Assembly (NCBI RefSeq): GCF_902459465.1 | Contig: NC_047077.1 | Location: forward strand, 8,928,001 to 8,992,000 | Direction: 5' to 3' | Length of the DNA: 64,000 bases | Source of the DNA: Asterias rubens | Lineage: Eukaryota | Part shown: positions 1 to 64,000 of the stretch, piece after piece | Position numbering within the stretch: the stretch's first letter is position 1 | Layout of the letters: each line of letters opens with the position of its first letter | Notes under the pieces: model-generated | Database searches by the model: none | What the model saw: the letters and a program-made list of their open reading frames with translations, nothing else | What the model was told of the DNA's origin: nothing | Translations under genes and position numbers: made by a program

Positions 1-549
1 AAATAAGTCACAAAAATACTTTTCAACTCATACGACAAATATTATTTCAGCATGTAAAACGTATTTTCGGCACATTTTGTTTTACTCATTTCTCAAAAAC
101 TACAACATCCCAGGAACCAATATTTTAAGGTAAGATTTCTACTGTCTGTAGACAATATGTTTTGTGTTACAAAAAGTACAAACGATCTTTTAAGCTAACA
201 TTTTCCCCCCTTAATATTGGTTGTTTTAACGTCACACGCTTCATTGAGATAACTGTTGTCATTGTTTGTTCTGAAATCATTATATATTTATTTATTTATT
301 TGTTTATTTGTTTAATTCGTTTTTTTTTTCAGATTTTAGTAAACTTTTACGAATTAAATATTTTGATATGTTAATTTAAATATTAATTTACTAGTTTTAT
401 TTTTCAAATGGCGGTAAGTCCACTGTCGGTTTGCACAATAAATATAAATTAATTAATATAAATAAATATAAACTAGAGTATTCATGGTGATGGTTGTTAT
501 GTATTACCAAACATATGTTTATGCAAGAAACGTATATTTTTGTTTGCAG

Positions 550-840
550 ACTGATATTGAAACTGAGGTACTATTTCGAGAAATAGCGGAACAACTGGGA
601 GAGGATTGGGAACGTTTAGCCACATATTTAGGCCACCGCAGTAGCCACTTGTACGCAGTGAAATGTGACAATGCAGGTAATGTTCGTAACCAGATATTCT
701 GCATGCTAGTCAGGTGGCAGCAAGGATTTGGACCATTTGGAGAGGCGGCTTTCAACACTTTATCATCTAGTCTGGAGAGTATCACAAGGAATGACCTGGT
801 TGAGTTTTTAAAGCGAAGTGTTTCAAGATATCGAAGATGA
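550..840 (+). CDS. Terminal coding exon encoding a death domain; upstream exons lie outside the window
   Basis: Acceptor ttgcag ends at 549. The exon reads TDIETEVLFREIAEQLGEDWERLATYLG...QIFCMLVRWQQ...TLSSSLESITRNDLVEFL-stop, which fits the death-domain pattern (IA..LG.DW..LA..LG; ML..W; L...L..I.R.DL). Confidence 0.85.
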   Translation, partial: TDIETEVLFREIAEQLGEDWERLATYLGHRSSHLYAVKCDNAGNVRNQIFCMLVRWQQGFGPFGEAAFNTLSSSLESITRNDLVEFLKRSVSRYRR

Positions 841-1775
841 CAAAGGCTTAAAGCTCTAGCTCGTAAGTCTTGGAAGAGAATGTCTATATCGTTGACAATG
901 TTTTCATTTAGTAGCAATATTTCATGGTTGCCTACCAAATTGGTCGCCATCTTGGATTTAAAGCATGATAAAAAAACATACATCAAATGTTTCTTATTAT
1001 GTTTTAAAATGTTATTTGGCTGATATATCACTTTTCCCAAGGTGTACTATTTGTGGCGGCCATCTTGGATATACGCAGTTCATCTGATTCTTGTTTACTG
1101 TTAACATACATCCTAACTGTGTTTAAGGACCTTCACAGGCATCCAAAAACATTGGTGTGTGTTAGTTCTGGAGGAATGCACGGGGTCCCCGTACATATTA
1201 GTGTTATTACTTTATTTCCTTACATATAAATCTGCCCTTTTTAAAATGGTGTTTTAAATTGTTTGAAAGAGTTTTATTTATTTTTTATTTAGTTAAGTAC
1301 ATCCGGGATTGGTTTCATCCTGCAGTTTTTTGCACATCAAAATATTTTTGACTGATACGATTTTGTGCACAAAGAATGAGTAACAAAAGATGATTTTTGA
1401 GCAGTAGGCATATTACGCCCTGTTAAAAAGCAAAATTCCATTGAAAACCATTAACCAAACTAAACAAACCCTTATTAAAAATTGTTCAAAGCCCAAAACA
1501 TAGAAAACAAAAAAATAATGGCGCCGACATGGACGCAATATTTTAAACAACATTTTAAAAACTTGTTGACTGAACACGGTGCGGGCGCCACGGTATAATA
1601 TTATGGGGGCCCAAACTTTCTCGAAAGTTCGGAATTCTTATCAACTCCCATAACTGGTGATTTTGTCATTAACAGCGTTTACAAAGCTCACTTTCAAACC
1701 ATTTTGTTTTATTGAGTAAGTACATGTACTTTACTTAATATTTCAACCACTTGACTCTTCGAGGTGATATTGCTT

Positions 1776-1925
1776 GGTGCCGAGTTTGTTAGTCAATAAA
1801 AAGCCGGTGCCGAGTTTGTATGGTGCCGAAATTCTTGGTGCCGAGTGGGTGCCGAGATGGCAAGGTGACGAGTTTGCAAGGTGGCGAATTTGAAGGTGCC
1901 GAGTTTGCGAGGTGCCGAAGTGTTC
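1776..1925 (+). repeat. Cluster of about 10 ggtgccgag-like motifs
   Basis: Directly visible; likely the subterminal array of a decayed transposon. Confidence 0.7.
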
Positions 1926-2187
1926 GGTATTCTTTTGATGTATTATGCAAACAGCTTGTTCACTTTAGATCCTTCTAAAAAAAGGGTGTTTTTGTTCATG
2001 ACTGTACGTGATATCGATCATGTATTGAGTGACTTCAAATCTAACAGTACTTACACAAAACATACTGATTGTTATGTAAACTATGCTGCATAAATACATG
2101 TTATCAATTCTGGATGGCATTAGGTTTAAATTCCAATACGATTTGCTTTCGCAAGGAAATATTTTGAGATTCCCACATTGCAAGATC

Positions 2188-2546
2188 TTAAAACAATGGA
2201 CACAATTAGTAATTTTTAAAGACCAGTCTTTTCACTTGGTGTATCTCAACATATGCATAAGATAACAAACCTGTGAAAATTTTAGCTCAATTGGTCATCG
2301 CAGTTGCGAGATAATAATGAAAGAAAAAACACCCTTGTCACACGAAATTGTGTGCTTTCAGATGCTTGATATCGAGACCTCAAATTCTATAGTCTGAGGT
2401 CTTGACATCAAAATCGTGGAAAATTACTTCTTTCTCGAAAACTATGTCACTTCAGAGGGAGCCGTTTCTCACAATGTTTTAAACCATCAACAGCTCCCCA
2501 TTATTATTATTTTTGAGTAATTACCAATAGTGTCAACTGCCTTTAA
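2188..2546 (+). mobile_element. TTAA-flanked MITE family 1 (Kolobok/T2-like), degenerate left end
   Basis: The right TIR reads ttaccaatagtgtcaactgcctttaa and the internal body is shared with the other copies. TTAA plus AGG termini match the T2/Kolobok MITE pattern. Confidence 0.75.
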
Positions 2547-2798
2547 GGACCAAGACCCAGCCACAACCATAAAAACAAATATTTAATATTCGTTGATGTA
2601 AACAGGTATTGGCACTCTTGGTCACAGTTAATTTTGAATCAGCTTTGCTTTGTCTTGACACTTTGAACTTGAATTTGGTTTCTAAAACAAAGTGCCTTCA
2701 TGCAAAAAAATTACTCATCAATGATTATTGGTAGCTAGTCTCTATACTTCTGTGTGAATAACTATACATTTTTCAGCTTTCTATTTATATGTTTTGGT

Positions 2799-3174
2799 TT
2801 AAAGGCAGTGTACACGTTTGGTTATTGTCAAAGACCAGTGTTCTCATTTGGTGTATCCCACCACAAGCATAAAATAACAAGCCTCTGAAAATTTGGGCTC
2901 AATCGGTCATCGAAGTTGCGGGAAAATTATGAAAGAAAAAACACCCTTGTTGGACGAATAAGTGTGCTTTCAAATGGCAATAAAATACTTCTAGCTAGAA
3001 TTATCTTATTATTTTAGTGATAAATTACCTCTTCCGCAAAAAGTACGTTATCTCAGAGGGAATCGTTTCCCAGAATGTTTTATACTACCAACAGCTCTCC
3101 AATGCTCGTTACCAAGTCGGTTTTTAAGTTAATATTTGTTTTAAGTAATTACCGAACGTGTACCTTCCCGTTAA
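2799..3174 (+). mobile_element. MITE family 1, divergent subfamily
   Basis: ttaaaggcagtgtacacgtttggt ... accgaacgtgtaccttcccgttaa, with the same internal layout. Confidence 0.7.
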
Positions 3175-3417
3175 ACATTATTAAGAAGATTTGCTTTGTG
3201 TTGATAACGATCATGTCAGTTTTATTGGATGTAGTATCTTCCAAATGTAGCCATACAATTAAGTCATGGCTGTGTATAGTTTGATATAAACGTGGTATAA
3301 TTCATCAAAATATCAACTGGACTGGAATTAGCATCTGATGGTTTTTGTTCAGAAAGTTAAACGAGTGCGATATGAATACTATGTATTCAAATAAAAATAT
3401 ATAAAAATCCTAAACAA

Positions 3418-3791
3418 TTAAAGGCAGTGGACACTATTGGTAACTGTCAAATACTAGCCTTCACAGTTGGTGTATCTCAACATATGCATAAAATAACAAA
3501 CCTGTGAAAGTTTGAGCTCAATCGGTCATCAAAGTTGCGAGATAATAATGAAAGAAGAAAACACCCTTGTCACACGAAGTTGTGTGCGTTTGGTGGTTGA
3601 TTTCGAGACCTCAAGTTCTAAACTTGAGGTCTCGAAATAAAATTCGTGGAAAAATACTTCTTTCTCCAAAACTATGGCACTTCAGAGGGAGCTGTTTCTC
3701 ACAATCAACCTCTCCCCATTACTCATTACCAATAGAGTTTTTTGGCTGATAATTATTTTGAGTAATTACCAATAGTGTCCACTGCCTTTAA
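3418..3791 (+). mobile_element. MITE family 1, full copy
   Basis: Perfect TIR ttaaaggcagtggacactattggtaa / ttaccaatagtgtccactgcctttaa. Confidence 0.85.
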
Positions 3792-4314
3792 GTCATTGCT
3801 GTGTATTGCGTAGTTTGATATAAACGTGGTATAATTCATCAAAATATCAACTGGACTGGAATTAGCATCTGATGGTTTTTTGTTCAGAAAGTTAAACGAG
3901 TACATTATGATTACTATTTTTTCAAATAAAAATATATAAAAATCCTAAACAATTAAATAAAAGTTCTAATCAGTGTCTCACTGCGCAAAAACACAGTTTT
4001 ACCAAATAGGGATATCAAATATAGTAACAAAAAGTTGCTCGCTGTGAAATTTTGTTTACCTTATTTTAAGATGGATACTAAACAAGTCGATAGGGCTTCA
4101 ATACTTAAGCTGCCATTTCAAACACTATAAAGGGTAACGTTTTAAGTCGTTTTGTATTAATTTTATTGTTTTCTCCCTAGTTACTGTTTGTTTAAAAATA
4201 CACGACTATTGAGTCAAGCTCGAAGTAAACTTAGCCAAGTATTTTTTTGTGGGGAATTCATAAATACCACAGAAAGTTTAAAACATCCTCTTTTTATAGA
4301 TTGAAATATGCTGT

Positions 4315-4612
4315 TTAAAGACACTGGACACTATTGGTAATTGTCAAAGACCAGACTTCTCACTTGGTGTATCTCAACATATGCATAAACAAACCTGTGA
4401 AAAGTTGAGCTCAAATGGTCGTCGAAGTTGCAAGATAATAATGAAAGAAAAAACACCCTTGTTACACGAGGTTGTGTGCTTTCAGATGCTTCAGAGGGAG
4501 CTGTTTCTCACAATGTTTTATACTGTCAACCTCTCCCCATTACGTGTAATCAAGAAAGGTCTAATGCTAATAATTATTTTGAGTAATTACCAACAGTGTC
4601 CACTGCCTTTAA
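4315..4612 (+). mobile_element. MITE family 1, internally deleted
   Basis: Both TIRs and TTAA are present; the central part is missing. Confidence 0.8.
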
Positions 4613-4869
4613 GAATGCACTTGAAGTGATCGTGTATAATATGAAAAGACATAGACTGTAAGTCTTGGGCATACTCGAAATGCAATGCCGATGTCATTGT
4701 GGTTTCGACCACGGTGTTTTGATTTACAAAAGTTAAGCTCAAATAGTATCGTTGTCCACGAGTTTTAGTTTTGTTTCAATCTTATTTAACAAATTATTTG
4801 TGTATTATTCTGTTTTAAAAGCTCAAACTCATTTAATAAAAACTGTGGTGAGTATTGTTGTTCAATAAC

Positions 4870-5450
4870 AAAGGAAATAGTGTCTGTGCAATATCTCGAG
4901 AAGTAATTGTCATACCAACTCCAAACTTGGTTTGTGGATTGGTCTTTGTTTGTAGATCGGTCTTGGATCCCCCCTATACCCCATAGGTCTGCCGATGTTG
5001 GACTATAGGCACACACAAAATGGTCAATATGGCTAAAGCAGGAAATGTTGTCTGAGCAATATCTTGAGAAGTACTTGTCATATTAATTCCAAACTTTGTT
5101 TGTGGATTGGTCTTTGTTTGTGGATCGGTCTTGGGATCACAAGAAGCTTATTTGGACCCTTTAATCCAAACTTTTAGTCATTATGTCTAAAACAAAAGAA
5201 ATGTTGTCTGAGCAGTATCCGAACTTGGTTTGTAGATTGGTCTTTGTTTGTGGATCGGTCTTGGGACCCCCGACCCCCTCCATCCTAGGCTAGAGGTCCT
5301 GCGATGTTGGACAATAGGCAAAACTTTACAATGGTCATTATGGCTAAAAGAAAATGATGAAGTACTTGTCATAATATCAACTCAAAACTTGGTTTGTGGA
5401 CTGATCTTGGGATCTCCCAGAAGCCTTTGCTTTTGCACCTTAGGCCAAAT
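4870..5450 (+). repeat. Degenerate tandem repeat, about 4 units
   Basis: Recurring aaacttggtttgtggattggtctttgtttg...gatcggtcttgg and gaaatgttgtctgagca blocks. Confidence 0.7.
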
Positions 5451-5585
5451 GACAAGGTTATTACGGCTAAAACTCAATATATGTGTTCTTCCTACCATAC
5501 TCTCCCCTCTACCTTCACAATTCCTCCTCACCTATCATTCCCCACTCATCTTTCCCAGCCTTCTATCCCAACCCTCTTCGACTGA

Positions 5586-5975
5586 TTAAAGGAACACGTT
5601 GCCTTGGATCGGACGAGTTGGTCTATAGAAAGCGTTTGTAACCGTTTGCTATAAAATGCATAAACAAATTATGGTTAGAAAGATGTTGTAAAAATAGAAT
5701 ACAATGATCTACACAAATCCCTCTTAATTGCTTGGTTTCCTTTTATATCATCGACTAACACGGTCGGCCATTTATGGAAGTGTTGACTCCCATAAATGGC
5801 CGACAGTGTTTCTTCGCGACATGAAAGGAAAACCGTGAAATTCCGAGGCATGTTTGTGTGGTTCATTATATTCTATTTTTAAATTATCTATCTAACCATA
5901 TGCATTTCACAACAAACGGTTTCAAACGCTTTTCAAAGACCAACCCGACCGATCCAAGGCAACGTGTTCCTTTAA
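5586..5975. mobile_element. TTAA-flanked MITE family 2
   Basis: TIR ttaaaggaacacgttgccttggatcgg / ccgatccaaggcaacgtgttcctttaa, with imperfect inverted arms extending about 90 bp. Confidence 0.85.
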
Positions 5976-6722
5976 AATCTCCTTTCAAAGTGTAAATCGG
6001 AAAGAGTAGAACTGGTTTTTCCTTTTTTTCTTTTGGGCGGGGGGGGGGGGGGTAGTGTGTATGAGTGTTTTCACCCATTGGTTTTTTCCCGCCTATATTG
6101 CAGAGTATCAGCAGCGCAAGTGCACTAAACTGGCTAAAATGATTTGTGTCAAATGTAAAGAAACGGACTGGCTTGCGGGCATTGTTTTTCAGGCATGTGA
6201 GAGTTCCTCTTTTCAGCTGATTCTGGGGGATTTTTATTTATTGCTAATTTTCTTCACTTTTTGTGCACGAAAGTATAGGAATATTGTCATTCCTGTTTTA
6301 TCTTTTCCTCTATTTTCATGGATAGTTACTCACATGCCTAGTTTTTAAACACAACTTTTCTTGTGTGATTTTTACATCAATCTTTAAAAAATGCTTTTCC
6401 TGACTTGTGTTGCACTTCTAGAAATTTCCGTTTGAGAATGCTCTGTTCAAAGACTTTAATGAGCAAAAACACCAACCGACACGCGGGAGCCAGCTTGTTA
6501 TACAGCCCAGCTGGTCATAAAAGGTTAACACCCACACGTGACGCGCTCTCCACCAATAGGAGTAGAGAAACTGTCTGGGGCACAAAAATGTGTTATTTTC
6601 AAAGACCATTATTCTCACTTGGTTTGTCCAACCGTGAATACACAATTTATTACCAATCTGTGAAAATCTGTATACGCTTGTTTGCTTTCGGTAATAAGCA
6701 GATGCATAATGAAGAGTATCGA

Positions 6723-7944
6723 TGCTCTATTTAGATTAAACCACAATTCTTTACACAATTAATAACCTGCTGGTTCGTAAAGTTATCTTCAATTTAAAAT
6801 CTGAAATTCGAGTGCAACTTTTAGTTTTTTAGATTTTAATTTATTGCGTAGCAGTTTACAAGTAGGGGACTTTCCCTGCAATGTGCAATAATTCTCTACG
6901 TCACAATTTTTAATTATCTTTATTGACTCGGGTGAGCATCAATATTCTGAGATAGAACCTAATGGCAACGAGGTTGTAAGTGGCGCGAAAGAGTGAATGC
7001 GCAATTAAACTGCCCTCTTGCAAACGCGCTTGTTGCTGTGACTGTCTGTATTCCTACCTCCATGGTTTGTTTCATGGAGCTCCATGGTTTAGACGGAAAT
7101 TTGCTTCTTTGTCTCAAAAACAACATTTGCTCTATTTAGATTAAACCACAATTCTTTACACAATTAATAACCTGCTGGTTCGTAAAGTTATCTTCAATTT
7201 AAAATCTGAAATTCGAGTGCAACTTTTAGTTTTTTAGATTTTAATTTATTGCGTAGCAGTTTACAAGTAGGGGACTTTCCCTGCAATGTGCAATAATTCT
7301 CTACGTCACAATTTTTATTAATTTTATCTTTATTGACTCGGGTGAGCATCAATATTCTGAGATAGAACCTAATGGCAACGAGGTTGTAAGTGGCGCGAAA
7401 GAGTGAATGCGCAATTAAACTGCCCTCTTGCAAACGCGCTTGTTGCTGTGACTGTCTGTATTGCTACATCCATGGTTTTTTTCATGGAGCTCCATGGTTT
7501 AGACGGAAATTTGCTTCTTTGTCTCAAAAACAACATTTGCTCTATTTAGATTAAACCACAATTCTTTACACAATTAATAACCTGCTGGTTCGTAAAGTTA
7601 TCTTCAATTTAAAATCTGAAATTCGAGTGCAACTTTTAGTTTTTTAGATTTTAATTTATTGCGTAGCAGTTTACAAGTAGGGGACTTTCCCTGCAATGTG
7701 CAATAATTCTCTACGTCACAATTTTTATTTTATCTTTATTGACTCGGGTGAGCATCAATATTCTGAGATAGAACCTAATGGCAACGAGGTTGTAAGTGGC
7801 GCGAAAGAGTGAATGCGCAATTAAACTGCCCTCTTGCAAACGCGCTTGTTGCTGTGACTGTCTGTATTCCTACCTCCATGGTTTTTTTCATGGAGCTCCA
7901 TGGTTTAGACGGAAATTTGCTTCTTTGTCTCAAAAACAACATTT
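6723..7944 (+). repeat. Three near-identical tandem units of about 405-410 bp
   Basis: Units start at 6723, 7128 and 7538 with tgctctatttagattaaaccac. Confidence 0.9.
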
Positions 7945-8299
7945 ACCTGTTACAGTTTTTTTTGTTTTATTCGAACTATTAAATGATCTGTTGAAATTAC
8001 AATGACATTGGCAGTTTTGGTAATAAATTGCAAAAGTCTTAGACCTTTCTAGCCCGAAAACGAAGCCAAACGACCAACCAGAAAGTCACTTGATTTATAG
8101 GGCGCCCTCATTGCGCGCATTAACGAAAATGCTTGCTCTCTCCGTGCGCATTCCGTTCAATGTTCATAAACTCGTTTGTTGCAGGTTTGTGTGTGATTCC
8201 CCCTTTTATGATAGATGAGAAATATTCTTGCCTGTGCATGCTCAAGATCGTCACTCACATAGAGTTCTGACCGAAAATTTGTAGTGAAATACCGTAATC

Positions 8300-11200
8300 A
8301 TGGCTTCGGCTTCGAAGAAAGAGAGTGTCAACCGCAATCTACGGTCCGTGTTGATCACGGAAAAGGCAGGAGTTGCACTGAATCGCTTGCAAGGTAATGT
8401 TTATGATGATGATGATTTACGTGAAGTTGTTTGCGTTTTAACCACCAGCACCACCAAAGCACCATGCATGCCTTCACACACACATGTGCAGCCTAGCGCA
8501 GCGGCCCATGGCTGCCTAGCCTGAGCTGATGAGTGGTGTAAAGTGGCATTGCGTTGTTGTCGTGGTGGCACGTCCATTTTCTACTACTTTCTTAACATTA
8601 CTCACTGATTACGTACTTAATTACGGTTTGATGGGAGGGTGATAGGCTATAAATTAGCCCCATTATTATTCCATTAATAAATAGTTGTGTCATTGTCAAA
8701 ATAATAAATGGGCCAAAAATAAATACGCCGGACTCCCTATTAAAACTGCCTTACTTACTTAACTTACAAAAAGCGGAGGGAGTCCAGCGTATTCGGCACT
8801 TCCTTGGTGCATGGATGGAGGTAGATTTCTCCTCCGTGGTTGGTAGGAAGAATATGGTAACTCAGGGCAATATCCACATAGTCCTCAGCCACCTTTTCAT
8901 TCGTTAGGAAATAATTGGATATCTAATTTACTTTCATTCTTTTCAAGTTTCATTAGAATTAGATTTAGATATTCCTTTTTTTCCTTTTTTTTTTCTTCAA
9001 ATTTGTCATGTTTATGGTGGCAGGGCCCCTGTTTAGTTTATTTATGCCCGGGCCGGGGCTAGCTAAAAATGTACCTGTAGACTTCGAACCAAGTTAACTG
9101 CAGACCGAGTGGACTTCAGACCAAGTTGACTTCAGACCTACATAAGGGCATCAATGTGTGGTGAAGAGGTTTTTAACTAGTGGTTTAAACCCGCCAAGGC
9201 CTGGTTCTTGATAATTTTACCAAGGCGAAGTCAAGGTAAATTATTAAGAACCAGGCCTCGGTGGGTTTAAAAATTACTAGTTGAAAATCGATTCAACACA
9301 CCTTGATTCCCTTAATCAATATTTAAAAAAAGTAGGTCTGAAGTCAACTTGGTCTGAGGGGGTCAGCTCTGAAGTCCACCTGGTCTGATTCATAAATTTA
9401 TGACCGAAAACGTATTTATACCTTTTCGTTAAAAAAAACATCAACACTTGTTGTCTAAAATTAAAAGAAAATGCAATAATTATAATTGTTCAATGATTTC
9501 TTTCAACACAACACTCCTCCAGCTATGAAATGGTAAGGCCCTCAACAGCCCTCGGGTAAACAACTCCTTAAAAGGGAATGATGTGGGCATCGCACGTATC
9601 GCGTGATGTGGCACAACTGTCCCGGCCGTTGCTCTCGACCAAAAGGAATGAAGAAACTAGCTTATAAGCACAGGTGCAAGCTTGCATGTCACGCCCATGT
9701 TTCAACACTTTTTACTGGTGTTATATTCTCCATTATAGGCCTAACACCCCCATGTGATGCCCTCTCGACCAATCAGAATGGATAAACTGTCGTAGGTTTT
9801 TATGAATGAAGTTTTTAAAAGAAGTAACTTATTGCACTACCATGAAGGCTGCATTAATGTAACAAATACAAGTTTTATTGTTTTACTTTTTGTACAGGAG
9901 AGTATCAAGCATTACTGGGTGAGACCATACCTTTTAAAGAGTTTGGGTTCCCTTCGCTTGAGGCTTATCTGAAGTCCATCCCGGCTGTAGTTTCCATCAG
10001 ACGGTAAGATGAACAAGAGTTTTTTATAATAGTTGTTGAATTTGCATCAGGGATAAAGAATGTTAATTTGGTTTTACCTTATACACCGAAGTAAATTTTA
10101 ATGGCAGTGGACACTATTGGTAATTACTCAAAACAGTTATAAGCATAAACCTCACTTGGTAATGAGTAATGTGTAGAGAGGTTGATAGTGTAAAACATTC
10201 TGAGAAACGGCTCCAGCTCTGAAGTGATGTACATGTAGTATTAGAGAAAGAATTAGAGTTTGAGACCTCAGCGTTAGAACTTGAGGTCCTCAGCGTTAGA
10301 ACTTGAGGTCTCAAAATCAAACATCTGAAAGCACACAACTTGGTGTGATAAGGGTGTCTTTCATAAACATGTAGTTATTTTGCAACTCCGACGACCAATC
10401 AAGCTCAATTTTTCACAGGTTTGTTATTTTTATGTTGAGATACACCAAGTGAGAAGACTGGTCTTTGACAATTACCAATAGTGTCCAGTGTCTTTAATGT
10501 AAATCTGTGGAAGTTTTGTGTTTTGTGTTGACGAAAAGTACCAAACCATTTCAAGGCACTGGACTCAAAAATAATTGATAGCATAAAACTTAAATGGTAA
10601 CGAGCAATGGAGAGCTGATAATAGTAAATTGTTAGAAAACCCTGAAGTAACATAGTTTTTGAGAAAGAGGTTATTTCTCACTCAAATAATAAAAGACTTC
10701 AGCTGAAGCCTTTTATTATGCCCACGAAAGTACTAAAAGAATGCAAGGGTGTTTCATTATTCTTTCATTATTCTCTTGCAATTTTGATGTCTAATGTAGC
10801 CCAAATTTTCCCTGGTTTATTATTTTAAACATATTTTTGGGATACACCAAGTGGGAATACTGGTCTGTGACAATTATCGAAGGTGTCCAGTGCCTTTACA
10901 CATGTAAGTGGTGCCATGGAATGAGCCATTTGCAAGTTAAATTTGAATAATGTCTGGTACAATGACTTGCTTATTGACAATGCACCCTTTACATTTGCAT
11001 TCCTCAGACTATCGGGACAGTTGCTTCGCCTTGTGATTAGGGGTTTGCTTTTGTATTGCAACCTCCAGGATGAGCAAACCCTGGTACCATTGTGTCATAC
11101 ACATCCATTCAGAATTGTGTATGGGTGTTCACCGTATCTTACACAACTACGCAAAAGCTTGCCCCTAATCACGTGGTGTAGCAACTGTCTCGATAGTCTG

Positions 11201-14200
11201 AGAAGAATTCAAATGAAAGCGGTGCATCGCTACTAAGCAAGTCATTGTACCAGACATTATTCAAATCTACGTAACTTGCACGTGGCTTATTGGGTCCAGC
11301 TGTTGTAGATAATTCTTCACAAAATAATTCTAATTTTTTTCTCGTGCAGGGGTCCAACTGGGGAGATGATGTGTGCGGCGGTTGCTGACGAGACGACCAA
11401 GCATATCGCTAGCCTCGTCAGCAGACAGAAAGGCAAGAAGTCCAGAGGGGTAAGATTTGGAGAAACAAAAATCATGCAAATCTTCATACACACAAGTCCC
11501 AAAATTGGTATGGGCTACATTCAACTATTTTTCCAGGGGGTCGTTACCACCAATTCCTTGGGCTGAAGCAGGGCTACTCTATACGATATGATGTCGGTGC
11601 AGGCTTTGGTATAATCCATATAAAGCCTGGCTGTTAGAGCATATATGGTACAGGTATATGGTACTTGATTACATGTATCACCAGAGGGCATTCTCACTCC
11701 ATAATTACTTTCGACTTTAGGATGTACCAACAATGCACCACAAGTCCGTTGGTTTCAAGTTGGTAAAACACTGCTCCAGAATTGCAAAGGTGGTGGGTTC
11801 CATTCTCACCCAAGTTATTTAATAGAAAGCTCTGGAAAGTACCGATTATACAGTGCTAACACACCGTATTATATAAGCAAAAAAAAAAGGTGTATAAAAT
11901 TATGGTTATTGTTTGATTTTTGTGCCAGTCTTAATAATGTGATGATAATTACTTTTTTGTTTTATTTCTCAAATTTAGCGAGGGATAAGGTCCAAACCTG
12001 GAAGGTCCTATGCTCATCCAACGTACGCCATGTCCAAGGCTCGGCCCGCTGGCAAGCTCTACACCAGTCGCTTTGTGCCTAAAACAGGGAGGTCAGGGAG
12101 GTACAACACGTCATTCAAACCGGCAGCAGCACAGCAACCAAAGCCAGTCCGATATAATCACACGTCCAAACCAGCGTACACTCATCAAACACAGACGGTC
12201 AAATACAACCCGATCAGACCGAAAGAGACAACAGCACCTAAACCCCTAATGTACACCCAACAGGCTCGACCAACCGCATCCCAACAGTCTAGACCGACAG
12301 CATTCCAACAGTCTAGACCAACCGCATCCCAACACTCTAGACCAACCGCATCCCAACAGTCTAGACCCACAGCAGGGCAACAGTCTAGACCGACAGGATC
12401 CCAACAGTCTAGACCCACAGCAGCGCAACAGTCTAGACCAGCAGGATACCAACATTCTAGATCGACAGAACCCCAACAGTTCAGACCAACGGCAGCCCAA
12501 GAGTCCAGACCGACAGCAGCTCAAAAACCCACAGCCGCCGAAGGAGATACCAAGCCACTTGTACCAACAGCAACTACTCAGCTACCCAACCCTGGTCCCT
12601 GGTCTGGTAAACTTGGCTCCAAGAAAAGTCAACAACCTGCCAAAACAACGACAGTAGGCACAACTCAGTCATCGACTTGGAAGCCAGCCGATGACTGGAG
12701 TGCTACAAACGGTCTCTCCTCCTCCTCTAAACCAATCCATGAGAACATTCATGTGACCATCCCCAATGATGGGGCTCGCCAAGTGAACAGTCAAGCATCC
12801 AAACCCGTTCACAATAACATTCATGTCACCGTCTCCAACAATGGTTATCGTCAAACTGAGGTGTCACCCCAGAAGCCAAATGGGAGACCAGGAAAACCCA
12901 GTAAACCGGAGTGGTCGTCTAACTTTGAGGTACCGCCTCGCTTCAAGAGATTAGTGTCCCCAACAGGTACTATAAATGAAGGTAAGCTGGTAGTTTTGAA
13001 CTTCTGAATTTGTGAAAAATGTTTGAGAAACGTCTCATGCATGAAACTTTTCTCAGATTGAAATATTTTTAAATCCCTCCCTCAAAAAACACATTCCTTA
13101 GAAAGAGAGTGTTTCTCAAAGTGGTTTCATTATCAAGAGGGTCAGTATTTCTTACCAAGTAAGTTTTTATGCTAAATAGTTCAATAGTCAAAGGTAGGCT
13201 TTACCTCCTCTTAAATGATATTTGAAATATTTTTTTTAAATCTTTGATTCATGCAGGTTTCCATAATACCCGGGAGTCTTCATTGAACTCTGACCCATCA
13301 CCAAATTATGACCCAACACCAAACTTTGACCAATCACCACCCAGCATTGCACAGCAACCGTCGTCAACGTCAACAAATAATGTTCTCTCTGAAACAGCCA
13401 ATGAAACATACAGCTGGATTCAAACTGTAAGAGTAAACAAATAACCAAAAACATTTAAAAGCAGTGGACACTATTGGTAATTGTCAAAGACTTAGCCTTT
13501 ACAGTTGGTGTATCTCAACATATGCATAAAATAACAAACCTGTGAAAATTTGAGCTCAATCGGTCTTCGAACTTGCGAGATAATAATGAAAGAAAAAATA
13601 CCCTTGTCACACGAATTTGTGTGCATTTTCTTATTTAAGGTCTCGAAAATCAAATTCTTGGAAAATTGGTTCTTTCTTAAAAACTAAGGCACTTCAGGGG
13701 GAGCCATTTCTCATAATGTTTTATACCACCAACCTCTCCCCATTACTCGTCAACAATAAAGGTTTTACGCTATTAACTACTTTGAGTAATTACCAATAGT
13801 GTCCACTGCCTTTAACCCAAAAGTGTTTGTATTGGAAAATGGTATGAACAGGGCATTTTAAAGAAAAGCACCTGTCCTTGAAGTATGTATGTAAACTACC
13901 CCTACACACAGACGTGTGACGGCTAGGAAAAAGTAGTGAACGCTTTGAGAGGCCTTCGGTATGATTAAGTGCTATCTGCTGTGTGTTTGTTTTGATTTTT
14001 TTTTATTTGTTTATGCAAGTCGCTGGACACACAAGTCGCTAGACACACAAGTCGCTAGACACACAAGGCCTGACTAATTTTCCAGGGTCCATTGCCACCT
14101 ACTCGTTGGGCTGAAACAAGGGTTACCCCTTTTACAGTCCTACAGGGATGTAGGCTTGGGTATCTAGGGCCACTGATTTTCCGCGATCGCGGAAAACGGA

Positions 14201-17200
14201 CGGAATTCGCGGAATCCGCCCTTTGAAACGGAAAACGGGATTTCAGAAAATTTGATTTTTTATTTATTTTTTTTTTCTTGACGCCAAAACTATTGAAATT
14301 GCATTCTTTATTAAGATTCTTTTTGTTAAACTAAAAAGGCATCAGAAATCAGACCATTAAAAAGTACGAGATCGTAACCGTGGATCATTCTGTTCTACTT
14401 CACACCATCCTCAATGTTTACACACATGATGTACACACGTTGTTAACATGGTTAAGCGAAGGGCATTATTCGCGGCTCGTTTTAAACATTTTTTGTTCAC
14501 CCAAATTGCATTTTCTCCCTCTCTTTTACCAACAATCATACACAAACTAGCTTACCTATGATCTATAAGAACACATACAATGTTTTTTCATCTCGGAAAG
14601 GTCTAAAATAAAACCGTAAACTGTCAACATTCTGTCGCCAAAGCGAAAACAAAATGGCTGACATTTTGTTTGTGGATGGAGAATGGTCACGTCCATAGAC
14701 TTGTTTCCAAGTCTTTGATCATGCTGAAACAGCGCCCTCTTGTGGATACGCTCCTGTCATTAGCCTACAATGTGGCTGATGCAGAGAATCAACTGCAGTT
14801 TTAGACTTGGAATCAAGTCTATCACATCATGTGCATTGATACTGCAGTCACAGTGCAACCTTTTTAGAACAGCAGTATACAAAATAATCCACAATTATAA
14901 AAAAAAGTATTTTTTTGAAATTTGTCAGTTCAAATGAACATTTTACGAAGTCAACAGTGCAACTTATCTCAAATTGATTTTTATAAGTGTGTCCCTGGGT
15001 ATTAAACAACCTTTTATCTAATTAAAAAAACATGAAACAGAATTTTTTGTGCCTGAAACGGAATTCATGTTTTTGCCAAACGGAATTTGCACTTTTCTGA
15101 AACGGAAAATCAGTGGCCCTAGGTATCGTCAATCTCAAGCCTGGCTAGTAGAGAAGAAAGCACTTCTGATAAGTGATTTCCTTTTTTGTATTTTCAAATA
15201 ATCCATAATCTATTTATATTTCTTATCTAGCTATGTGACTATTGTGTATGTTATTATGACTAGGTACTTGGTGAAAAGCCAAATGGTTTGTGGGCAAGTG
15301 CTCTGTGTGACAGGCATCTGAAAGAGTTTGGTCAGCCTCTGGATACTGACATCATCGAGCAAATGAATAAGCTCAGTCTGCTTGAGAAAGAAAGGTATGC
15401 AAATTATTTGTTAAAGTTGTTTGGCTTTTCTTGTTTCATGTGAGTATGTATCAATCTCTCAATCCGCTCTGTACTATGGCAATTTTTCATGTATTTGGTA
15501 CTATATGTGTGTCTAACTGAGACAACAATCATTTTTGTGACTCATCTAATATCCATGTTAATTTAATTGTTAAATGCTATGTTATGCATTTGTTGTGTGA
15601 GTCAACCAACCCCAGTGCAAAGGCGGTTTAGTCAGCACCATATTGGTCTTGACACTACAGCCAACGTGTATTATTTCTAAAACCCCCGTTTTTTCAACTA
15701 ATCCATATTTTGTTGATATTTGTTTGTGTCTTTACCAGCATCGCCAACAGTGACATCCTGTATCCTAAACTAACTGGAGCCCCAACTGTCACGCCAGTTA
15801 CACATGGCAGGTCAGGACAGAAAAACAATGCAGAGCACGGGAACCAGACTGGAAACGGAACCCCACAAAGGTCAGTCATTTGAAAGAGTCATGAATAATG
15901 CACGTTTACAAATGAATATGCACGATGCAAAATATTCCTGTAAGCAAATTCAAATTATGCATAATCAAATAATGTGTATCATCATTGGCTCATTTTCGTA
16001 ATGCAAACAGCAAAATGTTTAATGCATTTAAACACAGTCATACTGCATCTGCAAACGATTTCAAGTATTATGCAAATAATTAATGAATAATGCATGAAAA
16101 TCTCGCCTTTATTTCTTGTATTCATGAATTGTGTGAGCTTTGCATTTGTCTGGCATTTGGTGGGGTACATTTTTAGTTTCAATGAACAAACTAAGATTCT
16201 GCCCTTTGTTTAAAGCTTTGTTGTTAAATATCTTGATTTTTCAAAGAGCATCACAAACACGTTCAAGATTCACACTGTCAAGTATTGTGTGTTTGTTTAG
16301 AACTGGAAATGGGTTCTCAAGATCTAGGCATTGTGTTTCATTTTGTGTGCTGTAGTAGTTTGTTTAGATCAGTGCCGTGTCTGTAATTATATATCCTAAC
16401 CCAGTTGTCTCCATGGAAACACATCAACCAAGCCCTTTGATCACACTAAGCCAGTCCATTCAGGAAACCTCTTTGGAGCAAACCTTGACATTGCGCTCAT
16501 TCTAAGGAATGTGTGTAAGAGACAAAACTTGCCAGTAGAGTTCTACGTAGACTCCACGAAGCAACCTGGAAAGTCTGCAGTGTGCGTGATCTGCACTGCA
16601 GGCACAGATGTTGCCACAGCACATGGGCTAACCATAGGTACCGCTAAGCAAGCTGCAGCGGGTGAAATCCTTCAGCAGTGGAACGTGGCTCCTAGCGACC
16701 TAGGCAATACCCCGCAGGTCTCTCCAGATGAGTGCGTCCAAAGTACCACAGACCATGATTATGAAACCCAGCTTCAAAATGAAAAAATCATGAAGAGGTT
16801 GAGAAGGTTTGGTCCAGCAGACGATCTAAAAGGTAGTGAGAATCTGTTCCTAAGAGAGGAGCATGTTAAAGGCTTCTGCAGTTGCTTTGGCGGGCGTGGC
16901 ACTTGTCCATTTCAGATCCCAGTCTCTCCTGAAGATTGCATGGAAAGAGCCAAAGCCTACGACGAGAAAGCCCAAGAACAAAATGAAAAACTGTTGAGGA
17001 GGCTGAAGAGGTTTGGTCCAATAGAAGATATTTCAGATGAGGAGAAGCTGTACTTGAGAGTTGAGCATGTTGGAGGCTTCTGCAGCTGCTTCAGCAGTGG
17101 GCACAAATGCCCATTTCAGATCCAGATCTCTCAGGTGGATGGCATCAACAGAAGCAAAGAGACTGTCCAGGATGAGAAAGCCCGACTACAAAATGAAAAA

Positions 17201-20200
17201 CTGATGATGAGGTTGAAGAGGTTTGGTCCAACAGGAGATCTGCAAAATCATCCACGTGGCATTTTTTCCTCGACCAGAAGTGAAGACAAATTTTGTGTGT
17301 TGAATTCCGGAAAGCCGGACCATCGTAGAGCAACTCCTGCTGTTGAAGGGAAGAGTGACTTTGACATACATGTAGAAGAAGAAACCATTAATCATATAAG
17401 TTGTTCAGATGAAGTAAATCAACGTGGTCTGTCAGAACCAACGTCAAGTGCCACATTTCCACTCGCCAAAACATACAAATCATTTGAGAATCCATTGGCA
17501 CCAGAATCTCGGAGAGCAACAGATCAGGAGGTTCGGCAGGCTCTCAAAGTAACATTTGGTAAAACCGCCATCTACGAGACTGTCAAGCACATGGGAACTA
17601 AAGAAGACCCACTCGTTAGTGTGTGCTTCATGGCAGGGGCGTTCGTCGGAATCGGGAGGGGCGGCACAAAGACTGAAGCGAGGAAGGCAGCTCTTGAAGA
17701 TCTGCTCAAGAAGCAGGGAGAGTTCTTACGAGTAAAGAGTGAACTCCAGGAACAGGCGGCGAAGGGAAAGAATGCCATCCTTCAAGAGTCTCTGATGGAT
17801 TTGAGTCTTGATTCTGACGAGGAGAAGCTAGAGGTAAAATCGGAGCCAGCAGCCACTGTTTTTGATGAAGTACTTGTACAGGATGAACAAGTAGTGAGTG
17901 TGAAGGTTGAAGCTGGATCAGTAACTGGACTACAGACACAAGCTTATCTCCCACCAGCACTTCCCCAGAATGGACAGTTGTCACCACCACCCAATATGGT
18001 GGACTCTGCTGAAATGAAACCCGTAATTGGTCCAACCAGGCAGCCTTCGCATGGGCGTGGTTACACAAGATGGCAAGTTGATCCTCAGTACAGGTCAAAC
18101 AGGTTAGCCATCCGCACTTATACCAGCATTTCTGTTTTTAATTTCACTTGTTAAACGCTAACCACCCCCAAACCAATCAAAATCCAACAGCATGTTTTGT
18201 TGGACTGAGGACTGCACTAGGAAACTGTTCGTTTTGAACATGTCAGGCATACACATGTACTTTGTTACCATAACCAGATAAAGCTGGTTGAGTTACATGT
18301 TGCATTGAATTTTGTTGGAGTGAGGAAGGCTCTTGGTAACATTTCAAGGAGTTTTGGTGTTAAGCTGGAAAGGCTCGTTCATACTCCTTGCTCTATAACA
18401 AGGTAAACACTGCTGCGAACCTAATATCTGCAACAGCAGAACTTAACTAACCTCAATTTGAATTTATAAGAATAATGATTTGAGAGCTGTTTTAGATGAG
18501 CACCTCTGGAAGAAGTTAGGGCTTTTCACTTTGGTGTAAGACAGAAAATAATAGGCTTTCAAGCTCTCTGTGTTGCTCCCAGCTTGAACTTGCCTGTCCC
18601 CTTCATCCCTTCATTGTTTGCATGCTTTTGTTAACACCTTTTTCCATTTTTTTCTGGCAAAGTTAACTTACCATGCAGTTGTGTTTCCATGCATGCTTGT
18701 CATCATTTAGGTTTTTATGTGTGATTTGTCATTGGTTCATTTTGGCACAGGCTCTGTGACTACACTTGAGCGGAAAAATGTACCAGGCTGGCCAAATGTG
18801 TTTTATATTCGGTTTATGTTTATGTTTGTTTTAGCAAGATGAAATAACAATCATTAGAAATCACTCACTGTTGTATATCATGTAATCATGTTATTTTTTT
18901 CACAGGAAAACTAACATTATTGTAAAGACAGGATTGACATTTTTACAAATGCCTGCTCACATCGCGGACTCGAGGGAGACATCAACTTGATGATTTATAC
19001 GGAGACTTGAACTTGACCTCTGTGAGCAGAGCAGAATTTCATTGTTGCTCTGCTTACTGCAAAATGTATGCTTATGGTTTCCTTTTAAGCACATAATTAT
19101 GTAGGCAGTAACTGTTTAAAGACACTGGACACTATTGGTAATTTTCAAAGACCAGTCTTTTCACTTGGTGTATCTCAACATATGCATAAAATATCAAAAC
19201 TGTACAAATTTGAGCTCAATTGGTCGTTGAAGTTGCGAGATAATAATGAAAGAAAAAAACACCCTTGTCACACGAAGTTGTATCCTTTCAGATGCCTGAT
19301 TTCGAGACCTCAATTTCTAAATCTGAGGTCTCAAAATCAAATTCGTGGACAATTACTTCTTTCTCTAAAACTACAGTACTTCAGAGTACTCACAATGTTT
19401 TATACTGTCAAGTCAACCTATCCCCATTCGCTACCAAAAAAGTTATTATGCTAATAACTATTTTGAGTAATTACCAATAGTGTCCACTGCCTTTAAGCAC
19501 AGAAATCTTTGGTAAGCAGAGCCATAAATTACACTGTACATGTAGACCTGAAAAATGCATGAATTTCATATTTGTTTCTGACTGTGTAAAGTTAATTAAC
19601 CCTCCTTATTTCTGACCATTTAATACCATCCACTGTGGTTTTAAATAATAATAATAAATAATGTTGAACATTTCTAGTGCGTCATGTCTGTCAATGATGA
19701 CACTCCTGGTGCAAAAAAACAAGAACTCTGCTAATACACAATGACACAAGACAACCAAAAGTTTGAAGGCTATTGTTTCCAAAACATATGTTTTCAGATG
19801 AGTTTTGAATGATACGTATATGACAGCCTGCATTCTGATCATTTAGTTAATGTACACAGTACAGGCCTGATGACATGAATGGACGCCTGAAGGCTTTTGT
19901 TGCCCTCGTCTGGGCCAGGGCCCAATTTCATAGAGCTGCTTAAGCACAAAATTTTGCTTAAGCAAAACATCCTTGCTTAGTAAAATCAGATTACCGGCCA
20001 AGACTCCACTCAATTGTTATGCTAAGTAAACAACAGCTAAATACCAGTCACAAGCAATGTATATGGCATAAAGTTTGGGCCAGTAACGTGTAAAATAAGC
20101 GAGCTATTTTCGTGCTTAAGCAAATTTTTTGCTTAAGCAGCTCTATGAAATTGGGCCCTGGTCTTGGCCTTGGTGCACTTTCCATTGAGGTCCCCTCTGC

Positions 20201-23200
20201 AAAATAAAGATGGCCTTGCCCTTGCTTCGACAGGTGAGTCGAGTCCCCTTTTCAGATCTGGGTCTCTCAGGAAGATTGCATTGACAGAACCAAAGCAATA
20301 GTCTACGTTGAAAAAGTACAAGAACAAAATTCCTTGCCCTCTCAAAGATGAAATGTCCAGACCTGAAGTATACATGTGTACCAACAGTTAGTTATGTGCT
20401 CAGCAGTGACACCCATACACAACCTGTGCAGCTTCAGTGGTTTTGAATGGTCAGTTAACTGGAAACATTAGCAAGAGTAGGAGAGTTTTTAAATAACACG
20501 AGCATGTATTTAACTCATTTTTTAATTATCCATGTTTGACTTTGACCTAATCGGCACAAGTTCTGTCATTTTTGTACAGCATCAATTCTTTACAAAGTTC
20601 ATAATAATGTTTAGTACCAACAGGCAAATAACACTCCACACTAGAACCTAAAGTTGAGGCTAAGTACCCGGATCTCCTACAAACATGTCTTGTGCACGTA
20701 TGTGTACCAGTTTTTGGATTACTCCTGTACGGTACTTGCAGGTGCAGTTTGCCAATTGATGCGGTGATCATGTAAAGTGGTGGAATGTTTGTTGAACATT
20801 AAGCTGATTATTCTAATGCCAACTTTCTTTCCCAACTTAATAATCAGTTCACCCAGATTGCCTGAAGAGGATACGCCCAGTGAGGGGTACAGCTCGCCCA
20901 CTTTAGGGGTACCTAGTTCCCTCAGTGAGCCTAGCAGTAGACCGCCCTCCACAGTGGCACCCGGTAGCAGACCATCCTCAGCGGATTCACCCAGTACACT
21001 CGGGGAACCGTGCGAGGAAGGGTACAGTTCACCTACTTCAGAAACGCTTGGTTCATCCAGCGAGCCCAGCTATGAGGGGAGTTACTCGACCATTGATGCA
21101 CCCGGTGTGCCCAGTCTGGTGCTACCCGAGGAGAAGGAATGGGATCTGTATGTAGCGTATATCAAGAGTTTGTCGGACTTCTACGCCATTCTTATTGGAG
21201 ATGACTATTCGGTAAGAATTCATGCATTTATCAAACTGTTGACCCCACCCCCCCCCCTTACACCATTGTAGTGACATCATCATCAGTGCTAAAATTTTAC
21301 ACTGGCCCACGGGCCTGAGGCCAGTATATCAGGCCAGTAAACTAATGACTGGGGTAAGTAATATTGTGATCAAAATGTTGATTTGGGTCTGATAAAATAC
21401 CTTCATTTCTATTTAGTAATGAAGTATTTTAACACCCGTACAGCCGTAAAGATAAATGAGATCAATCTTCTCTTTACATGTCTAAAGCTTGGTTCATACT
21501 TCCTGCGAATGCGAATGCGACACGAATGTTGACGTCACAAATTCGCAAAGAATAATTCGCAGCAGTTCAACTTTGCTCAACTCACTTGGAATATCGCTGC
21601 GAAAGGAGGGTGTGACGTCAAATTCGCTTCGCATTCGCATTCGCAAGAAGTGTACGAACCGGGCTTTAGGCCGTATCGGAATTTGTGGATACAGCTTTTT
21701 CTACGGCTGTTGCTGACGGGGTAGCTAAAAGGATGTCCTATACCTCAACGCATGATTACGCGGAAATCTAACTGTAGCCGTAGCTGTAGCTGCTAATTCA
21801 AACACGACCTTAAGTTAGTTACATGTGTTTTGTGCCTTTCAAAATTTAATGAAGTTTACATTGTTGCAACTGGTGCCCCACTCCTTATTTTGCTTAGCAA
21901 TTTGCTAAGCAGTATTCTGTTTTTGCCATTTTGTGTTGATTAAATTTATTTCTCTGGTACAACAGGAGCAAATGATAATCATGGAGGAAGCGATGCGATC
22001 ATTCTACCAGTGCAGTACGTGGGTACTGACTGAGCCACCAGAGGTAGGAGTGTGCTACGCTGCAGAGTTCAACAGGGAATGGCTCCGGGTACAAGTTACG
22101 TCAGTAGAGGATGAGCAGGTAACGTCTTAAGTGCTTGGTCCAATTGATTGCAGATCCAATTTATTGCAGATACTGGTGGTCAATGTCACTGTTTGTTTTG
22201 CAGTGAAGTGGGCATTTAGGCGACGCAGCATTTACACATAAACCTATTGCCCAACAACATGGTGAGCAAGAAAATTCAAAATGTATCATGCTTATTTGTG
22301 TTCCAAACCAACTCTTGATTAGTGTGCCAGCGAGCTACATGTAGCCCAATATTTCTGTCATTTTTTTAAACGTTTATTCTTGTTTTCTATTGTTGTTATG
22401 CTTTTACTATTAGGTGTTCATATTTTTTGTGTACACAAACAAGGAAGACAAATTTCATGCTTGTTTTCATGACAATGATTATTTTGAATCCTGATTCTTG
22501 AAGTTCCCTCTTATTTAGGAAAACAAATGCAAATGCAGACTTCAAGCTTTTGTGTGTAAATGTATACTCTTGACATAAAGGTTATTATATAATTATTGAC
22601 CAAACTAACAGCTGTCGAGCCGCCAATTACAGGAAAGGATAATACACAATTAAAAATATTCATATAGCCTAGTACATAGTTAAAAATAAAAATAGAAACA
22701 TCTTTGGAAAAAAATTGAAGCAAACATTACAAAGTTAAATAAGTTACAGATGGGAAAAGAAACAAATGTTCGACTGTAGTGTACAAATATATATTATAAA
22801 TTTATGTTATAAGCATATAGGCCTACATTAATTATAATAAAAAAACAATATGAAAAAAAAATATATATATATATGTGAGATACTAAGACTAAAGGTAACA
22901 ATAACAATGCCAAGATAAAAATAACAATATCACGACTACATTCTAATTCTTTGATATTTTGTATTGCTTACAGGTGAAGTGCTTTTTACTTGACCATGGG
23001 GACACTGAGAGTGCAACAATAACCTCCCTCAGACCGCTGGCAGAAAAGTTTCTGCAGCTTCCGTTCCAGGTAAATTCAACCAACGATTCATTGGGTCCTG
23101 CTCAGGGCGCAATTTCATAAAGCTGTTTTGTGAATGTCTTTGCTGAGCAAGAAATGAGTAGGGCACCAGTCGCAGTAATGGTGACTGTATTGTATGCTGG

Positions 23201-24823
23201 CTGTATTGTATGCTGGCTGGTAACCTAATTTTGCTTAGCAAGGGTCTCCCGTGCTTAAAGGCTTTTGGGATAGATATAGTGCTAGAATGTAAAAAAAACT
23301 GAACTGTCAGACTATAGGCGCAAAGCGTGAAAACGGAGTGTAAAGCCTGCTTACATACATTTATCTTTTGTTTTAAAACCCCTACTCTAATCTGGGGCGT
23401 TCTATGTATATGGTTTTTACTTCTCGTTTTAATAAAATTTATCTCAATTATAAATTTTGTTAACAAATTTTTTTTGAGGGGTGGTAAAAAAATGTACTTC
23501 TGGGTAAAACCTGAGAAAACACATCCATGTATACAATAGCCTGAACATCTGACGTCACACTGAGGCTCTTGAATAACGCCAGAGACTGGTCTCCAGCCAG
23601 CGTGTACATGCACCTTTGACCTACATTCATTTCACATAGAGATACGCAGTCAAATTCTATGGGGGACGTGATAGGAGTGTACACTGTTTGGGAATGTATG
23701 GAAAGCTCATGTCACTGGATGTGCATGTTTATCCAATGGTATCATTGTATCCAATGGAATCACTGGATCTGAGTTGCAGGTACCTGTGGATAAAGACAGG
23801 GGCCCAGTCTATGTATACAACAGTTATTGATAAAATGGTTGTTTTGTCTCTTCAGGTTATTCATTGTAAGTTATCGCAGTGTGAGCAAGTGGCTCATGAT
23901 GATAAGACGGCCCTCCAGATGTTTTGCCAACTTGCTCTGGGGAAAAGTCTCCTAGCTGAAGTTGTCTCAAGGTGAGTGGGTTTGGGGTCAAAGGTGAAAT
24001 ATTGCACTGGTGTTCAGTTTTGAAAAATTAATCTGTTTTATGCATGAAGCTTATTTTCTTCTGAAGACGAGCAGAGTATACTGTTTGCAAAGTCGAGACC
24101 ACACCCAACACTTCTCCCAAAAGAGATTTTACACTTACATGTTGTTGTACCCACATGGTTGCTTTTATTTATAGTTCATTCTAACCTTATGAAGCTCTTG
24201 TTGCTAATATTCCATTGTCCTTGCTGTAATTTTCTTTTTATTTTATTGAAAATTTACTTGCAATTTGACTGATGCCTCGAATTTTAAATTTTTGAATGAA
24301 CCATGTATGAATAAATTAATAAAAGTAGGAATTATTTATATTGTTACGAGTGGGGGAAAAATATGAAAAATGATGAGAAAATAGTCTGAAAATGTTTAGT
24401 TAAAGCATACACCATGTGTAGGTCAGCCTTTGTACTCGGTTTTATACTTACACTTTTTTTCAGGAATAATTTTCATGCCTTCTTATTGAATGTATTATAA
24501 TATATTATAGTCACAACTTTTTTTTTTTATATGGCTTATGCCCCTGTATAGATTTTGCAAGTTTTTATTAACATCTTTAAACTTTCAGACTGGTTACCAA
24601 TTTTGGTCTTGCAGTATATAATGTGATGTACATGTTTTTACCCCAAAGTTCCCCACAATATTGAAAACCTTGCAAGACTTATACACACTCTATTTCCGTC
24701 CGTCGTTTTTTATTTGTCGGTTTTCTGTTTTGTTTTAACAGAGATGGTGACCGGATAGAGATGGAGCTTTTTGATAGCTCAGATGTATCCATCCTGGAGC
24801 AGTGTTCAACTGCTGGAATATAA
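8300..24823 (+). CDS. tdrd7: TDRD7-like LOTUS/dsRBD/Tudor protein, 13 exons, about 1411 aa
   Basis: Phase-consistent exons: 8300-8393, 9898-10003, 11350-11449, 11979-12981, 13257-13426, 15264-15394, 15739-15870, 16405-18102 (alternative donor 18093), 20857-21211, 21966-22118, 22974-23069, 23856-23971, 24742-24823; total 4236 nt. The N-terminus GVALNRLQGEYQALLGETIPFKEFGFPSLEAYLKSIPAVV closely resembles TDRD7 LOTUS1 as recalled (GVALPRLQGEY...IPFKQLGFPTLEAYLRSVPAVV). LOTUS2 is VLGEKPNGLWASAL...ILYP. The extended Tudor includes WLRVQV, CFLLDHGDTE and FLQLPFQVIHCKL. Orthology versus paralogy is not established. Confidence 0.85.
10098..10497 (-). mobile_element. MITE family 1, reverse orientation (TDRD7-like intron 2)
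   Basis: Begins ...gcagtggacactattggtaattactcaaa and ends tttgacaattaccaatagtgtccagtgtctttaa. Confidence 0.85.
10549..10898 (-). mobile_element. MITE family 1, divergent subfamily, reverse orientation
   Basis: caaggcactggac ... gacaattatcgaaggtgtccagtgccttta; the body resembles 2799-3174. Confidence 0.7.
11979..12981 (+). CDS. TDRD7-like exon 4: low-complexity region with 11 octapeptide repeats (QQSRPTAx)
   Basis: Acceptor aatttag at 11978, donor g|gtaagc at 12981. In frame with the provided ORF 12030-13007. Confidence 0.8.
13455..13815 (+). mobile_element. MITE family 1, 28 nt downstream of the TDRD7-like exon 5 donor
   Basis: Both TIRs and TTAA are present. Confidence 0.85.
14165..15121. 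mobile_element. Non-autonomous TIR element (957 bp) with a 6-bp target duplication, inserted into a SINE
   Basis: TIR tagggccactgattttccg / cggaaaatcagtggcccta. Direct repeat ggtatc at 14159-14164 and 15122-15127. Subterminal aacggaa repeats; no transposase ORF. Confidence 0.85.
16405..18102 (+). CDS. TDRD7-like exon 8 (1.7 kb): dsRBD-like, ~69-aa His/Cys repeats, second dsRBD-like
   Basis: Acceptor cctaacccag at 16404 keeps phase 2 and opens into ORF 16511-18154. dsRBD-like 1 spans about 16487-16681 (LRNVCKRQNLPVEFY...AHGLTIGTAKQAAAGEIL). dsRBD-like 2 spans about 17525-17713 (IYETV...VGIGRGGTKTEARKAALEDLL). Confidence 0.8.
19116..19496 (+). mobile_element. MITE family 1, full copy
   Basis: Both TIRs and TTAA are present. 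Confidence 0.85.
19915..20161. mobile_element. Palindromic MITE (cagggcccaatttcat family)
   Basis: Long inverted arms cagggcccaatttcatagagctgcttaagca. Relatives occur at 38807-39002, about 23103-23260, about 37838-38015 and about 40440-40490. Confidence 0.8.
20211..20330 (+). pseudogene. Degenerate intronic copy of the exon-8 His/Cys repeat unit
   Basis: Translates as CPCFDR*VESPFQIWVSQEDCIDRTKAIVYVEKVQEQN, colinear with CSCFGGRGTCPFQIPVSPEDCMERAKAY-DEKAQEQN, and contains an in-frame TGA. Confidence 0.7.
21483..21813. mobile_element. Two abutting small TIR elements (21483-21668 and 21666-21813), possibly Harbinger-like
   Basis: First: taaagcttggttcatacttcctgcgaatgcgaatgcg and its inverse. 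Second: ttaggccgtatcggaatt / aattcaaacacgaccttaa. Both are flanked by TAA/TTA. Confidence 0.65.
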
Positions 24824-27800
24824 ACCAAACATGCGCTACTTTTCTAAAACATTTTTTTAGTCGCAATCTTGATGGAAGTGATTGTTGTCTCCTTGTTGGT
24901 TATTCTTAAGACATGAAGACACCTATATGTAGACCCTCTTAGAGACCCTGGAATATAAACCAAAAATGCGCTGCTTTTCTACGCTGTTTTTTTTTATACT
25001 CTTAATTCTGGTGGAATGGATGGTTTTCTCTTTGTTGGTTATTCTTAGGGTGTGAAGTCACCTCGTCCCTCTTTGAGATCCCGGTTCTGTCCAATCTGTT
25101 TGAGCACCATGAGCGAATAATGGACAGTGGTAGTCTAAAGTCCAAGCCAAGGCCTTTGTATTATAGATGTCTCTTTTGGTTTTGTTTATGTTACTCAGAT
25201 ACTAATTCTGGTTAGGGTCGGCCATAATATGCCCAGAGACCCTTTGAAGTGGATGTCACTTTTTAACCTTTCAAAGAACAATGTAACGCACAGCAATGTG
25301 GGATGAATTTGTTGTAGATAGGATTTTAACAGTACTTTCTTGTTCTGGTCTCACAGCTAAATGTGTGTGTACGTGTAAGTTCAGGGAGGACTGGGAGTGG
25401 GGTAGAAAAATCACCAGTGCATTGAAAATTGAAATTGTAAAATGGTTGCCTTTTTCAAACCCTCTTTGTACAAAAGCTATAAATATAATAACAGACAAAG
25501 AAAAGCTTTAGTCCATGTGATAGGCCTACGTATGTTCTGGCAAAATAAGGCAGAACTGTACAAGGTAGGTTGAATAAAACTGTGCGCTAGTTGTTAAGTT
25601 TTCATGAGATTTCAGTAGCACTGTAAGCCGTAAGATGAGTAGCTTGGGCTTTATCTTTTGCTAGAACGTGAGGCATGGCATGGGCGCCATTTTGGTAATA
25701 AAATCATTGTTGTAGCGTTGACAATGATTGATAGCAATACTCATTGATCTATGGTTGCATTTCAAGTTGCCGCTTACTAAAATGGTGTCCGATGCATGTT
25801 CGCACAATTGTGTCTTTAAAAACTTTTTAAAACTTGTGATTGAAATGTATTATTACAATAACGAACGCATTTGTATGCAGGCCCTATACTCTGTTCCTGT
25901 GAGGGCAAGGGCATTTTTTTTTTTATAGTAAAGGGCACCTTCTTGAAGTTGCCACTTAAATTTTTCAAGAGGCACAATCAAGGAATTGGTGAAGGATTTG
26001 GGGGCAGTCGTCTTGACTCCTTCAAGTATCATGCTTGTCTCAAATTATTTTCAAAAACCCTTTTAGGAACTAATAAAAACTCGTTCAGGTTTTTTATTTG
26101 ATCTGATTTGGAAAGAACACATAAATCCTTCTTGCCTATTGATAACATTCCATGAATAGCTTTGAACCAAAATGCCCTTTATTTTTGTTTATCTTCAATC
26201 GATGTCCTTTAATCTTGCTTTACTTGTTATTTCGTTGTTGTACATGTTTTTTTTTTCCAATTAGCATAAGTCCATATCTTGCTTTTTATATTTTTACTTT
26301 AACAAATTGAGAAAATTAAAAGAGAACACAATGCCTAGGAGGTTGATCTCAAGTAGTTGCGGGAGAAGAGGCTCAACTTCTTTGAGGAAATGTTTTAGTA
26401 TAACAACCAAATTTCAGATTTATTAAGCCAATCGTTATTTTGTTCACATTTTAAGAAAAATATGTTCTTTGACCTACGTTTGTACTCTAGTACTCTGGAG
26501 ACAATGTTACTAATAATGCTCTGTGAAATCTTGACTTTATTGGTTACCAAAAGGTGGAAATCTATTTCTACCTCGATGTTTCACCGAAGCTTGACAAATT
26601 TGAGTCCTAGTTTTTAACTTTTTTTTGTCGGCAACAACTATCACATATCTGGTAATACATTCATCTTCTTACACCACACAATTTATCCCTGGCGCTCCCA
26701 AATGCTCTACTCAAGACATGCAAGAAGTTATACATATCACTTTGTACATGCATGATATCCTTCCTACAGGTACTTAAGTTTTTGTTGTTGTTTTTTTTAG
26801 CCCTCAGAAAAACAAGCAATTTTTTATTTTAAATGCACTATCATGGGTACAAAAGCCTTAACCAAATACTTGTAGGTCAGCCCTTGTACTCCGCAAAGTT
26901 TTCATAATTGTTTTTACAAGAGACAAATTTAGATGTATATAGGATTTGACACTTCTAGGTTCTAAATAACCATTACATATACATGCATGTCCATATAACC
27001 TGTGACATCAGGTTTATTACAAAAGAGCAACAGATCATGGACTGTCTACCATGTGTGCAGGCAAAATTTGTACACAGATCAATGGAAGATAACACTAATA
27101 CTGGGGGCGCATCTCAAAACTTGTTCAATAAGTTGATATTTTTCAACTCTGGAATTTATGTGGTTATTATGATTCAAAGTGTTAACTTTTCCATCATTAT
27201 TATGACAATTTTGAAATCTACACCATACATGTATGTCAGCCATTGTACTAAATCACAATTGCTGCACAAACGATGTAATGTATATGCAATGTAAATAAGA
27301 AACCTACATGTATGTTGAAATATCACAACATGTTTTGCTTATTTGACTTCATTCTACAAATACACCCCCGTACCAGTGTTCCTGTCATTTGACGCACGGT
27401 TTGTTTACTGCATTTAAGTGAGGGAACAGGGTACATGTATATGGCCTTTCTTTCTGACTGTTGAGCAGAGACAAAGTCTTTTCCATTCTTTCGCAAAACT
27501 GTTATTAAACCATGAAGTCATAAGTGCTAAGGTCTAAAAATTGGTGTTTAGAGGACATTTTGCTTTTGTTGGAAATTCTTAAAGGATTGGTCTAGGTATT
27601 AAATGTGTATGTAAAAAAAATATTGGTGAAGTCTATTATTAGTTTAACAAACAACCCAATCCAAACATTTAAAGTCATCTTTTTTTTTTACCTAAAGAAT
27701 CACTTTGGTACATATAGTACATGGATGTCCGATATTGAAATGATTTCATTATCAGTCCGAATACTTGATGTCCTGTGTGTGCATGGGATCTTTTTCTGGT

Positions 27801-28195
27801 CAAGTACTTATTTCTTGTTGTCAATCCCTTAACCTGTTGTAATTACAGTACATGTTTCAATCAAGCCAAATTTGTCTGTGTGGTGATGTTTAAAATGTAC
27901 TTATTTTTATATTGATTTTATTTCTATACAAAGTTACTTTTAAATAGTTTTGTAAAACCTTGATGGTGATGCACGTAAATAAAAAGAAAACAGATGTTAA
28001 ATAAATGTAGTTTCATATCTTTGAATCGTTTTATTTTTACAAATTTACAATTTTAAATGCCATTTGGCAGAAGGGTGACTCAAACAAGTCACACGCCTGT
28101 GAGACTTTGATTTTAATATCGTCCAATCATCCCATTTCATTTCAATGTAACCAAACGGAGGATTGAATGAAAACAAAAGTCTGGTTCTTTCAATG

Positions 28196-28545
28196 CTTAG
28201 TGGTGTAGTGTATCGGACTTGAGTTTTGTGGTTAAGTCAATAGGGTATGGGATTGAATCTCGGTTGTGACACTTGTGTCTTCGAGCAAGATGCTTTACTA
28301 TAATAAAATTTCTGCCCTTCACCCATGGGTATTTATTGTAAATGGTCAGCTGCAAGGGAAGAGGTTCATACAACAGTGTTTAGAAAAAAGCCTTCGGGGT
28401 GCCATGGCTGTATACTCCCCAGGGAGATGAGAAAGATTATGAGGATTGTTGTTGGCATGGCCGGCCCAATGACCAGTGCTCGATTTCACAAACCACAAAG
28501 ATTCATCGTAAGAGGAGTTATCAGGCTATACGGATTTGTATTGTG
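28196..28545 (+). mobile_element. tRNA-derived SINE, degenerate
   Basis: tRNA-like head followed by gtgacacttgtgtcttcgagcaagatgctttac and the ggctgtatactccccagggag block shared with 39655-39955. Confidence 0.6.
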
Positions 28546-28602
28546 ACATCACACTTTACTTAGCAACTACAAATACAATTGATTTTCAGTTTAGATCAAT
28601 CC

Positions 28603-28926
28603 TAGAGCAAGTTCGAGTGTGCACAATGGTTAACTAAAGGTTGACCATTTGCACTCGAACCCAGGCTGGTCGACCATTGGTTGACTACTGTGGTCGACCA
28701 TTTGGAACCAGTGTCGAGCCCATGGTTTATTCACTGGTCCCAACAGTATGTTCCATTCTAACATGTGTTAAGCGCAGAGGGGAACCAGCAAAACAGTAGC
28801 GAAAAGGCGGAAGGTTGACTACACTTCCAAATGAGTCGTTCGGGTGGGTGCGTCATTGCGCATGTACGTTGCTTGTCAGTAGTCAACCATGGGTCGACTA
28901 ATTGTGCCCACTCGAACTTGCTCCTA
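28603..28926. mobile_element. TIR MITE
   Basis: tagagcaagttcgagtgtgcacaat / attgtgcccactcgaacttgctccta, with internal gtcgacc repeats. Confidence 0.75.
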
Positions 28927-29039
28927 CATGTACATGTAGCTCTTTGTGAAATCGGCCCCAGGGCAACTGGTTGGCTGGTGTCATTGTCTACGCACAACTT
29001 CTTCAGTTCTGTTTACTTCATCAAATGATGGTTGCGATA

Positions 29040-29327
29040 TGAAGCCAAGCTAGATTGGCTAGTCTTGTAACTGCATGGTATCTTCATGATGTCTGTCAGC
29101 TTGATCTCACTCATGGTTGCGTTTGAAGCCAAGCTATTCTGTCTTGTTCCAGTTTCAGTTTACAAGCTAGCTTGGCTTGTCTCAGTTGCAGTTAAAAAGG
29201 TAGCCTGGCTTGTTTCATGGCTGCATCAGTGTGAAGCCAAGGTAGCCTGGTTTTTCTCATGGTTGCAGATTTGAAGCCAAGGTAGCCTGGCTCATCTCAT
29301 GGTAGCAGTTTGAAGCCAAGGTAGCCT
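29040..29327 (+). repeat. Degenerate ~40-bp minisatellite just 3' of the TUBGCP5 stop codon
   Basis: Repeated gaagccaaggtagcctggct..ctcatggttgc. Confidence 0.7.
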
Positions 29328-29341
29328 TACTCCTCTATAAA

Positions 29342-32300
29342 TCATCTCTGCCTCGTTTCTTTAACCCCCTTAGCTTCATCCTGTGACTGGGTCAGAGACA
29401 GGGCTAATGCTTCCACTGTAATAAGAAATAAAGAGTTCGAATTAACTTTTCCTTCCTGTATAACAATTCATGTCTCTGAGAAAGACGCGACAGTGAATTC
29501 TTGTTATACAAATCAATTATAGAAAGAAAAAAAAAAGTTTCATCAGCATCTCGGAACATTTTAAAGGGAAGGTACACGTTGGGTAATCGAGCGTACAGCA
29601 AATGGGTGAGAGTTCATAATTCAATGTATACGATCACAGGTATGCCTTGATCATGGCGGCATAGCCCCTTTAACCAATCTTTTTCCAAAGCCCAAATCAC
29701 TTAACAGAGAAAAATCTTCATCAGATAAACTTACAGTGTGGGAATGCTCCTCTTTTGTTGATGTTATTCAACATGGTCAGAAGGAATGTGCTACAGTTAC
29801 TGAACTCTCTCAACATCTTGTCAATACTCTCAGCACTGTCAAATGAAAGATGAAATAAAAGTGAATTTAGAATTTAATTTAATTCAGTGAAACATTTAAG
29901 GCAGACCTCAAATTTTGTCTCACTTAACATTTTGAAGGGCACCAAGGCCAAAAGGATGGACACCAAGGCCAAACAATGCCCTGAGAAAAGGGCATCAAAA
30001 TAAAATTGTTGATGCTGACTTAAAAGATTGCGATTAATTTAACTTAAATCTATAGTAGTAAGTATTTACATTTATTACATACAATGTACATGTACATAAT
30101 CACGTACAATTCAATTCATTTGGCACTAGCTGACGTGAACCAGTGCTAAGTGCACACCGTTGCTGCTACCAACGAAAGCCAGCCTAGTAAATTTGCTCTT
30201 GCACAGGCCAGCTCATGTTTCAAATTTTACCTTGAGACAGAGTAAAGGGGTCATAGGGTCAAGGGTTTGACTTACCTGAATGCATTGAGTCCGGTATCCC
30301 ACCTCCTCTGGAATACTAGTGCTAGATTGAGGACCTTAGTGACTGCCTCCCGCACCAGACCAACCTTCTTGTGTAGAAGGCAGCGTTCTGAGATGGTGTT
30401 GAGGTAGTTAGCATGAATCTCAATAATCTCCTCCAGGTCATTAGCTTGATCGATTTCGGACTGGAACTCAAGACCGGTACTGTGGAGAATCTGTAATTAC
30501 AAAATGTTACTTAAGACCAGAGTTGCTAACAGTTGCACTCTGCATAATGATTTGTACACTTTAAATGGATTGAGACTAAAGGCAAGGAAAAACCTTAAAT
30601 AAGAAATTACAAAATATTTCTCAACAGTTTCCTACTGAAGTAAGAAATTAGCAAGAGGTTTTTTTTACTGATGAAAAACTTTTTATAGAACATATAACTC
30701 AAATTAGTAGAGGGTCCTCTTACTTGGAAACTTCTTAATATAAGAATTGTTTTAACATTTCTTACTTGTATGTCTTTTCTTATAAGATTCTAATATAATT
30801 CTGGCTCTCGTATAAGAATTTTACTACCACAAACACTTCTTACATGTCTTATATTCAAAGATTGAGGGATAAAACTGAAGTACTTTGAAGTGAAAAGTTT
30901 CTCAAAATGTATGATACTATTCAAAGCTGTTGTACTTCTTACCAAAAAAGTTTATAATATTATTACCAAACATAAACAGACCATTTAAGCACAAAACATA
31001 GCTGATCAGCACAGTAAAAATAAAAAGCTTTAACTGAACATAAAAGCTACCAGTGAAAATACCATTCCAAATGTATGATCTGAGGCTAGTATCCTGCTTA
31101 CTTTTGCTGGGCAGAAAGTTGTTAAACACACTGGACACTATTGATAATTGTCAAAGACCAGAAGACTAGCCTTCACAGTTGGTGTATCTCAACATATGCA
31201 TAGAATAATAAACCTATGAAAATTTGAGCTCAATCGGTCATCGAACTTGCGAGATAATAATGAAAGCAAAAAAAACACCCTTGTCTCAAAAAGTTGTACA
31301 TGTATGCATTTAGCAGGTTGATTTCGAAACCTCAAGTTCTAAATCTGAGGTCTCAAAATCAAATTCGTGGAAAATTACTTCTTTCTAGAAAACTATGGCA
31401 CTTCAGAGGGAGCCGTTTCTCACAATGTTTTATACTATCAACCTCTCCCCATTACGCGTAATCAAGAAAGGTTTTATACTTTTTTGAGTAATTACCAATA
31501 GTGTCCACTGCCTTTAAGAATGCGCTTGAAGTGATCTTGTATAATATGAAAAAAACATAGACTGTCTTTTAAAGTCTTGTACCTATACTCACCCTAGACA
31601 TAAGGTAGCTGTGCACCGCATTGACAAAGTGGACCAGCTTGAAGCGGAAGAGGTATGCCCTGTGCAGGAGTTGGTCCTTAGATAGAACTTGGCTCTTAGG
31701 AGATAGTGAGGGTGCCTGGGTGCCCCTTAGAGGGGGTTTAGACTCTGAGGATTCAGCCTGGGATGCAGAGTGACTCAGTGCTAAGTTTGAATCAAGTAAT
31801 AAAAACCATTAACGATAATGGGTCATTTGGGCTGTAATTTGACACATGTCACCCTGTGTAGGAGTTGGTCCTTAGTTAGTACTAGGCCCCTTAGAGGGAG
31901 TTTAGACTCCAAGGATTCAGCCTGGGATGCAGAATGACTCAGTGCCAAGTTGGAATCAAGTAATAGAATTGATATCAATGATAATGGGTCCTCTGATGTA
32001 ATTTAACACAGGATCTGGAGAATAAGTTTTACCATTATAATTTATTGTATTATTGAAACAAAGGATGCTTGATGTGTGCTCCTCAACTTGCAAGTCTATA
32101 AATAAACAGTCCTATAAACAAAGGTGCTTGGTACATGATCCAGACACACTGGAGTTAACGGGAGCTTCGGGTTAAAGATCCTATGTCAGATTTTTGGCCC
32201 CAAACATTAAAAAATAGATTTTTTTTGAGTGAATGGTATTTCAAAGAGTATCACCCGCTCTAACTAAAAAACTTTTTACTTTACTTTTACTAACTTTTAC

Positions 32301-35300
32301 TTTTAATGGTCAGGAACCATGACAAAAATTTAAAAAGTTTCTTATAAAACACATAAGAATTGGTCACGTGATATATTGTCGTGATCCCGACAAAAACTAA
32401 TTTTGAGCACTTTATTTCACTGCTACTAATAATTGGCAGACTTTTTCGAGCAACGGCTCAAATGAAAGCTTGTAACTTTCTCGACTCCCATCAAAATACC
32501 TATTTAATTTTAAATCAAAATTTGTGGGTCAAATCGGCCAAAAATCTGACATTATAGCATCTTTAATGTCCCAGTGAAGGATAAAAGCAATCATGGTGAA
32601 GTATCTTGCTTATGAACACAATACTCGAACCCTCACTCTGCTGACCAGAAACACCAGAGCTCGAGTCTGGTGCTCTTATAAACCACTCTCAAATTAACAT
32701 AGAAACCGAATTCCCACTTTGTGGCCTCCAACTGTCCAAGGTAAATCTTGTAACAGTGTTTATTGGGACAGAAGAAGATGGGATTTGATGTTGGGAGGGA
32801 GGGGTAGGTAAGACATCGATGTGTAAATGTAGAAGTGAACTCACATGTGAAGCTTAGTTGGTCCAGACTGTACTTTGCCCTCTTCACCTGTAGTAGAAAC
32901 CTGAATACCTGATTGTACACCAAGATGGCATCCTCGTCAATAATGATGTCTAGAGGCCAAGGAACCTGTCACAAAAGTCCACCCATAAAAAATGTTCACC
33001 TCTGCAGACATGTCGGTTTGTGATACAAATTAGCAATAGACCTCAAACAATTAAGATAAGAAGACTTCTCATTTTGAATAATTTTAACAAACAATCTGTT
33101 CATTGAAAATGAAACATTACATGTTAGTGTCATACCTTGTAGTAAAGTGTCAGTCCGTCTAGAGCATGGATTGGCTGGATTGCAACAGTAGAGGGTGCAC
33201 TAGCTGGCTCAAAACTCACTGTTAACCTGTACAGCAGTATAAAATTAAACCAGAAGTTGATGTTTATTTTTGTAAAGACACATAACTTATGTTACCGGTT
33301 ATTGTAAAGTTGCACTGTGCAACTGTATACATGTATATCATTTGAGAATCTCAAGCTCTCTTCATTCTGTAGCTAAATGTACCTTTACTGTATGTACAAG
33401 CTTTCAACTGGGACTCTGCACCCCACTGCACTCTCTAGCTACATGTAGTGGTCATGCTCAAGTATTTCTTTACCTTCAAGGTACTATTAAACGTATCTAC
33501 TGTGTACGTTACATCGTTGGATAATGTACAGCCCATTTCACTCTGTAGCTAGTGGTTATAGTACTAAAATGGTAATGTAACTTATCTGCAAGCTCATCTG
33601 CAGCCCTCCAATTTACTATTATTATCATCATTACAAGTTACTTACCTGTCAGCATCATTAGGGAATCTTGGGCCCACTGCCGTCTGTAGCTGGTAATTAA
33701 GCTGAAGTGATTCCTGCCAGTGTCTATCATGATGACCGTGTTTCAGTTTATCAAACAGGTCAGATAGGAAGTCAACCATGGTGTCACCGGCCTCGCACAG
33801 GTAGAACTTCTGTTAATGCCAAACAGAGCAAGTACAAACTTGGTTGAGGTTTGCATTTTGCAGTTGCACCATGTGTTGGTTCTGAGAAGAACCGGTGGTT
33901 AAAGACCTGCTTGAACGAAAATGTCAAGTCGTGAACTATGCTGTATTTCGCTTAAAATGTTTTCAATGAATAAGGAAATTGAGTCATAAGATGATAAATA
34001 CAGATTTCAATTGTATAAAAAAAACAATCATTTTGAATGACCTTATCCAGCACTTTTCTGAGATCTTTGCGAAACTACTCTCGTCATAGTTGGGAGCTCC
34101 AATTTGTAAAGCCGTTTTGTTGCAGCGTGGAGGTATAACAAAGCAAACTCCCAGACATGACGTCAGCGGCATTGTCCTTTGACTCGCGCCGGCAGAATTG
34201 TTTTTAGTTTTTCAAAACCTTTAAGTTGGGGCCTGATTTTTTAATTGAACATTACGAAAAATTCAGAAGTGTACACATATCAAAATGACCTTAAAATGGT
34301 GAACAAGTGCATTATAAACAAGTTATAAATACCAACTCCATTGAAAACATTCCGCTCAGGTAGCTGTTTAACGACTCAACTAGACTCAATGACTGGAACA
34401 AGTTGCCTATAAATATTGTCTCATGCAGACACAGCCTACTGTACTCACCCTCATAGAAGCAAAGGTCTCCATCAGATGGTAGTCTCTTCTCAAGGTGTTA
34501 ACCAACTCCCTGCAGATGACATTACACTTGGCCAGTAACAGTGGATAAAGACAACGGTGTAAGAGTAATTGTAGAGGCTTTATTTGACTAGTGATGGCTG
34601 AGCTAAAGTCTGGTAATGAAGACCAACTGAAAAAAAGAAAGGAGAATTTCACAGCCATTTGTTCAACTCTCAAGACCAGGCCCAAGAATTTTGTTTAGTG
34701 TGTCGTCGCTCGTGGCCAACTAAAGGGCTGTTATCCAAGGTTGTCAATATTTTCACATCACTTCATTTCTCCATTCACAGAGCTAGCTTCCAGTTACTCA
34801 ACGCATAAATAACGAGATCCTTTGCTCACTTCTGCGACTAAATTTCTACAAAAGTTCCAATGCATTCCAAGTAATAATAATACTAATAATAACTGTATTT
34901 ATAAAGCGCCCATCACCTTCAGATGAAAGTCTCTAAGCAATCAGAAGAACAAAACACAAAACTACATAATCAATAAAAATACAATTGATTGTACCTAGCA
35001 AGTTCAGCATCATCAGGTTTGGAGCCAAAATATTCCAAATCTGAAAACCAATCTTGGAAGTTCTTAGCCATGAAAGGATCTCTTATGCCGTGGTTTTCAA
35101 GCTGATTCAGCAAGCTGGTTATGGTGGGTTTGTCAACGGCAGTCAGCTTTGAATTGGCTGAGCTTAAAACCTTGTCTTTGGCGTTGGTCGGTGTCTTGTT
35201 CTCTTTGGCGTTGTGCAGTGTCCGTTCATGGAGGAGGGTCGAAATAGATGAGGAGAAGTCGTTGTAGATGGAGCTTTTCTCTAATCAAATGAAACACATT

Positions 35301-38300
35301 TTATTTTTTTACTGAATATTGTTCCTTCTCTCCAACAGACCCCTCTCCTCCCTGGATCAAGGAATGCCTTCCAACACCCACCCAATACACCGAACCCCGT
35401 ATACCAGTCACCCAGCCCCATATACATAACACACACTGTCTTTTGCACACAGAGTTGTGTAGGACTTCCTTTTGTTGTTCCATTGTTCCCCTTTTCCAAA
35501 GATTCACCTTGTGGGGGACCCAGTTTTGCAAAGAGAAACGTTGTGGGGACCTTTGTTCCATATGGTTAAAGCTCCCATTAGTTTTGTACACATCTCTCCA
35601 ACTTGGAACCTTAGTCTGTTAATTTACCCCACCAGGAACCCTGCTGTCCTCTTGATAAGGCCCCCTCTGAATGTGTAAACCTACATGTACCTCCCCCCAC
35701 ACACACAAACATGCACCCCAAACACTACTAAGCTTGTGTGATTCATATCTTTATGAAACATAGGACATACACTGTACATGTAACACATACCAGGATGATA
35801 CTTGTTCAAAATCACAGGCAGTTTCCCCATACTCTCCAGAAGCTCCATGCACTTTCCAGCTAAGAGAATCTCCTTCAAGACTGGCTGTAAGAACACAGGG
35901 ACAGCCACACCCTCCCCTCTGCTCCCCTGCATTCCACCCCCTTGCTGGTGTTGGTTTGCTCCAGACTTATGCACACTAGAATGGGACTGCTGAGTGGTAC
36001 CATGTTGATTCGAGGGATTGATAAAGACATGGAGGCTGAAGGCCTTCTGCCAGAAATCTGTAGACTTGACTGTTATTTCTGGATTTCTAAAAATAAAATG
36101 AGGTTCAAATTCTTTTATAAAGACCATTGCAGCAGCAGCTGCAAACTGTTTGCACAAAGTATTGTACCCCAAAGCCCATTCATGCCACAGTGGTTCGCAA
36201 ACGATTGCAATATTTAACCTACTTCACTTCATCAAAAGGGTTAAGCTTAAGATCATCCTAAATTGACTATTTCCATTATTCCCCATGTAACATAGTAAAT
36301 AAAATATAACTAATTGTACCTATATTTTGTTTTCTTTCCATGTGGAGTTATACGAATCCATTATTGTATTCAAGCTTCATCAAATTCACCACATAAAGTC
36401 ACAGTTAAAAACATCCCCAAATATATGTTATCTATCTGTAACAAAACATAAATATCGTAAAAGTAGAATTTGAAACTTTGCATGGTGGAACTACGATTTG
36501 AAAAGGTTTGCGGTAACACCATGTAATGATCTAATAATGACTATCTCTAAATGAGTTGGGGTGGTTCTGAAAAGAACAAACACAATGTGAAGATGAAAAG
36601 ATAGACAAACAGACAAACCACGGACCTCTTGATGACGAATTCTTGAGCTGGATCATACAGTGGTGAGCCTGAGAGCCACCGGTCTAGGAAGTTAATGTAG
36701 GGTCTTACAGTAACCAGCCACACTTGAAGCAACAACAACACCTGCAGTTAATGGATTGGATTCATAAAAACATATATTTAAAAAATGTGGTGTGTTGTAA
36801 TTGAGCAGGCCAGTTCACCGAACCCAAGCTCTGGTGTTGTCAGCAGCAGAGTGTGGGTTCGAATCCTGGTCGTGACGAAGTGTGAATTCAACAAAGTGCA
36901 TCGTATAAAGTTGGGAAGGTAGTGCATTCTGCTCTACCAACCAGGTTAATACCTATGCCGACATCCATACGGGCTGTGGAGGGGGACCCCTGTTTCAACC
37001 CCAGCAGTAGGTGACAATGTGCCCCTGGCGACAGTTGATTTGGGTCGATGAATGGATTTTCATGTATTGAGACTTACGTTTTGTTCAGCGGTCATCCCTT
37101 GTTCATATTCACGTTCAATCACATCATAAAGCGTGCAGAGCAAGAGCCATGTCCTCTCTACACAGCTGCTCCATGCCTGGCACGGACCAATGGCCGTCTG
37201 ATGGACTCTGGACAGGAGGGATAGCTTGGCAGTCCATGGGTCAAGAGTAGAGGCAAACTTGGATAAGGTCATGCTTGTTTCTGTACATTTGGCAATGATT
37301 ATTTATTTTTATTGATTTATTTATTCAAAGAAAGACTACATTACAATATACAGAAGACTTCAAAAAACAATCATGTTTGCTTATGTAGAATTGACAATGT
37401 TTATTTATTTATTCTATTTATTTATTCATTCAGGCTTTTAAATAAAACAGAACAATACAAAAATACTTAGATAAATAAACAGTACGAAAAACAGAGGGAT
37501 AATAATGGAGAAATACAAGAAAGAACAGCAGCCTAGGAATTGCCCAAAAGCAAACTAAATCACTAACTAAAAGAGCAATCCCCATAATATAGAAAGACCA
37601 CATCTGCCACTCTGATAACACAATAACTTAAGTCTCGTGCAGGTACTTTGTGACATGTTCGTTCTTTACAGTAGTAAATTTTTACCTTGTTTGACGATTT
37701 CCTTTTCCAGTACTGTCAGCTCTTTACGTAATTCCCACAGAATGACCGTCAAGGCCTCGGCTAAGCTCTCATAGGTCTGGCATCTTGTCTCACCATCATC
37801 TAATAACCCAAAAAATGTACAGAAATATAGATAGCCAGAGCCCAATTTCACAAACTTTTGAAGCACAAAAATCTGGTTTTGCTCAGCAGAAACAGGTTAC
37901 CAGCCGAAATACCACGCAATGTATACTGTTTGTGACTGGCTACCTGCCAATTTTTCCAACTTAAACCGAAAAATTTGCTAAGCACCATTTTTTGCTTTAT
38001 GAAATTTGACCAAGGTGTTTTTACTGGAGAACAGAAAGACTAATTTAGGCATTTTTAAAAGATTTACATGCCAAGCAAGTTATTTTTGGAGTTAGTAAAA
38101 TTGAGAGGGTGAAGCAGCTCTAATCTGAAGGAATAGGACAAAGTGTTCAGGGTATGTCTTTAAACCAACCTCCTATGGTTACACAGGCACCTCTCCTCAA
38201 CGCCCCCCCCCCCCCTATATCTCCTTCAATGTTCTTCCCTTGCTTTTTCTGAGTGCTTTCTGCCTTCATCTTTGTATTGTTTTTCACTTGACTGAGTTAC

Positions 38301-41300
38301 ACCAGCATACATGTTCATGTGTTGTCATTTAGCCTTTGAGAAAGACTCTGCTAGGGTTGAAACATCAGGCCATTAACTCTTTTTTCTTCACTTATACCTT
38401 TCTGAATGGAAAGCATCTACAACTCTTGTTTCTTTGTTAAGTTCTTAACAATGGGCCTTTTTCAAACCTTGTGTTAGGCTACAGCTCAAGCTCCAGGCTT
38501 TGCTTGGGTAGCAAAGCCCCATGCAAAATTAACACAATATATCTCAAAGTAAGCCAAAGCTCAAGTCTGAACCTAAACCTAGGTTTATAAAAGACCCAAT
38601 ATTTGCATGATGATACCTGTTGAGGCCTTAGGAATGTATCTCATCGGTGCAGCTCGGACCGTGTCAATAAATCCTTGTAGTCGTAGAACGTGTGAACAGA
38701 TCTCTGCAAGCCCAGAGGTCAAACTGTGAAGCGCCACCTAGAGGCCAATCATGGTCAAGAAAATAGCAGTCACATTCTAGGGAACTAATAATTGAAATAA
38801 CAGAAGCAGGGCCCAATTTCATAGCGCTGCTTAACGGTAAGCAAATTTGCGTGCTTACTGTAGCAGAAAAATTTGCTTAAGCCATATTGCGTGTTTGCGT
38901 GGATTTGCATGTGACGTCATTTATTTTCGTGCGGTAAGCACCGGTAGGTTAGCATGCCTTTTCGTGTGCTTACGGTTAGCAGCGCTATGAAATAGGGCCC
39001 TGTACATGTGTGTACTTTCTAGACAACAGTAATAATAAGTGTTTGGCTTGCTCTCTGTTCACTTTTAAAAACTTATACATTACATCTTTTTTTACAGTAT
39101 AGACTATATAGTTGTGCTATTAGGCCCTTTGTGGTAATGTTTAAAATGCACTACATGTATACAGGTATATGGCTATTGTTATTAATGCAGAATACAGAAA
39201 TAGAAACTGCCCGGTAGGTTTTGAAGAGTGCTGGGGGGGGGGGTCTGCCCCTTTTCCAGGTGACCATCTCATCATAACATCATCTTTTACAATGTATGTG
39301 GAAACCTTCTAAACCTCTTGATGAGCACCACATAACAAAAGCGATACGATTGGTTTAATAAACTGCAGCTCAGTTCATACTTCAAGCATATGTAATTGTG
39401 ACGCCACAGCTCTAATTTCGCAACTGTTCTCCCAGGGTTGAGCCAGTAAATCGACAAATTATGTCAGGAAAGAACACTGATATCTAAAAGGTTTTACCGG
39501 GGTGAGATGTGAGACTTGCACATCAGTCCTTGCAGTGAATTTATCCCCCTGGGTTTGATACAGGAAGGATTTCTCAGCTCCCATTAAGACCCTGTTAAAT
39601 AAAAGGAATAGACAAAAAAAAGGGAAGGGTAATGTTTGCAGAAATGTATTTGAGTAGGTCACAACATCACTGAATCCAGGTCGTGACACTTGTATCCCTG
39701 AGCAAGACACTTAACTATAATTGCTTCTCTCCACCCAGGGGTAAATGGGTACCTGTGAGGGCAGAGATGGTTCTTGTGATTGGTTTAGCCATGTAGCGCA
39801 TATAATTGTCGCACAGGCTGTATACTCCCCAGGGAGCTGAGATGGTTTAAGGAATGATTTAAGGCCCAGTGACCAGGGGTAATAAAGTCAAAAGCGCTTT
39901 GAGACACCCCGTGAAAAAGTGCTATATAAAAACTGTGTATTATTATTATTATTATAACAATACAGATGCCACATGAAAATCTTGTATTTTAACTTTTATT
40001 TAGGCCCAATGCTTGATGGGGACAATGGAGGGACTTGCCTCCATCCCCCTGGTTATTCCCTTGGTGCCCCTTAAAACGTTCCAGTAGGATGGTTAAATTA
40101 TGGAGGAAGGAAATGGTTAAGGGAAAACATAATTTGAGTCTCACCAAATTGTCTCTCTGATAACATGCGTCTCTGTCAGGTTGTACTTGCCTTCAGTCGA
40201 TGGGTAGGGACTACACTGATCTTCGTAGCATCTCCTGATTTAGAAAATGCAAAAAGTATTTTTATATATTTTTTTCACGGCACTTGCAAAAAAGTTGAGA
40301 TAATACAGTGCTTTACACACAACGGTGTTTGGATACAACCAATAACAAAAGATATTACTCATTCACAGACTTGTCCCATCTGTGACTGGCAGTTGTGCTG
40401 GTGACTGGTATCCTGCTCAGTTGTACTATGCAGGGCATTTTTAAGCGAATATTTTCTGCTTAGACAGCAGCTCTATGAAATTGGGCCTCAGGCCCTGTCT
40501 TCACTTTGCGGTTTAAATGACCTGGCTAGGACCATTTTACAGGTTTGACCGAGACATGTTATTATATCAATTGTTCCTGAGAAAATGGTACAACATTTTT
40601 GTCCAAGTAAAAGGGCTGACAGACATGTTCATGAGGTAAAGGCTTTAGTAGACATGTAAGCTATTTTGTAAGCTATTGTCAGAGTATTCCAAGGGCAAAA
40701 ATATCAGATATAAGATTAAAATAGGAAGAAAATCACTTATGCTTATCTCATGGGACCTATTCTTTCCAAGACTTGACAAAAATATAAATAACTTAGCGTT
40801 AATATCTACAGGAAGGTTTACCATGTACTGGCTGTCCTCGTTGCATTGTGGGACCCCTGTATCGTCTGGTCCACATCACCGTTCCAATACTGCGCAACGA
40901 CATTCCTCTCCAGCCAACTCCTACCACAATGCCCCTCTCCGAATCCCCTACTGCTGATTGGACGGCCAGTGGCATCATGGCCAATCAGACGTCTTGATGA
41001 AACGGGGCTCGTTTCTGATTGGTCAGCTTGAATCGCAGAGTCATCAAGGACCTCCTCATCAGACCACTCCTGATAAACCAAAAAAATCAATTCTTAAAAA
41101 ATCAAATCAAAATTTTAAATCACAATACAAGATCTCTGTTTAATTCTGTCTATCTTGCTCAACAAACAGTTATCTAAATAAAAAATGAAGTAACCACAAG
41201 GGAAACTAATTGACGCAGTCAGTTTCCCATTTTGGTTTATTTTCAGTCCCCTAACAATGACTAGAGCAAGCTAGTCGAAATGTTGAGACCAATTAAAGAA

Positions 41301-41918
41301 CTCACTTCACAGTAATGAAATTAATAACAATCCACTGTAAGCTTTAGTAGAAGTCCCAGCCGATTTTTTACCTTTCGCCCAGCAGGACAGTTCTTCTCAA
41401 AACTGAGAAGTCTCCCAAATAATCCTACACAAATCTACTCTGCGGTAGAAGAATACATGGCAAGACAGTTCTCTAAGGAACAAACTCTACCTCGCAAATA
41501 GATCAGGGTGCTACATAAGATTATATATTATATTATAATTCAATTATAATTAAATCCTATACTCAGAATTGGAATAATTTTGTTTACATCTGACGATGAA
41601 TCGTGGAAGTTAGGCACTGGTGCTAGACCCTCCTGTAGGTATTTTCCCCAGTCAAAATCATCTCCAGCTTCTGTATTTAGAAAACAGACAAGATGGTCAA
41701 ATAATGATAGTTTGCAACCACATGTACTTAATTAGTCTCAACAACCCAAACTGGTTTCAAGTAGTCGGTCAAGTACCTGGAAAAGAAAGCAGGTTTTGTT
41801 GTATAGACCCTAGTATAAAAATGAAGTTTTCAGGAATTAAAGGGGAGACATACATTTTATATTTCAAGTATATGTTAAAAGCGTCATGAGCGTCACTGAG
41901 TGACGGAATGTGTGCCAC

Positions 41919-41949
<31 letters not shown>

Positions 41950-44900
41950 GTTATTACTGCACATGTGCGTTCTCCCTCCTTTTCCATAGAGATTGCACAC
42001 ACTCAACCTGTAATTTTAGAAAGTGTTCATAATTCTGTGTACAGCCACAGGTCTTCTTTGATTATGACAGCCCCCTGGAAAGTGCGCAACGTAGGATATC
42101 AACTTCATATTTCAACCGTGACACAATGTTGATATGACTACTCACTTTGTTTTGGGACACGTTGAGTTTCTGTGTAGTCTGCATTCACAGGGCAGTCAGA
42201 AAGATGACACAAGACAGAAAGAACTGAATAATGGGCGTCAGTCTGAGCAGGAACACAGAATACAAATATTATTATTATTTATTTGGTCAAATTGCTCAAA
42301 ATACAAACAAAATACAAAGTAAGAAATGCTATACATCAAGGACAGTCAAGTTGAAAGACAAACTGTAAAACAAATACCAATCAAACAGAATCTAGATTTA
42401 TTGGAGGTACAGTAGATAATAATGATGGGTGATGAGGGAATAATATGGAAAGGGAGTCAGTGGATTGGGGAAGAGGGCAAAATCGGAGAAAGTTCAACAA
42501 GCAGAGAAAAAACAATCCAATCTAAGATTGCCCAGATGAACGTAAGTAGTTGGTAACAAGAAATAATTTAACAAACAAAAACTATTCCTATAAAATACAA
42601 GTAGGCTTAATGTGTGAAATTCAAACATATTATCTGAAAGTTAAAAATGCTTTAAAATATGTAATTTCCTGCAATTGGTTTAATCACTCTAATACAATTG
42701 GTAACATTTTACAGTGAATTCTGCAACAATCAGAAACAATATAAAATGCTTCACTTCACAATGCAACAGAAACCTCTGATTGCATTTTGATGCATTGTCA
42801 AATGTCAGACACAATTGTAAAGAGTATAGACCTACTACATACATGACATGTACAATGTACCTTTGCAACGTTGTTCTTCTCTGACAGAGGAAGTTGAAGG
42901 AACTTGTCTGTAAGTTTCTGGAAAGACTCAGCTTTGTCAAGGTGGGAATGGATCTCAAACTTCTGCTTCAATCTGGAGTTTTAATAATCAATCAAAAATT
43001 AAAGGTAGGGTCATAGATTGGGAAGTATTGAACAAATTGATGACCCCAAAAACTTCCTAGGGAAAGCACACTGAAGCTGTTGATGGTATAAAACTATTTT
43101 GAGAAAGGATTCCCCTAAAAAAATGTTTGGATATTTGTTCACTGTAAATCATATAAATCTGAGGAGTAATTCTGGCAGGAATAGTTTCTCGCGTTTCTGA
43201 GAGTTTGTGTCTATTCGAGAAGGATGCAGTTAGAGATGCGGCTGGTACCCGCTTTCACCTTGCTAAACATGGATGGATTTGAAGTTCTTGTGAAAATACT
43301 TTGAAAGTTTTGTTGCTGTTTCCAAAGCACGTACACACTGCATTCAGCAGGAACTTTTACCATGTTTACAGGTAGCTTTTAATCCTTTATCTTTCTTTAT
43401 AATAATTGCCTGTAAATCAGACGTATATTGACAACAACCAATCTATGACCCTCCATTAACCTTTAAAGGCAGTTCTTGTATCAGTTTGCAAAATGAGATA
43501 TAAGTTATTGTGTGGCATAACTGTAGTAAAATAAACATGTAATTGGGTTTGAAGAGAAAAAAACGGTCTCAAAATCAAGTTACCCTTTGATCTTTTTGGT
43601 GATTTTGTGACTGTCAACATCCAAGTATCGATGGAATTTGAAGTTGGACAGAGCAAAATGGAACGAGCGCTGGAAATTCTCACTTGGATCCTGTTAACAA
43701 ATAAGCAGTAAGAAAAATATTGAAGTTTCAATTAAGGAGGAAAATTGCAGATATGGACTACAATAATATAAAATATAACAAAATGAGTTATGTTGTTACC
43801 TGTAACCAGGCCAACCGTTCAAAAACCTGCTTTTAGCATATTGAAAATGTTTTAAATGAAAAGTGTCACTTTGGCTGCTCCTGCAGATTGAGATTGAGAT
43901 TTAAATGAAATATTTGTTATAGGGTCAGGGTTTGATTTCCCAAGATTGATCTTAACTGCAAATCAATCCCTAGTAATTGCTAAAGGTTGATGTACCAATA
44001 AAAAAATAACTAAAAATGTTATCCTGATATTAAAAAACCCTCATCTTAACATGAATCTAAGTGCTCTGTTTTTAAATTCAAACAAAAATGAATTAAAGTT
44101 TTTAAAAATTCCATCAGCTTATCCCCATCCTGCTTAATTTTCATAATTTATTTTAATTTTTTCATTGGATTGTGGTATTTCCTTGCTTTGTTAATGTTAC
44201 TAGTTACATGCTTTTTAATCAATCTAAAATTTTTGTTATGCGCTTGTGTACATTTGATGGAATAGGCGCAATAAATCAGATACAATTCTTCTTCTTATTT
44301 ATTCCTGAGCTTACAAATACAAAACTAACTCATCAGGTTTCGACGTCAACTGACAATCCCGAACAATGTCAACTCACCAAAAAGGTTTAGGGCTAAATGG
44401 ATCTGGTCAAACCAAGGTCGCAAGGAGTATGACTACAACAATAACAATGTTTGAATGGTTTGTTTTGAGAGAGCTTGTTGGTTGCAAGCTGTTGCCAGCT
44501 TGCTTCAAGTAAGTCAAGTAAGTCAAGTTCCATTGATTAATATAATTAATTGTAAACAAGCAACAAGAAAGAAAAAGCAGACTCAAACAAGAACAAACGG
44601 AACCGAACAAACAAACAAAAACACAAACAAACAGGCAGACAAACAACAAAACAAACACCACAACACCATTTGACAAACTAAACAGAGCTTCAAACCTAAG
44701 CTAATCATGGAGGTAGCCAATAAATAAAGTAAACTTTACTTTATGAAACAAGTTTTATTTAGAAATAGCAGTTAGTACTTAGTAACTTTTTATTTGGAAG
44801 TATCTGTATCTGTATCAGTGTTAGCTACTGTGCAAACTCTCTGGATATCTCGCACAGGGCGCAGTCAAGGTGCAAAGCAGCTTAGTAATCTGAAAGGGCC

Positions 44901-45246
44901 CCCCGTGTCATTTGAAGAAGATTGCTATTTTGGGTTCTAGACTTTAAGATTTGGGTAATCTTCCGGTCGTCGCCACCAATTTATCCGCCGTTAATTAACT
45001 CCAAAACCACTGAATTTTTTTCTTACCTTAGAAGAAGGGTTGACACTTCATGACAGTTCAATTCAAGTAATGAGTGCAAATGACACGAAACAGCTTTGTA
45101 ATTAAATCACTACAGTTGTATTTGTTACATCTACTGCAATACGAATTATTCAAATCCAATAATTAAAGACTACCTACCGTAAACCCCGTCAAATTCTCGA
45201 TTAATTTCTTTGCTTCTTCTTCAACTAAACTTGAAGTCTGCGCCAT
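29342..45246 (-). CDS. TUBGCP5: Gamma-tubulin complex component 5, 22 exons, about 1055 aa
   Basis: Exons (minus): 45178-45246, 43584-43690, 42861-42972, 42146-42242, 41588-41670, 40822-41069, 40145-40234, 39498-39591, 38617-38737, 37686-37799, 37078-37280, 36626-36741, 35791-36086, 34995-35280, 34449-34626, 33646-33809, 33136-33226, 32845-32965, 31593-31780, 30276-30490, 29735-29835, 29342-29415; total 3168 nt, phases consistent. GCP5-specific motifs include FHRYLDVDSHKI, DFDWGKYL, TETHVIRETIW, VPWPLDIII...YNQVFRFLLQVKRAKYSLDQL, ILHSTGLEFQ and GAFPHLEALALSL. Confidence 0.95.
31122..31517 (+). mobile_element. MITE family 1 in a TUBGCP5 intron
   Basis: Both TIRs and TTAA are present. Confidence 0.85.
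31852..32010 (-). pseudogene. Tandem partial duplicate of the 5' part of TUBGCP5 exon 19 with its acceptor destroyed
   Basis: Aligns to 31658-31851 with an internal deletion. The acceptor cttag has become cttgg on the minus strand. Confidence 0.75.
32172..32566. mobile_element. TTAA-flanked MITE family 3
   Basis: ttaaagatcctatgtcagatttttggcc / ggccaaaaatctgacattatagcatctttaa. Confidence 0.75.
33899..34371. mobile_element. Probable further TTAA-flanked MITE with weak TIRs
   Basis: ttaaagacctgcttgaacgaaaatg versus cattccgctcaggtagctgtttaa (imperfect). Confidence 0.4.
36790..37045 (+). mobile_element. tRNA-derived SINE
   Basis: B-box-like gggttcgaatcc. The 3' part matches the minus-strand SINE at 14017-14164 plus 15122-15170. 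Confidence 0.65.
38807..39002. mobile_element. Palindromic MITE (cagggcccaatttcat family)
   Basis: cagggcccaatttcatagcgctgct / agcagcgctatgaaatagggccctg. Confidence 0.8.
39655..39955 (+). mobile_element. SINE with a conserved core and an L2-like (att)n tail
   Basis: ctgagcaagacacttaac...ctctccacccaggggtaaatgggtacc core; tail aagcgctttgag...gtgctatataaaa followed by (tat)n. Confidence 0.7.
42999..43466. mobile_element. TTAA-flanked MITE family 4
   Basis: ttaaaggtagggtcatagattgg / ccaatctatgaccctcc...cctttaa. Confidence 0.7.
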
Positions 45247-45399
45247 TGTTTACCTCAAATAATCATTAGCTGGTAGTCGCGCTGACGTACACAAAACGTG
45301 CATTCGCCATGATTTAGCACAGGCTACCAATGAAACGAGATATTTAGGGCGCCCTCTATTGACCCTAATTGAACGGTCTCTTGATTATCGTCTACCATC
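45247..45399. promoter_or_regulatory. Compact bidirectional promoter region between TUBGCP5 and RPS8
   Basis: Divergent ATGs at 45246 (-) and 45400 (+) are separated by 153 bp. The interval contains tagggcgccctc (45345) and a short pyrimidine run tctctt (45377) that may be a TCT/TOP start. Confidence 0.7.
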
Positions 45400-48300
45400 A
45401 TGGGTATGTTCATGCAAATTATGGTCACAAATATCCATCATAATCGTTGTTTTATAAATACTTAATGATGATTTAGACATCATTTTGCGAATTAATGTTG
45501 TGTAAACTTCACATTGAATTCATTTTGTTGTATTAAATATCGTTGATTAAGTGTTGTTCTTGTGTTTAATTTTCTATAAGTTTATGCGTTGAACGGTGTA
45601 TTGCGGAACCGTGTATTGTAATTTACGTAGTGAGGCATTGGATACACAACGAATACGATTTATTTATCGTTTACAAATTATTCGTGTTTAGCCTTAGGTC
45701 TGTCATTTAAACACTTAATCGTTATCAATGACCGGCCATCTTATTTTGGTCAGAACAAGGTTGACATTTTGGTATAAACTTGTTACTTTTTTTACATTGA
45801 TAAGGCTGGCTGGATGGGAGGAGTTTCAGAATCGGATAACTAACTGCACGGTTTTAAAAACCTGTGTGTTCTTGTCGTGTCACATGTTTTTGATGTGGTT
45901 CTGCTCTGAAAAAGATTGAACTTTGGAAATGCAGAGGGAGGCCAGGATGTTTCTAAAAACCTCTGACTTTTGGCACAAGCGTGACTAGCTCAGCTTTTAT
46001 GCTGACTGTTTTTGTTTTTGTTGTTTTCCTTTTTTTGGGGGGGGGGGGGCTGGAAATGTGGCTGTCTGATTTAGGCATCTTTTCCTATCTTTTTGGATCA
46101 AGATCTGATCCGTTCAGTGTGGACAAATCGTTGGAAATCTTTCCATTTCCGGCCACCTCTTTTCCGCTTTTTTTTTTACAAAAAAAAGAAATGTCTCATT
46201 TTATTTTTTATTCATATTATAGGGCCTATATACTTTTTAGTTTCATAAAAAAAAAGTGGTAGGCCTAAGATACAGAGTCTTTTCCAAAATTATTTCATCT
46301 TATTCATGCAAAATATTTCAAAGTAGAGTAATCAAGATTTTCTTGGCTTTAAATGATTGAAAAGAGGCAAAGCATCTACTTTAAGTAAACAGAACGTAGT
46401 AATTCACAACCAAGATATCTGTCAATATTCGTGGTGAAGTTGAAACTCCAGACATGATGTTAAGTTACAACTACTGAGGCAGAATGATGCAAACGATTAG
46501 TCTTTCTGAGGGCTGCCTGCCGTATTGGCATTAAAGGTTGTTCCATTGAAGACACGTCATAGTTACACTGACTGCCACAAGTTCAACTAATTTTTATCCA
46601 AACGTAAGTCTTGCTACATAGACTCTTTTAATCATATTTTTATTTTTTCCTCCCGTCGACTTATCCAGGTATCTCCAGGGACAGGTGGCACAAAAGACGA
46701 AAGACTGGTGGCCGTCGGGCCCCTCTTCGTAAGAAGAGAAAGTTCGAGTTGGGTCGCCCGGCTGCTATGACCAAGGTATACTCAAATTTAGTTCTACAGA
46801 CAACACACTCCCACCCCACTCCCAAAAGAGTGTACTGTGGTTGGCAGTCTTCTGGTACAGCGGTAGTTGCAGGCTTCGATTTATAGATAGCCCCAGAATA
46901 CTAGATCAGGCCTCAAATTTCCCGATTTTTAGGGCAAGGCCACTTTGGCCTTGAATTTGTCAAATTTTGAAAGGGCACCAAGGCCATGGGGTAGGGCACC
47001 AAGGCCAACTTAAAATTTCAAAAAGGGCATCAAGGCCATAAAAAATAAAGATCATGAAACAATTTCTGTTCAGGTCCATGAAGGCTATTTTAATGAACCA
47101 TTTCATTACTTTTGCTTTCCTTTAACAAAAAAACATCAAGTATTTTTAAATGTATTTAATTTTATTGATTAATGGGAAGTAAAAGTATGCATCCATTTTT
47201 TGTTGCGATGGCCAGACGTAAACAATGAACTGTCACTTAACTGTGTGCAGCGGAGATTTTGTTGCGACGGCCCGGACGTAAACAATGAGCTGTCACTTGA
47301 CTGTGTGCAGAGCGGAGATTTATTCAACGGACATACATGTACATGTACCATACATGTACATGTACCTTCATGTACATGATGCGTGATTTACGTAACATGG
47401 CCCACGTGCACAAACATGTACGAGTACCAGTGAACAAGCACAATACCAGTGGAATAGGCGGACGCCCAACCTCGAATGGAACCGAAATTGTGATTAGCTG
47501 GTACCCATCATGGACAACCTTACGTGGGTACGCGTGTTGCAAGATGAGTACCAGTGCGATTGTTCTCAAATGGTCGTTGCAAGTACATCCGGCCCGTGTA
47601 TAAACTTCGAGTACACAATGTCTATATGGATGCACGTCTGTCGTTCGTTAGTTCTGCATCGTGCACACACACACATGCACTGCATGGATATGCTGCCGTC
47701 CGTTTAAATTCCGTGTGATGAGCATTCAACCGACCGCGCTCTGTGTGCGTGTATTAATATAGAATGTACGTATGTAAGTGTGTGATTTTATGTGCACACA
47801 GACGGATGGTGGTGTATCAAAACATAAATTTTGATCTCAAAAAGGGCACGGCGGCCATCAGAGAAAAAGGGCACGGCCTTTTTGGCCGCGAAAATGTCCG
47901 ATTTTCTCGGGGCACCACGGCCAGTAAGCAGGGCACCGGCGGCCATGGCCGTCGTGGCCGCCGGGAAATTTGAGGCCTGCTAGATTCAATTTTGGTGGGC
48001 GGAATGATGTATGTTTGATTAGTCTTTCCGAGGGACTGCCTACTAGGCGGCTCCGTTGAAGACATAGTTACACTGACTGCCCCCAAGCTTGATTTAATGC
48101 CACAATGACCCACTATCTAAAAGCTCTGCTATAGAAGAGAGCATTTTTATCTGAGCACAGGTCAGGTGTTGGCAGGAAACCAGTCCTGAGTGGTCAATGC
48201 ATTGTATTTTGGTTGATTACCCATTCTTGTTTTGTGGACATGGCAAAAGTTTTGACTGTTGATGTCATTGTTTGGAAACTGAAAAACTGGTATTGGAACT

Positions 48301-51300
48301 TCACTTTTGAGATGTCCCGTAAGTAAGAGTTTGTGCTCAAGCACCCTCGAAGTGTTTTTCTACAAAATGTACCTTCTTCCTAACGATTCTCATAAATTCC
48401 TCTCATTTCAATTCTTCATCATTCTGCAGATTGGTGCCAAGCGTGTCCATCTTGTTCGATGCATGGGAGGCAACATTAAGTTCAGAGCTCTCCGTCTTGA
48501 GCAGGGAAACTTCGCCTGGGGCTCAGAGAGTAAGAACTATCCTTTATTCGTTACATTACCTTTGTACTCTCTAACAATTCACAGCCCCATCCCTGCTGCC
48601 TACCCCTCAAAACCCTTACCCCATCCCACCCCCACCCCATAAAAAAAGAGGAAAAAGGGATCAAAAGAATGCACAAACGAGTGGTTTCATTCCTTAAAGG
48701 CAGTGGACACTATTGGTAATTAATCAAAATAATTATCATCATAAAACCTTTCTTGATTACAAGTAATGGGGAGAGGTTGATTGTATAAAACGAAGTGACG
48801 TAGTTTTCGAGAAAGAAGTAATTTTTCACGAATTTGATTTCGAGACCAAGTTTAGAATTCGAGGTCTCGAAATCGAGCATCTGAAAGCACACAACTTCGT
48901 GTGACAAGGGTGTTTTTTCTTTCATTACTATCTCGCAACTTCGACGACCGATTGAGCTCAAATTTTCACAGGTTTGTTATTTTATGCATATCGTCAGCGG
49001 TTTCACGAAGTAGCACTCACTGCTATGCCAGCAAAAAACAACAATCAAAGAAAACGGCCTCTGAAGTTGAACACTTTTTAGAAACCCGCCTCCCTTCAAA
49101 ACTTCAAAGTATTTCCATTTAAATTGTTCAATGTAGATACTTGATGACTTGAACTTATCAATTAATCTTATTTTGACTCATTTGCATAATTAACTATGAA
49201 ACTAGACACAAGAGAAGATGCGTGCTACTTCGTGAAACCCAAAAAGTGCAAAATATGTCTTTTTGCGTTTTCACGAAGTAGCACTCGCCTATGCTACAAC
49301 ACAGCATTTTGTATTGTTTTTTGAAACTAGGTCAGCGCGCGCGCGCGCTCACACAACTTGCGTGCTACTTCGTGAAAACGTTTTTACCACACTTTGACTC
49401 GAGTGCGTGCCATGCATACAACGGTAAACAGGTTCGGGTGCTACTTCGTGAAAACAAAAAATGCCACGTTTGTGCCAAAATTGAAAACACTAATTAGCTT
49501 AATTAAAAAAGTAAAGCTGTCTGAGCTTCGAAACATTATGGAATTGTAGGTCTTCGTGCATTATCAACAGAAATGTAAAAAAAATAAAAATGTGTAAAAA
49601 AATCCTTAAGCACGTAGAGTGCTACTTCGTGAAAACGCTGACGATATGTTGAGGTATACCAACGGTGGAGACTATTGATTGACAACTACCAATAGTGTCC
49701 ACTGTCTTTGAATAGCCTAGCCCGTCCTCCCCCCCCCCCCCCCACCCACCCCAAGAAATAAAACTGGCTTTACCACAGCTTGCCCCTCCCCCGCCAGCAA
49801 GTGAAAATGTGTGGTTATGACACTGTACTCTAAACATTTTGAATTCTCCACAATCCCTGATACGTTGGTGTGTTTTGCCAGCAGAATGATGTTAAAGATT
49901 AGTCTTTCAGAGGAGACTTTAGCCATTCTTTGGTTTGCTCCAATGATGTTTTGTCATAGTTACACTGACTGCTGAATTTCACCAAAGATAAACTGATTAT
50001 TGTCTAGTTTAATTTGTCACAAATTAATATTAACAATTGGTTCATGCTGAAATTAACCTTAGATAACACAGACTTGTTGTCCTGTTTGAGTTGGTGAGAA
50101 TGATAATAATTTGTTCCCATGTTGGACAAGTTCCTGTTGGCCTACAGACAAAGTACAAGTTTCCGCTGCTAATTTGTCACTTGACATGTAAGATGGTATT
50201 GTGATGTCGGCGATGCTCAAGGTCGACTGTAAAAATCCATTCAAATACGCACTACAATAGAGATAAGAATGCTCAAGTAAATTTTTTTCAAAATTAAAAC
50301 CAGCTTTAAATTTGTTGTTTCACCAGATGAGAGATTACTTCGTTAATCACTTTTCCCTGAAAGTCGGTAGATCCGCTAGAACAAAGAAACACTTCAAAGC
50401 TTTTTAAATAATTTTGTATTCTTCAAAATATTAGGTTAATAAACTGTCTTGTCCTCATCCCTTGCCCACAGACACTGCCCGCAAAAGCCGTATCCTGGAC
50501 GTAGTCTACAATGCCAGCAACAATGAGCTCGTCCGTACCAAGACATTGGTGAAGAACTGCATCGTTCAAATCGACTCCACACCCTTCAGACAGTGGTACG
50601 AGGCCCACTACGCCCTCCCCCTCGCCCGCAAAAAGGGTGCCAAGCTGGTGAGTGTTCTAATGGAGAAATACAGGCATACAACTTCTCAGCTGATGTCCTC
50701 TTTTTATTTTCTAAATTGTACCATAGAAACTGAAAAAACACTGGTCAAAACAAGTGTGAACAGCCATTTCCTCTTGGTGTCATGCCTTAAAATGACCACC
50801 CTCCTCCCTAAACAAAGTTAGCCTGCCCCCCCCCCCCACCCCCACTGGTCATGTCCCTGACCTTTAATACATTATCTTCCCAGATACGTTAGTGTGTATT
50901 GCCGGCAGAATGATGTTAAAGATTAGTCTTTCAGAGGAGACTTTAGCCATTCTTTGGTTTACTCCAATGATGTTTTGTCATGGTTACACTGACTGCTGAA
51001 TATTACCTTGAATAGACCAACCTATTGTCCTTGTTGATTTGGCGATAATAATAATATTCTGTTCAGGTTGTGTATGTTCAATTTTTCAACACCTTTTGCG
51101 CATGATGCCATTTAAGAACGGCCTTTGGCCAGAAGTAACAAAAGGCGGTACACAACCACATCTGCTAATTGACTGATTACAGAACAATATAGGGTGCTCC
51201 AAAGGTGTCCGTGCAGTAAAAATCATCGTGTCATAGTCCAGTGCAGACAAATTTAGTGTGACACATGTCATCTGATCTAATGAAGCCGTTATCTTTATCA

Positions 51301-54233
51301 CATTTATGCAAGCCATTTAGGTCCAGGCTTGATACTTCACGGAAGCATCGAAGGCGATTGCCTCCATGCCCCCCTGGTTATTGCCTTGGCGCCCTTGAAG
51401 TGCTCAAAATGGAAATTTACAATTTCAATGAAAATTTACAATTTCCTCAGAAGGTGCCCTTTAGCAAGGGCAAAATGCCCTGGTGCCTTTGCCCTTTCAA
51501 CAATGAAGCATACAAGGTCACATCTGATCGTTAATTTACTCAGTTAATTGTTTACTTATTTTCATTGTCACTGTTTTAAAACGTTACAGACCGAAGCAGA
51601 GGAAGAAGTCCTCAACAGGAAGCGCTCAAAGAAGGCAGCCAAGAAATACGAGGAGCGTAAGAAGACAGCCAAGATCAGCAGTCTCCTTGAGGATCAGTTC
51701 GGCACCGGTAGACTGCTAGGTAAGGATTTTCTCAGCCTCTCTCCACTGAAACACTCACTATTCCCCTGAATACTACACTTTTAAGTTAACCCTTGCGATC
51801 TTGAACCAATCAAAACGAAACTGCAAGTTTAGTTTGAATGATTCTGTTGAACTGAGGACTGCATTTGTAAACTGGTTATGGTTTATATGGGTTCTGGTAT
51901 ACCACTGTAATCAGAATCAAAAAAATTTGGTTGGAGTTTCATTGATGGAGGCCCGCATGTTTAGTTTTTGAATGGCAAAAGTACCACCCGCATGTTTAGT
52001 TTTTGAATGGCAAAAGTACCACCCGCATGTTTAGTTCTTGAATGGCAAAAGTACCACCAAGGCACTAGGTAAAGGGCACCCTATCAGGAAATTGTAAATT
52101 TCTACTGGAGCATTTGATGGGCACCAAGGCTATGACCATGGGCATGGAGGCAATTGCTTTCGTTGTATCTTTTGGGCCTGTACAACACTTGACCCTTGCC
52201 CACCAAAATCAAACTGCAATGTTTGATTTGACTTTGTTGGACTGATGACTGAATTTGTAAATTGATTATGGGTTACATAAGTTCAGGCATACCACCGTGA
52301 TCAAAATCTTACCAGTTGGGTCGAGCTTGATATGATGTTGAAATTTGTTAAAAGGCAGTGGACACTAATGGTAATTGTCAAAGACTAGCCTTCACAGTTG
52401 GTGTATATCTCAACATGCATAAAATAACAAACCTGTGAAAATTTGAGCTCAATCGGTCATCGAAGTTGCGAGATATAATAATGAAAGAAAAATTACCCTT
52501 GTCACACGAAGTTGTGTGCGTTTAGATGGTTGATTTCGAGACCTCAAGTTCTAAATCGGAGGTCTCGAAATCAAATTCGTTGGAAAATTACTTCTTTCTC
52601 GAAAACTATGCCACTTCAGAGAGAGCTGTTTCTCACAATGTTTTATACTATCAACCTCTCCCCATTACTCGTTATCACTTGAGGTTTTATGCCAGTAATT
52701 ATTTTGAGTAATTACCAATAGTGTCCACTGTCTTTAAAGAGTGTGGAATGATATTAGTAACTGTTTCCACAGAGTTAAGGCTGGGTATGCTTTACAAAAC
52801 TTACAGACATCAAAACCTAGTCCCACTGGTTTTTCTCTAATTAAAAACCCAGAATTGGCATTTATCGAAGCAAGAGACCGAATTGTGAGTTTTAAGCTAA
52901 ATATTTGTGTAGACTTGGCAAGCCATGCTAATGTTTAGCAATGAGACTTGTTGAATCTTATACAACAAGGTTCTTCGAAGTTCTTCAAGGTTCATGGTAG
53001 CTGAAATCAGTGCAAAATCAATAAGGGAATAAACAATCGAAACCAATAGATTCATTTTTGGTGGGCGGAATGATGCAAACGATTAGTCTTTCCGAGGGAC
53101 TGTCTGCCGTATTGGCATAAAGGCGGCTCTGTTGAAGACACGTCATAGTTACACTGACTGCCCCCAACCTTGATTCAAGAAATCTCTGTAAAATTTATTC
53201 TGGTGCCCTTTGCTTCTGATGTTTCAGTTTTTTTATTAATTTTGCTGAGTGTTTCGAAATAGGAAACCTGATATATGGCACTCCACAAATGCATGTTAGA
53301 TTGATTGTAGTGATTAACTGACGGTTTGATTTATTGATTGATTGGTTGAGTTATTAAGTAAATTGAATAGTTAGTTTTTGACTGATTTATTGTTTTATTG
53401 ATCGATTGATCGAGTTATTGGATATGATCGATTTGTATAAGTGGTGTCTAATGAAACGTTAATGATAAAGTCTTTAATACAGTAAATTGTGTTTAGTACA
53501 CATTTGTAAAACTTAAGAGATTTGATGGTTGGTTGACTTATTGATCGTTGAATTCTTTTGCTGACTGATTAATTGATTGAGTTATTGATTAAGGATTAGA
53601 TATGATTGATTTATTTGTAAAAGCTGTTTTCTTATGAAACTTTAAATGTACAAGTCTAACAGGTTAGGTGTTGTGAAGTGTTTTGTAAAACTGGCCATGT
53701 CATTCCATACCTCAAAATAACCCAAGACACTCACTGCAATTTCTGTGGTGCCCTTTGCAAAGTTCCAAAACAAATTAAAATGTTCCTCATAAAAGTAAAA
53801 ATATCAGAAGGGAATTGTTGTGCCCCTTCAAGATAAAAACTTTAGGCCTATCGTTGTACAGACCGTTGTCTTATATCTTGATTTTTTTGAAAAACTTTCT
53901 GACACATATATTCTTCCTACTTTAGTTCGGTTTCTGAGTTGTTTTGCCTTTGAAAAAAAGCCCAGTAAATGTGATTAATAACAGCCTGAAGAGTGAGTCT
54001 CTTATAGAATGCACTGTGTGTACACATAGGTCAGGCTTAGTACGTGATAAATTCATCCATTTTTTTTCTCAAAAGACTAACTGTCATACCTGATTTTTTG
54101 GATTTTTTATCTTTTTCTGACAGCTTGCATTTCATCCAGACCAGGACAATGTGGCCGTGCTGACGGATACATCCTGGAAGGCAAGGAGCTCGAGTTCTAC
54201 CTCCGAAAGATCAGATCCAAGAAGGGAAAGTAA
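45400..54233 (+). CDS. RPS8: 40S ribosomal protein S8 (eS8), 6 exons, 208 aa
   Basis: Exons 45400-45403 (ATGG|gt), 46669-46775, 48430-48529, 50472-50647, 51590-51719, 54124-54233; total 627 nt. Reads [16 protein letters not shown]...[21 protein letters not shown]...[36 protein letters not shown]. Confidence 0.98.
46478..46576 (+). ncRNA. SNORD46: Box C/D snoRNA, U46/SNORD46-like, copy 1 (RPS8 intron 1)
   Basis: Terminal stem ggcag/ctgcc, box C atgatg, box D ctga preceded by gtcatagttaca (antisense to 28S GUAACUAUGAC). The 3' end matches the recalled U46 3' end GUCAUAGUUACACUGACU. A second element gattagtcttt precedes D' ctga. Confidence 0.85.
46907..47979. mobile_element. Non-autonomous TIR element (1073 bp) with a 6-bp target duplication in RPS8 intron 2
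   Basis: TIR caggcctcaaatttcccg / cgggaaatttgaggcctg. Direct repeat ctagat at 46901-46906 and 47980-47985. Subterminal agggcacc(a/g) repeats; related fragments at about 25890, 29920, 40020, 51320, 52050 and 53730. Confidence 0.8.
47997..48082 (+). ncRNA. SNORD46: U46-like box C/D snoRNA, copy 2 (RPS8 intron 2)
   Basis: Stem gggcgg/ctgccc, aatgatg, gattagtcttt-ccga, catagttaca-ctga. It is shorter internally than copies 1 and 5. Confidence 0.75.
48694..49712 (-). mobile_element. MITE family 1 (reverse) interrupted by a nested element
   Basis: The MITE sequence resumes exactly after 49643. Confidence 0.8.
48992..49643. mobile_element. Nested TIR element (652 bp) with an ATAT target duplication, possibly Sola-like
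   Basis: TIR cgtcagcg(g/t)tttcacgaagtagcactc; ATAT at 48988-48991 and 49644-49647; internal tttcacgaagtagcac repeats in both orientations. Confidence 0.8.
49879..49974 (+). ncRNA. SNORD46: U46-like box C/D snoRNA, copy 3 (RPS8 intron 3)
   Basis: Stem cagcag/ctgctg, aatgatg, gattagtcttt-caga, C' atgatg, gtcatagttaca-ctga. Confidence 0.8.
50903..50998 (+). ncRNA. SNORD46: U46-like box C/D snoRNA, copy 4 (RPS8 intron 4)
   Basis: Near-identical to copy 3. The guide is gtcatggttaca (an A-to-G change giving a G-U wobble) before ctga. Confidence 0.75.
51952..52056 (+). repeat. 3 x 35-bp tandem repeat
   Basis: cccgcatgtttagtttttgaatggcaaaagtacca repeated three times. Confidence 0.9.
52348..52737 (+). 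mobile_element. MITE family 1 in RPS8 intron 5
   Basis: Both TIRs and TTAA are present. Confidence 0.85.
53063..53163 (+). ncRNA. SNORD46: U46-like box C/D snoRNA, copy 5 (RPS8 intron 5)
   Basis: Stem gggcgg/ctgccc, aatgatg, cgattagtcttt-ccga, cgtcatagttaca-ctga. Confidence 0.8.
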
Positions 54234-55874
54234 GCGGCGCAAAACAATCAGTGTTAACTGCTACAAAAACACTCTAAGAAAGATGCCACACATACATTAT
54301 AGTTATTACTACAGAGACAGCAACTGAAATAACAGCTGTGGTTATGACTGTGGCTTGTTTACTACAGCCATAGCCAAAGACGCTTGTTTCCGATACTTCA
54401 CTCTGTGTAATTGTGTTAGATTGTCCGGTGAGGAGATACAAATAAAAATAAGTCATCAACTTTGCAGATTAAACCTGAATTTTTGTGTAATGTGCGTTAT
54501 TTTTATAGTGGTGTCTTATGCAGGAATGTGTTTGGTGAGACCCCTGTAAACCATGTTTAGGGAAAACCTCACTGTCTTTTAATATCTTAAAGAAAATGAT
54601 AAAAAAACTTAAAAGCTTATCATTGGTTTTCACGCCTTGAAAACACGTTTTTTCCATGATTTTTGTTTTTATCATGTTTTTCTCCATTGATGCAAGGAAA
54701 CTATACCGTACATGTACTATTAAAAAATATGTTACTGTAACAGTGATGCAAGACATTTGTTGATAAAAGCTCCCTCGTGCGTCAAAAATATGGTCAATTA
54801 GCGAGATGTGAACCCTCTAATATAAGACAGTCTTTGTAGTACTACACTCTTGAACATGAACACTCTCTTTCAAGTGGGAGGCGCAAATCTGTCAATGATG
54901 GAGTCTGATGTGAGAAGCCTTTATGGCTTGGGGTGCGGGCCTGGTTAAGGGCATGGGAAATTTTGCATTTTAGATAATCTGTGATGCAATCCAGGGCCAA
55001 TTTTGAGGGGGACATTTGATATAGTGTCCCCCACCCTTCAAAAAGTTGTGTCATCCTTTGCGCCCAAGATGAATGCTCATTGCGCGGGACACGGGGTTTG
55101 GTCTTCCACAGTGCAATACTTGAGCTTCATGATAAATGTGGTCAAAAGCATGGGGGGACATTTTATATTGTGTCCCCCCACCCTTCAAAAGATGGGGGGG
55201 GGGGCATGTCCCCCTGTTCCCCCTTCACTCCTGATAGACGTCCAGTGTCTTTTTAACTTTGTCCGGATTGGTCTTTTTCCGGGTTCCTGAAGGCTGACCC
55301 TTTCTGGGTCAATAGCACTAGGATTCAGAAAAAAATCAATGATGTGTTCGGGTGGTTTAAACCGAACACTAAACTTGTTTGAAAGAGGTGCCTATGTAAT
55401 GATTATGATTATCTCTGTGAAAAAAATGACCCACAAAAAAATGGATAAAACTGACGCAAAATCGAATCTATAAAAATGATTTTGACTCATGGTTTTATAG
55501 CAACTAATCGTTTTTGCGGACCACTACAGTTCTAAGCAAATAATATGCCATCAAGAACAAATCATGTCAAGTGTTGACCTCGGAATGTAGGAACAAAGTA
55601 CACTATGTGTACTCGTGTACGTATACACAGTTATGTAACAGTGATGAAGAATGTTTTGCAGAGAAAAAAGAAAGATTTACACCATTAAAATGTATTATTC
55701 TAATTATTATATTATTTTCAATATTGTTAAGTGGATAAAAAGAGCAAATTTTGCCTTAAGCCTGTTTTGATTTCTTTTGAGCAACATAAAGCAACATTAC
55801 GAAAGTGCTATGGAAAACATCACCCGTAGTGTAAGAAAAGTGACAATAACCTGATCTATATAATTTTATCACAT

Positions 55875-58800
55875 TTAAATGCGGGTATCTTTTTGATTCG
55901 TCTCCACATTTCTCTCATCCCGTAAATTGGGGTTGACATAACTATTACTGGCTTTTACGTCAGTTTTAAGGGTCGACCTGGCACCAGCAGCAGATCTCGA
56001 GGCTGTAACTGATGCGGAGGTTCTGCCACTCGACCTCGATGCCGACAGCAGCGGTTGCTTTCGCCACAGCGCCCTCACGCGTTGGTTCAAGCAAAATGCG
56101 ATGAAGATAAAGACCCCCTGCAGCGTATTGATGATGACGTTGATGTAAGAGAAAACCACGTGGTTAACAGCTTCGGAAACGAATGCGAAAATCCACGTGA
56201 CCCCGAACAACAGAATGAGCTGCATGGGGTAAAACAAAGTTTAACATAGTTATGACAGATGGTTTTGGCAGGATTTGAATTTGACTATGTGCCCTTGTCT
56301 TTAGCCGCTTTCCGGAACCTGTGATTTCATTGGTACAATGACCATTGGATATTAACTTGCACATGTGTATTATACAGGGTGCGTCGACCCCGGGGTGCTC
56401 ATCCAAGTGGCGTATTTTATTTTTTTCCAGGACGAACGACTTGGGCACTGATAAAATTACCCCACGTTCGTACTGGAAAAGTCGCCTATTTTTTGTTTGG
56501 CAGGACGATTGTGTGCAGATATTTACCCACGTTCCACCTGAGAAAAAATACGCATCACGACGTGACCCTTCTCGTCGTGACGTCAGAGCACCTCGGGCCA
56601 GCCCCAAGTGGATAGGGTCACTTGGGATGGCCCGAGGTGCTCTGACGTCACCACGAGAAGGGTCACGTCATAATGCGTTTTTTTTTTCCAGGTGGAACGT
56701 GGGTAAATATCTGCAGACGTTCGTCTTTGTAAAAATAGGGGACTTTTCCAGGACGAACGAGGTAATTATCAGTGCCCACGTTCGTACTGGAAAAAAAAAT
56801 TAAATAAATAAAAAACCCGCCACTTGGATGAGCACACCGGGGTCGACTCAGGGAAGCTAATCGAACACACCTACAGTTTGGAATAATGGGTCTGCAACTG
56901 TTTGCTACTGTGCAAACTCTTATCGAAGACCGAAATGTAGGTCTATAGTCAAGGCGCTATGATGTACATTTTTACAGAAAGAATATTAATTTAATGAAGT
57001 TATGAATTCTTCGACCCGGGTAGCACCATGTAAGGGTTTACAAAAGGTGCTACCCCGATCAGCAGCCACAGCCCGGAACACCGGTGCGAACCCCTTCTAA
57101 ATCTCTCTTCGAAAAGTGCACCTGCCGTTGATTTCACAAAACTCTTCTTAACTTGAGACTAATCTTATAGGACTTAGGACGAGTCCCAACACTGCACTGT
57201 AGCATGGATTAATCCTAAGTTAGGACGAGTTACTCGTCCTAAAGACGAGTCCTAACTCTTTGTTAAATCGACCCCTGGTTCTTTACAGGGCCAACGGCTT
57301 AATACGTCCCATATGCATCCGAAGGACGAAGCAATGGTTACGTGTCTTGCTGAAGACACGAACACACACTCTGCTGATCAGAAACAACAGAGTTTGATTT
57401 CGGTGCTCTTAATAACGCTCGGCCACGGCATTTCCACAATAGGCTGGATATCCCGTGCACATGGTTCGGTTCAGTTCAGTTCAGTACAACATTTATTTCC
57501 AATTCCTCAATCAATATAAATACAATGTTTACAAAGTGATACTCAATAATGAGAATGAAAGTTAAAACAAGTTTATGGTTATGGTTATTATGTCTGGGGT
57601 TGATTTCAAAAAGGTAGTCCTAATTAATAGGACTAGTCCTAGGCAATGCTAAGAGATAGGACTGGTCCTAAGTTAAGACCAGTAACTCATCCTAACTTAG
57701 GACTGGTCCTATATCTTAGCATTGCCTATACTAGTCCTAAGTTAGGACTACCTTTGTGAAATCCACCCCTGGGTCTTTAGATTTAAGATTGTACAAAAAA
57801 AAGCTTAAAAAAAACGTTTATAAATGTTGAAAACAATAGCGAGGTTTAGCTGCATTACGTGAACTTGAACGTCACAAAATCAATATTGACATGTTGTTTC
57901 TGGGTGAGGTCGCCACTTATGGTTGTTTTTTTCGTGCCCGCGTATGACGTTTGGCGCATGTACGTCGTACCTGACGTATTTTTGTTTACTTCAAGTGTGC
58001 TAGAAACGTGAGATTGTTAACAATGCACTTATAATAAAGGTTCTCGGTCAAATTCAGCAAATGAGCAGTCAATTTCATTTCCGTGCGTTCGAATTAAAGC
58101 TGTTTTGCCTCTCCAGTTGTTATTGCGTTTCAAATTCATAATTTGGTCATTCAATTTCGTTTTGAATCAAGTCATGTTCCTTTAGCACTCTGTTCAATTT
58201 AGCGTATCGTCATTCTTTTTCGTGACACACACGCCTCAAGAAGCGTCTGCGAATTTGAATGCTGCTCTGATGAATTGTTAAATAGAATGATTATTTTGTT
58301 AAATCGAATGCCGCAACATTACATTTGACTTATCATAAAACGAAATACCCTTTTCAGTAGCATTCGATTTCGCGCGAAAAAGAATAGCTTGGTGGTTAAA
58401 TTGGCTTGGCTGCTCATTTGCCGAAACTAGCCGAGAAAACCTATATAAAAAATAATTTGTTCATACCTTTACGTAAATCTTCACTTCCTCCAAGATATCA
58501 GTCATCTTTCCTTTGGTTTGTACCATCTTGCTTTCCATTTTGGTTTTCCTCACAGCAACCAAAATAGACACGAAGAAACCTGTACTAAGGAGCAAAGACA
58601 ATGCCACAGGAATACCGAAGACAACCATCAGAGTAGTGAAACCTTCAATCCAACATGGCGGCGAGTCTTTGTATATAGCGGGTAGGTCTGTGCACTTGCA
58701 AAGTGTAAGAAACAGGCAGGTGCATACTATCAGTAACGAAACACCCCAGACGATTGTCATGGACATTGCTAGTTGTCGGTATTTTCGACAGTCTGACCCA

Positions 58801-61800
58801 CCCCGAGCTCGCATGTGCTTTCCGCTAAAGGTTTTGGCAGCATTGTAGGACAACGCCGTCATCCAGAAGAATGCAGCTAGCCATGAGAAGTGTAACAAAG
58901 GGGCGGTAACCAGACAGTTGTAGCCAAAGATTGCTGCATTTGATGCAAAAAACAGTAGACAGTTTGCCGTAAACAGCGCCACCACAAGGTTCATCGTGTA
59001 CAGGCCAGCCAGGCTTCTCAAAGACGGGAACAGGCAGTATGTGGCAAAAGTGGCAACAAGTGCAACAATGGACAGGCAGTTGCAGACTTGGGCGATTATA
59101 TTCATCACAAATGCATTCATATCTCTAGAACTGATTGGTCCACAAACTGCAGCCGTGCCGTCCCTCATTAAGACAAACTTCTCATTTCTCAGTACCTGAC
59201 CCGTAGCCAAAACCTCCATGGTTGCCGCCTGGTTTTCCGAAACATACTCCTCCGGAATCAGAATGGTAAACTCTGAACAGCTTAGCATCAGAATATCAAG
59301 GCATTCCTGTGGAACTAATAAAGTTCGTGTGAAGCTTGAGTTTTCTCTTGCCCAGATAGACGCCTTGAAAATGTCTGATGTGTCAAGTTGAGTTTGTTCA
59401 AACGCACCACCGGCTAGAAGGGTATCGTTTTTACAAGTATCAATCTTCGACAACAGCCTTGCTCCAAATGAAACATACACCAAGACAGTCGAGACATTAC
59501 ACAGTGAGTATAGAGACCAGAATAATGCATCGTCAGCCTTTTCGGTTAGGTCGGTAATTATAGATAGAGTAAATTCACCGAAAGGTGGATTGGTTTCATT
59601 GCTAGGGTTGAACTGCCAGACTGCTACATCTCTACCGAGAGAAGTGTTCAGGAAAATACTGCAGTTGTTAGACACTCCTGCCGGAACCCCAGCATCCGAG
59701 TGGCCTTTGACTTCCAGCAGGCCTGGATTTCCCCCGCAGCCCCCTTCCTCGTCTATCTGACCGGAGGAACAGAACACAGCACGACATCTCTCCAAGAACG
59801 GATCGTAAAGCTCCCCTGGCTGACACACCGAACCGTCATCGCCACCCCAGCCAAAATCAAACAGAGTTTCTATGTTAAATGGATCTTGCGTGACACCACA
59901 TACAGCGCCGCAATCGCCCCAACTGTCCGAGGTACATAGTGGAGTGCAGAGCAGCCCACACGTTTCATCCGGCCCAATATTATCAAACCCATTACACATT
60001 GCACAGTGAGGGTTGCGGTAATTAGTTTTATTCCTGACTAGCGGTGCAAAGTAGTCCCTGCAGGCTCGTTCCAGTGAGGTACCCGAATATTCCTCCAGAC
60101 ACGAGTTGACAGTTTTAACAGGGCATGTGCGGGCGACTCCAAGGGTATCGTTCGAAGGTTCAAAAACGTATCTACCGGTTGGTTCTCCGGAGAAGTGATA
60201 TTCTAAATTCGCGCTCCACTTCTTCAAACTCGCAGGTTGGACCCCATGGCAAATAGCGCAGAAGACGTTCTTGTAAACGGCTCCGTTGTCGACGTAGACT
60301 GGTAGGGATCCTATGACGTCACCATCGTCTGCTTCGTTTTGACAACTTTCTGCAACGAAGGAGTTCGTCCAGGAGTCCGGACAGATGCTCACCAAGGCAA
60401 ACCCGAAATATTCGTAGCCTTGTTGTGCACCTTTCCCTGGTGTCCACACACAAGAGTAATGGTGGATTCCAATACCATTTATTTCTATCTCTTGTACTTC
60501 GGGAGCGGGGTTACAATTTGAATGGTAATCGTAGCAGCAGTCGTTGAAATAACCACAGGAATCATCACATTTGCAGTATTGCATGCCTTCGATTGGTCGA
60601 AGTGTATCATGTGGACCCTGATTGCAGTCGTAACCACAGTAGTGAATTTCACCGCACAGATACCCGGGTATATCAAATCGCTCCGTTTCTGAAAAGTACA
60701 ATTTTGAAAAAATCACTGGTTTCACTCATGTTATTTCTCAATGGGATATATCTTTAAAGACAGAGGACACTATTGGTAATTGGTAACCTTGTGTCACGAA
60801 GTTGTGTGCTTTCTGATGCTTGATTTCGAGACCTGAGTTCTAAACTTGAGGTCTCGAAATCAATTTCGTGGAAAATTACTTCTTTCTAGAAAACTACATC
60901 ACTTCAGAGGGAGCTGTTTCTCACAATGTTTTATACCATCAACCTCTCCCCATTACTCGTAATCAAGTAAGGTTTTATGGTGATAATTATTTTGAGCAAT
61001 TACCAATAGTGTCCACTGCCTTTAAACAGTAAGGTTTGCGGTAACACCATGTGTATGATAATCTCAAATTGAGTTGGGTGTTTTTTTAAAGAAACGTACT
61101 CTCTAAACGTAAAAGATTGAAAAACACCACTCTTTATATTCCGAGCTGTCCTCCATAATGGCTCTTCAAAAAAAATGGTGGTTATTTTACTATTTTAGAG
61201 GTGTTTCACTCCAGGACAGAGTGAAAAATCACTCAAAAAGATGCAAAATTCACTCTATAACAGTGCTTTTTCACTCTTTTGCATTAAGAGAGTATAGGTT
61301 TCAACTCAACGTTTCGAATAATGCTCTGATCGTCCTCTGGAGAAAAAAATTAATGACAATTCTTCACATAAAATTGCAGAATGGCAGGCCTGGGATATCA
61401 CCTAACGTCATAAGGTCAGGGCTATACATAAATGACCTGTCGACCTATGTCATTATGGGGAACTTTGCCACCTATACTTCTGGGGCTAAAACGTACCTGC
61501 CATGCATTCGAGGTACGCATACCATTCATTGCATTGAGTGTCATCTTCGAACACAAGTTCACACTGGGAAAGTGATGTCTCGTCGCCAAGACAACCCACT
61601 GCTGACACAAAAGCCGAATCGGTAACCAGATCGACAGGTCCCTCATACCAACGGTTCACAAAAAGGCTGGTCAGATATCCAAGATGGCGGCAGACGACTT
61701 GTGTGTCTCGGTTATCCCAAAGTTTTCCACAAAATGCGCCCCACTCTTCTTCCGGTCCGTGACGGCCCTGTACGAAACCAGACCCTTCATATTTAGAGTC

Positions 61801-64000
61801 AATCAACCTGAGCTCTATCGAAGAACCTGTTAAAGAGTGAAACGCATTATTATTGTATATCAACAAAGTCAATTGTAATGACACAAAGATTATAAATCGT
61901 TAAACTCTGGTCTGGGCGACTTAAGATGTCGCTTGAACACTTGTCTATTTATCTTAACTGTTTGAACTTTTGGAACACCATATATTCCTCTATTGAACAC
62001 CCTTAACAGTCCTTTTCGGCACAATTTATCCTCTATATGGAACACCATAGTTCTCAGCATCGATCACCATAGTCCTCTATGGAGCACCATAGTTCTCAGC
62101 ATCGATCACCATAGTCCTCTATGGAACACCATAGTTTTCAGCATCGATCACCATAGTCCTCAATGGAACACCATAGTTCTCAGCATCGATCACCATAGTC
62201 CTCTATGGAACACCATAGTTCTCAGCATCGATCACCATAGTCCTCTATGGAACACCATAGTTCTCAGCATCGATCACCATAGTCCTCTATGGACATCATA
62301 GTTCTCAGCATCGATCACCATAGTCCTCTATGGAACACCATAGTTCTCAGCATCGATCACCATAGTCCTCTATGGAGCAACATAGTCTTCCATGGAGCAC
62401 CAAATAATATCAGTGGTTTTTGTTGTAGCGCGCATTATCCGTCATGCAGTGATGAGGCACTTTAACTAGCAATATTTTATGCAAGGTTACTTTTTAGACC
62501 TACTCCTTTTACATAGCACCGTGCAATGGTTTAAAAGGTGCTGCGGCACAGTATGCTACCAATCAAACCAGGAACACCGGGGTCAACCCCTTCTTATTTC
62601 GATAAGTGCACTTGTTTGGTTTTTTACGTGTGTTACAAAACACACGGGCCTACGGCTTTACGGCCCATCCGCAGGACGAATGCTTCAATAGGGCACTATA
62701 TTCCGCCTATAAGTATAATTAACAGTAGTCTTCTATGGCACATCATGAAATACCGTAGACTTTTAAGCAATCAACAGCATCTACCTACAGGAAAGGTTTG
62801 CGGTAACACCATGTAATGTATAATCTCTAAATGCGTTGGGGTATTTTTCAAAAGAACCGTTGGTTTCAACTCGACTCGTCGATCAGTACGCTCTGATCGT
62901 CTTCTTTCAAATCCTACTACTTACTAGAGACGCCCTTCAGAGCTGCATATCCAGAGCAGTATACGGAGTGAGTGATGGTGCACTGCGACAAATCTTTCTC
63001 ATCACCGTAGCACATGAGGCCACCGATGATACTCAGTGGGGAACGTAAGATGGATAAAGGCAAGACGAAGCCGCGTGCAGTTTCATTCAGCCCAAAATGG
63101 CGGGAAGCAACAGTGTGAGCATACGCAGAATCCAACCAATCATTTCCGCAGAAGCCCTGCCACTCCTGAGAGCTGTCACAACGCGTCAAAATGAGTCCCT
63201 CGTTGTTATCATTTCCATACTTGAGAGTGTACTCAAACTCTAGAAAGAAAAATAATATAAAACACACCAGGAATTTATAATGAGGTATTGCATGGTGTGA
63301 GGTATCAATATTTAACTGGTTTGTGGTAACACCATGTGTGTGTATACTTGCCAGGTAGATTGTTTTCTTTAGATAACTGTCTCTATATTTAGAATATACT
63401 ACCACGGAGTTAATTTTCAGATTTCGGGAGACTTCTCAGTTCTGAAAAGAATTGTCCTGCTTTTTAACTGACCAGGGCGAGGGTAGAAACTCTCGGTAAG
63501 GGCTATACAATTTTAGCTTATACGATCTTATATTATTACCACACTACCTTCTTGGTCTTAACATTTCGACTAACCTGCTCTAGTTATCGTCTGGATACTA
63601 CATTGAATCTACACATCAAAACAAACTGAAAATAATGTTTCGGTCGTAAAGTGGTTTCAGATTAACAGGTTAAAATATTAATATGATAGTATTACAATTA
63701 TTATTTTGTTTTTTTGGTTTATTCAAGCGCCAATTTTTTGCACCTAATTCTGGTAGATACGTGCGCTTTATGTATCCTAATTACCTGAACTACAGACAAG
63801 CCATGTGGTTGTATTCAGCAGCGCACATGGTCGGCTGCTTAGCCCCGTCGACACCGGCAAGCAATCGTGCTCTCCATTGTAAGTCACCGTGCAAAATATT
63901 GAGCTTTCTTTTGACGGAAAATCTCTCAACAGACCAGCAATGACGCTGCTATTTCGTACGTTCCCAACTGTGTCGTAGCCACAGGCGAATGGGAACCCAA
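55875..64000 (-). CDS. Adhesion/secretin-class-like 7TM receptor with SRCR domains and a somatomedin-B domain; 5' end outside the window
   Basis: Phase-consistent exons: 63785 to beyond 64000 (degenerate SRCR-like, LGFPFACG...WLVCSS), 62925-63239 (SRCR), 61497-61826 (SRCR: LRL...WGAFC...VVCRHLGY...CLGDETSLSQC), 58467-60688, 55875-56219. SMB motif CKCDDSCGYFNDCCYDY; Cys-rich YKNVFCAIC and YRNPHCAMC; seven hydrophobic segments including LHFSWLAAFFWM, LILLFGVTWIF and INTLQGVFIFIAFCL. Confidence 0.9.
56383..56847. mobile_element. Long foldback (palindromic) element in the last intron of the receptor gene
   Basis: Arms gtcgaccccggggtgctcatccaagtggcg / cgccacttggatgagcacaccggggtcgac pair almost to the centre (ccccaagtg...cacttggg). 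Confidence 0.8.
56985..57430 (-). mobile_element. SINE interrupted by a palindromic MITE (57121-57278)
   Basis: The minus-strand head tgccgtggccgagcg... and body are shared with 62505-62690. The insert has ttgatttcacaaa / tttgttaaatcgacccctgg ends. Confidence 0.6.
57595..57771. mobile_element. Palindromic MITE
   Basis: ggggttgatttcaaaaaggtagtcctaa / ttaggactacctttgtgaaatccacccct; near-perfect hairpin. Confidence 0.8.
58467..60688 (-). CDS. Receptor main exon: SMB domain, Cys-rich stalk, TM1-TM5
   Basis: Lies within ORF 58461-60725. Acceptor ttttcag at 60689, donor aag|gtatga at 58467. Confidence 0.9.
60754..61025 (+). mobile_element. MITE family 1, internally deleted
   Basis: Both TIRs and TTAA are present. 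Confidence 0.8.
62031..62390 (+). repeat. 42-bp minisatellite, about 8 copies, intronic
   Basis: ctctatggaacaccatagttctcagcatcgatcaccatagtc in contiguous units with no spacers. Confidence 0.9.

What the first reader, a model, noticed from the sequence alone, without database searches (positions are those of the whole stretch)
8300..24823. Atypical TDRD7-like architecture: eLOTUS + LOTUS + 2 dsRBD-like + novel repeats + a single extended Tudor
Established: vertebrate TDRD7 has three LOTUS and multiple Tudor domains. Seen: LOTUS1 is TDRD7-like, no third LOTUS is apparent, and the protein stops (IEMELFDSSDVSILEQCSTAGI*) right after the first extended Tudor. I found no further Tudor exons before TUBGCP5. 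The canonical KKxAK motif is degenerate in both dsRBD-like domains (TIGTAKQAA, TKTEARKAA), so they may bind protein rather than dsRNA. Inference: a lineage-specific nuage factor linking dsRNA or dsRBD partners to the Vasa/PIWI machinery. Some invertebrate LOTUS-dsRBD fusions may already be catalogued.
Basis: partly seen in the sequence, partly recalled or inferred. Interest (0 to 1): 0.7.

Follow-up and report, generated by a model that had tools for sequence, protein, structure and literature searches.

The report
Sea-star TDRD7 relative with helicase-binding motifs
This is a real, expressed 13-exon sea-star gene for a remodelled TDRD7-type germ-granule scaffold: two of the usual three Tudor domains are replaced by two dsRNA-binding-type domains, and between them sit short helices that match the motif the mRNA-export factor SARNP uses to bind a DEAD-box RNA helicase.

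Summary
A 13-exon model on the + strand (8300-24823, all introns GT-AG) translates exactly to Asterias rubens LOC117300681, a 1,414-aa "uncharacterized protein".

RNA contigs from three studies show the last four splice joints. One contig runs unspliced through the stop codon, so the protein does end after a single extended Tudor.

Domains found:
- an extended LOTUS closest to TDRD7 LOTUS1;
- a second winged-helix domain whose best structural matches are TDRD7 LOTUS2;
- two dsRBD folds with degenerate RNA-contact residues;
- one complete eTudor that keeps only 1 of 5 aromatic-cage residues.

New here: the "novel repeats" are a 204-nt tandem duplication. Each unit holds a perfect match to the SARNP/Tho1 DDX39B-interacting motif (K-x3-R-x2-[RK]-F-G), followed by an unexplained H-x4-C-x-C-x6-C knuckle. 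In a scan of the whole genome, this locus is the second-best match to the Tho1/MOS11 model, after the SARNP gene itself.

An exhaustive HMMER search with the central exon found relatives only in two other sea stars. The same genome has a separate TDRD5-like gene and no second TDRD7-like gene.

Most likely it is an asteroid-specific TDRD7 derivative that recruits DEAD-box helicases at several sites. Binding and germline location were not tested. This scan had noted the 69-aa repeat before, on this same window.

The parts
8300..24823 (+). Coding region of Asterias rubens LOC117300681 (1,414 aa). It has 13 exons: 8300-8393, 9898-10003, 11350-11449, 11979-12981, 13257-13426, 15264-15394, 15739-15870, 16405-18102, 20848-21211, 21966-22118, 22974-23069, 23856-23971 and 24742-24823. 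The stop codon TAA is at 24821-24823.
   Evidence: The translation equals P0003 exactly and all introns are GT-AG. The last four joints are seen in RNA contigs. The model is colinear with P0001 and P0002.
8318..11443 (+). Extended LOTUS domain (aa 7-98, exons 1-3), including the C-terminal alpha-5 extension DETTKHIASLVSRQ.
   Evidence: Pfam OST-HTH scores 45.7 bits. The ortholog scores 68 bits against TDRD7 2lh9/3rco, and its match to TDRD5 3s93 runs through residue 98. The small residue in GVA and the Ile in HIASL match the Vasa-interface positions described in PMC5458760 (the mapping is my inference).
12256..12518 (+). Tandem repeat of 24 nt x 11 in exon 4, encoding QQSRPTA(x) octapeptides within a disordered region.
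   Evidence: TRF reports period 24, 11 copies and 79% matches. The repeat is not conserved in the orthologs.
13394..15775 (+). Second LOTUS-like winged-helix domain (aa 481-547, exons 5-7).
   Evidence: No Pfam hit, and hhalign against LOTUS1 is weak. The AF2 model has pLDDT 72 with alpha-beta-alpha-alpha-beta-beta topology. Its best Swiss-Prot AFDB hits are TDRD7 residues about 220-300 in 13 vertebrate entries plus C. elegans tag-250, with E about 1e-2. PDB hits include TDRD7, Oskar and MARF1 LOTUS domains, tied with generic winged helices.
16484..16684 (+). dsRBD 1 (aa 606-672), non-canonical: the KKxAK motif reads IGTAK.
   Evidence: Pfam dsrm scores 27.4 bits on the exon and 24.8 bits on the full protein. 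The AF2 model shows alpha-beta-beta-beta-alpha with pLDDT about 80. VIA gives Z 10-10.8 to dsRBDs.
16775..17239 (+).
   Evidence: TRF score 489 with 75% matches. The protein units are 51% identical.
16766..16822 (+). DIM-like motif 1 (KIMKRLRRFG).
   Evidence: It fits K1xxxR5xx[RK]8F9G10 of PMC10508174 and lies in predicted helix 114-133 of the exon-8 model.
16970..17026 (+). DIM-like motif 2 (KLLRRLKRFG).
   Evidence: Pfam Tho1_MOS11_C scores 19 bits, E 0.0014. It is the second-best hit to that model in the whole genome and lies in predicted helix 175-201.
17180..17236 (+). DIM-like motif 3 (KLMMRLKRFG).
   Evidence: It fits the consensus and lies in predicted helix 256-268.
17258..17308 (+). 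Degenerate fourth motif (SEDKFCVLNS); the orthologs have RAERFCV here.
   Evidence: Alignment A4. In Asterias the R5 and G10 positions are lost.
16862..16906 (+). H-x4-C-x-C-x6-C knuckle 1 (HVKGFCSCFGGRGTC).
   Evidence: The motif is invariant across the three sea stars. It has no confident fold and no family match.
17066..17110 (+). H-x4-C-x-C-x6-C knuckle 2 (HVGGFCSCFSSGHKC).
   Evidence: Same evidence as for knuckle 1.
17498..17734 (+). dsRBD 2 (aa 944-1022), divergent: the KKxAK motif reads KTEAR.
   Evidence: Pfam dsrm is below cut-off at 14-19 bits. The AF2 model shows alpha-beta-beta-beta-alpha with pLDDT about 70-77. VIA gives Z 8.2-8.7 to ADAR and HYL1 dsRBDs. Identity to the orthologs is 56-58%.
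20217..20345 (+). Relic partial copy of the repeat unit inside intron 8, with an in-frame stop. It is not part of the mRNA.
   Evidence: tblastn E 6.5e-7 and DNA alignment A5. RNA contigs start exon 9 at the 20848 acceptor and none of the contig pieces shown lies on 20217-20345; that list is partial.
21119..24805 (+). Single extended Tudor domain (aa 1236-1409, exons 9-13) with a degenerate aromatic cage.
   Evidence: Pfam TUDOR scores 76.4 bits. The ortholog aligns end to end with TDRD1 eTudor 5m9n, residues 32-200. In that alignment WYR becomes WLR, Y becomes L and DYGN becomes DHGD.
24824..28000 (+). Long 3' UTR, about 3.1 kb; its end is inferred.
   Evidence: The 3,974-nt X1 contig is contiguous from 24740 to beyond 26699, with 1,280 nt more. 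AATAAA signals lie at 27978 and 28000. Contigs are unstranded, so overlap with the convergent GCP-like gene cannot be excluded.

Best explanation
The locus encodes an asteroid-specific, remodelled member of the TDRD7 family of LOTUS-Tudor germ-granule scaffolds.

Shown:
- It is a 1,414-aa protein from a spliced mRNA.
- It has an N-terminal extended LOTUS of the TDRD7 type and a second LOTUS-like winged helix.
- Two dsRBD folds lack most canonical dsRNA-contact residues.
- Between the dsRBDs lie three helical motifs that fit the SARNP/Tho1 DDX39B-interacting motif, alternating with H-x4-C-x-C-x6-C knuckles.
- A single C-terminal extended Tudor has a degenerate aromatic cage.

Inferred mechanism:
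- The protein acts as a hub for DEAD-box helicases with several binding sites.
- The eLOTUS binds and stimulates Vasa through its C-terminal RecA domain, as shown for TDRD7, TDRD5 and Oskar.
- The spaced DIM-like helices bind the C-terminal RecA domain of a second helicase, with UAP56/DDX39B the obvious candidate. They may instead bind several helicase copies and promote their oligomerisation on RNA, as SARNP and MOS11 do.
- The dsRBDs and the cage-less eTudor serve as protein or structured-RNA docking modules that do not depend on arginine methylation.
For: Gene and transcript:
- The exon model is identical to P0003.
- GT..AG joints appear in contigs of three studies, and one contig runs unspliced through the stop.
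- The same colinear architecture and C-terminus occur in Patiria and Acanthaster.

TDRD7 affinity:
- LOTUS1 scores 68 bits to TDRD7 against 42 bits to TDRD5.
- The LOTUS2 model best matches TDRD7 residues about 220-300.
- The nearest ESM Atlas clusters are TDRD7 (0.93).
- The genome's other LOTUS loci are MARF1-like, TDRD5-like (61.7 bits to 3s93) and one ambiguous locus with no Tudor nearby.

dsRBD folds.

DIM-like motifs:
- Three perfect fits to K1xxxR5xx[RK]8F9G10.
- Tho1_MOS11_C is the only Pfam family hit repeatedly (E 3.9e-5 on P0001:670-830 and E 0.0014 on window copy 2).
- The genome-wide scan gives only 4 hits, with SARNP first and this locus second.
- hhalign against the genome's own SARNP motifs gives probability 93.8%.
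- The motifs sit in predicted helices separated by low-confidence linkers, as described for SARNP and MOS11 (PMC10508174, PMC12809590).

eLOTUS-Vasa mechanism: PMC5458760.
Against: - No binding was tested, and complex prediction could not be run because no unspliced helicase domain was available.
- The Tho1_MOS11_C scores stay below Pfam's gathering cut-off (23.9 against 26.8 bits).
- A PDB profile search with the motif did not retrieve Tho1 or SARNP, and ESM Atlas gave nothing for that segment.
- The hhalign test is partly circular, because both alignments were centred on the RF dipeptide.
- The three Asterias copies come from one tandem duplication, so they are not independent. The Patiria and Acanthaster copies fit the consensus less well (G10 becomes C, and F9 becomes I in one).
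- SARNP acts in the nucleus whereas TDRD7 is cytoplasmic.
- Tissue of expression is unknown because the runs are coded.
- LOTUS2 is supported only at E about 1e-2.
Confidence: 0.55

Rival explanations
1. It is simply the sea-star TDRD7 ortholog doing the usual TDRD7 job, recruiting Vasa into RNA granules through its eLOTUS. The central region is a fast-evolving linker, and its R-x3-F-G helices and cysteine knuckles have no helicase-binding role.
For: - The LOTUS1 and LOTUS2 affinities are with TDRD7.
- The repeat region is the least conserved part of the protein, at 17-19% identity with 35-38% gaps between orders.
- The Pfam scores are sub-threshold.
- One Acanthaster copy has lost F9.
Against: - R5, R8 and F9 are at least 90% conserved across 10 copies in three species, despite the poor conservation around them.
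- Genome-wide, the only better match to the Tho1/MOS11 model is SARNP itself.
- The flanking dsRBD2 is well conserved at 56-58% identity, so the central module is under constraint.
Confidence: 0.3
2. It is mainly a nuclear or somatic RNA-processing or antiviral factor rather than a germ-granule component. On this reading the SARNP-like motifs and dsRBDs define its function, and the LOTUS and Tudor domains are inherited scaffolding.
For: - DIM motifs are otherwise known from nuclear mRNA-export factors (PMC10508174).
- dsRBD pairs are typical of dsRNA-pathway proteins.
- Vertebrate TDRD7 also has somatic roles in the lens and as an interferon-stimulated gene (titles).
- The tissue of the RNA runs is unknown.
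Against: - The eLOTUS carries the alpha-5 extension and the interface residues of the Vasa-binding class.
- Both dsRBDs lack most canonical dsRNA-contact residues.
- No SAP domain or other nuclear export-factor feature was found by Pfam.
Confidence: 0.12
3. The architecture is an annotation artefact: two or three neighbouring genes (a LOTUS gene, a dsRBD gene and a Tudor gene) have been fused by gene prediction.
Against: - The contig then continues into exon 10.
- Reading-frame phases fit across all 12 introns without a stop.
- The same order of domains is predicted independently in three species of two orders.
Confidence: 0.03

Closest known systems
TDRD7 (vertebrate TDRD7, Drosophila Tapas, bivalve TDRD7)
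   Same: - The N-terminal eLOTUS is closest to TDRD7 LOTUS1 (68 bits).
- The second LOTUS-like domain best matches TDRD7 LOTUS2.
- The C-terminal extended Tudor and the overall LOTUS-then-Tudor order are shared.
- The nearest ESM Atlas clusters are TDRD7.
   Different: - It has one eTudor instead of three; bivalve TDRD7 has 2 LOTUS plus 3 Tudor domains (PMC8277629).
- It has no third LOTUS.
- Two dsRBDs, DIM-like motifs and cysteine knuckles occupy the middle of the protein.
- The aromatic cage is degenerate.
TDRD5 (Drosophila Tejas)
   Same: It has LOTUS domain(s) followed by a single Tudor, and its eLOTUS carries the alpha-5 extension (the alignment to 3s93 runs through residue 98).
   Different: - LOTUS1 scores 26 bits lower against TDRD5 than against TDRD7.
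- The genome has a separate TDRD5-like gene on C20 (61.7 bits to 3s93).
- TDRD5 has neither dsRBDs nor DIM motifs.
SARNP / Tho1 / MOS11 (DDX39B-interacting motif, DIM)
   Same: - It has three alpha-helical K-x3-R-x2-[RK]-F-G motifs separated by flexible linkers.
- It gives the only repeated Pfam hit to Tho1_MOS11_C.
- It ranks just behind the genome's SARNP gene in a whole-genome scan.
   Different: - It has no SAP domain.
- The scores are below the gathering cut-off.
- The motifs are embedded in a LOTUS-Tudor protein and alternate with H-x4-C-x-C-x6-C elements that SARNP lacks.
- Binding to DDX39B has not been tested.
Type-B (protein-binding) dsRBDs such as Loquacious dsRBD3, TRBP dsRBD3 and Staufen dsRBD5
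   Same: It has the alpha-beta-beta-beta-alpha fold. The top structural hits are these domains (Z 10.3-10.8), and the canonical RNA-contact residues are degenerate.
   Different: The Z-scores are tied with RNA-binding dsRBDs such as RNase III (Z 10.2), so the type-B assignment is only suggestive. dsRBD2 keeps K and R of the KKxAK motif.

Membership tests
TDRD7 | N-terminal extended LOTUS (eLOTUS) with the alpha-5 extension, closest to TDRD7 LOTUS1 | tested here: met
   It scores 68 bits (E 5e-18) against 2lh9/3rco and 42 bits against TDRD5. The alignment to 3s93 covers the extension. Pfam OST-HTH scores 45.7 bits.
TDRD7 | Additional minimal LOTUS domains (LOTUS2 and LOTUS3 in vertebrates) | tested here: inconclusive
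   LOTUS2 has no Pfam hit, but its winged-helix model best matches TDRD7 residues about 220-300 at E about 1e-2. LOTUS3 was not found.
TDRD7 | Three (extended) Tudor domains | tested here: not met
   There is a single TUDOR hit at aa 1238-1356. The transcript runs through the stop without further splicing, and no other Tudor exon lies in the window.
TDRD7 | The only gene in its genome with the best match to TDRD7 (orthology by reciprocal comparison) | tested here: met
   The other LOTUS loci are MARF1-like (C7), TDRD5-like (C20) and an ambiguous locus with no Tudor found nearby (C11). No phylogeny with outgroup TDRD7 sequences could be built.
TDRD5 | LOTUS1 closest to TDRD5 | tested here: not met
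   It scores 42 bits to TDRD5 against 68 bits to TDRD7. A separate TDRD5-like gene exists.
dsRBD (Pfam dsrm) | alpha-beta-beta-beta-alpha fold and a score above the gathering cut-off | tested here: met
   dsRBD1 scores 27.4/24.8 bits against a cut-off of 23, with Z 10.8. dsRBD2 has the fold (Z 8.2-8.7) but scores only 14-19 bits.
dsRBD (Pfam dsrm) | Canonical dsRNA-contact residues (helix-1 Glu, GPxH loop, KKxAK) | tested here: not met
   Read from the sequence. dsRBD1 has LRNVC, QPGKS and IGTAK. dsRBD2 has no His loop and reads KTEAR. RNA binding itself was not tested.
SARNP/Tho1/MOS11 DIM | Consensus K1-x3-R5-x2-[RK]8-F9-G10 with invariant R5 and F9, in an alpha-helix | tested here: met
   KIMKRLRRFG, KLLRRLKRFG and KLMMRLKRFG fit the consensus (consensus from PMC10508174). 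R5, R8 and F9 are at least 90% conserved in 10 copies. The motifs lie in predicted helices.
SARNP/Tho1/MOS11 DIM | Pfam Tho1_MOS11_C above the gathering score | tested here: not met
   The best score is 23.9 bits (E 3.9e-5) against a cut-off of 26.8. In the genome scan the SARNP exon itself reaches only 23.3 bits.
SARNP/Tho1/MOS11 DIM | N-terminal SAP domain (membership of the SARNP family proper) | tested here: not met
   Pfam finds no SAP domain in P0003. The protein therefore carries the motif but is not a SARNP.
SARNP/Tho1/MOS11 DIM | Binding to the DDX39B C-terminal RecA domain | not testable with these tools
   No unspliced sea-star helicase domain could be handed to complex prediction.
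Methyl-arginine-reading extended Tudor | Complete eTudor (Tudor plus SN-like) fold | tested here: met
   It aligns to residues 32-200 of TDRD1 eTudor 5m9n, and to TDRKH and Krimper-type chains.
Methyl-arginine-reading extended Tudor | Aromatic cage (F/Y, Y, Y, Y, N) | tested here: not met
   In the alignment to 5m9n, F is kept, WYR becomes WLR, gYv becomes fLl and DYGN becomes DHGD. These residues are identical in the three sea stars.

The most novel reading that the evidence does not exclude
A single polypeptide combines two unrelated modules that each grip the C-terminal RecA domain of a DEAD-box helicase. One is an eLOTUS for Vasa; the other is a set of SARNP-type DIMs for UAP56/DDX39B. Such a protein could physically hand RNAs delivered by the nuclear export helicase to Vasa at perinuclear germ granules. 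A UAP56-to-Vasa relay was proposed for Drosophila piRNA precursors (my recollection of Zhang et al., Cell 2012; not checked here), but no bridging protein is known. The H-x4-C-x-C-x6-C knuckle would then be a new small zinc module coupled to each DIM.
Probability: 0.15. Interest if true: 0.8.

Novelty: new variant of a known kind. Interest (0 to 1): 0.5.

Why it matters
LOTUS-Tudor scaffolds organise germ granules by recruiting Vasa. How other helicases and RNAs are brought in is still open.

This protein shows that the family's architecture is flexible. In sea stars, two Tudors and one LOTUS have given way to dsRBDs and to a motif otherwise known only from SARNP-type export factors, where it binds and oligomerises a DEAD-box helicase.

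If the motifs are functional, the DIM would be shown to work as a portable helicase-recruiting module outside mRNA export. That would also give a tractable system, because Patiria miniata is a laboratory model for germline specification.

If they are not functional, the finding is still a cleanly documented, lineage-specific domain swap in a conserved germline gene that is annotated only as "uncharacterized".

Tried and rejected
- **The search for homologous proteins with exon 8** found nothing because of the length filter. With LOTUS1 of P0001 it found only the sea-star proteins. With the eTudor it found only the three sea-star proteins.
- **PDB phmmer with the repeat region** gave only a chance hit, CD82.
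- **PDB profile search with the 10 motif copies** did not retrieve Tho1 or SARNP.
- **ESM Atlas on the motif segment** gave no usable hit.
- **Per-copy Pfam scan of 28-aa windows** matched in only 2 of 10 copies.
- **hhalign of LOTUS2 against LOTUS1 and other LOTUS domains** was in register but not significant (probability 3%).
- **TDRD5 identity** was rejected.
- **The C11 LOTUS locus as a second canonical TDRD7** was rejected. No Tudor was found within about 30 kb or in the genome-wide scan. Its identity remains open.
- **A single-exon UAP56 or Vasa C-terminal domain for complex prediction** could not be found. The large open frames with Helicase_C are RecQ-like ORFs present in near-identical copies, probably carried by a mobile element. 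No complex job was sent.
- **Literature searches** found no paper on these loci, none combining LOTUS, dsRBD and Tudor, and one unrelated paper mentioning both Tdrd7 and Patiria miniata.
- **The marine metatranscriptome run X5** matched only intronic repeats on the stretch laid, so it gives no evidence of expression.

Full report
**What is there**

The window is G000:C17:8928001-8992000 of a 417.6-Mb genome. Six-frame reading of 8000-25500 showed a chain of + strand open pieces. Pfam found OST-HTH, dsrm and TUDOR in them, plus a weak Tho1_MOS11_C signal.

An exhaustive HMMER search of 1.84 billion representative proteins with the big central exon returned only two proteins. These are "uncharacterized" proteins of the sea stars Patiria miniata (P0001, 1,407 aa) and Acanthaster planci (P0002, 1,215 aa). 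I used them as guides and enumerated frame-consistent GT-AG splice sites. This gave a 13-exon model.

A later search returned P0003, Asterias rubens LOC117300681, 1,414 aa, also "uncharacterized protein". The model with exon 8 ending at 18102 translates to exactly this sequence, and all 12 introns are GT-AG. The window is therefore A. rubens, and the gene is catalogued but unnamed.

**Does the protein really stop after one Tudor?**

Yes. I laid contigs of four runs on 20700-26699. Runs X1, X7 and X11, from three different studies, each carry GT..AG joints at 21211|21966, 22118|22974, 23069|23856 and 23971|24742. So these runs contain spliced RNA, and exons 9-13 are as modelled.

A 3,974-nt X1 contig enters the last exon at 24740 and stays colinear with the genome through the TAA at 24821-24823 to beyond 26699. 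It has 1,280 nt more, which places its end near the AATAAA signals at 27978 and 28000.

It continues into exon 10. Both orthologs end with the same ...LEQxxxAGI.

No other Tudor-like exon lies in the window, by tblastn or by a genome-wide Pfam scan. The next gene is a gamma-tubulin-complex-like gene on the minus strand (weak GCP_C_terminal hit at 32633-32923), so the two genes converge.

One caveat: the contigs are unstranded, so part of the long "3' UTR" could belong to that neighbour.

**Which family?**

- LOTUS1 of the ortholog scores 68 bits (E 5e-18) against the solved TDRD7 LOTUS1 structures. It scores 42 bits against TDRD5 and about 17 bits against Oskar.
- The alignment to TDRD5 3s93 runs through ...DDTTQHIGSLVSRQKGKK, the C-terminal helix that defines the Vasa-binding "extended" LOTUS class (PMC5458760).
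- The Ala in GVA and the Ile in HIASL sit at the two interface positions that paper describes. This mapping is my inference from the alignment.
- The second putative LOTUS has no Pfam hit and only a weak, in-register hhalign match. It folds as a winged helix at pLDDT 72.
- Its best Swiss-Prot AlphaFold matches are residues about 220-300 of TDRD7 in 13 vertebrate entries, plus C. elegans tag-250, at E about 1e-2. PDB hits include TDRD7, Oskar and MARF1 LOTUS domains, tied with generic winged helices. I take it as a probable divergent minimal LOTUS.

In the same genome, the Pfam LOTUS scan finds four loci:
- a three-domain MARF1-like cluster on C7;
- a TDRD5-like gene on C20 (61.7 bits to TDRD5, 29 bits to TDRD7);
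- an ambiguous LOTUS gene on C11 with no Tudor found nearby;
- this gene.

The closest paralogs of the eTudor are only the big multi-Tudor genes on C22 and C10. So this is the only TDRD7-like gene the scans detected in this genome. Even so, it fails the three-Tudor criterion that bivalve and vertebrate TDRD7 meet (PMC8277629).

**The middle of the protein**

AlphaFold on the three-species alignment of exon 8 gives two alpha-beta-beta-beta-alpha domains, at pLDDT about 80 and about 72, with a low-confidence region between them. An all-against-all structural search gives Z 10-10.8 for the first domain and Z 8.2-8.7 for the second, all against dsRBDs.

The top four hits are protein-binding dsRBDs: Loquacious dsRBD3, STAU1 RBD5, Staufen dsRBD5 and TRBP dsRBD3. 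RNase III dsRBDs are within 1 Z unit, so this is only suggestive.

The helix-1 Glu and the GPxH His are also missing from both domains.

**The "novel repeats"**

These are a 204-nt x 2.2 tandem duplication at 16775-17239. Each unit begins with QNEK[IL][ML]xRL[RK]RFGP. The published consensus of the DDX39B-interacting motif of SARNP/Tho1 is K1-x3-R5-x2-[RK]8-F9-G10, with R5 and F9 invariant in all 37 motifs surveyed. The motif lies on an alpha-helix that docks on the helicase's C-terminal RecA domain (PMC10508174). KIMKRLRRFG, KLLRRLKRFG and KLMMRLKRFG fit every specified position, and all three lie in predicted helices.

The orthologs carry RLEARAARFG, RAERFC and NKRAERFG at the equivalent places. 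Across 10 copies, R5, R8 and F9 are at least 90% conserved, although the region as a whole is only 17-19% identical between orders.

Further support:
- Tho1_MOS11_C is the only Pfam family hit repeatedly. It gives E 3.9e-5 (23.9 bits, cut-off 26.8) on P0001:670-830 and E 0.0014 on the second window copy.
- A six-frame scan of the whole 417.6-Mb genome with that model gives four hits. The best and the fourth lie in a gene on C16. Its exons read ALRAERFN, KLKKRSERFG and RLLKRKQRFG, so it is evidently the SARNP ortholog. The second-best hit is this locus.
- A profile-profile comparison of the two motif sets gives probability 93.8%. Both sets were centred on RF, so that figure is inflated.

Negative results:
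- the gathering cut-off is not reached;
- a PDB profile search missed Tho1;
- ESM Atlas gave nothing;
- the protein has no SAP domain.

So the protein is not a SARNP, but it carries what looks like SARNP's helicase-binding motif in three or four spaced copies. That is the arrangement reported to drive helicase oligomerisation by MOS11 (PMC12809590).

The second half of each unit, L[FY]LR[EV]EHxxGFCSCFx5CPFQI, keeps H-x4-C-x-C-x6-C in all three species. It has no confident fold and no family match, and remains unexplained.

**The Tudor**

The C-terminal 180 residues align end to end with the extended Tudor of TDRD1 (5m9n residues 32-200), and with TDRKH and other eTudors. In that alignment only the first aromatic-cage residue survives: WYR becomes WLR, Y becomes L and DYGN becomes DHGD. 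These residues are identical in the three sea stars, and the domain is the best-conserved part of the protein at 72-79% identity. It is therefore probably a constrained eTudor that does not depend on arginine methylation.

**Mechanism proposed**

Shown: the architecture, its expression as a spliced RNA, its restriction to sea stars at the sensitivity of the searches, and the motif matches.

Inferred:
- the eLOTUS binds and stimulates Vasa;
- the DIM-like helices bind a second DEAD-box helicase, or several copies of one;
- the dsRBDs and the eTudor dock partners.

I put the hub model at about 0.55. A plain TDRD7 ortholog with an inert linker is at about 0.3, a mainly somatic or nuclear role at about 0.12, and a fusion artefact at about 0.03.

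**Novelty**

The gene models exist in RefSeq as "uncharacterized protein", and no paper mentions them. The combination of LOTUS, dsRBD and Tudor was not found in the literature searched or outside sea stars. It is a new variant of the TDRD7/TDRD5 kind. The new idea is a SARNP-type helicase-binding motif in a germ-granule scaffold.

I confirm the repeat and add the identification of its helical half.

Noticed in passing
window 20217-20345 (intron 8): A relic partial copy of the second half of the exon-8 repeat unit (CPCFDR*VESPFQIWVSQEDCIDRTKA...) with an in-frame stop. None of the contig pieces shown lies on it; the list is partial.
   Followed up: partly
window 12256-12518 (exon 4): A 24-nt x 11 tandem repeat encodes QQSRPTA(x) octapeptides. 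It is absent from the Patiria and Acanthaster orthologs, so it is a recent expansion inside a disordered region.
   Followed up: partly
P0003 aa 334-341; P0001 aa 658 and 1091; P0002 aa 608: A short W-K-[PS]-x-D-D-[WQ] motif recurs at different places in the three orthologs. The conserved linear motifs PGPWSGKLG and EWSxN[FY][ED]VPPRFK[RK]L also lie in the first disordered region. Their function is unknown.
   Followed up: no
window 21300-21700 and 23500-24000 (introns 9 and 11); also 10114-10338(-), 13590-13796 and 19250-19477: High-copy interspersed repeats. RNA-contig depth there is 10-100 times that of the exons. Several intronic open frames end in the same ...L(I/T)TILSNYQ peptide, so one repeat family has inserted several times in this gene.
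   Followed up: no
L012 (G000:C15:13746500-13749500), L013 (C3:11020500-11023500), L014, L015, L016: Intronless RecQ-like helicase ORFs of 400-480 aa in several copies. L012 and L013 are almost identical over more than 400 aa. They probably belong to a recently active mobile element.
   Followed up: no
L004/L007 (G000:C11:1857000-1866999, minus strand): A fourth LOTUS gene (MAEGLQAQVKKDTRGVLLSRMGGVPLDKFNRDYQELLGNRFPYRDLGF...). It has no clear TDRD5 or TDRD7 affinity, and no Tudor was found within about 30 kb. Its identity is open.
   Followed up: partly
L019 (G000:C5:9310598-9313636, minus strand): Another exon carries a DIM-like KEKRTNRAKRFGIK motif. It is the third-best genome-wide hit to Tho1_MOS11_C. 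The gene was not identified.
   Followed up: no
window 24824-28000 and 32633-32923(-): The gene's roughly 3.1-kb 3' UTR runs towards a convergent gamma-tubulin-complex-like gene on the minus strand. The two 3' ends may overlap.
   Followed up: partly

Follow-up and report, generated by a model that had tools for sequence, protein, structure and literature searches.

What does the tandem repeat in a large exon of an Asterias rubens LOTUS-Tudor gene encode, a wholly novel module or something partly recognisable? The window (the whole stretch of 64,000 nucleotides of A. rubens DNA analysed here) contains a repeat of about 69 amino acids, which a sequence-only reading had described as unrecognised, with an invariant H-x4-C-x-C-x6-C motif, and had placed between two dsRBDs. 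As shown below, the unit has two halves of different character, a basic segment followed by a Cys/His segment (H/C element).

Host gene and domain architecture

The host gene is A. rubens LOC117300681, whose product comprises a LOTUS domain (PF12872, 45.7 bits, amino acids 9-73), two dsRBD-like domains and a Tudor domain (PF00567, 76.4 bits, amino acids 1238-1356). With both OST-HTH/LOTUS and Tudor domains found by Pfam, the protein is of the LOTUS-Tudor (TDRD5/7-like) type, as had been proposed. Pfam recognises LOTUS, dsrm and Tudor only; a SAP domain is absent, which leaves the protein outside the SARNP orthogroup. The repeat lies within one exon, together with the dsRBD-like domains:

16405..18102, + strand: large coding exon of LOC117300681 (amino acids 579-1145), holding dsRBD 1, the repeat array and the dsRBD-like domain 2
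16487..16681, + strand: dsRBD 1 (Pfam PF00035, 24.8 bits against a cutoff of 23; amino acids 612-670)
17522..17713, + strand: dsRBD-like domain 2 (Pfam dsrm, 14 bits, below the cutoff of 23), the best-conserved block of the exon

The annotated protein and the window are 100% identical across 16403-18100, and the exon 16405-18102 has AG/GT boundaries with a split Ser codon at each end. Orthologs match LOC117300681 in alignments exon for exon. Of the two dsRBDs claimed to flank the repeat, the first passes the Pfam cutoff, but the second can only be called dsRBD-like, also in the orthologs (14.5-19.2 bits, all below the dsrm cutoff); its identity between Patiria and Acanthaster is 70-90%. The exon is present in the RefSeq model, and a contig from a sister species looks spliced at the 3' end of the exon. 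This support for expression is indirect, because the library type of the RNA runs over the window (X1-X3) is unrecorded and introns are covered too, and a clean RNA run of the species was not found.

The repeat array

Two features describe the repeat at the DNA level:

16775..17239, + strand: array of 2.2-2.6 tandem units, each 204-210 nt (68-70 amino acids) long, from Tandem Repeats Finder and unit alignment
20196..20336, + strand: copy of the H/C element's tail (..CPCFDR*VESPFQIWVSQEDCIDRTKA..VEKVQEQN), degenerate and with stop codons, lying in the following intron

Translation of 16712-17242 (+ strand) gives exactly the peptide described earlier, and the QNEK tetrapeptides at residues 89, 157 and 227 of the open reading frame fall at window positions 16775, 16979 and 17189 (residues 703, 771 and 841 of the protein). 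Tandem Repeats Finder reports a period of 204 nt at 16775-17239, with 2.2 copies, 75% matches and a score of 489. Units 1 and 2 share 51% protein identity, while unit 3 comprises only the first ~26 amino acids. The constraint between units 1 and 2 is moderate (dN/dS ~0.59, dS 0.62). Apart from the array itself, the repeat matches the 417-Mb genome only at the intronic copy (E 0.0012), which contains one TGA and one TAA and can be aligned as DNA to both units with a mean column identity of 76%. Since each ortholog has a single H/C element, the tandem amplification is specific to the Asterias lineage.

Several of these features would suit an array that arose as a recent, weakly constrained duplication in a disordered linker, with motifs that are leftovers without present function: the dN/dS of the units, the truncation of unit 3, the decay of one basic motif, the stop-containing copy in the next intron, the absence of the duplication from Patiria and Acanthaster, and the little order predicted by AlphaFold2. 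We regard this as quite unlikely, as the three intact basic motifs are all complete in their consensus residues, in contrast to the diverged spacers, the core of the H/C element is identical at 12 of 15 positions between units 1 and 2 and is kept across orders, and the comparison of Patiria with Acanthaster reveals clear conserved islands.

The basic half of the unit

The DDX39B-interacting motif (DIM) of SARNP/Tho1/MOS11 has the consensus K1xxxR5xx[R/K]8F9G10; R5 and F9 are invariant among 37 SARNP DIMs, position 8 is Arg or Lys, and positions 1 and 10 favour Lys/Arg and Gly, respectively (PMC10508174). R5 and F9 contact D283/Q310 of DDX39B and the pocket formed by F287/F312/P313/I340. The basic segments of the array follow this pattern:

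16784..16813, + strand: DIM-1, KIMKRLRRFG (amino acids 706-715), matching the DIM consensus at all specified positions
16988..17017, + strand: DIM-2, KLLRRLKRFG (amino acids 774-783), matching the DIM consensus, in the unit with the Pfam PF18592 match
17198..17227, + strand: DIM-3, KLMMRLKRFG (amino acids 844-853), in the truncated unit, not followed by an H/C element
17273..17314, + strand: decayed DIM, TRSEDKFCVLNSGK, aligned with GRAERFCVVNSK of the orthologs, R5 lost

All three Asterias motifs fit the consensus at positions 1, 5, 8, 9 and 10, where the matches to the strict consensus expected by chance are ~0.002 per protein, and they stand in tandem on one chain, 68-70 amino acids apart, as a multivalent ligand would. 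The linkers between the dsRBD-like domains of the orthologs also contain DIM-like motifs: RLEARAARFG (RAARFG), GRAERFC (RAERFC) and NKRAERFG (RAERFG) in Patiria, and RAARFC, RVERFC and RAERIG in Acanthaster. Both R5 and F9 are thus present in 3/3 motifs of Asterias, 3/3 of Patiria and 2/3 of Acanthaster (in the third, RAERIG, F9 is replaced by I). The ortholog motifs occupy other positions than those of Asterias, so that the number of DIMs seems to be roughly kept while their positions turn over.

Profile comparisons point in the same direction. PF18592 (Tho1_MOS11_C) is the best Pfam match of Asterias unit 2 (E 0.0024, 18.2 bits) and, independently, of Patiria (E 1.5e-4, 22.1 bits for the linker), and it scores 14.6 bits on the whole Asterias protein; the gathering cutoff of 26.8 bits is reached by none of the three. 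It is also the only family to match several of the nine motif segments (3/9). When the whole genome was scanned in six frames with this profile, the exon came second (18.8 bits), between the two exons of the SARNP gene (23.3 and 17.1 bits), which is located elsewhere, on C16; the true SARNP exons of this genome also reach only 17-23 bits each. When the nine motif segments were aligned with the three DIMs of the genome's SARNP by hhalign, the match was in register, with a probability of 83.7% and E 8e-6, while the control alignment of the H/C element with the same DIMs gave 0.35%. Tho1 and SARNP chains were not recovered by profile searches of PDB sequences. For the 178-residue array, AlphaFold2 places helices at 2-16, 58-85 and 134-155, ending at or just before RFG, at a mean pLDDT of only 50.7.

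The repeat is therefore not unrecognised throughout: its basic amphipathic half fits a described motif (PMC10508174), by consensus and by sub-threshold profiles, whereas its H/C half matches no described family. This SARNP/Tho1-type DIM is the likelier of the two halves to bind a partner. The segment KLYLRVEHVG was also considered as a degenerate DIM, which would make the unit a hairpin like that of the Tho1 C-terminal domain, and was rejected, as F9 is missing and the hhalign probability is 0.35%.

The H/C element

Two complete copies are present in the array:

16844..16906, + strand: H/C element 1, LFLREEHVKGFCSCFGGRGTC (amino acids 726-746), no Pfam or PDB match
17048..17110, + strand: H/C element 2, LYLRVEHVGGFCSCFSSGHKC (amino acids 794-814), counterpart, as judged by flanking landmarks, of the one H/C element that Patiria and Acanthaster each have

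The spacing of H, C, C and C is indeed identical in the two units (H732/C737/C739/C746 and H800/C805/C807/C814). The comparison with the orthologs is the real test, because four residues common to two paralogous units of 51% identity are insignificant alone. At the homologous place Patiria and Acanthaster have L-Y-L-R-V-E-H-x2-G-x-C-x-C, and none of the four instances, from two starfish orders, departs from H, C and C; the chance expectation of H-x4-C-x-C is ~0.005-0.01 per protein. The motif claimed as invariant holds in this respect, but its x6 spacing holds only within Asterias, as the third Cys lies 8 residues on in Patiria and Acanthaster, i.e. the fourth potential ligand shifts by 2 residues (x6-8).

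The element can be described as a short conserved Cys/His motif without a family. Its sole Pfam trace is a noise-level match to TCR (E 0.79). Searches of PDB sequences, whether with the repeat or with profiles of the H/C element and of the DIM, gave no meaningful match (CD82, G-alpha and a viral structural protein at E 0.4-1.2), Foldseek against the PDB gave nothing below E 2, and feature searches of the ESM Atlas gave no usable match. The AlphaFold2 model of the 52-residue element is of low confidence (pLDDT 62.5), and neither this model nor that of the array is good enough to show a clustering of the H and C residues. With a shifting fourth ligand and no family or fold match, the element does not belong to the described zinc modules. 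Zinc or metal binding by this putative site is plausible, but neither the models nor Foldseek lend it positive support.

The cysteines could instead be sites of lipidation (palmitoylation) or of redox/disulfide chemistry and control association with membranes or granules. The hydrophobic context F-C-S-C-F would agree with such a role, and C-x-C is atypical of a single zinc site. A four-ligand site, however, agrees better with the conservation of the His and with the Cys downstream, and we consider this explanation very unlikely.

Another alternative, which takes up the earlier inference of a small zinc-binding module, reverses the roles of the two halves: the H/C element would be the functional core, a new zinc knuckle binding RNA or protein, and the basic helix a generic RNA-binding or nuclear-localisation segment with a convergent likeness to DIMs. 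The invariance of H, C and C in the four instances, with a further Cys 6-8 residues on, and the position of the element in a conserved island would suit this explanation, as would the sub-threshold level of all Tho1_MOS11_C matches. The basic residues of the DIMs also contribute to RNA binding by Tho1 (PMC10508174). It leaves unexplained, however, the in-register profile match to the SARNP DIMs and the near-canonical RAERFG and RAARFG motifs of the orthologs, which lie away from any H/C element, and the element has no match to a zinc-finger family, a PDB sequence or a fold, with models of low confidence only. On balance this alternative appears unlikely, and a DIM array joined to the H/C element is the reading followed below.

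Taxonomic distribution

Between Patiria and Acanthaster the DIMs and the H/C element stand out as conserved islands, with 65-75% identity against 15-40% in the spacers. A search of 1.84 billion representative proteins matched only the two starfish orthologs, and searches started from the Patiria ortholog found only the three starfish proteins, besides unrelated Tudor proteins; with the exon as query, a homolog search by indexed words gave no match. The H/C element is conserved over two starfish orders, and these searches found the gene in starfish alone. The three locus names are not mentioned in the literature searched, in which the term DIM occurs in just three papers, on SARNP or nuclear mRNPs, and such motifs are described for SARNP/Tho1/MOS11 alone.

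Comparison with known systems

The starfish motifs resemble the SARNP/Tho1/MOS11 DIMs (PF18592) in the 10-residue consensus and in the profile, which is in register with the DIMs of the genome's own SARNP; a position at a helix end, as in SARNP, is predicted at low confidence. They are likewise multiple (three) and separated by spacers, metazoan SARNP having 2-6 DIMs with spacers (PMC10508174). They differ in the host, a LOTUS-dsRBD-Tudor scaffold without SAP, in the sub-cutoff Pfam scores and in a binding that is predicted only. All Asterias motifs have Leu at position 6, in place of the small or polar residue usual in SARNP, and a DIM-coupled H/C element is missing from SARNP.

As in TDRD5/Tejas and TDRD7/Tapas, a LOTUS domain at the N-terminus and an extended Tudor domain towards the C-terminus are separated by a long region of low complexity; sea-urchin TDRD7 likewise combines a single eLOTUS with a single Tudor domain. 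No pair of dsRBD-like domains, DIM array or H/C element was found in descriptions of TDRD5 or TDRD7. In the case of the CCHC zinc knuckles and the CXC clusters (Pfam TCR), the likeness consists of a short segment, four potential ligands and a C-x-C pair, but the starfish spacing H-x4-C-x-C-x6-8-C fits neither, and a fold match is lacking.

Proposed mechanism and implications

The evidence tilts, somewhat beyond an even chance, towards a multivalent DDX39B/UAP56-docking DIM array joined to a new Cys/His element, with lineage-specific amplification. The ancestral starfish module would have been an H/C element followed by a SARNP-type DIM, in the linker between the dsRBD-like domains, and its tandem amplification in Asterias would have produced the three canonical DIMs. 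Each DIM would form a short helix, with R5, R/K8 and F9 at its C-terminal end inserting in the C-terminal RecA domain of a DEAD-box helicase of the DDX39B/UAP56 type, so that a single scaffold molecule could hold several helicases on RNA bound by the flanking dsRBDs. In this way SARNP, Tho1 and MOS11, with their multivalent DIMs, oligomerise and stimulate DDX39B/Sub2/UAP56. For H-x4-C-x-C-x6-8-C the likeliest structure is a small loop, stabilised by a metal (probably zinc), that lies between two helices and may set the geometry or supply a second contact. The low-confidence models, the varying spacing of the third Cys, the C-x-C pair as an uncommon source of two ligands for one zinc and the fact that nothing similar is known count against such a loop. 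Against docking one may list the sub-cutoff Pfam scores, the absence of Tho1 and SARNP chains from the PDB profile matches, Leu6 and the starfish-only gene; in addition, DDX39B is mainly nuclear, while LOTUS-Tudor proteins are typically cytoplasmic.

The LOTUS domain would be expected to engage Vasa in addition. A more elaborate scheme, in which the scaffold docks two DEAD-box helicases (Vasa through LOTUS and DDX39B/UAP56 through the DIM array) and the undescribed metal-binding H/C module gates or orients the DIMs, is doubtful; if true, it would be a physical device for hand-over from a nuclear-export helicase to a germ-granule helicase. For Drosophila it has been proposed that piRNA precursors are handed by UAP56 and Vasa from the nucleus to the nuage. 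This hand-over is inferred from fly work, and we know of no bridging protein. A LOTUS-Tudor protein with a DIM array is a concrete, testable candidate for coupling UAP56 and Vasa, at least in starfish; so far only asteroids are known to have the gene, and we infer, rather than show, the binding of helicases and of metal, the multivalency and any part played in germ granules. If this reading holds, DIMs may be recruited outside SARNP. The starfish repeat hints at a link between the mRNA-export helicase and a germ-granule-type scaffold. In favour of docking, on the side of the helicase, every residue of the DIM pocket is conserved in the starfish DDX39B gene, in which the C-terminal domain is divided among at least four exons.

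Gene context and structure of the repeat array

The repeat is confirmed, and one half of its unit can be recognised. The array is best seen as a variant, in a new context, of the DDX39B-interacting motif (DIM) array of SARNP, fused to a conserved Cys/His element without a family (H-x4-C-x-C-x6-8-C, the H/C element). It lies in the Asterias rubens gene LOC117300681:

16511-18154, + strand: open frame of 547 aa (ORF translation), containing the repeat array
16405-18102, + strand: large coding exon, with AG/GT sites at its ends and split Ser codons on both sides

The open frame makes up most of the large exon. The RefSeq protein ("uncharacterized protein LOC117300681", 1414 aa) matches the window at 100% identity across this exon and at most of its other exon matches, spread over 8300-24820; the exon thus belongs to the RefSeq gene model, which is indirect transcript support of the kind sought by the sequence-only reading. 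Pfam places a LOTUS domain at aa 9-73 (45.7 bits), a dsrm domain at aa 612-670 (24.8 bits, cutoff 23) and a Tudor domain at aa 1238-1356 (76.4 bits). The array had been placed between two dsRBDs, of which the first stands; the second, around aa 952-1015, is dsRBD-like and scores below the cutoff (14 bits). About ten tandem 8-residue SRPTA[SG]QQ-like units occupy a Q/P/T-rich region at aa ~196-285 (exon 11979-12983, + strand).

Translation of 16712-17242 returns the peptide reported earlier, and Tandem Repeats Finder detects a repeat at 16775-17239 (period 204 nt, 2.2 copies, 75% matches, score 489). Units 1 and 2, of 68 and 70 aa, share 51% identity, with dN/dS ~0.59 and dS 0.62, and unit 3 ends after ~26 aa. 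The H-x4-C-x-C-x6-C motif occurs at aa 732-746 and 800-814. As four residues common to two 51%-identical paralogous units prove little by themselves, orthologs were required.

Orthologs and origin of the array

When the whole exon was searched exhaustively with HMMER against 1.84 billion representative proteins, only two matched, from Patiria miniata (XP_038051619.1) and Acanthaster planci (XP_022091108.1). Both species are Valvatida; A. rubens belongs to Forcipulatida. Word-indexed protein searches found no further relative apart from the A. rubens protein itself. The module is so far known from starfish alone. Both orthologs share the A. rubens domain architecture and align exon by exon to the window. 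They are also of low complexity at the SRPTA[SG]QQ region, but without that repeat.

In the linker that separates the two dsRBD-like domains, each ortholog carries one H/C element (in Patiria, EELYLRVEHQAGFCDCSAAERHDDCKVPRC) and, at other places, DIM-like motifs (RLEARAARFG, GRAERFC and NKRAERFG in Patiria; RAARFC, RVERFC and RAERIG in Acanthaster). The second Asterias H/C element and third basic motif are the counterpart of the ortholog H/C element and first RFG motif, with (R/K)FCV.NS.K as the flanking landmark. This correspondence argues that the tandem array arose in the Asterias lineage, by amplification of an older module (H/C, then RFG). Two downstream motifs have decayed in Asterias, one to SEDKFC and one to NQRG, where the ortholog has NKRAERFG.

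The basic half matches the SARNP-type DIM consensus

The DIM of SARNP/Tho1 is defined as K1xxxR5xx[R/K]8F9G10; across 37 DIMs, R5 and F9 never vary (Xie et al. 2023, PMC10508174). The basic segment, part of a repeat previously called unrecognised, matches this consensus: KIMKRLRRFG, KLLRRLKRFG and KLMMRLKRFG fit at all specified positions, against an expectation of ~0.002 strict matches per protein. PF18592 (Tho1/MOS11 C-terminal domain), the sole Pfam family matched more than once, hits three of the nine motif segments, with all scores under its cutoff of 26.8 bits (repeat unit 2, E 0.0024, 18.2 bits; Patiria linker, E 1.5e-4, 22.1 bits). When this profile is run over all six frames of the complete 417-Mb A. 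rubens genome, the large exon ranks second (18.8 bits), between two exons (23.3 and 17.1 bits) of a gene that is evidently SARNP itself. The loci referred to are (assembly G000):

C16:6390670-6394945, - strand: SARNP gene, DIM exons LRAERFN, KKRSERFG and KRKQRFG; reference for the profile comparison
C5:9312098-9312136, - strand: DIM-like ORF KEKRTNRAKRFGIKTPP (PF18592 E 0.006) in another gene

In hhalign, the nine starfish segments align in register with the three SARNP DIMs (probability 83.7%, E 8e-6); for the H/C elements, used as control, the probability is 0.35%. Given the C5 ORF, DIM-like motifs may exist in further starfish proteins.

The H/C element

Nine columns (E, L, L, R, E, H, G, C, C) are invariant in the four instances. 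The spacing, proposed as invariant, holds in both complete Asterias units, but the further Cys follows C-x-C after 8 residues instead of 6 in the Valvatida. Identity between Patiria and Acanthaster is 65-70% in the H/C element versus 15-40% in the spacers, so that the element appears as a conserved island (DIMs, 55-75%; dsRBD-like domains, 65-90%). This half, which the sequence-only reading did not recognise as a named domain, has no match in Pfam, among PDB sequences or, for the model, in Foldseek. AlphaFold2 predicts two helices joined by a loop that holds the Cys residues (pLDDT 62.5; 50.7 for a larger repeat segment). Metal binding is plausible but unsupported.

The genome contains no extra copy beyond a stop-containing fragment of the repeat-unit tail in the next intron (20196-20336, + strand). 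This fragment, beside a very high-copy repeat, appears embedded in, or adjoining, a transposable-element copy; in three runs, 20177-20331 is missing from many contigs. Intronic repeats at 19030-19630 and 19830-20230 reach summed contig depths of 10^4-10^5 in all runs aligned, suggesting that the two starfish species share a very abundant interspersed element.

Transcript contigs

Contigs of the sister-species run (X2) cover 16672-18011, with none over 18230-19029. A 950-nt contig (depth 13.4) aligns to 20845-21212 from letter 111 onward, and in a contig of equal depth the difference at 18046 sits 54 letters from the end; these positions fit splicing of the 950-nt contig at 18102|20848, its first 110 letters being 17993-18102, as read from contig tables that do not list the joint. 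A 258-nt contig from a marine metatranscriptome (X5) covers 17175-17432 and shows 2 differences.

In run X1, intron coverage is as deep as exon coverage and is uninformative on transcription either way. One X1 contig (16642-18403) spans the large exon and its donor site at depth 7.8, versus 39 for a contig beginning at the downstream exon boundary (20846 onward); the gap might reflect an isoform without the large exon or a mixed DNA/RNA library.

Putative DDX39B partner

From what is established for such domains, the LOTUS domain of this scaffold would be expected to engage Vasa and its Tudor domain methylated partners. In flies, UAP56 and Vasa are thought to act jointly in delivering piRNA precursors to nuage. 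R5 of the DIM contacts D283 and Q310 of DDX39B, F9 fills the pocket of F287, F312, P313 and I340, and R5A/F9A or mutation of D283 abolishes binding (PMC10508174). The starfish gene is located at:

C20:~9783900-9790600, + strand: DDX39B/UAP56, DECD box at 9784186

The encoded C-terminal RecA domain is divided among at least 4 exons and retains D-x3-F, Q-x-F-P and R-I-L-V, spaced as D283/F287, Q310/F312/P313 and I340; on our mapping of residue numbers onto exons, all DIM-pocket residues would be conserved. Scaffolds with several DIMs bring about oligomerisation of DDX39B/Sub2/UAP56 on RNA and enhance its unwinding activity, effects for which motif number and spacing matter (PMC12809590). Most likely, the linker would dock up to three DDX39B-type helicases beside dsRBD-bound RNA.

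Other coding features of the window, named by domain content, are:

484-837, + strand: Death-domain exon
58464-60725, - strand: intron-less ORF of 754 aa, called adhesion-GPCR-like because of its Somatomedin-B and secretin-family 7TM domains
61489-61884, - strand: SRCR-domain exon
62920-63405, - strand: SRCR-domain exon
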